From: a virus
Length of the DNA stretch: 37,430 nt
Virus record (IMG/VR): IMGVR_UViG_3300045988_110420
Strand: one strand, 5' to 3'
Below the pieces are notes generated by a model, which was not told where the DNA came from, did no database searches, and saw only the letters and a list, made by a program, of their open reading frames with translations. Positions 1-37,430 of the stretch are shown here, one piece after another. The position numbers and the translations under genes were made by a program. Every line of letters begins with the position of its first letter. Within the stretch, counting starts at the first letter, position 1.

Positions 1-99
1 CTTTTTTTTTGCTTTCAACCGCTTTTCTTGTTTTTCCCATCCTTACCACTTTCCCTCCATCAACTCTTTATAACTGATCCCCCCAGCCAATCCCGGCGA
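1..99. repeat. Terminal overlap, copy A (identical to 37332-37430): closure of a circular molecule
   Basis: Read directly: both ends carry the same 99 nt (c, t x9, gctttcaaccgcttttcttg ... ccagccaatcccggcga). Gene order is continuous across the junction. Confidence 0.9.
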
Positions 100-375
100 C
101 TTGTCCGAATCCTCCGCTTTGAAATACGCTCCCTCAATGGCTGGATGCATGAATTCAATCATGGCAAAATTCCGAATATCCACCAGGTATTCCATGTTCC
201 CTGTTTTCTCATACAGGTCTAACCGCTCCCGGATGCATTTGTACGCCTGCGCCAGTTCCGGGTATGTTTGGCTGCACCACCCGTATTTGTAATGGCTGAC
301 GATCATTCTGTTTTTCGCCAGCTTATCAAATTCTTCCGACCAATCTCGTTCCAGTATTTTTTCAGCTGTGTCCAT
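43..375 (-). CDS. Hypothetical early protein (110 aa)
   Basis: ORF track 43..471. I prefer the ATG at 375 (MDTAEKILERDW...), 12 nt after the stop of the upstream PP-loop gene. No motif recognised with confidence. Confidence 0.6.
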   Translation of the reverse strand: MDTAEKILERDWSEEFDKLAKNRMIVSHYKYGWCSQTYPELAQAYKCIRERLDLYEKTGNMEYLVDIRNFAMIEFMHPAIEGAYFKAEDSDKSPGLAGGISYKELMEGKW

Positions 376-386
376 AGCTCTACCCC

Positions 387-1157
387 CTATATATCTAACC
401 TCATTTGTTTGTCCTCCATCTGAAATATTTCCTCCCTGTCGTGGATCCTTGTTTTTTTCAAAACATTCCACATATTTCCGATTGTTTCTGGATCATTTTC
501 TAAAAACAAAAGTGTATTCCAATGCTCTATGTGGTTTTTCCTCAAATGGCGTAATTCTTTTTCTTTTGCATTGGGACAAAACCAACATCCGCCCCTTTCC
601 GTAAATTCATATATTGGAGATAGCAAATCATATTTTTTACACAATTCAAACGCCATGTGTTCCGTGTATCCGTATTTTTCCAATAGGCTAACAGTATTTT
701 TCGTTTTAACAATTCGTTCAATCCTTTTCTTTTCATCGACAGCGATACCGACGTATTGTGTATATTCTCCTTCTACAGATTTCCAAAATTGACGAATTGG
801 ACGCATCTTACAATCTCTGTTAATGTCGCATTTTCCTGTTATCGGAAATCCTTTTTTTCTTCCCATTCTGTGTAAATTTTTCGTTTTATTAATCTTATAA
901 ACACGATGATTAAAACAATCCATATACGTTCGATCTGACCGCAGTATATGCACTGGATACCCCCAGGTTTCAAATACTTTCGCCGCTTTATGCACAAATT
1001 CAATATGTTCTGGCATTTCGCCAGAAATGCTCTCGTTAAACATAACCTCTGCGAAAATTATCATATCCAACGGTTCTCCATTTTCATGTGCCAGAATAAT
1101 ACTTGCCGTGGAATCCTTCCCCCCCGACCAGCTAGCTATGTATTTCAACTTCCTCAC
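387..1157 (-). CDS. PP-loop ATP pyrophosphatase, PAPS-reductase-like family protein
   Basis: N-terminal SWSGGKDS PP-loop and C-terminal ERGGCWFCP cysteine pair; 256 aa. Visibly more AT-rich than its neighbours. The start may be GTG 1157 or TTG 1148. Confidence 0.8.
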   Translation of the reverse strand: MRKLKYIASWSGGKDSTASIILAHENGEPLDMIIFAEVMFNESISGEMPEHIEFVHKAAKVFETWGYPVHILRSDRTYMDCFNHRVYKINKTKNLHRMGRKKGFPITGKCDINRDCKMRPIRQFWKSVEGEYTQYVGIAVDEKKRIERIVKTKNTVSLLEKYGYTEHMAFELCKKYDLLSPIYEFTERGGCWFCPNAKEKELRHLRKNHIEHWNTLLFLENDPETIGNMWNVLKKTRIHDREEIFQMEDKQMRLDI

Positions 1158-1226
1158 CTCAAAACGGCATTCTTCCCTTATTCCACCAGCAAACCACCTT
1201 GATGATCCCTCTGCAAATCATCCCTC

Positions 1227-1748
1227 TCAAATGAGCCAAAATCCTTCCTCCTCTCCATGAATGCACTTTCCCATTTCCTCCACAAACTGGCTTTCATATT
1301 CACACATCCAACAGTCATTCACCGGCAATGCCCCATATTTCAACATGCAGAATATCTTGTACTGCTTCAATCCGCTTTCCTCCACCATGCTTTCCATTTC
1401 CGCTTTCCGCTGCTCCGCTTCTTCCAGATCCAGCATGATGTAATTTTTTCCGATCAGGTCGATAAATTCTTCTCTGGTATGTGTTTTCTCGTATTCTCTC
1501 TGACAAATGCACTTCAGCGCCCGATCCAAACCATTCTCCGGATTCGCATGCAGACCGCCCAGCCCTGCCAGATGCTTCTCTGGTACCAGATAGCACCAGA
1601 AACCATTTTTGTCTGAAATCTCTCGTTTCCCACTTCCATGATAGATGTGATGCTTCTGCAAACCATTTTCTCTCCCGGTTACAAAACAACGCTTATCCTT
1701 CCCCGTCAGGATGCTCCATGTGTGGCTCCCCTTCTTTTCCGTTGCCAT
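1227..1748 (-). CDS. Conserved phage protein with His-rich N-terminal module (putative HNH/His-Me-finger-like), 173 aa
   Basis: ATG at 1748 follows GGAGGTG. Motif CFVTG..LQKHHIYHGSGKREISDKNGFWCYLVPEKH...LHANP...EEFIDLIGKNYI resembles a family common in Firmicutes prophages. The function is not verified. Confidence 0.55.
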   Translation of the reverse strand: MATEKKGSHTWSILTGKDKRCFVTGRENGLQKHHIYHGSGKREISDKNGFWCYLVPEKHLAGLGGLHANPENGLDRALKCICQREYEKTHTREEFIDLIGKNYIMLDLEEAEQRKAEMESMVEESGLKQYKIFCMLKYGALPVNDCWMCEYESQFVEEMGKCIHGEEEGFWLI

Positions 1749-2445
1749 AGTCTTCACCTCCGATTCTCACTGCTCTTACATATCTTGTCTTTCCGGTGAT
1801 CTCCGAAAAATACGAAATATCTTCGATGACTTTATAGTTTTTGGGTACTTTTGTCCGCTTTGTTTCCTTTTCCTTGGAAATCAGCGTGACCTTTACTTTC
1901 GGCTTCACCAAATTCCGGCTGCCGCTCCACCTTTTTCCATATTCTTTGTAATTTTCTTTTGTGATGTAAAAGGCAAGCCCCGTATAATCTCCGCCCGGCT
2001 CCAGGATGGAAACCATCACACGACCCAGCCCCCATACCTCTTTCAGTTCCTTCATGGTCAAGTCCATTTTGTTGATGAGCAGATGCACGTGCTCTCTCTT
2101 ATTTTTCCGCTCCACCACATATAAATATTTCAGCTCACTGTATCCCTTCCGCTTCCGCAGCCGTTTCAATCTGCTGATAAAATTTCTGAATAACCGCAGG
2201 GCATTTTCCACATCTACCCTCTCCCGGAACGTCAACGTCAAAAATAAATCCCCTTGCCGGAAATTTGCGTTCACCATTCTTGCACATTTCCTTCTTGCTT
2301 CCAGGCAGTTGTATTCTTCCATTTTTTCCGTTGACAGATTTTCTTTCGCTGCTCTCTCACAGCTCATTCCTCTTTCTCTTGGGGAAAAATATATCTTTTC
2401 TTCGTATACATCCCCCGCCCAAATCCTTTTTAAGTATCTCGGCAT
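1693..2445 (-). CDS. rep: Rolling-circle replication initiator, HUH endonuclease (Rep_1/pC194-like)
   Basis: Motif 1 is FLTLTF, motif 2 (HUH) is EHVHLLI, and motif 3 is the tyrosine region AFYITKENYKEY, all in canonical order and spacing. GAGGTGAAAGG RBS before the ATG at 2445. Confidence 0.75.
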   Translation of the reverse strand: MPRYLKRIWAGDVYEEKIYFSPRERGMSCERAAKENLSTEKMEEYNCLEARRKCARMVNANFRQGDLFLTLTFRERVDVENALRLFRNFISRLKRLRKRKGYSELKYLYVVERKNKREHVHLLINKMDLTMKELKEVWGLGRVMVSILEPGGDYTGLAFYITKENYKEYGKRWSGSRNLVKPKVKVTLISKEKETKRTKVPKNYKVIEDISYFSEITGKTRYVRAVRIGGEDYGNGKEGEPHMEHPDGEG

Positions 2446-2490
2446 CCTTTCACCTCATATTTATGTATCTCTCTATTCCTATCTGTTTAT

Positions 2491-2549
2491 AGGGGTATGC
2501 CCCTAATGTTAATCACATTATCAAGGGTCAAAAGGGACCCCCGTCCCTT
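2491..2549 (-). promoter_or_regulatory. Putative double-strand origin (dso): CTTGATA nick motif flanked by three hairpins
   Basis: The minus strand reads CTTGATA at 2525-2519. Hairpins: AGGGG-tatg-CCCCT (2491-2504), TAATGT-5nt-ACATTA (2504-2520, overlapping the motif) and AAGGGAC-cccc-GTCCCTT (2532-2549). The region lies directly upstream of rep. Confidence 0.5.
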
Positions 2550-2606
2550 GCAAAATCAACCTTTTTTGGTATCATAAAACTGTATCTCGTATTCAATTAT
2601 CTGTGG

Positions 2607-2639
2607 GAAGGACGCTCTCTCTTTTTGAGAACGCCCTTC
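2607..2639 (-). other. 13-bp stem-loop directly after the DUF3846-like gene stop, strand-specific (G-U pairs only on the minus transcript)
   Basis: On the minus strand, gaagggcgttctc / gagagcgtccttc pair perfectly if two G-U wobbles are allowed. The plus-strand equivalent would have A-C mismatches. No U-tract follows the stem. Confidence 0.4.
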
Positions 2640-2644
2640 TTTTT

Positions 2645-2935
2645 TTATGCAAGGATTTCTTCCAGCTGCTCCATCTGCTTTTCTGTCAAATCCCCGAATT
2701 CTTCCCCATTCTCGCCTACCAGAAGAAAATCCCCGTTGATGGTATAAAAATGCGTGTTCGGTTCCAGCTTCAACAACTTCCCTTCTTCGTTGCAGATCAG
2801 CACCACACCCTCCGCAAGTTTCAGCGTTTGGATATATCCGCCCACCGTTTCCTGTAATGCTTTCAGTTCGTTTTTCACTTCCACTCGCCGGATCTCTCCT
2901 CTCACCGGTACCAGCAGTCCTTTGATGTATTCCAT
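2645..2935 (-). CDS. DUF3846-like protein (96 aa)
   Basis: MEYIKGLLVPVRGEIRRVEV...LQETVGGYIQTL...VLICNEEGKLLKLEPN...INGDFLLVGENGEEFGDLTEKQ matches the DUF3846 pattern (VGG...CNEEGKL...G.F...LT). GGAGG RBS before the ATG at 2935. Confidence 0.7.
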   Translation of the reverse strand: MEYIKGLLVPVRGEIRRVEVKNELKALQETVGGYIQTLKLAEGVVLICNEEGKLLKLEPNTHFYTINGDFLLVGENGEEFGDLTEKQMEQLEEILA

Positions 2936-2937
2936 TC

Positions 2938-3285
2938 CTACGCCTCCAATTCCATTTGATTTCCAATGATCTCTACTTTTCCGTCCATCTGTTTCATGTC
3001 TTCTTCTGTCAAGTCCTTGATCATCATGCCCACCATGCGGAACAGCAGCCCTTTTCCATGGATCAGTTTTTTCTCTCCCTCCCATCCGTCGTACATAGGT
3101 CCATCCGGGTTCTTCTGTGCATCGTATGCCAGAAACACTCTCTCACTGATAGGATGCATGGGAACGATGTCCACGCCACCTACTGCCTCAATCTTCGCCG
3201 TCATGTCTAGCATCTTCGGGCTCTGTTTCACTACTCTCTGCCCCTTCTCCGTGATAAAGATCATCTGCACTGATTTCATCATCAT
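2938..3285 (-). CDS. DUF3846-like paralogue (115 aa)
   Basis: GGAAGGAG RBS precedes ATG ATG ATG at 3285. IEAVGGVDIV...LIHGKGLLFRMVG..DLTEEDMKQM has the same architecture as the downstream gene. Confidence 0.6.
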   Translation of the reverse strand: MMMKSVQMIFITEKGQRVVKQSPKMLDMTAKIEAVGGVDIVPMHPISERVFLAYDAQKNPDGPMYDGWEGEKKLIHGKGLLFRMVGMMIKDLTEEDMKQMDGKVEIIGNQMELEA

Positions 3286-3832
3286 ACACTCCTTCCCATC
3301 CTCGTTCCTGTCTGCACTTTCTCCACATGATGTTGACCTTGTCCATAAAATCATCGTTCATGACCACCGGCGAAATGACAGCAACCAGAATCAATCCATC
3401 TTTCACAGCAACCATTCTTCTTCCCTTTTCTCCTCGCAGGAAAAAAGCTAAATACTTGCTGTCCATCTTCCGCACCGGTTCCAGCAGGTCTTCGTCCATC
3501 CACAACACTCCGTCCGGCGCATAGAATGGCGTCAAAAACATTCCATTATAAAATACAGAAATCCCTGCCGGATCTGCCGTCAGCTCCGTTTCCTCCACTC
3601 TGTCCTGCTTTGTCACTCCTTCCGTATCCACCATGTCCTTTTTGCTCCATTTTTCCTTTTGGGTTTCTGTAACCCCCAATAGGTTCAGAAAATCGTCACT
3701 GGTCATTTTCGGCAGCCCTTCCAATCGGTAAACCGCATACCCGTTGCTCATCCATTGCCCACCGTCTAAATCTGTCATGATGAAACAGGCTTTATTTCTT
3801 TTCGCCACTCTGGCAATTTCTGTAAACTTCAT
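3188..3832 (-). CDS. Hypothetical early protein (214 aa) with acidic C-terminal tail
   Basis: ORF track. ATG at 3832. The 3' end overlaps the next gene by 98 nt out of frame. Confidence 0.65.
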   Translation of the reverse strand: MKFTEIARVAKRNKACFIMTDLDGGQWMSNGYAVYRLEGLPKMTSDDFLNLLGVTETQKEKWSKKDMVDTEGVTKQDRVEETELTADPAGISVFYNGMFLTPFYAPDGVLWMDEDLLEPVRKMDSKYLAFFLRGEKGRRMVAVKDGLILVAVISPVVMNDDFMDKVNIMWRKCRQERGWEGVYDDEISADDLYHGEGAESSETEPEDARHDGED

Positions 3833-3939
3833 AATGTTCCACCTTTCTTCTCAGCTTCCGGTTTTCTTCCACCAATACCCCAAAGCAAAGCACCGTAAAG
3901 AAAACCAATATCATACAAACCACCATGATTTTTTCCAAA

Positions 3940-4212
3940 TCAAACAAGCGTGACCCTCCCTTCCGATTCCTTTCCCAAAATCTCGTTATATCGGAAGCTC
4001 ACCACATACCCCGCTTCCATCCGCACTGTAAAGATGTGCGGATATAAACCTTCTACTTTGCCTTTGCTGATGTAGTCGTTGTCCTCACCGTTTACCCTCC
4101 GGCGAATGTGCTTGATTTTCTTCCCGACCCTTAGTCCCAGCCGCTCCGCTTCTTTTCTCATGTCCACGTTTCTTCTTCCTTTCAAATACGCAATGTGGGC
4201 ATACATACCCAT
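3940..4212 (-). CDS. Small basic protein, possibly Veg-like (DUF1021-type)
   Basis: RVGKKIKHIRRRVNGEDNDYISKGKVEGLYPHIFTVRMEAGYVVSFRYNEIL resembles the Veg pattern (G+..., YP.+F.+......VS+.Y..IL). Weak call made by eye. Confidence 0.45.
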   Translation of the reverse strand: MGMYAHIAYLKGRRNVDMRKEAERLGLRVGKKIKHIRRRVNGEDNDYISKGKVEGLYPHIFTVRMEAGYVVSFRYNEILGKESEGRVTLV

Positions 4213-4288
4213 TTTTGGTATCCTGTCCTTTTGCTATGTTCCATTTCTCGCCGCAGATCTTGCAGCAAACATACCTCAACTCTTTCAT
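4085..4288 (-). CDS. Zinc-ribbon protein with basic tail (67 aa)
   Basis: CCKIC...CPHC pair in the first 35 aa. ATG at 4288. The 3' 128 nt overlap the next ORF out of frame. Confidence 0.5.
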   Translation of the reverse strand: MKELRYVCCKICGEKWNIAKGQDTKNGYVCPHCVFERKKKRGHEKRSGAAGTKGREENQAHSPEGKR

Positions 4289-4296
4289 GGCAACCT

Positions 4297-4512
4297 TCAA
4301 ATGATGTTCTCTGTTTTGATATTTAATTTTTCTTGTAATGTTCTCACTTCTGCCACTGTAAAGGTGGAAGGCTCCCGCAGCCTTCTCCCCAACGTGGTGG
4401 CGGAAATATGCAGCATGACGGCTACATCTTCCCGCTTGTAGCCGTACAGCGTCATGTTTTTGATGATTTCCCCTAGCAGTTCTCTGTCCTTAGAGGAAAA
4501 ATTTGATTTCAT
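4297..4512 (-). CDS. Putative HTH DNA-binding protein (71 aa)
   Basis: AGAGGTG RBS before the ATG at 4512. DVAVMLHISATTLGRRLRE looks like a helix-turn-helix. Confidence 0.55.
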   Translation of the reverse strand: MKSNFSSKDRELLGEIIKNMTLYGYKREDVAVMLHISATTLGRRLREPSTFTVAEVRTLQEKLNIKTENII

Positions 4513-4762
4513 AAAATCACCTCTTTTTGATTGACAGGCTTCTTCCTTCTGACTTATCCTTTTCTTGGCGGCTGCCGGAAAGGTAGGACCCATGCGTTAT
4601 TTTGATGTTCAGATCAAATGCCCTCAATCTCCCGGTATCCTTCGCAGTTCCCTGCTGCGTGGCGTACAGACGCCAAATGGAGATTGGATTTATTCACCTT
4701 TTAACGGATGTGAATTTGCAAATGGTACACCCGTTTGTCTGCATTGCCAGAATGTACTTCGT

Positions 4763-4975
4763 TCATTCTTCATGAAGCAAAATCATGCACTGCCGCATGG
4801 CATTGTTTATGATCCGCTGAATCTGTAATTGTTTTTCGATACAGGCAGCCGCCACTTTTACCGCTTCCCGAAACGCTTCCTCGTTTGCTGTCAGGTAAGC
4901 CGCCGTTTCCCCTTCTTTACATTCCTGTAAAAATCCCAATAGTTCCAAAGCGTTTTCCAATGACATACTTTCCAT
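4763..4975 (-). CDS. Hypothetical early protein (70 aa)
   Basis: ORF track 4763..4987. ATG at 4975 preceded by GAAAGGA. Confidence 0.55.
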   Translation of the reverse strand: MESMSLENALELLGFLQECKEGETAAYLTANEEAFREAVKVAAACIEKQLQIQRIINNAMRQCMILLHEE

Positions 4976-5029
4976 TTTTCCTTTCAAGTTTCTTTGGAGT
5001 TTTCTCCATTTTCGTCTAGTTTCTTTTAT

Positions 5030-5046
5030 GTGTCTAATTAAGACAC
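5030..5046. promoter_or_regulatory. Operator-like palindrome GTGTCT-N5-AGACAC (site 1)
   Basis: Perfect 6+5+6 palindrome overlapping the stop codon of the Cro-like gene. Same half-sites as 5275-5291. Confidence 0.6.
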
Positions 5047-5256
5047 AATTTTGTCAAAAAAAATATCCACCACTTCTTCTGACGATAATCCATACTTATT
5101 TCTGATTCTTCCGATTTCTCCCTGTGTAAATTCTGCCCCACCTGTTTCATTGATTTTCATTGAAAATGTACTTCTTGCAATCCCCAAATACATTGCCAAT
5201 GATGTTCCAGTATCTCCATGCAGCTTCATAATTGCTTCTAATTTCAGTTTATTCAT
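5038..5256 (-). CDS. Cro-like XRE-family HTH regulator (72 aa)
   Basis: HTH TSLAMYLGIARSTFSMKIN. Divergent from the S24 repressor gene. AAAGGAGGG RBS. Confidence 0.8.
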   Translation of the reverse strand: MNKLKLEAIMKLHGDTGTSLAMYLGIARSTFSMKINETGGAEFTQGEIGRIRNKYGLSSEEVVDIFFDKIVS

Positions 5257-5274
5257 TCTATCCCTCCTTTCAAA

Positions 5275-5291
5275 GTGTCTGTTTTAGACAC
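5275..5291. promoter_or_regulatory. Operator-like palindrome GTGTCT-N5-AGACAC (site 2)
   Basis: Perfect palindrome between the -10 of the leftward promoter and the Cro-like RBS. Additional AGACAC half-sites at 5343-5348 and 5395-5400. Confidence 0.65.
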
Positions 5292-5295
5292 TTCT

Positions 5296-5324
5296 AAAAT
5301 AACACTTTATAATTTTATTGTCAA
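5296..5324 (-). promoter_or_regulatory. Leftward (lytic) promoter: TTGACA - 17 nt - TATTTT
   Basis: On the minus strand, -35 TTGACA is at 5324-5319 and -10 TATTTT at 5301-5296, preceded by TGT. Confidence 0.55.
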
Positions 5325-5363
5325 CGAATTTTTTGTATTTTTAAGACACTTTTTTTGATTTTT

Positions 5364-5392
5364 CTTGCATTTCCCTATTTTTTGTTGTAAAA
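5364..5392 (+). promoter_or_regulatory. Rightward (maintenance) promoter: TTGCAT - 17 nt - TAAAAT
   Basis: -35 at 5364-5369 and -10 at 5387-5392. An AGACAC half-site follows at 5395-5400, then the AAGGAGG RBS and the ATG at 5420. Confidence 0.6.
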
Positions 5393-5419
5393 TTTAGACA
5401 CTAAGGAGGTGCAACATAT

Positions 5420-6067
5420 ATGGATATGTCTGAACGTATCAAATCAAGACGTCTTTATTTAGGTCTTACCCAAGAAGAACTTGGTCTTAAACTCGGATTG
5501 CAAAAATCAGCAATCGCAAAATATGAAAATGGACGTGTAGAAAACATCAAACGTAGTGTTATTGCAAAAATGGCAGAAGTTTTGGAATGTTCTCCAGCTT
5601 ATCTCATGGGCTGGTCTGATGAAATCAACCCTGCTCCTGCTCTGGATTTATCCAAATTTGACAATATCTATCCCGTCAAATTAAAAAAATTTCCTTTGCT
5701 TGGCGAGATCGCCTGCGGCAAACCCATCTTTGCCAATGAGGACAGAGAAAGCTATATTTTAGCCGGCTCTGACATCCACGCCGACTTCTGCCTGCGTGCC
5801 AAAGGTGACAGCATGATAAATGCCCGTATTCTTGATGGTGACATCGTTTTCATCCGCAAGCAGGATATGGTGGACAATGGCGAAATCGCAGCTGTGGCTA
5901 TCGGTGATGATGTAACACTGAAACGTGTGGTCTATTACCCAGAACAGAACCTGCTGATCCTAAAGGCGGAAAATTCCAAATACCAGGATATGATTTATGC
6001 ACAGGATCAGCTGGATCAAGTGTATATTCTTGGTAAAGCCATTGCTTTTCAGTCAGATGTGAAATAA
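5420..6067 (+). CDS. CI/LexA-like repressor: XRE HTH + peptidase S24 autocleavage domain
   Basis: N-terminal LTQEELGLKLGLQKSAIAKYENG HTH. C-terminal GDSM (Ser nucleophile) and TLKRV (Lys) S24 motifs. 215 aa. Confidence 0.9.
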   Translation: MDMSERIKSRRLYLGLTQEELGLKLGLQKSAIAKYENGRVENIKRSVIAKMAEVLECSPAYLMGWSDEINPAPALDLSKFDNIYPVKLKKFPLLGEIACGKPIFANEDRESYILAGSDIHADFCLRAKGDSMINARILDGDIVFIRKQDMVDNGEIAAVAIGDDVTLKRVVYYPEQNLLILKAENSKYQDMIYAQDQLDQVYILGKAIAFQSDVK

Positions 6068-6087
6068 ATGTTCAAAGGAGAATTGTT

Positions 6088-6735
6088 ATGGGACTTTTCA
6101 AAAGTAAAAAACAGAAAATAATGGAGCAAATCCAAAAAGACATACATTCATTTACTTATCAATGCAGATATCATGAATACTTTGATCTTTCACTTGATTT
6201 TGTTGTTGTTCTTCCTGCCGTTCATATTAAAAACGATGATAGCCTAAAATTCATGAAGTATAATCGATATTGCACCATTGATTCTATTATTTATACGGTT
6301 TATCTCATATCATATATGAATTTTGCTTTAATTTCCTCTGCCAAAGAATTTTATGATGAAATCATGTATCGTATTCAATTTAATTTATCAATTATTTTGA
6401 AAATGAATTATGGTCTAAATGAAAAAATTTGTGTTGAGATGATTTCAAACCGTTTTGCTTTGTATGATAAAACGATTCAAAACATTGATAATAAAGATAT
6501 TGACAAAATTGTAAATACTTTATATGCGCAATTTATATGTGTTTTAACCACTACCATGAATGAGCAGAAATACATCCCTTTTTTTGTGGATTCAGCAATA
6601 TATATAGATGATATCTTTTCTCAAGCTGAAAAAGTAAAAGAAGTACTCAACACCTCTCAATTTATTATTAAGCTATGCTCTGGATCCACCAAATTAAATC
6701 TTGAAACTATTCGCGATTTTTATTGTGAAAGGTGA
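6088..6735 (+). CDS. Hypothetical protein, AT-rich moron gene 1 (215 aa)
   Basis: AAAGGAG RBS, 20 nt after the repressor stop. Strongly AT-rich codon usage. No motif recognised. Confidence 0.7.
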   Translation: MGLFKSKKQKIMEQIQKDIHSFTYQCRYHEYFDLSLDFVVVLPAVHIKNDDSLKFMKYNRYCTIDSIIYTVYLISYMNFALISSAKEFYDEIMYRIQFNLSIILKMNYGLNEKICVEMISNRFALYDKTIQNIDNKDIDKIVNTLYAQFICVLTTTMNEQKYIPFFVDSAIYIDDIFSQAEKVKEVLNTSQFIIKLCSGSTKLNLETIRDFYCER

Positions 6736-6739
6736 TTTT

Positions 6740-7162
6740 ATGAAATTAAATTCTAGGGCAATTTTAGTTACAACTTCTCTCATTGCTATCTCCAGCATTT
6801 TTTATAATGTTTTTCTTTTTGGACAAGTTTCAAATCTTCATAATGAATTTGATAGCGTAGAAAAACAATATAAAGAGCAATTAGAAATTTCAAATAATTA
6901 TAAACAAGAAATAAATAATCTTGAATTTAAGATGAATATAATAGATGATGAATATGAATTCTATCATAAATACGCAGTAATAACCACAACTACTGGTTAC
7001 CGTTATCATAAGTACGGTTGCTATCACTTAAATAATGATAATGGTTTTTATATCTTTAATATAGAAAATGCCACTTATCAAGGATATACCCCCTGTTTGG
7101 ACTGCCTTGGTTCTGGCTCTACCGAAGAAATAAAAGATAAACTGAAACGTGAACTTTATTAA
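6740..7162 (+). CDS. Membrane-anchored coiled-coil protein with C-terminal Cys/His zinc motif, AT-rich moron gene 2 (140 aa)
   Basis: GAAAGGTGA RBS, ATG 4 nt after the gene 1 stop. TM anchor RAILVTTSLIAISSIFYNVFLFG. C-terminal YRYHKYGCYHL...GYTPCLDC. Confidence 0.7.
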   Translation: MKLNSRAILVTTSLIAISSIFYNVFLFGQVSNLHNEFDSVEKQYKEQLEISNNYKQEINNLEFKMNIIDDEYEFYHKYAVITTTTGYRYHKYGCYHLNNDNGFYIFNIENATYQGYTPCLDCLGSGSTEEIKDKLKRELY

Positions 7163-7208
7163 AAATCTCAACTCAAAAATGGCGACCTTCCAAAAGGAGG
7201 TCGAAACT

Positions 7209-8255
7209 ATGGCAAAAGCAAAAAAACTGCCGTCCGGCAACTGGTCTGTGCAGGCTTATAGCCACACCGTCACCATAAACGGCAAACAAAAACGGGTGTA
7301 TGAGCGTTTTACCGCTCCCACCCGTAAAGAGGCTGAGTATCTGGCAGCAGAATTCCAAATGAATAAATCCCGCAAAAAATCTATGGAAACCATGACAGTT
7401 GCTCAAGCCATTGAAAGTTATATTGACAGCAAATCGAATATTCTTTCTCCATCTACGATCAAAAGCTATCGTAGCTTACAGAGAAATCATTACCATGACA
7501 TCGGTAAAATTCCTTTACAAAAACTTACCAGACAAATGGTTCAGCGTGAGTTTAATTTATATGCGGCTTCCCTTTCTCCAAAGACCTGCCGCAATCTTCA
7601 TGGTTTGCTTTCCGCAGCCCTGGAAATGTATCACCCTGATTTTCGTTTGAAAACAAATATGCCCAAAAAAACAAAGAACGAAATTCATATTCCCACAGAA
7701 GCAGAACTTCAGTGTCTTCTCTCCCGATCCCGTGGAACGCCTCTCTTTCTTCCTATCATTCTGGCGTTTTCCATGGGGCTTCGTCGGGGAGAAATTTGCG
7801 GTCTGCGCTGGAAAGATATTAACCTTGAAAAACATACTATTCATGTCCATACTTCACTGGTGCAGAATGAAAAAAAAGAATGGGTTGAAAAACCTCCAAA
7901 GACCTATGCAGGAAATCGCATCCTCGATATTCCTCCGTTTGTCTATGATGAACTAGAAAAACTATACCCGGAACAGAAGAATAGTCGTATCACAGATTTA
8001 ATGCCGGATAATATTACCAATATGTTTCCTGGTTTGCTTCGTCGCTCCGGTCTGCGCCATTTCCGCTTCCATGATTTACGCCATTATTACGCATCCATCA
8101 TGCTTGCCAATAATGTTCCCGATAAATATGCAATGAAACGTATGGGACATGCAACCAATTCCATGCTAAAGAATGTATATCAGCACATAATTACTCAAAA
8201 AGATCAAGAAGTTACCGTTGTTATGAACAACTTTTTTTCTGGACATTTCCAATAA
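7209..8255 (+). CDS. int: Tyrosine recombinase (phage integrase) with AP2-like N-terminal arm-binding domain
   Basis: AAAAGGAGG RBS before the ATG at 7209. GLRRGEICGLRW (Arg), HDLRHYYAS (His-x-x-Arg), GHATNSMLKNVYQH (Tyr). N-terminal KKLPSGNWSVQAY...NGKQKR...TRKEAE. Confidence 0.9.
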   Translation: MAKAKKLPSGNWSVQAYSHTVTINGKQKRVYERFTAPTRKEAEYLAAEFQMNKSRKKSMETMTVAQAIESYIDSKSNILSPSTIKSYRSLQRNHYHDIGKIPLQKLTRQMVQREFNLYAASLSPKTCRNLHGLLSAALEMYHPDFRLKTNMPKKTKNEIHIPTEAELQCLLSRSRGTPLFLPIILAFSMGLRRGEICGLRWKDINLEKHTIHVHTSLVQNEKKEWVEKPPKTYAGNRILDIPPFVYDELEKLYPEQKNSRITDLMPDNITNMFPGLLRRSGLRHFRFHDLRHYYASIMLANNVPDKYAMKRMGHATNSMLKNVYQHIITQKDQEVTVVMNNFFSGHFQ

Positions 8256-8275
8256 TGCAACACAAAATGCAACAC
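8255..8275 (+). repeat. Arm-type direct repeats ATGCAACAC x2 (12-bp phasing), P arm
   Basis: Copies at 8255-8263 and 8267-8275. Confidence 0.7.
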
Positions 8276-8276
8276 G

Positions 8277-8308
8277 AAAAAAAAGAAACCTTGAAAAATC
8301 AAGGTTTC
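8277..8308 (-). terminator. Rho-independent terminator following the tRNA-like fragment
   Basis: Minus strand: GAAACCTT-8nt-AAGGTTTC stem followed by T8. Confidence 0.7.
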
Positions 8309-8311
8309 CAG

Positions 8312-8338
8312 AGCGGAGACGGTGGGATTCGAACCCTC
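8312..8338 (-). other. tRNA 3' fragment (T-loop + 3' acceptor strand): probable attP core. Not a complete tRNA gene.
   Basis: The minus strand reads GAGGGTTCGAATCCCACCGTCTCCGCT (GGTTCGAATCC T-arm signature). No matching 5' acceptor strand (GGAGACG) occurs within about 100 nt upstream. Confidence 0.7.
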
Positions 8339-8472
8339 TTACATTCAATCACACTTATAAACTTGCAAATCCCATAACTTCAACTTTTCGTTGATATTCC
8401 GCCATTTATAATACATTTCACGGTCGCCATTTTTGAGATTTTCATATCATTTCTGAACCAAAACAATCACAT

Positions 8473-8505
8473 ATGCAACACAAGATGCAACACGCCATGC
8501 AACAC
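8473..8505 (+). repeat. Arm-type direct repeats ATGCAACAC x3 (12-bp phasing), P' arm
   Basis: Copies at 8473-8481, 8485-8493 and 8497-8505, in the same orientation as the P-arm copies. Confidence 0.7.
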
Positions 8506-8529
8506 GCCGCAAAAAATAGGTGTGTTTTT

Positions 8530-9204
8530 TTATTTATTTCTCTGCATAATTGCCATAGTCCGAAGCATATCATCACTCAGATGCAATGCATTGTTATCCG
8601 CATAACATCCGTTATTGATCTGCTCCTGTACCATTGGCTTTGCCCATGTAGGCACTTCCTGGATTGTTTCATAATACTTTGTCACTTCTTCCACCAGCCT
8701 TTCTTTGAAATCGTTCCACATCTGCACATTATCCACCATGGGTGCCGGGCATTTTTTCCCGGTTACATCAAAATGCCGGATCACCCGTTCCACAGGCACA
8801 CCATATTTTTTCATGAGCAGACGTACCAAGTCTGCGGCGTTCTGCAGCGTCTTCTCTGTGAAATCATATCTCCCGTTTTTCACTTCGTCGCAAAGCTCCA
8901 CGGAAATGGAATTGCTGTTGGTGCACTTCCCATAAAACTTTCCGCCGCCTGTCTGTCCGCAGTTTGGATATTTTTTCCCTCCTACACTCCATGCAACATA
9001 ATTGTCAGGTACGCTCTGTGTGATACTGTCTCCATCGACAAAATAATGGGCGGATGCGTTCACGACGTTATTGTGGAAGTAATTCCCGTTCCCTTCGTCG
9101 CTGTCCCCATCGTTTGCCGTATAGTGCATCACAATGTACTCGATCTTGCTTCTTTTTCCGCCATAATTTGCAGGGTTTGCCAGATTGACTTTAATCGGTA
9201 CCAT
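8530..9204 (-). CDS. Endolysin, N-acetylmuramoyl-L-alanine amidase (Amidase_2/PGRP type)
   Basis: IEYIVMHYTANDG...ASAHYFVDGDSITQSV...AWSVGG...NSNSISVELC...RVIRHFDVTGKKCP. AAGGAGGAGGG RBS before the ATG at 9204. Confidence 0.9.
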   Translation of the reverse strand: MVPIKVNLANPANYGGKRSKIEYIVMHYTANDGDSDEGNGNYFHNNVVNASAHYFVDGDSITQSVPDNYVAWSVGGKKYPNCGQTGGGKFYGKCTNSNSISVELCDEVKNGRYDFTEKTLQNAADLVRLLMKKYGVPVERVIRHFDVTGKKCPAPMVDNVQMWNDFKERLVEEVTKYYETIQEVPTWAKPMVQEQINNGCYADNNALHLSDDMLRTMAIMQRNK

Positions 9205-9388
9205 TGCCCTCCTCCTTTCCCTTCTGGTACTGGGTACCAAAATAGAAAGCAATCACAACACTGAAAATGGTCAGGAACTGTTCCCCACTGATATGCCCTG
9301 TAATAGACAGGTACGCAAATACCAATGTCAAAACCAGTGTCACAATACTTTTCACTGTCAAAAGATTCTGAATATTCACTTCTTTCAT
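9191..9388 (-). CDS. Holin (65 aa, two TM segments)
   Basis: IVTLVLTLVFAYLSI and FLTIFSVVIAFYFG, with a charged C-terminus. Overlaps the endolysin start. ATGA overlap with the upstream gene. Confidence 0.8.
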   Translation of the reverse strand: MKEVNIQNLLTVKSIVTLVLTLVFAYLSITGHISGEQFLTIFSVVIAFYFGTQYQKGKEEGNGTD

Positions 9389-9891
9389 TTTTTCACCGTC
9401 CAATCTTCTGCAAAAATATCTGTGATGGAAGGTACCCACATGGCATGGGAACCGCCCACAGTATTGATCTGCAAATACGGTTCGCATCTAAACAGGTCTC
9501 CTTCTTTCATCCCCCATGCTTCCGCTGTCTGCTTATTACATGGAATACCCTCTGGATATCCCTTCTGCATCACTACATACAGCCCTTTTCCGTTCCAGCC
9601 GGGTCTTGTCATAGGAATACCCTTTTTCAGCATATGCAGCGCGTGTCCAAAGCTCATTCTTGCCACACCGCCCAAAATCGGTGTATTCGTATCCACTGCC
9701 GGCGTGAAATCCACTGCTGCCATGTTATCCAGTGTATATTCCTTCATTTTTGTATCAAACAGGTCCAGCACTTCGCCTTCTTTCGTGTGCATCATGATAG
9801 TACCGTTTTCAAACGCCCAGTATCCGCCCCAATGGGGACGTTTTACCTTTCCTCCATTTTTCATAAATGCAAGTGCCTGTCTAAAATTCAT
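9385..9891 (-). CDS. Tandem DUF2829 (Tad2-like) domain protein (168 aa)
   Basis: Two repeats of the M.F..AL..(M/L)K.G...R..W.G signature. The second ends in WVPSITDIFAEDWTV. GAGGAGG RBS before the ATG at 9891. Confidence 0.7.
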   Translation of the reverse strand: MNFRQALAFMKNGGKVKRPHWGGYWAFENGTIMMHTKEGEVLDLFDTKMKEYTLDNMAAVDFTPAVDTNTPILGGVARMSFGHALHMLKKGIPMTRPGWNGKGLYVVMQKGYPEGIPCNKQTAEAWGMKEGDLFRCEPYLQINTVGGSHAMWVPSITDIFAEDWTVKK

Positions 9892-9902
9892 GTTCATCCT
9901 CC

Positions 9903-10223
9903 TCACTGCAATTCAAACAATTTTTTCCCATACTGCACCGCACATTCATGCTCGATCTTGCATCCTCTCGCCTCTGACCATCCTTTTGCAAAACATACGA
10001 TGTCCGCTTTCGACATCATCGTAAGAGAACGTCCCAAGCACCATAAAGCCATATCAGCGTTTTTTGGTGGATCTTCAGCAATATAACTGTCGATCACTGC
10101 CACTTCTTCCTTCAGAATTTCTTTTGCGCTGATAACCGCATTTTCTCTTTCTTTTCTGATTTCTTCTTCTGTTTTTCCTTTCATTGGCTGCGAAATAAAT
10201 AACTTCTTCTTTTCCATTCCCAT
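9903..10223 (-). CDS. DUF4406-like (nucleoside 2-deoxyribosyltransferase-like) protein (106 aa)
   Basis: KLFISQPMKGKTEEEI...LWCLGRSLTMMSKADIVCFAKGWSEARGCKIEHECAVQYG matches the DUF4406 pattern as I remember it. Confidence 0.65.
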   Translation of the reverse strand: MGMEKKKLFISQPMKGKTEEEIRKERENAVISAKEILKEEVAVIDSYIAEDPPKNADMALWCLGRSLTMMSKADIVCFAKGWSEARGCKIEHECAVQYGKKLFELQ

Positions 10224-10230
10224 TCTCCTT

Positions 10231-10305
10231 TCACTTCTTTATTGCTCCTTCGCATGCAGCCCCGATCATAAACCCCAGAATAAATGCGCCGATAATTTCC
10301 AGCAT
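10231..10305 (-). CDS. Possible 24-aa single-TM peptide (MLEIIGAFILGFMIGAACEGAIKK)
   Basis: Below the ORF-track cutoff. The ATG overlaps the upstream stop (TGATG). It fills the gap between two genes exactly. Hydrophobic core. Confidence 0.35.
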   Translation of the reverse strand: MLEIIGAFILGFMIGAACEGAIKK

Positions 10306-10589
10306 CACACACCGCCTCCTTTGTTCTGCATCATGTTTTCATAGACGATCCCTCCCTCTGTGTTCTCTCTCATGCTTTTCATGGTATATCCCGTCTTGCT
10401 CACGCCCCATGCTGCCCATGGCAGTGTCACCATAGCTGTCAGCCAGGGAAAAGCCGCGTCAAATGTTTTCCATACGGAAAGATATGCCAGTCCCAGAACA
10501 CCCAGCGTATTGATCCACAGCAGCGCCATTTCCATGTTCATGATTTTTTTGGAAAATTCTTTTTTCTTGATAACTTTATACTCAGACAA
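10305..10589 (-). CDS. Small membrane protein (94 aa, about 2 TM)
   Basis: ALLWINTLGVLGLAYLSVW and FPWLTAMVTLPWAAWGV. TTG start overlapping the upstream stop. An alternative ATG lies 16 codons in. Confidence 0.6.
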   Translation of the reverse strand: MSEYKVIKKKEFSKKIMNMEMALLWINTLGVLGLAYLSVWKTFDAAFPWLTAMVTLPWAAWGVSKTGYTMKSMRENTEGGIVYENMMQNKGGGV

Positions 10590-10926
10590 TATTTTCCACC
10601 GCCTTTTGATGCAGGTACTCCTTCTGCTGATGTTTCACCGCTTCCGCATATTCCAGCGCTTTGTGCATATCCCCGTTGCATTTTGCGTCAGGAATCCGCT
10701 GCACGGCTCTTGCCGTTGCTTCTCCCAGTGCGATTGCTGCGTTATTGCTGCGGATAAGATATAACTCAAACTGTTCTCTCGCCTTTTCTTTTTGCTTGTG
10801 CTCCTGGTCCCGCGCTTTTCTTCTTTCTTCCTCCAATTTTTCCCGTTTCTGGATTTTATACATCGTATACGCCGCCAGAAAGGAACAAATGGAAGAAAGC
10901 CCCATCATGATCAATTCTGCTTCCAT
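10582..10926 (-). CDS. N-terminal TM + coiled-coil protein (114 aa)
   Basis: GGGAGGTG RBS. LIMMGLSSICSFLAAYTMY followed by a Lys/Glu-rich helix. Confidence 0.65.
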   Translation of the reverse strand: MEAELIMMGLSSICSFLAAYTMYKIQKREKLEEERRKARDQEHKQKEKAREQFELYLIRSNNAAIALGEATARAVQRIPDAKCNGDMHKALEYAEAVKHQQKEYLHQKAVENIV

Positions 10927-10952
10927 ACCCATCACCTCCCATTCATCCTATC

Positions 10953-10982
10953 AAAAAAAGAGAGGGGTTTCCCCCTCCCTCT
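10953..10982 (-). terminator. Rho-independent terminator after the giant gene
   Basis: Minus strand: G-rich stem (GAGGGAGGGGG aaa CCCCTCTC) followed by T7. Confidence 0.6.
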
Positions 10983-13900
10983 TTACTGTGGCGCCTTTTC
11001 CAGTGTTTCTCTTTTTCCGCCCAATCTGTAAAACTCGTCTGCCGCTCTCTGCATCCGCTGACTGTCTCCGGCTTCCTTGGCTTTCCAATATTCCGATTTC
11101 AGTCGGCTCCTCATACTGCTTCTAATATCCTTGTCCTCTTTCCCCGCAGCATTCAGAATAGACCACATCTTTTCATAGTCTGCCATGTTGCCGTTCATAT
11201 AGGCATTGAACAGCAAAGCATAGTCCGCACTTTCTACTTCTCCTTCCTCCTTCCAGTAGTCCTTTGTAATGGTTTCAAATGTTTCTTCATCCTCCGCAGG
11301 CGGTTTCGTCAGGCTTTCCACAGCACTTTCAATGTTTGCCATGAAATACCCCTTCTTTGCCAACGCTTCCACGTTTCTGGTGTAATCATCCACCCTGCCT
11401 TCGTTGTATGCTTTTGCCGCTTCCATGGCTTCCGGTTCTTCCTTGATGGCTTTCACCTGTTCTGTTTTGATTTTATTGTCAATCTTTTCATTGGAAATGC
11501 CGCCGTTGACCATGTCGTTGTAAATCCGTGTGGCGATCTGTTCGTTTCCGCTCATCTTTGCTTCCAGCATCATTTTCACATACATGTTAATATTCTTTTC
11601 ACTGCCCACATCGTAGGTCAGCTTCTGGTTTTCATACTGTGCATCCAGTCCCAGTGTGTAATTGACGATGGTGTTTTTGATTGCCAGAATATCCCGTTTT
11701 GCGGAATTGATGGGGATACCCGTTGCCTTTGACAGGCTCCCGGCAGCGTCCATCAAAACAGCGTTCAATGTATAGTTGCTTTCTCCTGACATGTACCGCA
11801 TGAGATTTTTCCCGGATTTTACCAGATCATTGAGCCAACTAATATCCGTCCGCTGTACGGTATATCCCTGGATCACAGAGAAAATATCCCTCATGTACGG
11901 GATATATCCCAACGGGTTGAAACTGTTCCCCAGGTTTGAACCAATGGCAGCCAGAATATAGTCGCTGACACTTTCCGCTTCCGTAAAATCCCCTCGAAAC
12001 GCCTGCAGCCATTTTTCCAGCAGTGTTTCATCGTCGTCATCGTCCCTGAGCATATCCACCAGCCCAGCCGCAGCCGCTACACATACACCATTTGCAACCA
12101 GCGTCATAAATGTTCTGACAACCTTCTTCCGGTTCTCCGGCGTGTTGTCTTTGATCACTGCCACCATACTGTTTCGCATCATGTTGTATGTCTTTGTTGG
12201 TTCACTCATGAATGATGTTGCCATCTGTGAAAACAGGCTCTGGCTCCGCATCATCTGATTTCTATGCAGAATACTGTCCACCACCTGTGTTCCGTCGATG
12301 ATTTCCGAAAACCGCTTCCCAACGGTCTCATAATACCGGTTGCCTGTCAGTTCTGGATGTTTTTTCTTCACTTCCAGCTCTGCCGCTCTCCAAATGCGTC
12401 CCCATGTCAGCTTGTCCATGACACCTGCGGCAATCATGGATTTTTCCAGAAAACTTTCGTAGAAATTTTGCCCGACGAGCAATTCTTTCATGGTGCGCCC
12501 TACGTTCATTTCATAATTTCCCCATTCTTTCCATTGAGCGATTGGCGCATACTCATATACCTTTTCAAAGTCTGTCTTGCTTGGTACCAGAGCCCCCATC
12601 AAATACCCTACGCCGATTTCATCCGCCGCTCTCAGGTAACTCACTGGCTGCTGGATGATGACACGCAGGTTTGCGCCTACGCTGGCAATCTTCATATTCC
12701 GCAGGAAAATCCGTGGCAGCCGTTCCACATCTTCTTTTACCGCCGGATTGTTCAGCCGTTCCATCAAATCCCGTACATATTTGTCGCCAGCCGGACCCAT
12801 GACCCGCTGCATGGTTTCTTTGACACTTCGGTTTTCGCCGAATTTCTTTCCGTCTACCACACGCACCATTTCTCGGTAGTTCATAAATTTGTTCAGGTCT
12901 GAAAGCGCCGGCACAAAAGCGTTATAACTGCTCATCTGGTCTATGTGTCTGACATAAGCATCGAAAATGTTTTCCAGAATGATGGGGTTTTTCGCTTCTC
13001 TGTTTGTCTGCTTGGTAATTCCCATTGTTTGCAGGGTACTGTTCTTTTCCCCTCTTGCGCCGTACATGGTATTGATGTAGTTTTCATCGGTCACAATGGG
13101 GAAATAGTTGGTTTCCGTAAATTTTTTGTACCCCAGCATATTCATGGTGACTTCGTTTCCCCAGCTTGCCACGCTTTCCAAATATCCTTGGATCTCCAAA
13201 GCCGCTTTTTTCTGTTCCTCTGTCAGATTGCTCATAAGTTTTGTCACGTCTGCCGCTGTCACTTCCACCGGCTCCGTATTTTTGACGATCTTTCTCTGTC
13301 CTCTGACTTTATGCACCACAGGTTCCCCTTTGATGCCGCCGCCAAAGATATGCCCTCTTGCCTGTGTTCTGCGCATCAAGCAGTACAGGCTCATGATCTG
13401 CGCATCTGTCAGCAGGATTTTTCCGCCGCTCAAAGTGTATTCCTTCGGTTCCATTTCTCCCCATTCACGGATTTTCTTTTTGTCGACAGTCTTCTGCATA
13501 AATTCCGACGCTTCTTTCACATGGAGAATTTTTCTGTCAAATCCCTCTCGCAGCCCTCTGTAAATGGTGTCGTGTACGGTTTTCCCCATTTCCTTGAAGA
13601 AACTTTCTGTGTCTAACATTTGCACATTCATCATGTCAGAAAGTACCCGCAGCCTGCTGTCTGGATTCTTTGTTTTTTTGTTCTCCACATCCTCCATGTA
13701 TGCGTTCCCAATAGTGGATATTTTTTCCCCGTTTTTGATGGAAACCATTCTGTTTGCGTTTCTGACCAAATGGGATACGCTTCGGATCACCACAGATAGC
13801 TGTCTCATTTCTGTGGGACCCAGCTCGGATACCTTCACGCCATCACCTACACGATCCGCCAGACTTTCCAGCATCGCCTGTACGTTTTCATCTTCTTCCG

Positions 13901-16900
13901 CATAAAGCATGGTGTTTTCCGCAGTCATGGCTTGATAGTCTTTTATCATCCGCCGAATGTCTGTTGGCATGATATTCAGTTCTGGATCATCGAATTTCAT
14001 TTTTTCCAGGAAATTCCGCACGCCTTCCATCATGCTTTCCTGCACATGGTATTGGTCTGTGGGACGTTCCACCCATCTTTTCAGCAGCGCCGCTTCTTTC
14101 TCGATGATGTTTTTGTACTTGGCATATTCTGCCCGGTCCCGTCTTTCCTTGTCCCTTGCTTTCAATTTTTCGTAAATGGCACGACGCTGTTTCACAAGTG
14201 CCCTTCCTTCGTGCATTGCCGCAGCCAGTCTGGCATCTTCCAGTTTCTTTTTCTGGTCTTCCTTTGCCTGCTGTAATTTTTCATCGTATCTTTCCTTTAG
14301 ATCTTTCCGCAGATTTTCCCTTGCGGCTCTTGCTCTGGCTTTTTCTTTTTCCAGTTTCTTTTCGTATTTGTCTGCAAATGTTGGCTTCTGCAGCTCGATG
14401 TCAAAATACATATCCCACAGGTCATAAGCCGCATCCATGGCGTATTCGTCCAGATTCATGCCGTAAGGGTTTTCATAGATGGGCTGTAAACTTTCCACCA
14501 CTTCCAGAATATCCATTACGGCATCCACCTGTGTGCTCACACGCTCCACATCCAAAAGTTCCGGGTATTTTTCTGCCATTTCCTGATAAAACACATCTGC
14601 ATAAATGCCGCCCTGTCTGCTCAGGTTGATTTTTCCGAAATTTTCCTTTCTGACAGTGTTGTATCCGCCATAATAGTCAAATTCCTCCGCCATATCCTCT
14701 GTCACTTTGATCTTTGTCTTGCGTACATCGTTCTTGAAGTCCTTGTATGCGTCGGAAAGGTCTGTGTTCAAAACCTTGCTTTCGGATAATGCGTCATACG
14801 CCAGCTTCTGCAATGCGCCCATTACCTTCTGGAAATCCACTCTGTCCCCGGCATTTGCCACGTAATCCGCCAAAGCAACAAATTTTTCTGTGAAATCATC
14901 CACATCATATTCGCTGTCGTGTGCTTTCAGCCATTTTCTAACGGCTTTCTTTGCGCTCACAGGATCATGTACGGCGTATTTCGTAATTTCAAACTGTCTG
15001 CGCAGGGCTTCATTTGCTTCTTTCAGTGCTTCATTTTCTTCCACCAAAGCGTTATAGGCTTCTTCACGGATAGAAAACCGCACACCTTCCACACGATTGA
15101 GCTGTTGCACTCTGCTTTCTTTGCTTCCCGCTTCATATTCCAGCACTTGTGGAATTTTGTTTTCCACTGCCTTTCGCAGATCCACCTCAAGATCATCAGG
15201 TACTACCGCCGCTGCCACTTCCGCAAATTCCACCACACGTTCCGGCTTTGCCTCAAAGAAATCTGTTGGCATTTCCTTAATTTCTTCCAAAACTCTCGCT
15301 GTCTGTTCCGCCAGTTCCATGGAAATGGGATATCCTGCTTTTTTAAGATTCTGCTGGATCTGCTGGGCACTTGGTACTCCCTTTACTTCCTCCGCCATGT
15401 TCTGAATCTGTTCACCAATATCCTCCATTTCATAAACCTCATTGATGCCAGTTTGGCTGCCTGTATCATAAATTTCTTCCAACACACCAAAAAGCCGCTG
15501 GTTCATTTCTTCTCGCAGTGCTTCGAATTCTTCCTTGGGCAAATGCTCCAGTTTTTCTCTTGCTTCCTTGATCTCACCTAAGGAAACAAATCTGTTTGCC
15601 ATGGCTGCCCGCATGGTGTTTTCCCCCATAAACCCTTGGGCATTTTTTCCGCTTTTGGTCTGTGCCTGCATAGTCCGCACCAGTTCTTCCAGAAACGCTC
15701 TTGTTTTGCCGTATTCCTCCTTATCCAGCATAGGAAACATAGGTGTCCAAGCGTCTGCGTCATACACCTTGTTTCTTTCGTCTGCCGGATCAATGGTGTC
15801 TTTCCGAAACACCAGAGAAATTTCCCCAAACTCCTCCGCCGTGGCATCGCTTTTTGTAATGGCAATACTCGGCATGGGAATCCCCTGCAAGTCTAAGAGT
15901 TTGCGCAGTTTCTCACCATTCAGGTTATGAACAGCAATCAGGTCTTTCGTTTCTTCTATTGGTTCTTTCAAGGAAAATCTATTTTTTGATTCTCTTTCTT
16001 TTCCATTGTCTTCTTTTTTTGACTGTGTTATATTTTCCATAAGAGGCAGATCGTTTTTATTTTTATAGGAGAGACGAACTTCGGTTCCAGGGACTTTGGG
16101 ATCTGCCTCTAAATTTATGTCTGAAAAAACTTGTTTTCTATTTTTTATGCTTGTCTTTTCCCCTCTCTGCATTTCCCCGGCTTTCTTCATTTCCTCCGCC
16201 AGCATTTTTGCCAGTTTCTCTGTTTCCTTGATGTCCTTTCTGATTTCCTCCCCGAATGAGGAAAAACGCCCGTCATTGACCAGCCCTTTCAATGTTTCCA
16301 GCAGATTTTCCAGAAATTCTTTGATTTTTTCCAGTACAGAAGGATTTGTCTGATGCATTTCTGTCACAAACGCCCGCAGGCTCTTTTCGTCCCCTGCAAT
16401 TTCTGCGAAAGCATCCGCTGTCATTTCTTCCAGGATCACATCATAGCCCGCTTCCTGTCCGGCTTCTCGATACGCCTCCCCGTATCTTTTTTCATAGCTC
16501 TTGATATATGATTCCGTGTCCATGCCTTTCATGGCAGCCGCCGCAGAAAATACCGCCTGCCGCATCCGGTCATATCCTTCCGGGTTCGCTTCTCTCAAAT
16601 AGTGGGTTGCTTCATGGAATAAGGTTCCCGCAAACTGTCCACTGTTCAGCGCAATGGTAACACGCCCTTTGTTGTTTTCGTAATATCCACGTCTGTCCTG
16701 TGGCAGTTCATCTACCAGCACCACTTCCAACTCTGCCACTCGGCTCACCAACTCCGCAAGACTTCTCTGTTCCTTTGTCACAGCATCCGTTTCCAGAAAC
16801 ACGCCGGCAGTCTGTCCCATTTTTCCTGTGCCTTTCATCCTTGCTTCCAGGTCTGTTTTCCGGTCGTTCACCCCTGCCAGATATGCCGCGCTCAAAAGCC

Positions 16901-18734
16901 CCTTGTCTGCCACAATGGTTTCCGCCGTCTGTTTGATGTCGCTTTCTTTTACCCCCGTAAGTCCCGCTGTGTAATATGTCTGAAAAGCAGGAATAAAAGA
17001 TGTGCCCCCTCTCCGTTCCGCTTCTTCGTTGACCAACTTTTGCCCTTCGGTGTAGTAGTACTTTTCTCCAAAATCCCGCAGGGCTTTGTTTTGCTGCGTC
17101 ACTTCCGGCACATTTTCTCTGTTTACCATCACATTTCCCTGTTCTGGCAACATATTTTCTCTGTTTGATAACACATTTCCTTGTTCTGGCAACATATTTT
17201 CTCTTTCCGGTAACACATTCCCTTGTTCTGGCAACATATTTTCTCTTTCCGGTAACACATTCCCCTGTTCCTTCAGCATCGTTTCTGGCTGTGTCCCTTC
17301 CGGCACTTCTGCCTTTCCTTGGCTTCTCATGGCATTTGTTCTCTGTGTCACTTCGTTTCCCGCATTTGTCATAGCGTCCCTTGCTGTTTCCACCGGATTT
17401 CCAGCCATTTCCAAAGTGTTTCTTCCGGTCATACGGCTCAGTCCGCCAATACCTCCGGCAATGACACCGCCGCTGGCAGCACCCACAGCCCCACTATATC
17501 CAACCTGCTTGATACCCTCCATGAGTGCTGTTTTCACAGCTTCGCTTTCCGTTGCACCGTTTTCCATGGCGGTCTGTGCAATCTGTTTCATCTGGCTGTT
17601 ATCTCCCATAATGAGCGTATCCGCCAGAAGGTTTGCAATCTCAGAAGTGGCTTCTTCTGCACCTTCAGACGCTGCCTGCGGCAAAAGACTTTTCAAAAAT
17701 GTGGAAACTGCACCTTTGTTTTTTGTGATTTTTCCCAGTTCAAATAAACGATCATACCCCAATTTCTCTGTGATGGCTTCTGCCGCACCTCCTGCCAGAC
17801 CATACATGACTGCTTCGTCTGTTGTGCCGCCTCTTTCCAGTGCTTCCTTTGTGTTTCCTGCTGCCGCACCTGCCGCCATGACATATGGTGTCAAAGGTCC
17901 CAGTGTCGCTGCCTGTGTGCCCCAGTCGAACACCGCAAGCCCAGCCTCTTTGGCAAATTTCTCTGCACCGGTACTGTCTCCCATCAGTCCTTCTGCCAAT
18001 CCTTCATTCATGTTCACACCGCCCATGAGTGGGTGATAAGGGTCAACGGGCTTGTCCGCTCCTTCCATTGCCGCCGCGTAAACTGCCCCGGCTGCCTGTC
18101 CAATGTTCCCAACTGCACGGGCATACAGCGCCGCCGCTGTGCTTTCCTCCGCCAGCTTCTTTGCATCCTCTCTTTTCTGCATGGCTGCTCTCTGGTTCAC
18201 ATCCATTTCCAGTGCATCCAGATATTCCTGTGCCTTTTCCACCTGTCCTCTGTCACGGTAATACTTATACACTGCCGCTTCCCGGTCCGTCATGTAATCA
18301 TATTTTGTCCGTACTTCATTACGTTTCAGTGTTGGATTGACAGTACCGCCGCCCCCGGTATCCGGCAGGATCAGCTTACTCACATCCCCCTTTGGCGGGA
18401 TCACTGCCGGCAGTTTTGCCCCATTTTCCAAAACCTTTGCTTTGTTTCTGCTTTCCGTCAATGCCTGACTGTATGTTTTTGTAGTATTTGTTTTCCGTTT
18501 CAGCACAGGATTTTCCCGTACATTCCCAAAAGAAATGATGGGGTTTACGGTCCCCCCTGCCACCTTTGGTGCCAGATCAGATGCCTTCACTCTCTTGTAG
18601 TTCTCCCAAACTGTGTTGTAACTGTCATTTCCATTGTCCAGTCTTACCCCGGTTTTTTCATCGTATCTTGTAGTATCAGCACCTTTTGCCCTTGTTTCTT
18701 CTGCTTTTTTTCTTAAAAAATCACTTGCTCCCAC
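10983..18734 (-). CDS. Giant polyvalent virion-associated protein (2,583 aa) with HExxH zincin-like module
   Basis: Single uninterrupted ORF. GTG start 7 nt after GGAGGG. Gly/Ala-rich hydrophobic N-terminal third, 14-aa tandem repeats, LFHEATHYL motif (codons at 16602-16616), and RFS(L/I)(K/R)E module boundaries. Confidence 0.9.
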   Translation of the reverse strand: MGASDFLRKKAEETRAKGADTTRYDEKTGVRLDNGNDSYNTVWENYKRVKASDLAPKVAGGTVNPIISFGNVRENPVLKRKTNTTKTYSQALTESRNKAKVLENGAKLPAVIPPKGDVSKLILPDTGGGGTVNPTLKRNEVRTKYDYMTDREAAVYKYYRDRGQVEKAQEYLDALEMDVNQRAAMQKREDAKKLAEESTAAALYARAVGNIGQAAGAVYAAAMEGADKPVDPYHPLMGGVNMNEGLAEGLMGDSTGAEKFAKEAGLAVFDWGTQAATLGPLTPYVMAAGAAAGNTKEALERGGTTDEAVMYGLAGGAAEAITEKLGYDRLFELGKITKNKGAVSTFLKSLLPQAASEGAEEATSEIANLLADTLIMGDNSQMKQIAQTAMENGATESEAVKTALMEGIKQVGYSGAVGAASGGVIAGGIGGLSRMTGRNTLEMAGNPVETARDAMTNAGNEVTQRTNAMRSQGKAEVPEGTQPETMLKEQGNVLPERENMLPEQGNVLPERENMLPEQGNVLSNRENMLPEQGNVMVNRENVPEVTQQNKALRDFGEKYYYTEGQKLVNEEAERRGGTSFIPAFQTYYTAGLTGVKESDIKQTAETIVADKGLLSAAYLAGVNDRKTDLEARMKGTGKMGQTAGVFLETDAVTKEQRSLAELVSRVAELEVVLVDELPQDRRGYYENNKGRVTIALNSGQFAGTLFHEATHYLREANPEGYDRMRQAVFSAAAAMKGMDTESYIKSYEKRYGEAYREAGQEAGYDVILEEMTADAFAEIAGDEKSLRAFVTEMHQTNPSVLEKIKEFLENLLETLKGLVNDGRFSSFGEEIRKDIKETEKLAKMLAEEMKKAGEMQRGEKTSIKNRKQVFSDINLEADPKVPGTEVRLSYKNKNDLPLMENITQSKKEDNGKERESKNRFSLKEPIEETKDLIAVHNLNGEKLRKLLDLQGIPMPSIAITKSDATAEEFGEISLVFRKDTIDPADERNKVYDADAWTPMFPMLDKEEYGKTRAFLEELVRTMQAQTKSGKNAQGFMGENTMRAAMANRFVSLGEIKEAREKLEHLPKEEFEALREEMNQRLFGVLEEIYDTGSQTGINEVYEMEDIGEQIQNMAEEVKGVPSAQQIQQNLKKAGYPISMELAEQTARVLEEIKEMPTDFFEAKPERVVEFAEVAAAVVPDDLEVDLRKAVENKIPQVLEYEAGSKESRVQQLNRVEGVRFSIREEAYNALVEENEALKEANEALRRQFEITKYAVHDPVSAKKAVRKWLKAHDSEYDVDDFTEKFVALADYVANAGDRVDFQKVMGALQKLAYDALSESKVLNTDLSDAYKDFKNDVRKTKIKVTEDMAEEFDYYGGYNTVRKENFGKINLSRQGGIYADVFYQEMAEKYPELLDVERVSTQVDAVMDILEVVESLQPIYENPYGMNLDEYAMDAAYDLWDMYFDIELQKPTFADKYEKKLEKEKARARAARENLRKDLKERYDEKLQQAKEDQKKKLEDARLAAAMHEGRALVKQRRAIYEKLKARDKERRDRAEYAKYKNIIEKEAALLKRWVERPTDQYHVQESMMEGVRNFLEKMKFDDPELNIMPTDIRRMIKDYQAMTAENTMLYAEEDENVQAMLESLADRVGDGVKVSELGPTEMRQLSVVIRSVSHLVRNANRMVSIKNGEKISTIGNAYMEDVENKKTKNPDSRLRVLSDMMNVQMLDTESFFKEMGKTVHDTIYRGLREGFDRKILHVKEASEFMQKTVDKKKIREWGEMEPKEYTLSGGKILLTDAQIMSLYCLMRRTQARGHIFGGGIKGEPVVHKVRGQRKIVKNTEPVEVTAADVTKLMSNLTEEQKKAALEIQGYLESVASWGNEVTMNMLGYKKFTETNYFPIVTDENYINTMYGARGEKNSTLQTMGITKQTNREAKNPIILENIFDAYVRHIDQMSSYNAFVPALSDLNKFMNYREMVRVVDGKKFGENRSVKETMQRVMGPAGDKYVRDLMERLNNPAVKEDVERLPRIFLRNMKIASVGANLRVIIQQPVSYLRAADEIGVGYLMGALVPSKTDFEKVYEYAPIAQWKEWGNYEMNVGRTMKELLVGQNFYESFLEKSMIAAGVMDKLTWGRIWRAAELEVKKKHPELTGNRYYETVGKRFSEIIDGTQVVDSILHRNQMMRSQSLFSQMATSFMSEPTKTYNMMRNSMVAVIKDNTPENRKKVVRTFMTLVANGVCVAAAAGLVDMLRDDDDDETLLEKWLQAFRGDFTEAESVSDYILAAIGSNLGNSFNPLGYIPYMRDIFSVIQGYTVQRTDISWLNDLVKSGKNLMRYMSGESNYTLNAVLMDAAGSLSKATGIPINSAKRDILAIKNTIVNYTLGLDAQYENQKLTYDVGSEKNINMYVKMMLEAKMSGNEQIATRIYNDMVNGGISNEKIDNKIKTEQVKAIKEEPEAMEAAKAYNEGRVDDYTRNVEALAKKGYFMANIESAVESLTKPPAEDEETFETITKDYWKEEGEVESADYALLFNAYMNGNMADYEKMWSILNAAGKEDKDIRSSMRSRLKSEYWKAKEAGDSQRMQRAADEFYRLGGKRETLEKAPQ
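17109..17282 (-). repeat. In-frame 42-bp tandem repeat x about 4 (ENMLPEQGNVLPER units) inside the giant gene
   Basis: The DNA and the protein (KEQGNVLPERENMLPEQGNVLPERENMLPEQGNVLSNRENMLPEQGNVMVNREN) show the same periodicity. Confidence 0.9.
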
Positions 18735-18746
18735 GTGATTCCCTCC

Positions 18747-20012
18747 TTATCTTGCCGGCGTATAATACACTCTGTTGTCCAGAATTGTTTCTCGGATATA
18801 ACCTTTATCCACCATTTCTTCCAATTTGGAATAGTCCAGCCATCCAAAACCGGCTACTTCTACTTGCGATCCATTATTTCTGTTTTGAATTTCTAAATCC
18901 GCACTTGTGCTATTTGTACTTTTTGTCCCGCTGCTTCCGCTGCTCTTACTGCTACTGCTTTTTTTACTACTGCTACTGCTGCTTTTTCCCGCTGTATATG
19001 CCTGCTGTGCCTGCCGGATGGCGGCGTTTCCCTGTGCCCGTTCTACTTGCTGTAAAAATTCTAAAAATGTGGTATCGTATCCCAGTTCTTTTAATGCCTC
19101 AATATCTCCGATTGCCAGAGCGTTGTCGATGGCGTTCTGCCTTTCTTCCTGCGTCATCTGCCATTTTGTTGTACCTTCGTTGAAATCAAAATCTCTGTCA
19201 CTTTCAAAGATTCCTCTGTCAAACTCGTTCTCATAGTTGTTCTGTCCCATAGCCTCCAGCATGGCATTATAAGCAAAATCCCTGTCCGCCTGTGAAAATC
19301 CTCTTTCTGTTGCATACTGTCCAAACAACCTGCTTTCTTCCTGCTGCAGTGCAGTCATTTCATCAAACAGATCTCCCAGTTCGTCACGGTATCTGCCGTA
19401 TGCGTTCTGTTCCAGCTGTGGCACAACATCATTGAGCCCCTCTAAATAACGGTCGTAACTCTGCTGTGCCGCTGTTGCCCCGTAGGTACTGCCGTAACCG
19501 CCTGTCATGGCTGCTGTCTGCGCCGCTGTATCCTCCATGGCTCTTTTCCCTTCCCGGATATACTGGTCTCTGTACTGCTGGTACATAGGGTCGTCCATCA
19601 AATCATATTCAAATGGATCACGGTTCCCGATTTCGTCCAGAATATCTTCGATTTCACTTTCATATTTCGGAGTCCATGTAGGTGCGTTCCCTTTATATGC
19701 CCCGTTCAGACGGTCAAAAATCGCCTGTATATTGTCCTCGTTCGCCGCACTGCTTGGCTTCACGTATGTGGGGCTGTATTCCCCGCTCATGCCGTCTGTA
19801 CCGCCGCTGTAATTTCCGTAATACTTGCGGATGTTCTCCGCCCGGTTGTGGGCTGCGTCCTTTTCCTCTTTTGTCGTTGCGTTTGCCCAGTCCTGTCTTG
19901 CCTTGATGATTTCTTCCAATGCCCCAAAGTTCTGCCGTCCCAGATCCATGTCCGCCTGAGAAATGCTCAAATTCGGGTTTTCCTTCAAATATTCTTCCAG
20001 TGTTTTTGCCAT
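18747..20012 (-). CDS. Virion-module protein of unknown function (421 aa) with poly-Ser linker
   Basis: AAAAGGAGG RBS. Asp/Glu/Tyr-rich body, GKSSSSSSKKSSSSKSSGSSGTKSTNSTS linker, small C-terminal domain. Translationally adjacent to the giant gene. Confidence 0.8.
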   Translation of the reverse strand: MAKTLEEYLKENPNLSISQADMDLGRQNFGALEEIIKARQDWANATTKEEKDAAHNRAENIRKYYGNYSGGTDGMSGEYSPTYVKPSSAANEDNIQAIFDRLNGAYKGNAPTWTPKYESEIEDILDEIGNRDPFEYDLMDDPMYQQYRDQYIREGKRAMEDTAAQTAAMTGGYGSTYGATAAQQSYDRYLEGLNDVVPQLEQNAYGRYRDELGDLFDEMTALQQEESRLFGQYATERGFSQADRDFAYNAMLEAMGQNNYENEFDRGIFESDRDFDFNEGTTKWQMTQEERQNAIDNALAIGDIEALKELGYDTTFLEFLQQVERAQGNAAIRQAQQAYTAGKSSSSSSKKSSSSKSSGSSGTKSTNSTSADLEIQNRNNGSQVEVAGFGWLDYSKLEEMVDKGYIRETILDNRVYYTPAR

Positions 20013-20084
20013 AGCTCCCGACCTCCTTTTTTCTTTTCATTCTAAAGAAATCAGACGCAAACTTCCCCCATGCCCTTTTGGTAC

Positions 20085-20123
20085 AAAAAAAGAACGCCAT
20101 TTCTGACGTTCTTTTCTTTTTTT
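20085..20123. terminator. Bidirectional stem-loop terminator (AAAGAACG-10nt-CGTTCTTT with A/T-run flanks)
   Basis: Read directly. T-runs follow the stem on both strands. Confidence 0.6.
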
Positions 20124-20167
20124 CAAAGGGTGTCGTTTTGAACGACCCCCTTTTTCCATACACACAT

Positions 20168-20202
20168 AAAAAAATACCCCACCTTCCGGCAGGGTATTTT
20201 TT
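20168..20202. terminator. Bidirectional stem-loop terminator (AAAAAATACCC...GGGTATTTTTT)
   Basis: Read directly. It lies 62 nt downstream (minus sense) of the 99-aa gene stop. Confidence 0.6.
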
Positions 20203-20263
20203 CGCAGTATGCTATTGATTTTTATGACATCTACTTTCCCGATTTCATTATACCATACTTTTT

Positions 20264-20563
20264 TCAGAAAAGAAATAAAATTTTATGCATCTCCGCAGGC
20301 TTCACCCTGCACCCCATCTTCCGCACATCCACCGTATGAATAGGCACTTCCATGGTTTCTTCCAAAATCCTGTCTGTTTCTGCCTTCCATGTGCTTCTGT
20401 CCTTCGTTGCCTCCTGCAGCTCACTTTTCACTGCTTCCGCCGCCCGGTTCAGCTGCAAGGCGTTCCCCAGCATCAAAAGCGCCGCTTCTGCTTCCATTTC
20501 CTTGCTGTAAAGGTTCGCCACGCTGTCCAGACTTTCGATGATAGCTCTTTTCTTCAGTTTCAT
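20264..20563 (-). CDS. Hypothetical protein (99 aa) downstream of the S74 fibre
   Basis: ORF track. ATGA overlap with the fibre gene stop. Helical, Ala/Glu/Leu-rich. Confidence 0.6.
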   Translation of the reverse strand: MKLKKRAIIESLDSVANLYSKEMEAEAALLMLGNALQLNRAAEAVKSELQEATKDRSTWKAETDRILEETMEVPIHTVDVRKMGCRVKPAEMHKILFLF

Positions 20564-21855
20564 GCTTTCCCCTCCAATGCTTCTACTCGTTTATATAACT
20601 GCTGTATCATATAGGTATTCAGCGCCACAAATTCCCCATACCGCAAAGCGTATCGGTAGTCCACGATTTCCGCCCCTTCTAACGGTACACCGCTTCTTGT
20701 TACTTCTGAATATTCCGGGCTTTTTATAAAACCCGCAAAGTCAAGGCTGGTCAGCCCATTGTCTGCCAGATTTTCTTCGATGTCCTGGGCAATGAATCCA
20801 ATGTGTAATCGGTTGCTTGTTCCATTGTTCATCTTGTAAGGCGTCGGCTTCAGCTCTAAGAAAAACTTTTCGTATTTCGTCAGGTCGTATGTGATACTGT
20901 TTTTCTTTCTCCGGTCAGATGTGTTGATGGTGCCCACCTCGGCATATACCTCACGCCAAAGCCTGGATGATGTCCCCAGTCTGGATACCGCGTCTGTTCC
21001 GCAGTAAAAGTTCAAGTCCGTCACATAATAGTCTATGCCCGTTGTGAATACCACATCATAAGACGTACAGTACACGGCGCTGTTCCCGTTGGTCATTCTT
21101 GCGCCCCGGTCTGTTGCAATGAAAAGACTGCTCTCTGTGGCATCTGTCATCATAATGCCGTATGTCCTGCCTTCGCCATCGTCCCCTCTGCCGTATCCGA
21201 TGTATCCCCCTTCATAACTGGTATCATAACTGTCCTCGTAAACAGTCATCAGCCCGCCTAATGCGATATAGTCCGCCAGTATCAGTCCGGTTGTGATATT
21301 GTCCCCGTTGATGGTTGTTTGTCCGCTCCGTTCAAGGTCGTTAAATGTCACGAATCCCGTAATATCCACTTCCTCTGCCACCAAACTTGCCATACGGCTG
21401 GTCAATGTGAAATTTGATGCGCTTGTACCACTTGCCACGATCCAGCTGATCTTGTCCGCCTCCTGGCTCACCATGGACAATTCCCCATCAATGTTCGCAA
21501 CCGTGCTTTTTATGCCTTCAGTGGTCTGTTCCAAAATGGAAATATTCCCCTCCATATCTGCCACGGTAGAAGAAATCCCGTTCACTGTCTGTTCCAGCAG
21601 GGAAAAATTCCCCTCTAAGTCCGAAACCAGAGAAGAAATCTTCCCCTGCTCCACTTGTAAACTGGTAAGCCCTTTCTCTGTCTTGATGTAGTTCTGGAAG
21701 GCACTAGGTGTATAGTTCTCCTCTGGGTCGATGTTCTGGAACATGTACCGCAACTTTTCATCCAGCAGGGCAAGATAATTGAGTATCTGCTGTCGTTCTT
21801 TTCTATCGTCAATTCCTCCCATATCCGGTAATTGGATACCGCTGTAAATCGCCAT
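20560..21855 (-). CDS. Tail fibre/spike with C-terminal peptidase S74 intramolecular chaperone domain
   Basis: C-terminus TSDRRKKNSITYDL...LKPTPYKMNN...RLHIGFIAQDIEENL...VDYRYALRYGEFVALNTYMIQQLYKRVEALE (nt 20560-20919). N-terminal coiled-coil repeats (LEGNFSLLEQT/MEGNISILEQT). Confidence 0.9.
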   Translation of the reverse strand: MAIYSGIQLPDMGGIDDRKERQQILNYLALLDEKLRYMFQNIDPEENYTPSAFQNYIKTEKGLTSLQVEQGKISSLVSDLEGNFSLLEQTVNGISSTVADMEGNISILEQTTEGIKSTVANIDGELSMVSQEADKISWIVASGTSASNFTLTSRMASLVAEEVDITGFVTFNDLERSGQTTINGDNITTGLILADYIALGGLMTVYEDSYDTSYEGGYIGYGRGDDGEGRTYGIMMTDATESSLFIATDRGARMTNGNSAVYCTSYDVVFTTGIDYYVTDLNFYCGTDAVSRLGTSSRLWREVYAEVGTINTSDRRKKNSITYDLTKYEKFFLELKPTPYKMNNGTSNRLHIGFIAQDIEENLADNGLTSLDFAGFIKSPEYSEVTRSGVPLEGAEIVDYRYALRYGEFVALNTYMIQQLYKRVEALEGKA

Positions 21856-21859
21856 GGCA

Positions 21860-23413
21860 TCACCTCCGCTCGTTGCTGCCGCTGGGGAGATAAATGGTCA
21901 TATCCTGCAAAATCGCCGGACCGTATCCCGCAAAGCGTAAACGGAAATGGTCACACCGTCTGGGAATCACAGGCACATTCACAATATTTGTACGCATGCC
22001 CCCGATCTGCTTCAATCGCTGCCATGCCTCCGTGCTGTCGTACTGGATGTAGATTTCCACTGCCGCCCCCGCCGGTACCATCATGCGGATGGAAAAGCGT
22101 GATACGAATTTACTGTCCGGCATATTGTATGTAAAATCGTTTGTTTCCCCATACCACTCAATGACTTCTTCGTCCGTTCCTTCCATGGTCTTGATGGTGT
22201 TCCCGTCCAAATAGTACAGCACACTGCCGTATGTGGAAAAATATCTTCCTTTGGTATCGTCCTCCCGGTGCCAAAGCCCCTTTGCCGTGTCGTAGACAAA
22301 AAGCCCCTTCTCCATGGAAATATAGTATTTGTTTCCCATCCTTCCCGCTTCTGCCTCGCCATATCCCGCTTCCAGCACTGCCCCCACATCCGTTGGCAAT
22401 GCTCCTTGAAAACTCATGACGCTGCTTTCCGACTTGTAGTAAAGGACTTCATTCACAATGCAAAGACTTTTCCCGCATCCCTTGGCAACGCCCCGCAGCA
22501 TCCCTTCCACGATTTGAAAATTGGAAGGGCGATTTCCATATACCTTGTAAACGGCATTTTCTTTCCAGAACATCACATACCCCAGATAGGTGATTGCTCC
22601 CGTAAAATCCCCGTCGCTGGCGATGGTTGCGGCATAGCTGTCACTGCTTACGCCGTCAAAACAGTTGAAGTTCCGAAAACTTCCCAGTTTTGACGCGTAG
22701 ATCTCATGGTTTTTTGAGGAACAACCCCATAAACGGTTCTCCGATACGGTGTAAAAATCCATGTCCGGCACTGCCCGCTTGATAGTAATGGGCTCCGTCT
22801 GGCTCCCGTCCTTGTCGATGGGTCCCACGATGAGAATATATCCGTCCCCCACATCCTTCAGCACCGTTGTTTTGTTCAGACTTTCCACATTGAAACCGCT
22901 GATTTCCACGCCGTCCCCCGTTTCAAATCCTGTGTTGATGCCTGCCGCCTCGATCTTGACGTAAATCTGCCCTTCCGGGTCTAAATCTGTTTCTGTCAAA
23001 TAGGACTGTTTGTATGTGACGGTCCCTGTGGAAGTGTAGCTGTTTTCCATACGCTCCCACTTGCCATCTGCGGTGTTGTAAGAAACCTTGTCCGGGAAAA
23101 TCAGGATATAAGCCCCCATGGAAAGTAGCGTCTTTTCGCTGTCCGTCACATCTCCCACTTTCTGCCCGTCATAAAAGGCTTCTGTTCCGTCCACATAGAA
23201 CATCTTCTCCCGCACCAAAAGCCCGTTTGCCTTTGTCAGCTTCTGTACGGTTCCTCTGGGCTTTCGGACGGACAGATAGGGGAAATGGTCAGAGGACAGG
23301 TTTTCCATATCCACAAATGCCCCCTGTGCTGCCGTATCCAGTACATTGATCCCCTGGAAGGACACCAGCCTGTCCGCCACCGCTTCTCTCCCGCTCAATC
23401 TTGGTAAGTACAT
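21860..23413 (-). CDS. Virion structural protein (517 aa), putative tail hub/nozzle-type protein
   Basis: GAGGGGG RBS before the ATG at 23413. Beta-rich sequence in the tail module. Assigned by position only. Confidence 0.7.
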   Translation of the reverse strand: MYLPRLSGREAVADRLVSFQGINVLDTAAQGAFVDMENLSSDHFPYLSVRKPRGTVQKLTKANGLLVREKMFYVDGTEAFYDGQKVGDVTDSEKTLLSMGAYILIFPDKVSYNTADGKWERMENSYTSTGTVTYKQSYLTETDLDPEGQIYVKIEAAGINTGFETGDGVEISGFNVESLNKTTVLKDVGDGYILIVGPIDKDGSQTEPITIKRAVPDMDFYTVSENRLWGCSSKNHEIYASKLGSFRNFNCFDGVSSDSYAATIASDGDFTGAITYLGYVMFWKENAVYKVYGNRPSNFQIVEGMLRGVAKGCGKSLCIVNEVLYYKSESSVMSFQGALPTDVGAVLEAGYGEAEAGRMGNKYYISMEKGLFVYDTAKGLWHREDDTKGRYFSTYGSVLYYLDGNTIKTMEGTDEEVIEWYGETNDFTYNMPDSKFVSRFSIRMMVPAGAAVEIYIQYDSTEAWQRLKQIGGMRTNIVNVPVIPRRCDHFRLRFAGYGPAILQDMTIYLPSGSNERR

Positions 23414-23425
23414 ATCCACACCCCC

Positions 23426-23809
23426 TCACCAGCACCGTTCCGGAATCATGCCGCAAAGGTTTGTCTGCTTCGGCGTGTGTGTCTGCAAATAATGTGCCTG
23501 GAATTCTTCCCATGCCTGGTTATACAGAACCATACTGTCGTTGTATCTGCCGGAATCACCATTGTAAAAATCCATCATGCTGATGAGATAATACACATAC
23601 ACGTCCGTGTAAGGAACGGGAACCACCAGTTCCCGCTCCTCCTGTCCTTCTGCAAAGGGTACGAATACAGGTTCTTCCCCTTCGTATTTGCTCAAAATAT
23701 CTTTGTAAATGCGACCCTCCACCGTGTTCACCATGCGGATCTTCTCCGCATCTGTAAAGGCGTTTGGGCGGAGTTGGTCGACGGTTGTTAAAAGTTCTCG
23801 CAGTTTCAT
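23426..23809 (-). CDS. Virion-module protein (127 aa), possibly a head-tail adaptor
   Basis: ORF track. Assigned by position. The N-terminal LRPNAFTDAEKIRMVNTVEGRIYKDI is vaguely adaptor-like. Unverified. Confidence 0.6.
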   Translation of the reverse strand: MKLRELLTTVDQLRPNAFTDAEKIRMVNTVEGRIYKDILSKYEGEEPVFVPFAEGQEERELVVPVPYTDVYVYYLISMMDFYNGDSGRYNDSMVLYNQAWEEFQAHYLQTHTPKQTNLCGMIPERCW

Positions 23810-23827
23810 TATTTCCCTCCTTTATTT

Positions 23828-24295
23828 TTATCCTTCATAATATTTAAATATGCAATCTTTTGTAATTAGATATACTTTTGTAGTGGCCTGTAAAATTGAT
23901 ATTTCCTCAATTGTCGCTAACAAATATCCCCCTTCTAAATCTATTGAATTTTTTAAATTAACCCCTGCTACTAAAATCGTAGGAACCCTTACTTTGTATT
24001 CTGTTTTTACTTCTACCCCATCTGCTATCACATTTCCATAAAAATCAACAAGATAAAACCTTTTATCTTTTTCAGTATTCAATTCCTTAAGTAATTCATC
24101 ATATCTATCCCCCATTTGATTGTAACCTTCCAATTTTATCGTTGCATATTCCCCTGTCTGAATCTCTCCCACCTTTTCCGCATATTCCCGAAACGTAGTC
24201 CCTTCTGGCACTTCCACGCCCTTTGCTTCAATTGCGTTTTTGATGGCGTCTTTCGTCCCCTGTAAGTATGTCAGTTTTTCTGTGGTCGTTCCCAT
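23828..24295 (-). CDS. Fibre-associated / receptor-binding candidate (155 aa), mosaic
   Basis: N-terminal TEKLTYLQGTKDAIKNAIEAKGVEVPEGTTFREYAEKVGEI is a motif I associate with fibre proteins. The C-terminal roughly 100 codons are sharply AT-rich. The start overlaps the stop of the collagen-like gene. Confidence 0.7.
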   Translation of the reverse strand: MGTTTEKLTYLQGTKDAIKNAIEAKGVEVPEGTTFREYAEKVGEIQTGEYATIKLEGYNQMGDRYDELLKELNTEKDKRFYLVDFYGNVIADGVEVKTEYKVRVPTILVAGVNLKNSIDLEGGYLLATIEEISILQATTKVYLITKDCIFKYYEG

Positions 24296-26283
24296 CAGAT
24301 CACCTCCCCATTGATGGCATCCAGTGTGGTGTTCAAATTCCCCAGATTGCCCAGTGTGGTGTTAAATTCTTGTTCCGTTCCGGTAAACCCGTTTTCCGCT
24401 GCCGCAGTATAGGCACTCTTTCCGTCTGCGCCCTTTTCTCCCGGCACACCTTGTGGTCCTTGTGCGCCTGTATCTCCTTTTGCACCAGCTTCCCCCGTAT
24501 CTCCTTTCGGACCTGCCGGACCTTGTGGTCCCTGTTCTCCTGTTGGACCCTGTGCGCCAGTGTCTCCCTTTGGTCCTTTCAATGCTGCCAGTTGTTCTTC
24601 TGTGAAATCCGCGTAGGTAAATGGATCTCCCTTTTCCCCTTTTGGTCCTTGCTGTCCCTCGTCACCCGGATCACCTTTTGGTCCTATTGGTCCTGCTGGT
24701 CCTTGAATCCCCTGTATGCCTTGCAGTCCTTGTTCTCCTTTTGGACCTTGCAGCCCTGTGTCACCTTTCTCCCCTTTTGGACCTTGTGGTCCTGTTGGTC
24801 CAGTATCGCCTTTTTCCCCTTTCAATGCTGCAAGCTGATCCGGTGTGAAATCGTCATAGGTGAACGGATCACCTTTATCACCCTTATCCCCTTTGAGACC
24901 TTGTGGTCCCTGTACACCTGTATCACCCTTTGGACCTTGTGCACCTGTGTCACCTTTTGGTCCTGCCGGACCTTGTGGTCCCTGAATTTTCCCATTATTT
25001 CTCCAATCCTTCAAAATCCCATCATAAACATAAATGTCGTATGGATCAGCACTGCCGACGCCGTATGCGTCCCCCGGTTTCGGCGTTTTGACTGCCTGTT
25101 TCAATGCATCCAGTGTCCCATAGTACCCCAGAATTTGCAGTCCTTTCCCCGTTTCTCCGATGGGACCTTGTGGACCTGTCGGACCTGCTGGACCTTGTGG
25201 ACCTGTTTCTCCCTGTGGTCCTTGTGGACCTACGGGACCTTCTGGACCCTGCGCACCTGTATTCCCTTTTTCTCCTTTGTCACCCTTTGGACCTGTCGGA
25301 CCTGTTGGACCCATTGGTCCTTCTGGACCTTGCAGCCCTGTATCACCTTTCTCCCCCTGTGGTCCTGTTTCGCCCTGTGGTCCTGTTTCGCCCTGTGGTC
25401 CTTGTTCGCCTCTTTCTCCTTTTTCTCCCTGCAAACCCTGCGGACCGGTGTCTCCCTTGTCACCTTTTGGTCCTTTCAGTCCTTCTAATTGTTCCGGTGT
25501 GAAATCTGTGTATCTAAATGGTTCCCCTTGCGGTCCTGTCTGTCCCATTGGACCCTGTGGACCTGTCGGTCCTTGGATACCCGTTTCCCCTCTATCTCCT
25601 TTTTCGCCCTTATCGCCTTTTGGTCCCTGTGGTCCCTCCGGTCCCATCGGACCCACTGGTCCCTGTGGTCCTACTGCTGTATTTGCTTTTTCTGCCGCTT
25701 CCAGTGCCGCTTTGATGGCATCTGCTGTATCTTCCTGACGCTTTGTTTCTGCCTGTTCTCTGGCTGTTTCTGCTGTCTGTCGTTCATTTTCCTTTTCTTC
25801 TCTGACGCTTTCGTTCAGTACCCGCTGATTTTCCGCTGCCACTCTGTCCGCCTCACTGTCCAGCACTTTGGAAATGGCTGCCTCCATCTGTTCCAGTTCG
25901 CTCAAATCTCCCGTGTAGTCCCCCGGCGTGTCAATGGTTGTTTCCACAAAAATAGGTGTTTTCACCGTTGTCCACCGTACCGCCCCGGTATCATCAAAGG
26001 CTCTCATGTCAATAAATACCGTCCCAATTTCCGGGAAGTCCTCTTTTGTCACATCCCAAAGCAGTGTAATGGTTTCTTCCTGGATGCTCTTTACCAGCAG
26101 CGCCGTATTTTTTGCGCCGCTCTTATACTGCAAATCCAACCGGAATGTCAGCGCCGAAAGGTCGATCCTGTCCGCTTCGTACCGCTTCATGATAAACTCT
26201 CTGCTGACGGTTTCATCATCGCCGATGACAAAAGTCTGTTCCTCATTGGGAAAGATCATCTGTTTTCCGATAATCGAGATCAT
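24295..26283 (-). CDS. Collagen-like (Gly-X-Y) tail fibre protein (662 aa)
   Basis: AAGGGAG RBS before the ATG at 26283. About 200-aa globular N-terminal domain + coiled coil, then four G-X-Y blocks separated by PF(T/R)Y.DFT..QL..LKG linkers and one globular insert. C-terminal [20 protein letters not shown]. Confidence 0.9.
24432..25671 (-). repeat. Gly-X-Y triplet-repeat coding region (collagen-like)
   Basis: Continuous GPQGPxGxxG periodicity in translation. GGN CCN triplet periodicity in the DNA. Confidence 0.9.
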
Positions 26284-26489
26284 AACATCACTCCCTTTTT
26301 CTTTCCATTTTCCTTTATACAAAATCGCGGAAAGGTTTGGAAAACAAAGAGTTTTCCAACTTTCATCCGCAGTCGGAATTTACTTCCGACGAGGAAAACA
26401 GCGTGTTTCAAGGCATTTATGCCGATGGAATAGCTGTTTATCCCTCTGTCTTCTCGGCAAAGGCTTGAATGTAATGAGCCTTTGTCCGA

Positions 26490-26531
26490 CAGACGCCTTT
26501 TGCGTCTGAAAAAAAGGGGGCTTTCGCCCCC
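26490..26531 (-). terminator. Tandem hairpins ending the capsid operon (GGGGGC-gaaa-GCCCCC + T7, then CAGACGC-5nt-GCGTCTG)
   Basis: Minus strand, 10 nt after the stop at 26542: a GC stem followed by TTTTTTT, then a second 7-bp stem. Confidence 0.7.
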
Positions 26532-26541
26532 TCCTCCGTTG

Positions 26542-26997
26542 TTATTCGTCTTTGTTTTTGTCTTCCATTTTTTCCATAAGCTCGTAAGCTGCTTCCCGCT
26601 GTTCTTCGCTGTTTTTCAGCACTTCCGCCACAAACTTTGGCACTTCCACTTCCTGCCCCCTCTGGATCAGGTAAGAACATCCGTTTACGCACACGAAAAC
26701 GTCTTCTCTTTCCGTTTCTGTTTTAGGGATCTTCACCATGACGGTGTCTTCCTTCGCCTTCTGCATGGCTGCGTGCATGTCTCTTTCCAGCTTCGCCCGC
26801 TTCTGGGCTTCTGTCATCTTGCTTTCGCCTTTGGCTTCCTTTGCGGTTTCTGCCGCTTCTTTGGCTTTTTTCTCCGCTTCCTGCAGCTTTTCTTTCATGG
26901 CTGCGTTTTCTTCTTTTACCTCCGCCAGTTCATTTTTCACCTGCTGCAGGGCTTCCAGCATCTTTTCTTCCATTGTTTTTTCTTTATTTTCTGCCAT
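26542..26997 (-). CDS. Capsid-module protein of unknown function (151 aa), Lys/Glu coiled coil + small C-terminal domain
   Basis: ORF track. It lies 14 nt after the major capsid gene stop. The last gene before the terminator. Confidence 0.75.
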   Translation of the reverse strand: MAENKEKTMEEKMLEALQQVKNELAEVKEENAAMKEKLQEAEKKAKEAAETAKEAKGESKMTEAQKRAKLERDMHAAMQKAKEDTVMVKIPKTETEREDVFVCVNGCSYLIQRGQEVEVPKFVAEVLKNSEEQREAAYELMEKMEDKNKDE

Positions 26998-27011
26998 CTC
27001 GTATCACTCCT

Positions 27012-28004
27012 TTAGTTGGCTGCCGCTTCGCTGAAGCTGGATGTGCTTTCGATTCTTACCATGTATTCGTCTGCCAGGATACAAGCTGTTTTCAGCGCCT
27101 TCCAACCTGCTGTTGCTCTCTGATCCAGAGGGTCAGAGCTGCCGCCGCTGCCCAGCTGTTTCACGATGGTCTGCAAGCCGCCGCCGGTGACTTCTGTCAC
27201 GCCGTAGGCGTTTTCACCCACCACCAGTGTGGAGAATACAGACAGAGAAGTGCTTGCCGCGTCTTCCCAGATTTTCGCTTCTGTGCTTTCCAGGAAAATC
27301 ACGCCGCCGATTCTGCCGATCTCTCCATTATACATGTGTTCGGGGTTTGTGTATTTGTTCCATTCTTCCCATTTTTCGTCCTGCATCAGGTCATATGCAA
27401 CAAAGGGATGAATGATAGAACCATAGCAGTTGTCACGAATTGGTGTTGCGTTCTGCCCTTTCAGTGTTGCCGCTGCCTTCATGATCAGAGGAACTGTCAT
27501 CAGGCATGTTGCGTCCAGATTGGTTCTCTGTGTGACAGGTGTGCCGTCGCTCTTAGGCGCATACAGTACGTTGGTACCTGCGTTGATGACTTCTCTGGTA
27601 ACTGTGTCCAGTGTTCTGCCTGCCTGATGCCCCAGCAGCTTCACTGCCTCCACCAGGTTGTTGTCGATGGCAGTCAGCAGCAGTACGTCGGACATCTGGA
27701 TGAAGTCGCCGTACTGTTTCACAGTTGCTTCTTTGGTTGTAACGGTCAGACTGTTTCCCGCAGGTGTTACGCCTTCTGTGATGGCTGTCATGGCTTTTGC
27801 CAGTGCTTTGTATCTGCGGAATTCGATTTTCTTACCGCCGTTTTTGGGGATGGGTCTTTTCTGCCCCAGCTGGTCGTGTACCAGATTCGGTTCCGCGTTG
27901 TCGATAAGCCAATTGTCGTAATATGTTTTCATTTCCGCAGACAATGTGCCGGTATCCGTTGTCATTGTCGTTGCGAAAAGCTGCAAATCCATTTTGTATT
28001 TCAT
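27012..28004 (-). CDS. Major capsid protein (HK97-fold type; resembles the N4 gp56-type family by eye)
   Basis: 330 aa, directly after the scaffold gene. YYDNWLIDNAEPNLVHDQLGQKRPIPKNGGKKIEFRRY...ITEGVTPAGNSL...KQYGDFIQMSD...GHQAGRTLDTVTRE. N-terminal MKYKMDLQLF-A leader. Confidence 0.85.
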   Translation of the reverse strand: MKYKMDLQLFATTMTTDTGTLSAEMKTYYDNWLIDNAEPNLVHDQLGQKRPIPKNGGKKIEFRRYKALAKAMTAITEGVTPAGNSLTVTTKEATVKQYGDFIQMSDVLLLTAIDNNLVEAVKLLGHQAGRTLDTVTREVINAGTNVLYAPKSDGTPVTQRTNLDATCLMTVPLIMKAAATLKGQNATPIRDNCYGSIIHPFVAYDLMQDEKWEEWNKYTNPEHMYNGEIGRIGGVIFLESTEAKIWEDAASTSLSVFSTLVVGENAYGVTEVTGGGLQTIVKQLGSGGSSDPLDQRATAGWKALKTACILADEYMVRIESTSSFSEAAAN

Positions 28005-28017
28005 GTGTTTTCCCTCC

Positions 28018-28863
28018 TCATCTAAAGGTGATTCGCTTGTCAGGATCTCTCATGACCTGCTCTGCGATTTCCTTTCTCTGCTGTTTCGTCAATTTGTTAA
28101 CGTCTGTATAGGCGGATACACCTGCTGCCCCTGTGGCTGCGTTTTCCTGTGGTCTTGCGCCGTTGGCTTTCACGCTGTCCATGACTTTTTTCTGTGCGGT
28201 CTGTGCTGTGTGTGCCATAGCGCCGGACATGATCTCATCAAAATGGATCGCCTGATAGGCAGCTTTCACGCCCACACCACTGTCCAGCAGCCGGATAAAG
28301 TTTGGATCATTGAATTCCTCCATAAGATTCAGTGTTGGATACTGTGCTTTCAGTCCCTCCGCTTCCTCGCTCCATGCCCGGAATTTCTGGTCAAACGCCG
28401 CCTGTTCCCGCTGCCGCTCCATCGCCTGCCGGAAACTGCGGTTTTCCCGCTCCATTTTCTTCATTTCTGCCAGCTGTTCCACGCTCATTCCCTTTTCCAG
28501 TGCTTCCTGTTCCAGGTACTGTTTGTCGTTTTCCAGTGCCGCTCTCAGTGCTTTGGCGTCGGTGCCGTCCAGCCCGTACCGCTCGCCCATGAGTGCCATG
28601 ATCTCTCTTGCTTCCCGCAAACTGGCTTCCGTCTGTTTGCTGCCTTTCAGTCGGTCTTTCACGATGCCGCTTACCCGCTTGTTGTAGGTTTCCTTAAAGT
28701 CGCCTTTGATCAGACTGTCAAACTCTGCTTCCAGGTCACGACCGCCCTCTGGGGCTCCTCCTTCCGCCTGTGCACCTGCTTCCGGTCCCTGAGCCGCAGC
28801 GCCTCCTTCGCCGCCTGCCGCACCTTCGTCAAAGAGATGTAAGTCCATTTTGTATTTTTCCAT
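28018..28863 (-). CDS. Scaffolding protein (281 aa)
   Basis: Position between protease and capsid genes. Helical, Glu/Lys/Ala-rich. ATG at 28863 after AAAGGGGA. N-terminal MEKYKMDLHLF-D leader. Confidence 0.75.
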   Translation of the reverse strand: MEKYKMDLHLFDEGAAGGEGGAAAQGPEAGAQAEGGAPEGGRDLEAEFDSLIKGDFKETYNKRVSGIVKDRLKGSKQTEASLREAREIMALMGERYGLDGTDAKALRAALENDKQYLEQEALEKGMSVEQLAEMKKMERENRSFRQAMERQREQAAFDQKFRAWSEEAEGLKAQYPTLNLMEEFNDPNFIRLLDSGVGVKAAYQAIHFDEIMSGAMAHTAQTAQKKVMDSVKANGARPQENAATGAAGVSAYTDVNKLTKQQRKEIAEQVMRDPDKRITFR

Positions 28864-28876
28864 GATGTATCCCCTT

Positions 28877-28946
28877 TCTGCGGTCTCTCCCGCGTGTCCT
28901 CTCTGCCGTCTTTCCGGCGTGCCCTCTGCGGTCTTTCCCGCGTGTC
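28877..28946. repeat. Three tandem copies of a roughly 24-bp unit (TCTGCGGTCT(C/T)TCCCGCGTGTC) in the prp-scaffold intergenic region
   Basis: Copies at 28877-28898 and 28925-28946 differ at 1 of 22 positions. A degenerate middle copy lies at 28902-28923. Confidence 0.8.
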
Positions 28947-28966
28947 TGTTTTCAGTATAGAAAAAA

Positions 28967-29302
28967 TCAATTTTGATTTCCCCCACCCCCCTTTTGCTGT
29001 ACCTTCAGATACTCCGGTGCTCCCTCCTCAATGAGCTTCAGTCCCTCAATAACAGCCTTCATGAGTGTGTCTGCCTCTTTTCTGTTCTCATCACTCACCA
29101 CACAATCAAACCAGAAATACCCTTCTTCCTGTTTCTGCTCTCCTTTGGCGTAACATTCCCGCTCCATGCCTGCCCAGCCCATCTGCAAAAGAGCGCTGAT
29201 CGCCGCACAGATGATGTCATGCCCGTGTTTGTCGTATCCGGCGTGCCCTTTCGCTTCCAAAGTGTACCGCCCATTTTCCATGCTGTATGTAATTTCTGTC
29301 AT
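28967..29302 (-). CDS. prp: Prp-family cysteine protease (ribosomal-processing protease homologue)
   Basis: EAKGHAGYDKHGHDIICAAISALL matches the Prp GHA...G.DIVCAAVS catalytic His/Cys signature. 111 aa, between the portal and scaffold genes. Confidence 0.8.
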   Translation of the reverse strand: MTEITYSMENGRYTLEAKGHAGYDKHGHDIICAAISALLQMGWAGMERECYAKGEQKQEEGYFWFDCVVSDENRKEADTLMKAVIEGLKLIEEGAPEYLKVQQKGGGGNQN

Positions 29303-29317
29303 ATCCTTTTCCCCCTT

Positions 29318-31126
29318 TTACTTCACGGCTGTCCGTTCCTGTGTCGTCCGCCTTGCCTTATCTGTAATATTCTGCTTACTTGTTTTCTGCGCATCCCCCA
29401 AAGGATTCACACTGGTGTCTGTCCCTTCCACATTGTTTGGCATAGGCGCTCCCACTGTTTCCTGTGTCACTGCTCCCGTCAGGTCTTTTCCTGTCAGCTT
29501 GTCTATTATTCCTGCCATCTGCACGATCTGTGCCTGCATCTGCTCCATTTGCTGCATCATGGTACCGTTCTGCGCCACCTTCCGCACAATGGCGTCTTTC
29601 CCTTCAAAGTCCATCATTTCCAGACAGATCAGCGCCTGATCCACCAGTTCCGGGTTAAACAGTCCCGCTCCATACAGCTCCTTTGCCAGTTCGTTTTGCG
29701 CAATTCTGGAAAATGGGCTGCTTTTCTGGCTTGTAATTTTGATGTCAAAAATAGGCTTTCTGCCGCCCACCTCTACACCCATGACCGTTTCCATGGGCTG
29801 TGGTTTGATGTTGCTGTTGTCGTAGGAAACAAAGGTGTCACCGCCCACACCTGTGATACGAAATTCCCGTGGCAGGTCGTAAAACTGCCGAATCAGTTCC
29901 ACCACCAAAGAAACCACTTCCACATATGCCCGGTAGCTGGCTTTGATCATGTCCCTGCTGGTCTTGCTCCCCGCTTCCTGCAGCGCGGCAATGGCAGACG
30001 CCGCCGTCACGCCGCTTGCGGTAGAACCCTGAGAAAAATCCCTGTTTGCCGATGTTTCTTTCAGTTCGTCAATCTTTAATTGATATAGATTCGTTGCAAT
30101 ACCACTGACCGGATTTACCTGTATGGGGATGATATCGTTTGGATCCCCCGTATAGTCCACAATGGAATTGGATAAATCCGCAAACTGTTTGTCATTGATG
30201 CCCGCTCCCTGTTTGCGAAAATATCTTGGCTCTGCCTGCTGCTTCACATTTTTCTCGAATGAAATCCACATGTTGTCAATACTGATCTGTGCGTCTTTCA
30301 TGATGTCCACATACCCAAACCCTGCCGGGCTGTCTTTCTCCGGGAAAAGCACATCAAACACAAAAGGATATTTCCCATGGTCATAAATGCCGTTCTCCAT
30401 GCCTTTCTCATTCTCCGAAGCATACAGCAGATTCCCCTCGCAGAATTTGATCAGATGCAGCACCAGCTTTGTTCCTGCACGTTTTTTGTAATACCAGTCA
30501 ACCACAATGGATTTTTTGGACGTATCAATGGCGCTGTCGTGGATATATTCCGCTGTGTTCAACGCCCCGTCGCCCATGAACCGCATATCAGGATAGATTT
30601 CCTGCAAAATGTCCGTATCCACCAGCGCAATGGTAAATACATTTCGGCTGTTCTGGATGTCCGAAATCCCCGGCTCCCAGAAGATGTTCAGCATGTCCAC
30701 GTCACGGATTTCAATGTCCCCCAGTCCGTTTTCCTTTTCTGCGTTCCAGAACACACCGAAAACCCCGGTACCGTTCTTCAGCTTGTCCCACCATTCGTCG
30801 TTGTATGTCTGTTCAAATCCATTCTGCTCCATGACCACCGGCACGATTTTGGATAACTGCTCCGCATCCTGTTTGTCCCGCTCCTCCCGTGGCAAAAGGT
30901 TTGCCTGTGGGTAGTTGTCCATGGCGTCTGCGTGTTTGTTGGCTAAGGAATTAAACAGCCATGCAGACGCTGTCTGTGGTCCCTTGTCCTTTCTGCGAAT
31001 CTGCTCCCAGTGCCGCATCTTGTACCATTGTTCGTTTGCAATGACCCGCTTTTCCAAGGCAGTCTTGCCATTTTTGTACTCCTGTAAAATGCTTTCGCCT
31101 TCTCTGACTTTGTTCTGATCGATCAT
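29318..31126 (-). CDS. Portal protein (602 aa)
   Basis: GAGGAGG RBS before the ATG at 31126. Size and position immediately after terL. The longer track ORF (to 31270) overlaps terL and lacks an RBS. Confidence 0.8.
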   Translation of the reverse strand: MIDQNKVREGESILQEYKNGKTALEKRVIANEQWYKMRHWEQIRRKDKGPQTASAWLFNSLANKHADAMDNYPQANLLPREERDKQDAEQLSKIVPVVMEQNGFEQTYNDEWWDKLKNGTGVFGVFWNAEKENGLGDIEIRDVDMLNIFWEPGISDIQNSRNVFTIALVDTDILQEIYPDMRFMGDGALNTAEYIHDSAIDTSKKSIVVDWYYKKRAGTKLVLHLIKFCEGNLLYASENEKGMENGIYDHGKYPFVFDVLFPEKDSPAGFGYVDIMKDAQISIDNMWISFEKNVKQQAEPRYFRKQGAGINDKQFADLSNSIVDYTGDPNDIIPIQVNPVSGIATNLYQLKIDELKETSANRDFSQGSTASGVTAASAIAALQEAGSKTSRDMIKASYRAYVEVVSLVVELIRQFYDLPREFRITGVGGDTFVSYDNSNIKPQPMETVMGVEVGGRKPIFDIKITSQKSSPFSRIAQNELAKELYGAGLFNPELVDQALICLEMMDFEGKDAIVRKVAQNGTMMQQMEQMQAQIVQMAGIIDKLTGKDLTGAVTQETVGAPMPNNVEGTDTSVNPLGDAQKTSKQNITDKARRTTQERTAVK

Positions 31127-31137
31127 ATGCTTCCTCC

Positions 31138-32583
31138 TCATAAACGGTAAAATTCGTATTTGTCGCTGTTTCTCTCCTCCGCGTAAAGATCCAGCGGGTC
31201 TTCCAGTGGAATAAACCGCTGCACCTGTCTGGGCTTTGCGATAGGCTTTGACATGAAAACATATCTGCACTCATCGTATATATGATCCTCGCCGTCTGTA
31301 TCGATGTCCTCCACCCTGCTTTCGTCATAAACAAGGTTTGGTATGGTCCGTATGAAGTGCTTGCATGTCTTGAAGCAGTAAAACATGGACTTTCCTTCCT
31401 GATCAAAAGCCAGTCGGTAATGAAACTGCATTTTCCCCGCCAGTCTGGTATTGTCCCCTTTTTCCCACAGAATGTAATATGGGTGCTGTTCCATCATGCC
31501 GGCGATGCTTTCCCCTCGGCTCTTGTCAAAGATAGACGGGTCAGCGATGCCGTATATCTCCCGGTCTTTCAATAACGGATGTGTCCGCTCCATTTCTCTG
31601 ATGTTCGCCGCAATTTCCTGTGGTGTGATCTTGATCCCCTCGTTTGGTGTCCCGGTACAGCCGTAATACTCCGCAACGCGATACATGACGCCTTTTTCAT
31701 CTACGGCATACCACCCAACGGAAAAGGGCTTCGCATACCCAAAGTCGAACCCTCGTACCACTTGCCAGTGACTTGGTATTTCAAATGGATTGATCACATG
31801 GGAAAATCTCCGGCTTTCATATCCGTCTGGATCGTCCCGCCATTCCTTGAATACCTGCCCATTGAAACTGTCCCAGTCACCGTATAATAACGCCCGCTTC
31901 TCGCTTTCCGGCAGCATTGCCAGAGATGCCAGGTATTCCGGGTTGTTTCGTAAAAGTTCCTGATTGTCAAATACAGAAGATGGAATGAATATCCGGTTCC
32001 GCTTCATTTCCAGCTGCTTCCCGTCTGGTGTTTCAATGGTGTATTTCTCCCAGATGGTCGTCTTGGGCGGTGCCGCCGTGATAAATCTTGACTTCACCCA
32101 GCCATGCCCTACACCGCCGGGGTTTCCCGTTGCCCGCATATAAACTCTGGTTCCCGGTCCTGACGGTCTGTTCCGGGAAAATAAATAGGCATATTCGTCG
32201 TATGTAAAATGTGTCAGTTCGTCAAAGCCGATAAAATCGTACCGTTTCCCCTGATATTTTATTTTGTCTTTTGCGTACTGCATGGAACCGAAATAGATCT
32301 TTGCTCCTCCTGGAAACTTCCATACGTATTTCCCCTCGTTGAATTTTGCCCCAGGAAACGCCTGTGGATATAACTCCCCGCTTCTGTCTATGAGCTCTGA
32401 CAGCTGCGGATATGTTTTTCTGATGATAAGCCCTCTGTAATGTGGAATATGTACCTGTCTTAACCCCTCCATCAAAAGGGAATCGCTTTTGCCTCCTCCG
32501 GCAGCTCCGCCGTAAAATGCTTCATACTCCCCCCGCTGCAAAAACTCAATCTGTTTCGGCTGTGGCGTCCAAATGGTCCGCAT
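31138..32583 (-). CDS. terL: Terminase large subunit
   Basis: Walker A FYGGAAGGGKSD. Walker B-like RYDFIGFDELTH. C-terminal nuclease-type acidic motifs (DFGY..., DTDGEDHIYDECRY). 481 aa. Confidence 0.9.
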   Translation of the reverse strand: MRTIWTPQPKQIEFLQRGEYEAFYGGAAGGGKSDSLLMEGLRQVHIPHYRGLIIRKTYPQLSELIDRSGELYPQAFPGAKFNEGKYVWKFPGGAKIYFGSMQYAKDKIKYQGKRYDFIGFDELTHFTYDEYAYLFSRNRPSGPGTRVYMRATGNPGGVGHGWVKSRFITAAPPKTTIWEKYTIETPDGKQLEMKRNRIFIPSSVFDNQELLRNNPEYLASLAMLPESEKRALLYGDWDSFNGQVFKEWRDDPDGYESRRFSHVINPFEIPSHWQVVRGFDFGYAKPFSVGWYAVDEKGVMYRVAEYYGCTGTPNEGIKITPQEIAANIREMERTHPLLKDREIYGIADPSIFDKSRGESIAGMMEQHPYYILWEKGDNTRLAGKMQFHYRLAFDQEGKSMFYCFKTCKHFIRTIPNLVYDESRVEDIDTDGEDHIYDECRYVFMSKPIAKPRQVQRFIPLEDPLDLYAEERNSDKYEFYRL

Positions 32584-33091
32584 CTTCCACCACCTCCAAT
32601 ACCTCCGGCAGGAAAATCACGCCGCCTGTGACCTTTTCCGCCTCTTTGATGGATCTTCTCCATTCCTTGTGTTTTTCCAGCAGCACTTTTTCCCGGATGG
32701 TAGGCAGTCCGTAAACGTCCCGCATGACATCGGCAATGTTTTTCAGTGCCACCGTCAACTCCTTGATCATTTTCACATCGCTTTCCGTCAGCGTTTTACT
32801 TTTTCCATGCTGCTCTTTCAGCTGTTCCACATCTCGACTGATGATGTCTGCCAGCTCCTCCGCTACCCCCTTCAGCTTTTCCAGTCGGGCAGCTTCCTTT
32901 TTCATGATTTTTTGTCTTGCCTTTTGGGCAGTGTTGGCGCAGAATTCCTTCTTCTTCCGGCTCCATTCTCCTTTTCGGCTCCTGTCCTTGATGGTTCGTA
33001 GTGGTATCTCGTATTTTTCGCTTAATTTTTGCAGGCTTATCTTGCCTGTAACGTATTCATTTTCTATGGCAGTCCAATCCCTCGCCTGCAT
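32546..33091 (-). CDS. terS: Terminase small subunit (181 aa)
   Basis: AGGAGG RBS before the ATG at 33091. N-terminal WTAIENEYVTGKISLQKLSEKYEIPLRTIKDRSRKGEW HTH typical of TerS. Overlaps the terL start. Confidence 0.7.
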   Translation of the reverse strand: MQARDWTAIENEYVTGKISLQKLSEKYEIPLRTIKDRSRKGEWSRKKKEFCANTAQKARQKIMKKEAARLEKLKGVAEELADIISRDVEQLKEQHGKSKTLTESDVKMIKELTVALKNIADVMRDVYGLPTIREKVLLEKHKEWRRSIKEAEKVTGGVIFLPEVLEVVEDADHLDATAETD

Positions 33092-33166
33092 GCCAAAACC
33101 CCTCCTTTGCCCCGTTTTTTCCATTTTGACATAACCTTGCACCATTTTCCCCCATGCCCAGAGCAA

Positions 33167-33204
33167 TAAAAAAAGACATCAGACTTCTGTCTGATGCCTT
33201 TTTC
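33167..33204. terminator. Strong stem-loop terminator separating the early and late regions (CATCAGAC-ttct-GTCTGATG, A7/T5 flanks)
   Basis: On the minus strand the stem is followed by T7. Confidence 0.7.
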
Positions 33205-33304
33205 CGTAAAATACAGGGGTGAGAAAAAACGTACATCCTGATTGTATCATATCTGTTTTTTCCTGTCCCCCACCCCAACAAATTACCAGCAAGTTACCAA
33301 CAAG

Positions 33305-33622
33305 TTACACCTTGTCCTTCACTGTTATACAGATCACATGCTTTTCCGGGTCTGCCTGATACTTGATTTCCTTTCCTTCCAGCATCTTTACCATGCCTTC
33401 TGTTTCCAGTTCCAGTCCTCCCATCTTTACCACTGCACATTCCAGGATCGTCCGCAGCAGGTCCGCTTCCGCCTTCATGGCTTCCCGCTCACGCCCTCTG
33501 ATCATTTCCAACTTTCCATATGATTCTTTCAGATATGCGCCGGATCTCTGCAGCCCTCTCACCCGTGCTTCCAGCCGCTTCACTTTCTGTTCTGCTTTTT
33601 TCAGTTTTTCCGCAGTTGTCAT
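33305..33622 (-). CDS. Coiled-coil protein (105 aa)
   Basis: ATG at 33622 (MTTAEKLKKAEQKVKRLEARV...) in an ATGA overlap with the upstream stop. Confidence 0.6.
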   Translation of the reverse strand: MTTAEKLKKAEQKVKRLEARVRGLQRSGAYLKESYGKLEMIRGREREAMKAEADLLRTILECAVVKMGGLELETEGMVKMLEGKEIKYQADPEKHVICITVKDKV

Positions 33623-33840
33623 TCTTCTTCTCCTCCGTAAATGTCGTTTAAATAGTCCGCATAAGGGCAGTTCATGTCTGGGAAATTCGCACAATGCGCC
33701 CGCATATACTTTGATTTTTCCACACTTGTGGTGAAAACCTGTGCATAATATCCGCTGCCGATGTTCGATTCACAAAATATGGTCGTTTGATTCTCCCGCA
33801 CAAAATACGGGCATTTCACATTGATACTGCCGTTTGGCAT
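33619..33840 (-). CDS. Small Cys-rich protein (73 aa)
   Basis: GAGGTGGTG RBS. Cys at KCPYF, FCES, HCANF, NCPY. Confidence 0.6.
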   Translation of the reverse strand: MPNGSINVKCPYFVRENQTTIFCESNIGSGYYAQVFTTSVEKSKYMRAHCANFPDMNCPYADYLNDIYGGEEE

Positions 33841-33851
33841 CTCTCACCACC

Positions 33852-34229
33852 TCACTCCAGCATCCTGATTTTTGTTTCAATTCCCATCTTTTTGTTTTCT
33901 TCCATCATATCCTCCCAGTAGACCAGCTGATCCATCAAACACTCTACTTTCTCGTTAAACCTGTTCACATATCTTGCCGCTCTCTCTTTCCCGAAACCAA
34001 ATTCATCATGGAGGGTATGTACTGCAAGGCATGTTACCGTATCAATGACGTTGTTTTTGATTTCCAGCGTTGCGCCCTCAATCTCTTTCATTGCCAGCGA
34101 AGTTTTGATTCCCGTAATGTTCCGGAACCGAATCTCTTTTTCCAGGGCTTCCAGACCGCCTTCCCGCACAATCTTCAGTGCCAGATACAGCCCGTCCTCT
34201 CTGCCGGCGTCATACTCCTTTTTCTTCAT
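33852..34229 (-). CDS. Hypothetical early protein (125 aa)
   Basis: ORF track. ATG at 34229 with a GGGGAG RBS. Confidence 0.65.
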   Translation of the reverse strand: MKKKEYDAGREDGLYLALKIVREGGLEALEKEIRFRNITGIKTSLAMKEIEGATLEIKNNVIDTVTCLAVHTLHDEFGFGKERAARYVNRFNEKVECLMDQLVYWEDMMEENKKMGIETKIRMLE

Positions 34230-34440
34230 GTTCTTTCTCCCCTTCCATCATGATTTTCACAGCTGGAATCAAAGCCAAATATCCTCTTCCATACACACTA
34301 CCCCTGTGTGTTTTTTGCACTCTCTCTGCCCACTCGTCCAATGTACCGGCAAAACATCCGCAACGGACATAGATGCCATCTGTGCACCGGAAAAAATATG
34401 TCGTACACCCTTCCCTGCCAAATCCTCCGGCAGACAACAT
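34210..34440 (-). CDS. Alternative-frame module SAGGFGREGCTTYFFRCTDGIYVRCGCFAGTLDEWAERVQKTH. Either the C-terminal part of a frameshifted gene or an overlapping small gene.
   Basis: This frame reads as a well-formed domain and ends in an overlap with the next gene start. It overlaps the 3' 172 nt of ORF 34269..34649. Confidence 0.4.
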   Translation of the reverse strand: MLSAGGFGREGCTTYFFRCTDGIYVRCGCFAGTLDEWAERVQKTHRGSVYGRGYLALIPAVKIMMEGEKEHEEKGV

Positions 34441-34649
34441 TTTTTGTAACTTTCCAAATTCACATTCGCATCCTCGTCGAAGCTGCACCGCTCGCCGAAG
34501 CTGCACCACTCGCCGAAGCTGTACCACTCGCCAAAGCTGCATCTCGCTGGAATGTTCTTGAGAGATGTATAATCTCCTTGCGGACATATCAGAACTCCGT
34601 ACTCATCTTTTTCAAATGTTTTGAAATCTTCTAATGTGTATCGTCTCAT
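34269..34649 (-). CDS. Hexapeptide-repeat protein (CSFGEW-type repeats), possibly frameshifted
   Basis: RCSFGEWYSFGEWCSFGERCSFDED. After the repeats, the rest of this frame looks less protein-like than the overlapping frame. Confidence 0.55.
   Translation of the reverse strand: MRRYTLEDFKTFEKDEYGVLICPQGDYTSLKNIPARCSFGEWYSFGEWCSFGERCSFDEDANVNLESYKKCCLPEDLAGKGVRHIFSGAQMASMSVADVLPVHWTSGQRECKKHTGVVCMEEDIWL
34479..34548 (-). repeat. 18-bp tandem repeat x about 4 (GAAGCTGCACCNCTCGCC) encoding the hexapeptide repeats
   Basis: Units at 34479, 34497 and 34515, with a degenerate unit at 34533. Confidence 0.85.
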
Positions 34650-34957
34650 GCTTCACCCTTCTTTCTTACATGCTGTAATACCTCCGGATTCGTTTCCTGC
34701 GGCAGGCTGAACCCATGTTTCATCAGCCACAACGCGCTGTCTTCCTGTTCTTTTTGCGTGATATGCCGAATTCCCAATCTTGCTCTATGCACGCTCGCCC
34801 AAAATATCATTTCGTTTTCCGAAACCGGTATCTGATACTTCTGGAAATATGCCAATAACTGTCTTCTGTCCAGCGAGCGCAGCGCCGCATCTCGCTCATG
34901 TACAAATTCCCGTATTTCCTGTATCCATTGTTTTGTATCAGTATTCTTTTTGTTCAT
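34646..34957 (-). CDS. Hypothetical early protein (103 aa)
   Basis: AAAGGAGAGG RBS. The ATG at 34957 is in an ATGA overlap with the upstream stop. Confidence 0.6.
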   Translation of the reverse strand: MNKKNTDTKQWIQEIREFVHERDAALRSLDRRQLLAYFQKYQIPVSENEMIFWASVHRARLGIRHITQKEQEDSALWLMKHGFSLPQETNPEVLQHVRKKGEA

Positions 34958-35127
34958 TCCGTTTCCTCTCCTTTCTTTCGGACACACCCGCATTTCTCCG
35001 GCTCATTCTGGCAGCTATTCTTGCATTTTGGTCTGAACCCGCAGTCCGCACAGCATACATTTCCATGGCGCCTATCGCAGTTGAACAACGTACACATCCT
35101 CGTTTTTTTCTTCTTCATCTTCCCCAT
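34954..35127 (-). CDS. Small Cys-rich protein (about 55 aa; 9 Cys)
   Basis: MCTLFNCDRRHGNVCCADCGFRPKCKNSCQNEPEKCGC. Start at 35127 or 35118. Confidence 0.5.
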   Translation of the reverse strand: MGKMKKKKTRMCTLFNCDRRHGNVCCADCGFRPKCKNSCQNEPEKCGCVRKKGEETE

Positions 35128-35438
35128 TCCTTTCCATTGCTGTTGATGAACCGCAAACATACGGCTCCCACCTGCATAAGCTCCGCTGCACATTTCATGG
35201 CATCGTTATAGATTTCTTCTGCGATCCCTGCCGCTTCTTCCTCCGCATCTTCTCTGATCTTGCCCCACATTGCTTTCATGTCTTCTCGCAGACTTTCCAT
35301 TTCTTCCTGAGCTTCTTCCACTTCTTCCAGCAAAACGCTGTATCCTTCATGGGCGCTGTGGAACACTCTCCACTTTGCTAAGATTTTCTCGTATTCCGCT
35401 TCCGCAGCAGCTTCCATTTTTTCTAATATTTTATACAT
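35115..35438 (-). CDS. Acidic helical protein (107 aa)
   Basis: ORF track. FHSAHEGYSVLLEEVEEAQEE is faintly reminiscent of all-alpha NTP pyrophosphohydrolases. Not asserted. Confidence 0.6.
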   Translation of the reverse strand: MYKILEKMEAAAEAEYEKILAKWRVFHSAHEGYSVLLEEVEEAQEEMESLREDMKAMWGKIREDAEEEAAGIAEEIYNDAMKCAAELMQVGAVCLRFINSNGKEWGR

Positions 35439-35456
35439 GCTTTCCCCTCCTCAAAA

Positions 35457-35861
35457 TTAAAACGGCAGATCATCATCCTCGATATCGTCTATGGGATAAA
35501 ACCCATCTTCTGCCGGTTCTCTCCTTGGCTCCTGGTTCTCGTTTTTGCTTCCCGCAAAGTGCTGTTCCTCCACCACCACTTCCGTACTCCATCTTTTGTT
35601 TCCGTCCTTGTCCGTCCAATTCCGTACCTGCAGCCGCCCAACGATTCCAACCATCTGTCCTTTGGAAAAATATTTCTCCGCAAAGGTGGCAGACTTCCCG
35701 AATGTGACACATGAGATAAAATCCGCTTCCGCTTCGCCTTCCTTCTTCCATCTTCGGTTGACTGCCAGCGTATACCGCCCTACTGCAACCGGATTTTCTC
35801 CTTCGGCATACCGTATCTCTGGATTTTTGGTCAGCCTGCCCATCAATACCACTTTATTCAT
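35457..35861 (-). CDS. ssb: Single-stranded DNA-binding protein
   Basis: MNKVVLMGRLTKNPEIRY...FISCVTFGKSAEFAEKYFSKGQMVGIVGRLQVRNW OB-fold signature and the acidic C-terminal tip DDIEDDDLPF. Confidence 0.95.
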   Translation of the reverse strand: MNKVVLMGRLTKNPEIRYAEGENPVAVGRYTLAVNRRWKKEGEAEADFISCVTFGKSATFAEKYFSKGQMVGIVGRLQVRNWTDKDGNKRWSTEVVVEEQHFAGSKNENQEPRREPAEDGFYPIDDIEDDDLPF

Positions 35862-36079
35862 CTCTGCTTCTTCCTCCTTATGTAATTCCGCACTGCTGCC
35901 TTTTTCCGCTCATCCGCTTCATGTTCTGATTTTCTTTCCTTCCACATTTCCGCTTTCAGCTTTTTCTGTTCGGCATCCCAGTTTTTGTACTGGTCACAGC
36001 TTCCATGGCATTTTTCATGCCGCTTTCGGCAGTCCTTACAGGGGCAGATCAATGTTTTCAAATGGGGTCGTATCACCAT
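35858..36079 (-). CDS. Small Cys-rich basic protein (73 aa)
   Basis: CPCKDCRKRHEKCHGSCDQY. Start at ATG 36079 or GTG 36088. ATGA overlap with ssb. Confidence 0.55.
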   Translation of the reverse strand: MVIRPHLKTLICPCKDCRKRHEKCHGSCDQYKNWDAEQKKLKAEMWKERKSEHEADERKKAAVRNYIRRKKQR

Positions 36080-36084
36080 ATTCT

Positions 36085-36264
36085 TCACCCTTCCGTTTTC
36101 CGCAGTGCTTCCACTGCCATTCGTGCATATTCTTTCTTCCGCTGGATATTTTCTATTTCCGCTTCACTGCGTCCCTGCCATTTTGCCTTGTTTGCCTGGT
36201 AGTCATGTTTCTTTTCCAGCTTTTCAAAATAAGCAATGGCATCCGCATATAATGGCTTCTGCAT
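36085..36264 (-). CDS. Possible 59-aa protein (MQKPLYADAIAYFEKLEKKHDYQANKAKWQGRSEAEIENIQRKKEYARMAVEALRKTEG)
   Basis: Just under the ORF-track cutoff. GGAGATAAAC RBS before the ATG at 36264. The stop overlaps the next gene start and the ORF fills an otherwise empty gap. Confidence 0.45.
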   Translation of the reverse strand: MQKPLYADAIAYFEKLEKKHDYQANKAKWQGRSEAEIENIQRKKEYARMAVEALRKTEG

Positions 36265-36317
36265 GTTTATCTCCTTTCATATACCTTTTTCCTTTTTCTT
36301 GACCTCACGAAAATGCT

Positions 36318-36575
36318 CTATGCATCCTCCCCGTACTTTTCCTCGTATTCCTCCTGAGAAATAAACCGGCAGTCCTTTTCCTCCACAAACATTCCCAATC
36401 CTGTGAACCACAGAACATCTTTGATGGTCACTTTCTGTCTGATTTCCTCCATTTTTTCTTCGTACTCATCCTCTGGCACCATGTTTCCGCCAATGCTCAA
36501 ACCCGCTGCATCTGGATTCCCGTTTTCATCCTCCGCAAGCCCCATGATTTCCACATAGATTTTCAATTCTTTCAT
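36318..36575 (-). CDS. Hypothetical acidic protein (85 aa)
   Basis: AGGAGGAG RBS before the ATG at 36575. Confidence 0.6.
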   Translation of the reverse strand: MKELKIYVEIMGLAEDENGNPDAAGLSIGGNMVPEDEYEEKMEEIRQKVTIKDVLWFTGLGMFVEEKDCRFISQEEYEEKYGEDA

Positions 36576-36585
36576 ACCGCTCCTC

Positions 36586-36936
36586 CTAATTTTCCAGATC
36601 AATCGCTTCACCTATACAGTATGTCGCTCTCTTTTCTGCTGCCCTGTTGAACGCTTCCACAAATGCCTTTGTTTCTTTTTCTTCGATCAGTTCATAATAC
36701 ATATCATCTTCCCAATCTTCGTACTGATCATTTCCAAGCATTTCCGTCAACCTGGTGATCAATTCTCTTTCATTGATCTGTACGGTATCTTTTACGGCTG
36801 TGTAAAATTCCAATGAAAATCCTTCGTTATAGGCAATGCAGCTTTCGATTTCCCCTGCATCAATGACCTCTGTCATTCCTTCTTTGTATTTGACAATAAC
36901 TTTCTCGTCATCCTTTAACTCGCATAATTTCTTCAT
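36586..36936 (-). CDS. Hypothetical acidic protein (116 aa)
   Basis: GAGGTGAGG RBS before the ATG at 36936. Confidence 0.6.
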   Translation of the reverse strand: MKKLCELKDDEKVIVKYKEGMTEVIDAGEIESCIAYNEGFSLEFYTAVKDTVQINERELITRLTEMLGNDQYEDWEDDMYYELIEEKETKAFVEAFNRAAEKRATYCIGEAIDLEN

Positions 36937-36966
36937 TTTCCTCACCTCGAGAAATTATTTTCTTTT

Positions 36967-37371
36967 TCAATCCATTCCCTTTAATCTGATGGATGGCAGA
37001 TCCATCTTCGCTCCGCATTTTTTACAATAGTCGTATTCTGCTATCTCACCAAATCCGCAGTTACTACACTCTGCCCATGCCCCTTGGCATGTCGTAAACC
37101 CATCTTCTTTCAAATCATGCCAAATCCATCTCCCATGGATGACCGGAAAACAATCCGCTTCCATTGTCACTTCAAATTCATTTTTTAACCAATCAAATAC
37201 ATAGTGCCGGTTGTAGCTTCCAAAACCATTCATCCATTCTTTTTTCTCCGTATCGTAGTACGCGATAGAATAATATGGATAGTCATTCTTTCCCTCTACT
37301 ATGATTTTTGCATATGGTGTTTTTATCTTTTCTTTTTTTTTGCTTTCAACCGCTTTTCTTGTTTTTCCCAT
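36967..37371 (-). CDS. Hypothetical protein with C-terminal zinc ribbon (134 aa)
   Basis: CSNCGF...YCKKCGAKM at the C-terminus. The start lies inside the terminal repeat and abuts the stop of ORF 43..375 across the circular junction. Confidence 0.6.
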   Translation of the reverse strand: MGKTRKAVESKKKEKIKTPYAKIIVEGKNDYPYYSIAYYDTEKKEWMNGFGSYNRHYVFDWLKNEFEVTMEADCFPVIHGRWIWHDLKEDGFTTCQGAWAECSNCGFGEIAEYDYCKKCGAKMDLPSIRLKGMD

Positions 37372-37430
37372 CCTTACCACTTTCCCTCCATCAACTCTTT
37401 ATAACTGATCCCCCCAGCCAATCCCGGCGA
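37332..37430. repeat. Terminal overlap, copy B (identical to 1-99)
   Basis: Exact 99-nt match to the window start. Non-redundant length is 37,331 bp. Confidence 0.9.

Follow-up and report, generated by a model that had tools for sequence, protein, structure and literature searches.

A conserved origin-like element upstream of a HUH-type rep gene as candidate replication origin of a temperate tailed Anaerotignum phage

In this study, we analyzed the complete 37,430 nt of the IMG/VR virus record IMGVR_UViG_3300045988_110420 (hereafter the window), a circular assembly of a tailed temperate phage whose host is the gut bacterium Anaerotignum. We consider it likely that a HUH endonuclease (Rep), an origin-like element just upstream of its gene and an SSB constitute the replication module of this phage, which would act by the steps proposed below under the control of a small RNA. 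The pairing of Rep with the motif CTTGATA in this element is real, and it probably starts replication. The phage is called temperate because it carries a tyrosine integrase (7149–8255), as a first-pass annotation of the same DNA had also noted, and an S24/HTH repressor (5420–6067). Comparison of 25 kb of the window with GenBank phages by megablast yielded no match.

The rep gene is located at 1693–2445 on the minus strand, encodes 250 aa, starts with ATG and is preceded by the Shine-Dalgarno sequence GAGGTG at 2456–2451. The protein, which is without a helicase domain, contains L67FLTLTF73 (motif 1), E118HVHLLI124 (motif 2) and A158FYITKENYKEY169 (motif 3), i.e. the order of the HUH superfamily with uuTu (F68LTLT72), HuH plus hydrophobic residues (H119-V-H121-LLI) and the tyrosine (Y160). 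The first-pass annotation had described a 250-aa open reading frame with three ordered HUH motifs, and all of them were recovered where it had placed them. Among 27 homologues with 43–91% identity, the catalytic residues H119, H121 and Y160 are invariant, L71, T72, K163 and E164 are conserved to at least 90%; no such conservation is seen for Y167, the second tyrosine. Since motif 3 has the form YxxKE (Y160-I-T-K163-E164), with a single conserved tyrosine and a highly conserved glutamate four residues further on, the active site points to a chemistry with one tyrosine and one carboxylate, as in pC194, rather than to a flip-flop between two tyrosines, as in phiX174.

Profile and structure comparisons also support the assignment of Rep as an initiator of the HUH rolling-circle type. 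The sole significant Pfam family was PF23343 (REP_ORF2-G2P; residues 67–164, E = 7.3e-13), with a score of 49.1 bits at a gathering cut-off of 27.8 bits, and this family is carried by all 120 Rep homologues among the matches listed. PHROG 3584 matched at 8e-57, and the annotation of PHROG 3584/3419 reads 'rolling circle DNA replication initiation'. For the AlphaFold model of Rep (pLDDT 79), the best viral fold matches were siphovirus 'ORF2/G2P' and 'gene A' Reps with a TM of 0.7, followed by microvirus Reps, and annotated Reps of the viral structure library matched at up to E = 1.7e-17. The PDB fold search gave only weak HUH matches (AAV Rep, RepB, circovirus Rep; E 6e-3 to 0.1, all above 1e-3), the PDB sequence search with the Rep profile found no relatives, and NCBIfam held no matching family. 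An HMM comparison with Rep_1 (PF01446), Rep_2 (PF01719) and Rep_trans (PF02486) had been suggested, and in the Pfam scan none of these, nor Phage_GPA (PF05840), matched Rep even at E ≤ 1. Of the initial label 'pC194/phiX174-type Rep', the HUH initiator thus stands, by virtue of PF23343, and the pC194 type is not supported, given the lack of a Rep_1 or Phage_GPA match and a reversed motif 3.

This reversal is one difference from RepA of pC194, whose motifs FLTLT and HxHhhI resemble those of the phage protein and whose motif 3 likewise holds one tyrosine and one glutamate. In pC194 they are arranged as ExxKY (E-M-A-K-Y; E210/Y214), in the phage Rep as YxxKE. Alignment of the Rep profile with pC194 RepA by hhalign was weak and covered motifs 1 and 2 only (E 6.7e-4, probability 27%). 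Both replicons have a Firmicute host, the one being a 3-kb plasmid and the other a 37-kb tailed phage. The gpA protein of phiX174 has two tyrosines (YVAKY; YxxKY), whereas the phage Rep has a glutamate at the second position, and hhalign with gpA was not significant (E 0.066). The HUH core of the Rep model appears to resemble microvirus Reps. The phage protein's own family is formed by the PF23343 Reps of inoviruses, Spiroplasma phages and metagenomic siphoviruses (PHROG 3584), with which the Rep model gives full-length fold matches reaching a TM of 0.7.

The gap upstream of rep comprises 199 nt (2446–2644) and contains CTTGATA at 2525–2519 on the minus strand, 74 nt ahead of the rep ATG, in the sequence CCCTTGATAATG; both sets of coordinates agree with those first reported. 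The same heptamer forms the nick motif of phiX174 and that of pC194 (PMC10378824, PMC5037232), and the earlier statement that CTTG/ATA is the nick sequence of both replicons agrees with their records. By analogy with phiX174 and pC194, the cut is predicted to lie between G2522 and A2521. The heptamer alone is not significant, as 7 copies occur in the window at an expectation of 3.68, and this count of 7 is attained in 4 of 100 shuffles. The wider element is: a 40-nt sequence model, R1, was based on 41 loci with a Rep at most 60% identical, the window and close relatives being excluded, and its scan of both strands of the 37 kb gave a single match at 2496–2533 on the minus strand (22.3 bits, E = 4.5e-6), the next-best match having E = 0.55. 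The core sequence matched is TTTTGACC-CTTGATAA-TGTG-ATTAAC-ATTAG-GGGCAT. The element stands in a fixed register at 58 non-redundant loci whose Reps are 30–95% identical, and R1 matches 15 of 27 held-out loci, in each case on the strand of rep and 5′ of this gene. Such matches were also found upstream of rep in the four isolated tailed phages phiSM101, Arawn, PhiS63 and Latilactobacillus phage P1. Best conserved is the block C-T-Y-G-W-T-A-A, N4, ATTAAC, N5, GAC, and clade variants of the nick motif are CTCGATA, CTAGATA, GTCCATA and CTTGTTC.

These matches support a conserved cis-element just upstream of rep and on its strand. Being adjacent to rep, strand-specific and conserved together with the Rep family, it is a candidate double-strand origin (dso). 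That motif and hairpins coincide by chance in an AT-rich spacer would agree with the unremarkable number of CTTGATA copies and with two of the three hairpins described below not being conserved, but the independent R1 match and the conserved position in dozens of diverged loci in practice refute this explanation, which we regard as extremely improbable.

In plasmids of the pC194 type, a dso with a CTTGATA nick motif lies upstream of rep (PMC10378824), and the pC194 record gives it as TCTTATCTTGATAATAAGGGTAAC. The nick region of pC194/pUB110, CTTGATAAT, is identical in the phage, and in both TAAC occurs ten bases after CTTG, so that pC194 and the phage element share CTTGATAAT-N5-TAAC together with an upstream hairpin and a T-rich tract. 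The pC194 dso precedes repA on the same strand by 196 nt, as the phage element likewise precedes rep. The core CTTG|ATA is common to phiX174, whose record marks the rep_origin at the A of CAACTTG|ATA. By eye, the 30-bp origin of phiX174 has the same three blocks, CTTGATA, (A)ATAAC and GACCA(C/T), with a block spacing of 21 nt compared with 23 nt in the phage; with R1, this likeness is not significant. The phage element is located upstream of rep, the origin of phiX174 within gene A. As R1 scores the origins of phiX174 and pC194 at 1.9 and 2.2 bits, i.e. aligns their core alone without significance, we do not claim homologous origins, only a shared motif and layout.

Three perfect hairpins in this region had been proposed as the setting of the nick motif. 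All three exist and are perfect, with arms at 2532–2538/2543–2549 (7 bp), 2504–2509/2515–2520 (6 bp) and 2490–2495/2500–2505 (6 bp), and an origin role is retained for the first only, which alone recurs in relatives. This GC-rich hairpin (AAGGGAC GGGG GTCCCTT, followed by TTTT; 2532–2549, minus strand) is found at the same position in diverged loci with different stem sequences. The 30 nt preceding the motif fold with −8.3 kcal/mol compared with −3.5 for shuffles, and values of −5 or lower are found in 35 of 42 loci. Candidate roles of this hairpin are a Rep-binding or extrusion element and/or a terminator or attenuator on the sense strand; with its TTTT, it could terminate read-through transcription before rep. 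The second and third hairpins (2504–2520 and 2490–2505, minus strand) are real in this genome and not conserved. In 90%-identical relatives (L003, L005–L009), they are replaced by a single stem, ATGGCTC...GAGCCAT, which encloses the motif. A covarying stem around the nick motif as common second helix of the family was rejected, the registers differing by lineage (e.g. ATGGCTC/GAGCCAT vs GTCCAT/ATGGAC).

On the strand opposite to rep and pointing away from the origin, a promoter-like site directly adjoins the conserved hairpin (2548–2575, plus strand). It consists of the −35 hexamer TTGCAA, a 16-nt spacer and the TG-extended −10 hexamer TATCAT. Its position is conserved across the family, often with 10–12 of 12 consensus matches. 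The mean best score is 9.2 compared with 7.4 for the sense strand and shuffles, and scores of at least 10 are reached in 21 of 42 loci versus 1 of 42. A scan of the sense strand for a rep promoter found none. The element might mainly serve transcription control, as terminator of the early operon, outward promoter and operator for Rep or another regulator, the true nick lying elsewhere, e.g. inside rep as in P2 and phiX174. The resemblance of hairpin and TTTT to an intrinsic terminator, the strong conserved promoter abutting the hairpin, the phiX174 origin inside gene A and the failure of R1 to recognize known origins beyond the core speak for this possibility. However, the best-conserved block is located downstream of both terminator and promoter and fits no sigma-A hexamer pair at legal spacing, and it holds, on the rep strand as in pC194, the exact nick heptamer of two experimentally defined origins. 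We consider an element devoted mainly to transcription unlikely and retain the candidate origin as the preferred reading.

Transcription from this promoter would give a countertranscript of about 65 nt (2582–2646, plus strand), predicted from its fold, conserved terminators and complementarity to rep. It would comprise a single-stranded 5′ region of 25 nt, a terminator stem at about 2605–2641 and a U-run at 2640–2646. In diverged loci the terminators are conserved, and the predicted RNAs mostly have 41–84 nt. The 5′ region is complementary to the Shine-Dalgarno sequence, the ATG and the first codons of rep. In all 9 loci with a Rep at least 42% identical, this complementarity has z values of −2.5 to −5.2, and the cognate RNA and rep pair best in 6 of 7; in 11 loci with a Rep at most 40% identical, pairing was not seen. 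The predicted RNA would probably limit Rep output by pairing of its 5′ end with the ribosome binding site of rep. Rfam gave nothing at gathering thresholds in the whole window and nothing credible at E ≤ 10 in 2380–2720.

Sequence signals are what point to this unit, namely a promoter and an intrinsic terminator opposite to the rep strand that delimit a short RNA. We predict an antisense unit beside the origin, a new feature emerging here, which resembles a plasmid copy-control RNA. The countertranscribed RNAs (ctRNAs) of plasmids, such as RNAII of pMV158 and RNAI/II of pT181, are short, constitutive, terminator-ended, complementary to the rep translation start and adjacent to the origin, and a hairpin with a U-tract upstream of rep is known from these plasmids as it is seen here. 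The predicted phage RNA gene differs in that it does not overlap its target and lies about 130 nt upstream, beyond the origin. Also, unlike plasmid ctRNAs, the RNA would use for pairing a copy of the 5′ end of rep that has diverged. A full plasmid-style control cassette in tailed phages, with a CTTG|ATA dso, a Rep with reversed Tyr/Glu and a non-overlapping RNA that silences rep translation via the diverged upstream copy, is a tentative proposal to which we give somewhat less than an even chance. Within such a cassette, firing of the outward promoter could help to open the origin. If true, antisense control would here have an arrangement not described before, shared by much of a family that counts thousands of clusters, most of them from phages of gut Firmicutes.

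The phage SSB (35457–35861, minus strand; PF00436 at 3.4e-31, PHROG 44) is the sole other recognizable replication protein and lies, on the circular map, downstream of rep in the same direction. The order of rep, small open reading frames and SSB gene is conserved in relatives. Most open reading frames of at least 72 aa on the strand indicated by coding bias were scanned with Pfam and PHROG, and no polymerase, primase, helicase or replisome organizer was found. This agrees with the initial reading, which had recognized SSB alone, and holds at HMM sensitivity, since about 20 unannotated open reading frames could hide a replication protein. For one of them, the conserved neighbor at 3188–3832, the predicted structure (pLDDT 41) is unusable for spotting a hidden replisome organizer. 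GC skew is uniformly negative on the plus strand and was set aside as evidence for unidirectional replication, nearly all genes being located on one strand, which confounds it.

The family of this Rep comprises 5,638 clusters at 50% identity. Homologues occur in phiSM101, PhiS63 and Arawn, all of them temperate phages that have been isolated, as well as in Latilactobacillus and Terrisporobacter phages, where they are already annotated as 'replication initiation protein', and the NCBI name of a 58% relative is 'rolling circle replication-associated protein'. A 30%-identical Rep is encoded by the 5.4-kb inovirus bajarodino 41, in which the 40-nt element is absent at E ≤ 1. In phiSM101, this Rep is accompanied by a partition gene and by another protein annotated as 'plasmid replication protein'; therefore, a carrier may have a further replication system besides Rep. 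Both cases would suit a Rep captured from a plasmid or inovirus that has a side function (plasmid maintenance, or nicking for recombination or transfer), with lytic replication driven by host initiation or an unrecognized protein, as would the many unannotated early open reading frames, the neighbor at 3188–3832 included. Against such a capture, the catalytic residues are invariant, the window holds no other initiator that was found, and the early region of many phage contigs and prophages of 20–47 kb retains Rep, the origin-like element and SSB as one group. We judge it to be improbable that Rep does not drive bulk phage replication.

The best functional analogue of a Rep-driven start is, by analogy, the gene A system of P2/186. 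P2, with about 33 kb, is a tailed temperate phage that carries an integrase, starts replication with a HUH nickase and otherwise uses helicase, primase and polymerase of the host. The gpA proteins of P2/186 differ in belonging to another Rep family (Phage_GPA type, two tyrosines), in an origin inside the gene and in a Gram-negative host, and no sequence similarity of the gene A protein to Rep was detected. P2 gpA is the established precedent for rolling-circle initiation in a tailed temperate phage, and dsDNA phages lacking a helicase often carry rolling-circle initiators of this kind (PMC4889955). In view of this precedent, of the homologues in isolated phages and of the number of clusters, the first-pass annotation overstated its case in calling the replication mode unusual for a tailed temperate phage. 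The pairing of Rep and origin is less odd than claimed because the phage family to which it belongs is large and has been annotated before. In the literature searched, no description of Rep, origin or control in tailed-phage members of PF23343 was found, which is no proof of absence.

For this phage, we infer nicking, the cut position, the host factors, the direction of replication and the function of the RNA within the following scheme. After induction or infection, the genome would be present as a supercoiled circle, in which Rep would recognize the conserved element of about 40 nt (2496–2533, minus strand). Rep would then nick the strand that has the sense of rep, with CTTG|ATA as the most likely cut site, whereby Y160 would become linked to the 5′ phosphate as in phiX174 and pC194. 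A PcrA/UvrD-type helicase and Pol III of the host would extend the 3′-OH, moving the same way as transcription of nearly all phage genes. The displaced strand would be coated by the phage SSB and its complement made by the host primosome, and concatemers or double-stranded circles would finally feed terminase. The first-pass annotation had proposed replication like that of an oversized plasmid. Such a mode, with free single-stranded DNA circles, is no more likely than a rolling circle of the P2 kind in which lagging-strand synthesis is coupled.

Concrete candidates for origin and initiator can thereby be named for a very large phage group from gut Firmicutes in which replication is unstudied, and P2-style, host-dependent rolling-circle initiation is predicted to be common in temperate phages of Gram-positive bacteria. 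By motif and layout, the origins of phages of 30–40 kb would be linked to those of 3-kb plasmids and 5-kb single-stranded DNA phages. The 40-nt element and Rep may be of use as a marker for origin annotation and as the basis of shuttle vectors for Anaerotignum and its clostridial relatives, and they may offer a new HUH-tag specificity; the predicted antisense RNA is a potential new handle on the control of phage replication.

Overlapping the end of rep, an open reading frame of 176 aa (1227–1757, minus strand) encodes a protein with a C-x-x-G...HHIxHG motif. It has no Pfam match and belongs to PHROG 7566 (6e-26), a group of unknown function, and an open reading frame recurs at this position in relatives.

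The window is a circular assembly with an exact 99-bp terminal overlap (1–99 = 37332–37430), giving a true genome length of 37,331 bp, so that rep (1693–2445) and the SSB gene (35457–35861) lie in one continuous early/middle region. The phage is temperate and tailed. Besides a tyrosine integrase (7149–8255, plus strand) and an S24/HTH repressor (5420–6067, plus strand), it has recognisable genes for both terminase subunits (small and large), for the portal and the major head protein, for a collagen-like tail fibre and an internal virion protein, and for a giant protein of 2,583 aa and an amidase; apart from integrase and repressor, nearly all genes are encoded on the minus strand. The large terminase subunit matched Terminase_6N (PF03237, T4-like type), and this match, together with the circular, permutable assembly, is compatible with concatemer packaging. 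Its host belongs to Anaerotignum; assemblies of Ca. A. merdipullorum and A. lactatifermentans contain rep genes that share 95% and 86% identity with that of the window. Among GenBank phages, no close DNA relative was found.

The rep gene (minus strand, ATG start, ribosome-binding site GAGGTG) encodes a predicted HUH endonuclease (Rep) of 250 aa, in which the three HUH motifs reported by the first-pass annotation were all found in place. In homologues down to 43% identity, H119, H121 and Y160 were invariant and L71, T72, K163 and E164 nearly so, while Y167, the tyrosine of "ENY", was variable; this pattern assigns the active site to HxH and Y160-x-x-K-E164. Using Pfam, Rep was assigned to PF23343 REP_ORF2-G2P (49 bits, cut-off 27.8), with no match to Rep_1, Rep_2, Rep_trans or Phage_GPA even at E ≤ 1. 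Matches to PHROG 3584 "replication initiation protein" (8e-57) and PHROG 3419 "rolling circle DNA replication initiation" (1e-11) were also obtained. In fold searches with the AlphaFold model (pLDDT 79), the top matches were metagenomic siphovirus Reps annotated "ORF2/G2P" and "gene A", over their full length (TM 0.7), followed by microvirus Reps; matches in the PDB were weak, but were HUH nucleases. In a profile comparison with pC194 RepA, FLTLT and HxH fell into correct alignment, though the match was weak (E 6.7e-4, probability 27%); the comparison with phiX174 gpA was not significant. Motif 3 reads Y-I-T-K-E in the window, whereas it is E-M-A-K-Y in pC194 and Y-V-A-K-Y in phiX174. Rep probably works like the pC194/phiX174 initiators and belongs to the same superfamily, yet stands outside Rep_1 and Phage_GPA; its earlier designation as "pC194/phiX174-type" holds for the superfamily, the family being PF23343 instead.

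With 5,638 clusters at 50% identity (E ≤ 1e-3), the Rep family is a large one, and it already occurs, labelled as replication initiator, in isolated phages. One member, 30% identical to Rep of the window, is encoded by bajarodino virus 41, an inovirus of 5.4 kb that has a Zot gene, and the family is therefore common to filamentous ssDNA and tailed dsDNA phages. The best-conserved stretch of the protein is its N-terminus (residues 1–20, MPRYxKKIWAGDVYE; invariant M1, P2, Y4, G11, D12, V13, Y14 and E15), for which a beta-hairpin was predicted with good confidence; candidate roles are origin recognition or provision of a second tyrosine by Y4 or Y14.

The 199-nt gap upstream of rep contains, as claimed before, the motif CTTGATA (2525–2519, minus strand) and three perfect hairpins (2532–2549, 2504–2520 and 2490–2505). 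The heptamer alone is not significantly more frequent than chance would give (7 copies versus 3.7 expected). Upstream regions of rep homologues were collected from IMG/VR contigs, GTDB genomes and metagenome assemblies, and a layout in fixed register was found to recur in 58 non-redundant loci (Rep 30–95% identical): a GC-rich hairpin followed by a T-run, about 6 nt, C-T-Y-G-W-T-A-A, 4 nt, ATTA(A/T)C, 5 nt and GAC(C/A). CTTGATA is the commonest form of the motif, being replaced in some clades by CTCGATA, CTAGATA, GTCCATA or CTTGTTC. A stable hairpin is retained in place, although its stem letters vary by lineage (AGGGAC/GTCCCT, AGGGTT/AACCCT, GGGGC/GCCCC, GCGC/GCGC), and the hairpin segment folds far better than shuffled sequences. 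A sequence model of this origin-like element, R1, was built from 41 loci with Rep at most 60% identical to that of the window, where it gave one match (2496–2533, minus strand; 22.3 bits, E = 4.5e-6; runner-up E = 0.55). R1 also matched the region immediately 5′ of rep in phiSM101, Arawn, PhiS63 and Latilactobacillus phage TMW 1.1381 P1. Of 27 further loci outside its training set, 15 were matched, always upstream of rep and on its strand. In inovirus bajarodino virus 41, the 40-nt element was absent. Judged by these sequence comparisons, the context of CTTGATA is beyond chance. As to the view that the motif is embedded between three hairpins, these exist, but the second and third are not conserved parts of the element: 90%-identical relatives have a different stem there, which encloses the motif.

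In the phiX174 record, the origin is marked at the A of CAACTTG|ATATTAATAACACTATAGACCAC, and the pC194 dso (...AAAGGATTTGAGCGTAGCGAAAAATCCTTTTCTTTCTTATCTTGATAATAAGGGTAACTATTGCC...) precedes repA by 196 nt on its strand (PMC5037232, PMC10378824). The window has CTTGATAAT-N5-TAAC and the order hairpin, T-rich tract, motif in common with pC194; the blocks CTTGATA, (A)ATAAC and GACCA can be recognised by eye in phiX174 too, at slightly different spacing. Neither origin scored with R1 beyond the core, so that our claim is limited to a common nick motif and layout, without demonstrated homology.

Rolling-circle replication initiated by Rep from 2496–2533 is the best-supported reading. Rep would nick the rep-sense strand at CTTG|ATA with Y160 as nucleophile, host helicase and polymerase would carry out synthesis, and the strand displaced in this way would become coated with phage SSB. 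The fork would travel in the direction of almost all transcription. For 37 kb, concurrent lagging-strand synthesis (P2-like) seems more likely than release of unit-length ssDNA circles (plasmid-like). The first-pass annotation regarded such replication as unusual for a tailed temperate phage; this was not borne out, since HUH initiators are textbook knowledge there, as for P2 gpA (PMC4889955, PMC6668415), and the Rep family is widespread. Its statement that SSB is present without polymerase, primase, helicase or replisome organiser agrees with searches of Pfam and PHROG that covered most ORFs of at least 72 aa on the coding strand, many small ORFs gaining no assignment. A short distance upstream of rep, relatives as distant as about 40% identity retain an ORF of 190–214 aa (PHROG 24518; window 3188–3832, minus strand; loci L010 3138–3782, L013 3192–3767, L014 2900–3475). 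It has no Pfam match, its AlphaFold model for the window reached a pLDDT of only 41, and its product is a candidate for an accessory role in replication. In the episomal Clostridium phage phiSM101 (locus L124, 463–2570 and 5986–6729), this type of HUH Rep and the origin-like element occur alongside a distinct "plasmid replication protein" and a protein for partition, hence two replication systems in one phage genome.

Upstream of the hairpin, conserved "TCAAG" and "TATTATAC" blocks make up a predicted sigma-A promoter on the strand opposite rep, facing outward from the origin; its parts in the window are TTGCAA, 16 nt and a TG-extended TATCAT (2548–2575, plus strand). In many relatives, it matches the consensus at 10–12 of 12 positions with a 17-nt spacer, and the −35 mostly sits 20–33 nt from the motif. 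Its mean best score was 9.2, versus 7.4 for the sense strand and shuffles. A strong predicted terminator follows 25–45 nt past the promoter, with a T-run only on that strand, and the predicted RNAs are mostly 41–84 nt long (about 65 nt in the window, 2582–2646, plus strand; no Rfam family match). Signals of the outward promoter and intrinsic terminator are conserved in the window (2548–2646, plus strand), in loci L025, L099, L100, L112, L117, L054, L061 and L055, and in others.

Each of the nine loci examined in which Rep identity is 42% or more shows complementarity between the single-stranded 5′ end of the predicted RNA and the Shine-Dalgarno sequence, ATG and first codons of rep (z −2.5 to −5.2 versus shuffles); loci with Rep at most 40% identical gave no pairing signal. 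The RNA sequences are lineage-specific, and the cognate pair was best in six of seven comparisons (on average −24.5 versus −16.4 kcal/mol). RNA gene and rep do not overlap; pairing would rely on an upstream, diverged duplicate of the rep 5′ end (ACGAGATAC versus GCCGAGATAC at the rep start of the window). As predicted from sequence, the arrangement resembles the countertranscript control of rep in plasmids, with the RNA gene sited beyond the origin as seen from rep. Two further predicted roles are compatible with it. The RNA could be an sso-like primer, since its gene adjoins the dso on the upstream side and the displaced strand would serve as its template, a position described as usual for single-strand origins in the part of PMC5037232 that quotes Khan 2005. 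Its transcription could also open the origin by negative supercoiling behind the polymerase. In the literature searched, we found no account of three things: the 40-nt origin-like element that these phages conserve, the Tyr/Glu motif in reversed order, and the antisense unit adjoining the element. We consider the finding real and its core interpretation reasonable, but not exceptional; what most merits experiment is the predicted control by RNA.

Several other genes were also noticed. Two genes downstream of rep, a PAPS-reductase-like/PP-loop protein (387–1157, minus strand; PHROG 424, 3e-37), which may be a DNA-modification enzyme, occupies a slot held by DNA methyltransferases in relatives. 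Between lysis and tail genes, the single ORF of 2,583 aa (10983–18734, minus strand; PHROG 22978, 1e-273) contains a PBECR5 "phage-Barnase-EndoU-ColicinE5/D-RelE-like nuclease" domain at residues 918–1134 and may encode a giant virion-borne or ejected protein. Near the lysis genes, a protein with a Tad2-like (Thoeris anti-defence 2) domain (PF11195, 4e-27) adjoins a nucleoside 2-deoxyribosyltransferase-like protein (PHROG 355, DUF4406), and these genes (9385–9906 and 9903–10223, minus strand) are likely a counter-defence pair.

What the first reader, a model, noticed from the sequence alone, without database searches (positions are those of the whole stretch)
6088..7162. AT-rich two-gene cassette between repressor and integrase: candidate undescribed prophage-expressed exclusion/defence module
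Seen: two plus-strand ORFs (215 aa at 6088-6735; 140 aa at 6740-7162) sit between the S24 repressor gene and int. Each has its own RBS. The first starts 20 nt after the repressor stop and the two are 4 nt apart, so they read as one operon with the repressor from the TTGCAT-17-TAAAAT promoter. By eye the block is much more A+T-rich (roughly 30% G+C) than the flanking genes and the rest of the genome (roughly 45-50%), which looks like a recently acquired moron.

Protein 1 has no motif I can place. Protein 2 has three parts: a K/R-then-hydrophobic N-terminal anchor (RAILVTTSLIAISSIFYNVFLFG), a coiled-coil-like middle (EFDSVEKQYKEQLEISNNYKQEINNLEFKMN), and a C-terminal TGYRYHKYGCYHL...YQGYTPCLDC motif. 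That last motif resembles the small Cys/His zinc module of Ada-type metal-binding domains.

Established: genes in this position are transcribed in lysogens and are commonly superinfection-exclusion, abortive-infection or other defence genes.

Inference: an uncharacterised two-component, membrane-associated exclusion or defence system.
Basis: partly seen in the sequence, partly recalled or inferred. Interest (0 to 1): 0.78.

Follow-up and report, generated by a model that had tools for sequence, protein, structure and literature searches.

The report
Prophage membrane zinc-knob gene pair
Two AT-rich genes between a gut phage's repressor and integrase encode an orphan cytoplasmic protein and a membrane-anchored protein predicted to display a small Ada-like zinc domain outside the cell; the two recur side by side or fused in distant phages, so they form a real but uncharacterised module, most likely used to keep other phages out.

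Summary
P1 (6088-6735, 215 aa) and P2 (6740-7162, 140 aa) are intact genes under purifying selection, at 27.6% G+C against 46% for the window. They fill a slot whose borders are exactly the repressor stop and the integrase leader.

The pair first looked unconserved: close relatives carry P1 alone, or P2 with an unrelated gene. Deeper searches reversed that. A 23%-identical P1 relative is again followed by a P2 relative in another phage lineage. In further lineages a P1-like domain and the whole of P2 form one polypeptide. In an integrative element the two domains sit in adjacent genes.

P2 is a predicted N-in/C-out single-pass protein: membrane helix, coiled-coil stalk, and a C-terminal His-Cys3 domain with an Ada-type zinc fold. 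That domain is predicted to be extracytoplasmic and lacks Ada's methyl-acceptor cysteine.

The same stalk-and-knob module is widespread in lysogeny modules of gut Clostridia prophages. There it is fused to ImmA-like M78 peptidase, Mrr nuclease or other cytoplasmic domains. P1 belongs to a tiny orphan family with no detectable fold.

No characterised homologue exists, and PADLOC, PHROGs and GenBank phages give nothing. Function is inferred: superinfection exclusion or defence at the envelope is most likely, with transmembrane signalling into the lysogeny switch as the main rival.

The parts
5285..5313 (+). Best sigma-70-like promoter match upstream of the repressor (TAGACA-17-TATAAT, 11/12). 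It overlaps an operator-like palindrome.
   Evidence: Consensus match only, not evidence of function.
5365..5393 (+).
   Evidence: Read directly. It matches 8/12 and falls below the threshold of the scan.
5420..6067 (+). Repressor: HTH_3 plus Peptidase_S24 (LexA/CI-type, self-cleaving).
   Evidence: S24 2.1e-23, HTH_3 7e-12. Sister phages are 98-100% identical.
6075..6080 (+). AAGGAG ribosome-binding site of P1, 7 nt before the ATG.
   Evidence: It is missing in L001.
6088..6735 (+). P1: 215-aa protein with no predicted membrane helix, so presumably cytoplasmic. It has a conserved basic N-terminus (MGLFKSKKQK) and belongs to an orphan family.
   Evidence: - No Pfam, PHROG, PADLOC, NCBIfam or PDB match.
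- Only 6 representatives at E<=1e-3 among 1.84 billion.
- dN/dS 0.17.
- Maximum hydropathy is below the TM threshold.
- The AF2 model is unusable (pLDDT 41.5).
6729..6734 (+). AAGGTG ribosome-binding site of P2. It overlaps the P1 stop codon (6733-6735).
6740..7162 (+). P2: 140-aa bitopic membrane protein, predicted N-in/C-out.
   Evidence: dN/dS 0.41-0.44.
6761..6817 (+). P2 transmembrane helix (residues 8-26). K2 and R6 precede it and acidic residues follow.
   Evidence: KD19 1.93; K+R 2 before and 0 after.
6821..6946 (+). P2 coiled-coil-like stalk (about residues 28-69), part of one long helix (residues 4-78) in the model.
   Evidence: helix 4-78, pLDDT above 90 over residues 11-60. Weak FtsL, Rz and BRE1 coiled-coil matches only.
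6947..7108 (+). P2 C-terminal Ada-like zinc knob (residues 70-123). Invariant ligand set is H90, C94, C119, C122 (H-x3-C-x24-C-x2-C).
   Evidence: - Invariant columns in A6.
- Foldseek BFVD top hit 'Metal binding domain of Ada', E 8.4e-07.
- PDB fold and profile searches put N-Ada first.
- Relatives pass or approach the PF02805 threshold.
7209..8255 (+). Tyrosine integrase; it has its own AGGAGG site.
   Evidence: Phage_integrase 1.7e-19. The 348-aa gene is called identically in related loci.
8313..8336 (.). attP core: the 3'-terminal 24 nt of tRNA-Ser(CGA). It shows the window is an unintegrated phage genome.

Best explanation
P1 and P2 form a two-part accessory module of the phage's lysogeny region. 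I propose that it acts at the cell envelope to protect the lysogen from superinfection.

**Supported by sequence comparison and prediction (not experiment)**
- The two genes fill a hyper-variable slot directly behind the repressor and ahead of the integrase.
- No plus-strand terminator intervenes, and the two genes are set up for translational coupling.
- P2 is a single-pass N-in/C-out membrane protein. A long helical (coiled-coil-like) stalk carries a tyrosine-rich His-Cys3 domain of the Ada metal-binding fold on the outer face of the membrane.
- P1 has no predicted membrane helix, so it is probably cytoplasmic. Its family is found next to, or fused in front of, this stalk-and-knob module in at least four diverged lineages.

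**Inferred**
- The module is transcribed with the repressor in lysogens.
- P1 docks at the inner face of the membrane, possibly through its conserved basic N-terminus (MGLFKSKKQK), and works with P2.
- The external knob binds a conserved ligand at the site where incoming tails deliver DNA. That ligand could be a host envelope component used for genome entry, or a tail-tip or tape-measure part.
- The result is a block on genome entry (Sie2009/Ltp logic), or a report of the attack to the cytoplasmic partner.
For: **Position and mobility**
- The rep | cassette | int breakpoints are exact.
- Phages with 98-100% identical repressor and integrase carry P1+P2, P1 alone, P2+X or a fused gene.

**Linkage of P1 and P2**
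- P0014 is 23% identical to P1. It is followed by a 170-aa TM, coiled-coil and knob protein (blastp against P2 1e-21). This lies between a different HTH repressor and an integrase.
- Single ORFs of 494 and 413 aa hold a P1-like domain followed by the whole of P2. hmmsearch gives 19.6 bits against a maximum of 7.8 in 1000 shuffles. blastp with P0013 gives 1.5e-7. hhalign gives E 6e-5. The P2 part is 58-62% identical.
- In L024 a DUF805 protein ending in the same module sits directly upstream of the P1-like protein P0011.

**Both families are very rare**
- P1: 6 representatives among 1.84 billion.
- P2-type: a handful of clusters among 5.8 billion.

**Topology and fold**
- K/R residues precede every module helix and acidic residues follow it.
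- Ada fold support.

**Family context**
- In 98 further loci the module sits after an HTH repressor and before a tyrosine or serine integrase in most clusters with enough flank.

**Selection:** dN/dS 0.17 and 0.41-0.44.

**Precedents for function in this slot**
- Sie2009, and the two-component SieF7/2AB (PMC7693887).
- Ltp (PMC3952083).
- RexAB and CarolAnn gp43/44, which are co-expressed with the repressor (PMC6426606).
Against: - There are no expression or phenotype data.
- There is no homology to any characterised Sie, Abi or defence protein.
- The knob is the most conserved part of P2 and the stalk the most variable. This is not the pattern expected if the knob were in an arms race with phage tail proteins.
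- Related modules are fused to enzymes of the lysogeny switch (ImmA-like M78) or to a nuclease. That fits signalling or abortive infection at least as well as passive blocking.
- P1 occurs without P2 (L001, L017, L018, L025). P2 occurs without P1 in most lineages.
- P2 has only about 7 cytoplasmic residues, so a direct P1-P2 contact surface is not obvious.
Confidence: 0.5

Rival explanations
1. Outside-in signalling into the prophage's own lysis-lysogeny switch. The external zinc knob senses a surface or envelope cue. The cytoplasmic partner (P1 here, an ImmA-like protease in paralogous modules) then modulates repressor stability or induction.
For: - Many diverged modules have the order HTH repressor, M78 peptidase fused to TM and knob, integrase. 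That is the ImmR-ImmA-Int arrangement, with the protease carrying the ectodomain. The M78 part matches CapP/ImmA-type models.
- P1-like genes also sit directly after ImmA-like genes (L025, L029).
- A conserved knob combined with interchangeable cytoplasmic domains is the pattern of a receptor.
Against: - The window's repressor is a self-cleaving S24 type that needs no ImmA.
- P1 has no protease or DNA-binding signature.
- Stand-alone P2 with a 7-residue cytoplasmic tail (L002-type, L054) has nothing to signal with.
- The Mrr nuclease fusion does not fit switch control.
Confidence: 0.2
2. RexAB-like abortive infection. P1 senses a phage product in the cytoplasm and triggers P2 oligomers to damage the membrane. 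In fused paralogues, a nuclease or protease is triggered instead.
For: - The layout matches rexAB and CarolAnn 43/44: a cytoplasmic protein plus a membrane protein behind the repressor.
- There are effector-like fusions: Mrr_cat and M78.
- Cassettes turn over rapidly.
Against: - P2 has one membrane helix and a conserved ectodomain, unlike the 4-TM RexB or gp43.
- P1 has no DUF4747 or any other match.
- The ectodomain would have no role in this scheme.
Confidence: 0.12
3. Lysogenic-conversion function for the host: an envelope protein for adhesion, cell-wall or metal binding, or extracellular DNA binding, unrelated to phages.
For: The same knob occurs in ordinary secreted proteins and lipoproteins outside prophage contexts: the L035 tandem-knob lipoprotein and the L047 DUF5648 protein.
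Against: The TM, stalk and knob architecture sits between repressor and recombinase in most clusters that have enough flank, across tyrosine- and serine-integrase phages. It is swapped between near-identical phages.
Confidence: 0.1
4. Two unrelated morons that merely share a recombination hot spot, with no functional link between P1 and P2.
For: - P1 alone: L001, L017, L018, L025.
- P2 alone or with the unrelated X protein: L002-L011, L054, L063.
- About 34 of 38 knob-ORF clusters show no P1-like link.
Against: Two extremely rare families are adjacent or fused in four independently diverged settings, in conserved order.
Confidence: 0.08

Closest known systems
Lactococcal/streptococcal superinfection-exclusion proteins Sie2009 and Ltp (TP-J34)
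   Same: - They are encoded in the lysogeny module between repressor and integrase and expressed in the lysogen.
- They are small proteins held at the outer face of the cytoplasmic membrane.
- They block DNA injection (PMC7693887, PMC3952083).
   Different: - There is no sequence or profile similarity.
- Ltp is a lipoprotein, whereas P2 has an N-terminal membrane helix, a coiled-coil stalk and a zinc knob.
- P2 has a dedicated cytoplasmic partner family.
Two-component SieF7/2AB (= TP901-1 ORF2/ORF3)
   Same: - It is a two-gene system in the same slot.
- It combines a membrane-associated protein with a protein that has a zinc-metalloprotease-like motif; the two act together (PMC7693887).
- Paralogues of P2 join an M78 metallopeptidase domain and the membrane module in one protein.
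   Different: - P1 has no HExxH motif and no similarity to M78.
- Homology to ORF2/ORF3 was not tested directly. The tblastn of P1 and P2 against GenBank phages found nothing.
Lambda RexA/RexB and CarolAnn gp44/gp43 (Sbash gp30/gp31)
   Same: A cytoplasmic protein plus a membrane protein, co-expressed with the repressor and defending against heterotypic phages (PMC6426606).
   Different: - RexB and gp43 have four membrane helices and no ectodomain.
- RexA and gp44 carry DUF4747, whereas P1 matches nothing.
- The gene order and the proposed site of action (outside the cell) differ.
N-terminal zinc domain of E. coli Ada (PF02805; PDB 1ADN, 1U8B, 1ZGW, 1WPK)
   Same: - The small fold and ligand spacing match: C/H-x3-C ... 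C-x2-C after a G-[YF]-x-P-C motif.
- N-Ada is the top match in both fold and profile searches.
   Different: - The first ligand is His rather than the methyl-acceptor Cys38.
- The domain is predicted to be extracytoplasmic, sits at the C-terminus of a membrane protein and has no AraC or AGT partner domains.
- P2 itself scores 12.6 bits against the 23-bit threshold.
ImmR/ImmA (ICEBs1, phi105-type) anti-repressor protease modules
   Same: Same genomic slot. Many P2 paralogues are ImmA-like M78 peptidases that carry the TM and knob module.
   Different: The window has an S24 repressor and no M78 domain. Known ImmA proteins are soluble.

Membership tests
Ada_Zn_binding (PF02805) / N-Ada zinc domain | Sequence match above Pfam's gathering threshold (23 bits) | tested here: not met
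   - The P2 C-terminal domain scores 12.6 bits, E 0.14.
- Relatives reached with the domain HMM do better: the L035 lipoprotein scores 23.7 bits and L047 scores 20.9 bits.
- Membership is therefore at superfamily level, by transitivity.
Ada_Zn_binding (PF02805) / N-Ada zinc domain | Ada-type fold of the metal-binding domain | tested here: met
   - Foldseek BFVD: the top 5 hits are annotated as Ada metal-binding or methyl-phosphotriester repair domain; best E 8.4e-07, probability 1.00.
- Foldseek PDB: the top 3 are N-Ada, E 0.3-3.7.
- PDB profile search: the top 4 are N-Ada, E 0.16-0.35.
- Domain pLDDT is only 62-75.
Ada_Zn_binding (PF02805) / N-Ada zinc domain | Four cysteine ligands, including the nucleophilic methyl-acceptor Cys38 | tested here: not met
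   The invariant set is H-x3-C-x24-C-x2-C, and the first position is always His. Metal binding itself was not tested.
Ada_Zn_binding (PF02805) / N-Ada zinc domain | Cytoplasmic, DNA-facing location | tested here: not met
   The positive-inside rule places the domain outside the membrane in every architecture examined. This is prediction only.
Sie2009 / Ltp-type superinfection exclusion | Gene lies in the lysogeny module between repressor and integrase, co-oriented with the repressor | tested here: met
Sie2009 / Ltp-type superinfection exclusion | Small protein anchored at the cytoplasmic membrane | tested here: met
   P2 has one N-terminal membrane helix. P1 has none.
Sie2009 / Ltp-type superinfection exclusion | Sequence homology to a characterised Sie protein | tested here: not met
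   No PHROG, PADLOC or GenBank-phage match.
Sie2009 / Ltp-type superinfection exclusion | Blocks DNA injection of superinfecting phages | not testable with these tools
   Needs EOP, adsorption and DNA-entry assays.
RexAB-like two-gene exclusion | Cytoplasmic and membrane proteins co-transcribed with the repressor | tested here: inconclusive
   The layout and the absence of a terminator fit. Transcription was not measured.
RexAB-like two-gene exclusion | RexA-type DUF4747 domain and a 4-TM RexB-type channel | tested here: not met
   No Pfam hit for P1. P2 has a single membrane helix.
P1-like + TM/coiled-coil/zinc-knob module (defined here) | A P1-family domain adjacent to or fused with the knob module in independent lineages | tested here: met
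   - Window and L049.
- L026-28 and L074.
- L019-21, L048, L050-53, L055 (fusions).
- L024.

The most novel reading that the evidence does not exclude
The stalk-and-knob module is a prophage-encoded single-pass receptor. An extracytoplasmic Ada-fold zinc domain detects an event at the cell surface, such as an incoming phage tail, its DNA, or an envelope cue. It passes the signal across the membrane to interchangeable cytoplasmic outputs:
- an ImmA-like protease, giving repressor cleavage and prophage escape;
- an Mrr nuclease, giving abortive infection;
- the orphan P1 domain, whose output is unknown.

The window's P1-P2 pair would be the split form of such a receptor-effector. This would be a new class of outside-in sensing by temperate phages of gut Clostridia.
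Probability: 0.25. Interest if true: 0.85.

Novelty: new variant of a known kind. Interest (0 to 1): 0.62.

Why it matters
Genes expressed from the lysogeny module decide which phages can infect a lysogen, and they are a proven source of new defence mechanisms. This work gives three things.

- It defines a testable two-protein module with clear domain boundaries, a predicted topology and candidate metal ligands (H90, C94, C119, C122).
- It shows that the membrane stalk-and-knob part is a common, undescribed feature of lysogeny modules in gut Clostridia prophages.
- It shows that evolution has repeatedly attached this ectodomain to the induction protease ImmA and to a nuclease.

If the ectodomain senses or blocks incoming phages, this is a new route of phage-phage competition in the human gut. 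If it feeds into ImmA, it is a new input to prophage induction. Both readings can be tested with cloned genes.

Tried and rejected
**Searches that found nothing**
- P1 and P2 against Pfam, PHROGs, PADLOC and NCBIfam gave nothing meaningful. P2 gave only coiled-coil noise (BRE1, FtsL, Rz-like spanin).
- PDB sequence and profile searches for P1 gave nothing. PHROGs on all P1-family members gave nothing.
- The AF2 model of P1 from a 2-sequence alignment was unusable (pLDDT 41.5), so no fold search was run on it.
- tblastn of both proteins against 50,697 GenBank phage records gave no match. blastn of the region gave only weak hits to uncultured faecal phages.
- Viral-contig scans with P0014 and P0010 found nothing. 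Two alignment queries were too diverse for pattern building.

**Abandoned conclusion**
- My first conclusion, that the pair is not conserved, was dropped after the fusions and the P0014 pair were found.

**Homology hypotheses rejected**
- X (the 212-aa partner of P2 in L002-type phages) as a P1 relative.
- The N-terminal domain of the L056-type 337-aa protein as P1-like.
- The L075 250-aa protein, which begins MGFFKKEK, as P1-like.
- P1 as a degenerate M78 peptidase.

**Functional readings rejected**
- P2 as a spanin or lysis protein. The lysis genes (holin-like 9191-9487, amidase 8530-9252) lie elsewhere on the other strand, and P2 sits with the repressor.

**Unresolved**
- The host could not be identified.
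Full report
**1. The observation**

The two ORFs are exactly as described: P1 at 6088-6735 (215 aa) and P2 at 6740-7162 (140 aa), both on the plus strand. They lie between an HTH + Peptidase_S24 repressor (5420-6067) and a tyrosine integrase (7209-8255).

The spacings of 20 nt and 4 nt are right. P1 has AAGGAG 7 nt upstream of its start. P2 has AAGGTG overlapping the P1 stop codon.

G+C is 0.276 for P1 and 0.277 for P2. This compares with 0.42 and 0.41 for the flanking genes and 0.46 for the window.

Both are real genes. dN/dS against orthologues is 0.17 for P1 and 0.41-0.44 for P2, compared with 0.33 for the repressor and 0.17 for the integrase.

A better one lies at 5285-5313. No plus-strand terminator-like site separates the repressor from the integrase end. 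Co-transcription is plausible but untested.

The window carries attP. Its positions 8313-8336 are the last 24 nt of tRNA-Ser(CGA), next to which integrated relatives sit. It is therefore a free phage genome rather than an integrated prophage.

**2. A mobile slot**

Sister phages have repressor and integrase 98-100% identical to the window's, but their slot contents differ.
- P1-type gene alone: L001, L017, L018.
- P2-type gene followed by an unrelated membrane-anchored 212-aa protein X: L002-L011.
- A single long ORF: L019-L021.
- Decayed remnants: L012-L015.

DNA identity breaks precisely at the repressor stop (6068) and at 7163/7164, just before the conserved integrase leader. The 'recently exchanged moron' reading is therefore sound. 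All cassettes in this lineage are about 27-32% G+C.

**3. Are P1 and P2 a pair?**

The arrangements above at first suggested they are not. Four further results reversed that view.

(a) An exhaustive HMMER search of 1.84 billion representatives found only five other P1 relatives. One is P0014, 23% identical. It lies between a different HTH repressor and an integrase in another phage lineage (L026-28, later L074). It is immediately followed by a 170-aa protein with a membrane helix, a coiled coil and the same C-terminal Cys/His domain as P2. blastp of P2 against this protein gives 1e-21.

(b) The long ORFs of L019/L020 (494 aa) and L021 (413 aa) end in the whole of P2 (58-62% identity). Upstream they contain a domain homologous to the P1 family.
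- hmmsearch with the P1 profile gives 19.6 bits, against a maximum of 7.8 in 1000 shuffles.
- blastp gives 1.5e-7 with P0013 and 1.2e-6 with P0010.
- hhalign gives E 6e-5 and probability 65%.

More such fusions turned up in metagenomes: L048, L050-53, L055.

(c) In an integrative element (L024), a DUF805 membrane protein ending in the same helix, coiled coil and knob lies directly upstream of P0011. P0011 is a P1-like domain fused to a zinc ribbon, a membrane helix and an ectodomain.

(d) An independent contig (L049) has the window's own arrangement.

Both families are extremely rare, so four diverged associations, including 'Rosetta-stone' fusions, argue strongly for a functional link. The link is not obligatory, however.
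- P1-type genes occur alone: L001/17/18, and L025 after an ImmA-like gene.
- Only 4 lineages among the 38 clusters of knob-bearing ORFs involve a P1-like domain.

P2's module is the core, and P1 is a specialised accessory.

**4. What P2 is**

The AF2 model (mean pLDDT 77) is one long helix (residues 4-78) followed by a small beta-rich domain (80-123) and a short C-terminal helix.

The N-terminal helix is a membrane span. Lys and Arg precede it and acidic residues follow it. The same holds for every relative examined, whatever the number of upstream helices. The C-terminal domain is therefore predicted to be extracytoplasmic.

Across eight diverse members the invariant residues include H90, C94, C119 and C122 in P2 numbering, giving H-x3-C-x24-C-x2-C.

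Several lines identify the fold as the Ada metal-binding domain.
- Foldseek against BFVD puts a 164-aa phage protein annotated 'Metal binding domain of Ada' first (E 8.4e-07, 134 aligned columns). Four more Ada-annotated proteins follow.
- Foldseek against the PDB puts three N-Ada structures first, though weakly (E 0.3-3.7).
- A profile of the domain searched against PDB sequences puts four N-Ada entries first, aligned on the G-[FY]-x-P-C-x-x-C stretch (E 0.16-0.35).
- Pfam PF02805 is sub-threshold on P2 itself (12.6 bits). It reaches 23.7 bits and 20.9 bits on relatives found with the domain HMM.

The methyl-acceptor cysteine is replaced by histidine. The domain is predicted to sit outside the cell.

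**5. The wider family**

One scan of 185,579 species genomes and one scan of metagenomes returned 18 and 80 loci with this domain. They are almost all human- or animal-gut Clostridia.

In most clusters with enough flanking sequence, the knob-bearing ORF follows an HTH repressor and precedes a tyrosine or serine integrase. In a high-GC phage group it lies beside an IS30-like transposase and a small XRE gene.

The membrane helix and C-terminal knob are constant. The segment between them is a coiled-coil stalk in P2-type members but a GY-repeat or low-complexity linker in others. The cytoplasmic N-terminus varies:
- almost nothing (P2, 7 residues);
- a 60-aa tail;
- a zinc ribbon;
- 3-TM bundles;
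- the P1-like domain;
- DUF805;
- an unknown 220-aa domain;
- a Mrr_cat restriction-endonuclease domain (Pfam 3.6e-08);
- in many diverged loci, an ImmA/IrrE-type Peptidase_M78 domain in the classic ImmR-ImmA-Int position.

None of these proteins, apart from the generic M78 part, matches PADLOC.

**6. What P1 is**

P1 has no predicted membrane helix. It is predicted to be helical, but at low confidence.

The family shares a basic N-terminus (MG-[LF]-F-K-S-K) and a few invariant residues: D18, C26, D37, K57, D65. In the fusions it lies on the cytoplasmic side, between the N-terminal helices and the helix that leads to the stalk.

No fold or function could be assigned.

**7. Mechanism**

The anatomy, topology, linkage and genomic position rest on sequence comparison and prediction; none has been tested experimentally. 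Everything functional is inference. Published systems in this slot set the precedent.
- Sie2009 is a small membrane protein that blocks DNA injection.
- SieF7/2AB is a two-component system: a membrane protein plus a protein with a metalloprotease motif (PMC7693887).
- Ltp is a surface lipoprotein that targets the tape-measure protein (PMC3952083).
- RexAB and CarolAnn gp43/44 pair a cytoplasmic with a membrane protein, co-expressed with the repressor (PMC6426606).

I rank the readings as follows.
- An envelope-level anti-superinfection module (about 0.5). The stalk presents the zinc knob where incoming tails deliver DNA, and P1 assists from inside.
- Outside-in signalling to the lysogeny switch (about 0.2). 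The ImmA fusions prompt this reading.
- RexAB-like abortive infection (about 0.12).
- A host-benefit envelope function (about 0.1).
- No functional link between the two genes (about 0.08).

One observation argues against a simple arms-race blocker. The knob is the most conserved part of P2 and the stalk the most variable. This pattern suggests a conserved ligand.

**8. Novelty**

No member of either family has been characterised. Databases hold only automatic 'Metal binding domain of Ada' labels on some virome proteins.

The kind of system, a lysogen-expressed accessory module behind the repressor, is well known. The parts and their architecture are new. The recurrent coupling of an extracytoplasmic Ada-fold domain to ImmA-like proteases, a nuclease and the P1 domain is, as far as these searches show, undescribed.

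Noticed in passing
window 8255-8336 and 8473-8510: attP region. The last 24 nt of tRNA-Ser(CGA) lie at 8313-8336. ATGCAACAC repeats lie on both sides and are likely integrase arm-binding sites. Integrated relatives sit next to an intact tRNA-Ser followed by gyrB/topoisomerase IV-like host genes.
   Followed up: partly
window 5030-5046, 5275-5291, 5340-5350, 5392-5402: GTGTCT-N5-AGACAC palindromes and half-sites in the repressor/cro intergenic region. They overlap divergent promoter-like sites and are probably the operators of the genetic switch.
   Followed up: no
window 9385-9906 (-): This 173-aa ORF is 92% identical to an L002 gene whose product carries a precomputed Pfam PF11195 (Tad2-like) hit. 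It is a candidate anti-Thoeris counter-defence gene beside the lysis genes.
   Followed up: partly
window 10983-18734 (-): Giant 2583-aa ORF. Its counterparts in related loci (2722-3461 aa) carry PF18814 (PBECR5).
   Followed up: no
L037-L041, L045, L046, L115, L117-L126: ImmA/IrrE-type M78 peptidases in the repressor-protease-integrase position carry a C-terminal membrane helix and the extracytoplasmic Ada-like zinc knob. This is a membrane-tethered anti-repressor protease with an ectodomain.
   Followed up: partly
L066:924-2522: A 533-aa protein with an N-terminal Mrr_cat restriction-endonuclease domain (Pfam 3.6e-08), membrane helices, a coiled coil and the same zinc knob. It lies between an S24 repressor and a serine integrase.
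   Followed up: partly
L022, L023, L033, L034, L079-L113: In a high-GC phage group the knob protein (3-4 membrane helices plus G-Y-D/E repeats) always lies beside an IS30-like DDE transposase and a small XRE gene. The transposase may serve as the phage's integrase.
   Followed up: no
L002:8461-9099 and equivalents: X is a 212-aa orphan protein with an N-terminal membrane helix and a cytoplasmic body. It follows P2-type or fused genes in many sister phages and has no match in any library.
   Followed up: partly
L012-L015: Decayed prophage remnant next to tRNA-Ser. A reverse-transcriptase gene (group II intron-like) lies upstream, P2 is truncated to its knob, and the integrase is frameshifted.
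   Followed up: no
L001:8600-8668, L017/L018:6600-6668, against window 7140-7172: P1-only loci end with (G)TGAACTTTA...TTATTAAAAATCTCAA, which resembles the last codons of P2 and its junction with the integrase leader. They may be deletion derivatives of a P1-P2 cassette. L001 also lacks the AAGGAG in front of P1.
   Followed up: partly
L075:2760-3479, L045:6193-6864: Other genes adjacent to knob genes begin with MGFFKKEK or MGLLDFFKKK. These resemble the conserved P1 N-terminus, although the rest of each protein is unrelated. The motif may be a shared short membrane- or partner-targeting signal.
   Followed up: partly
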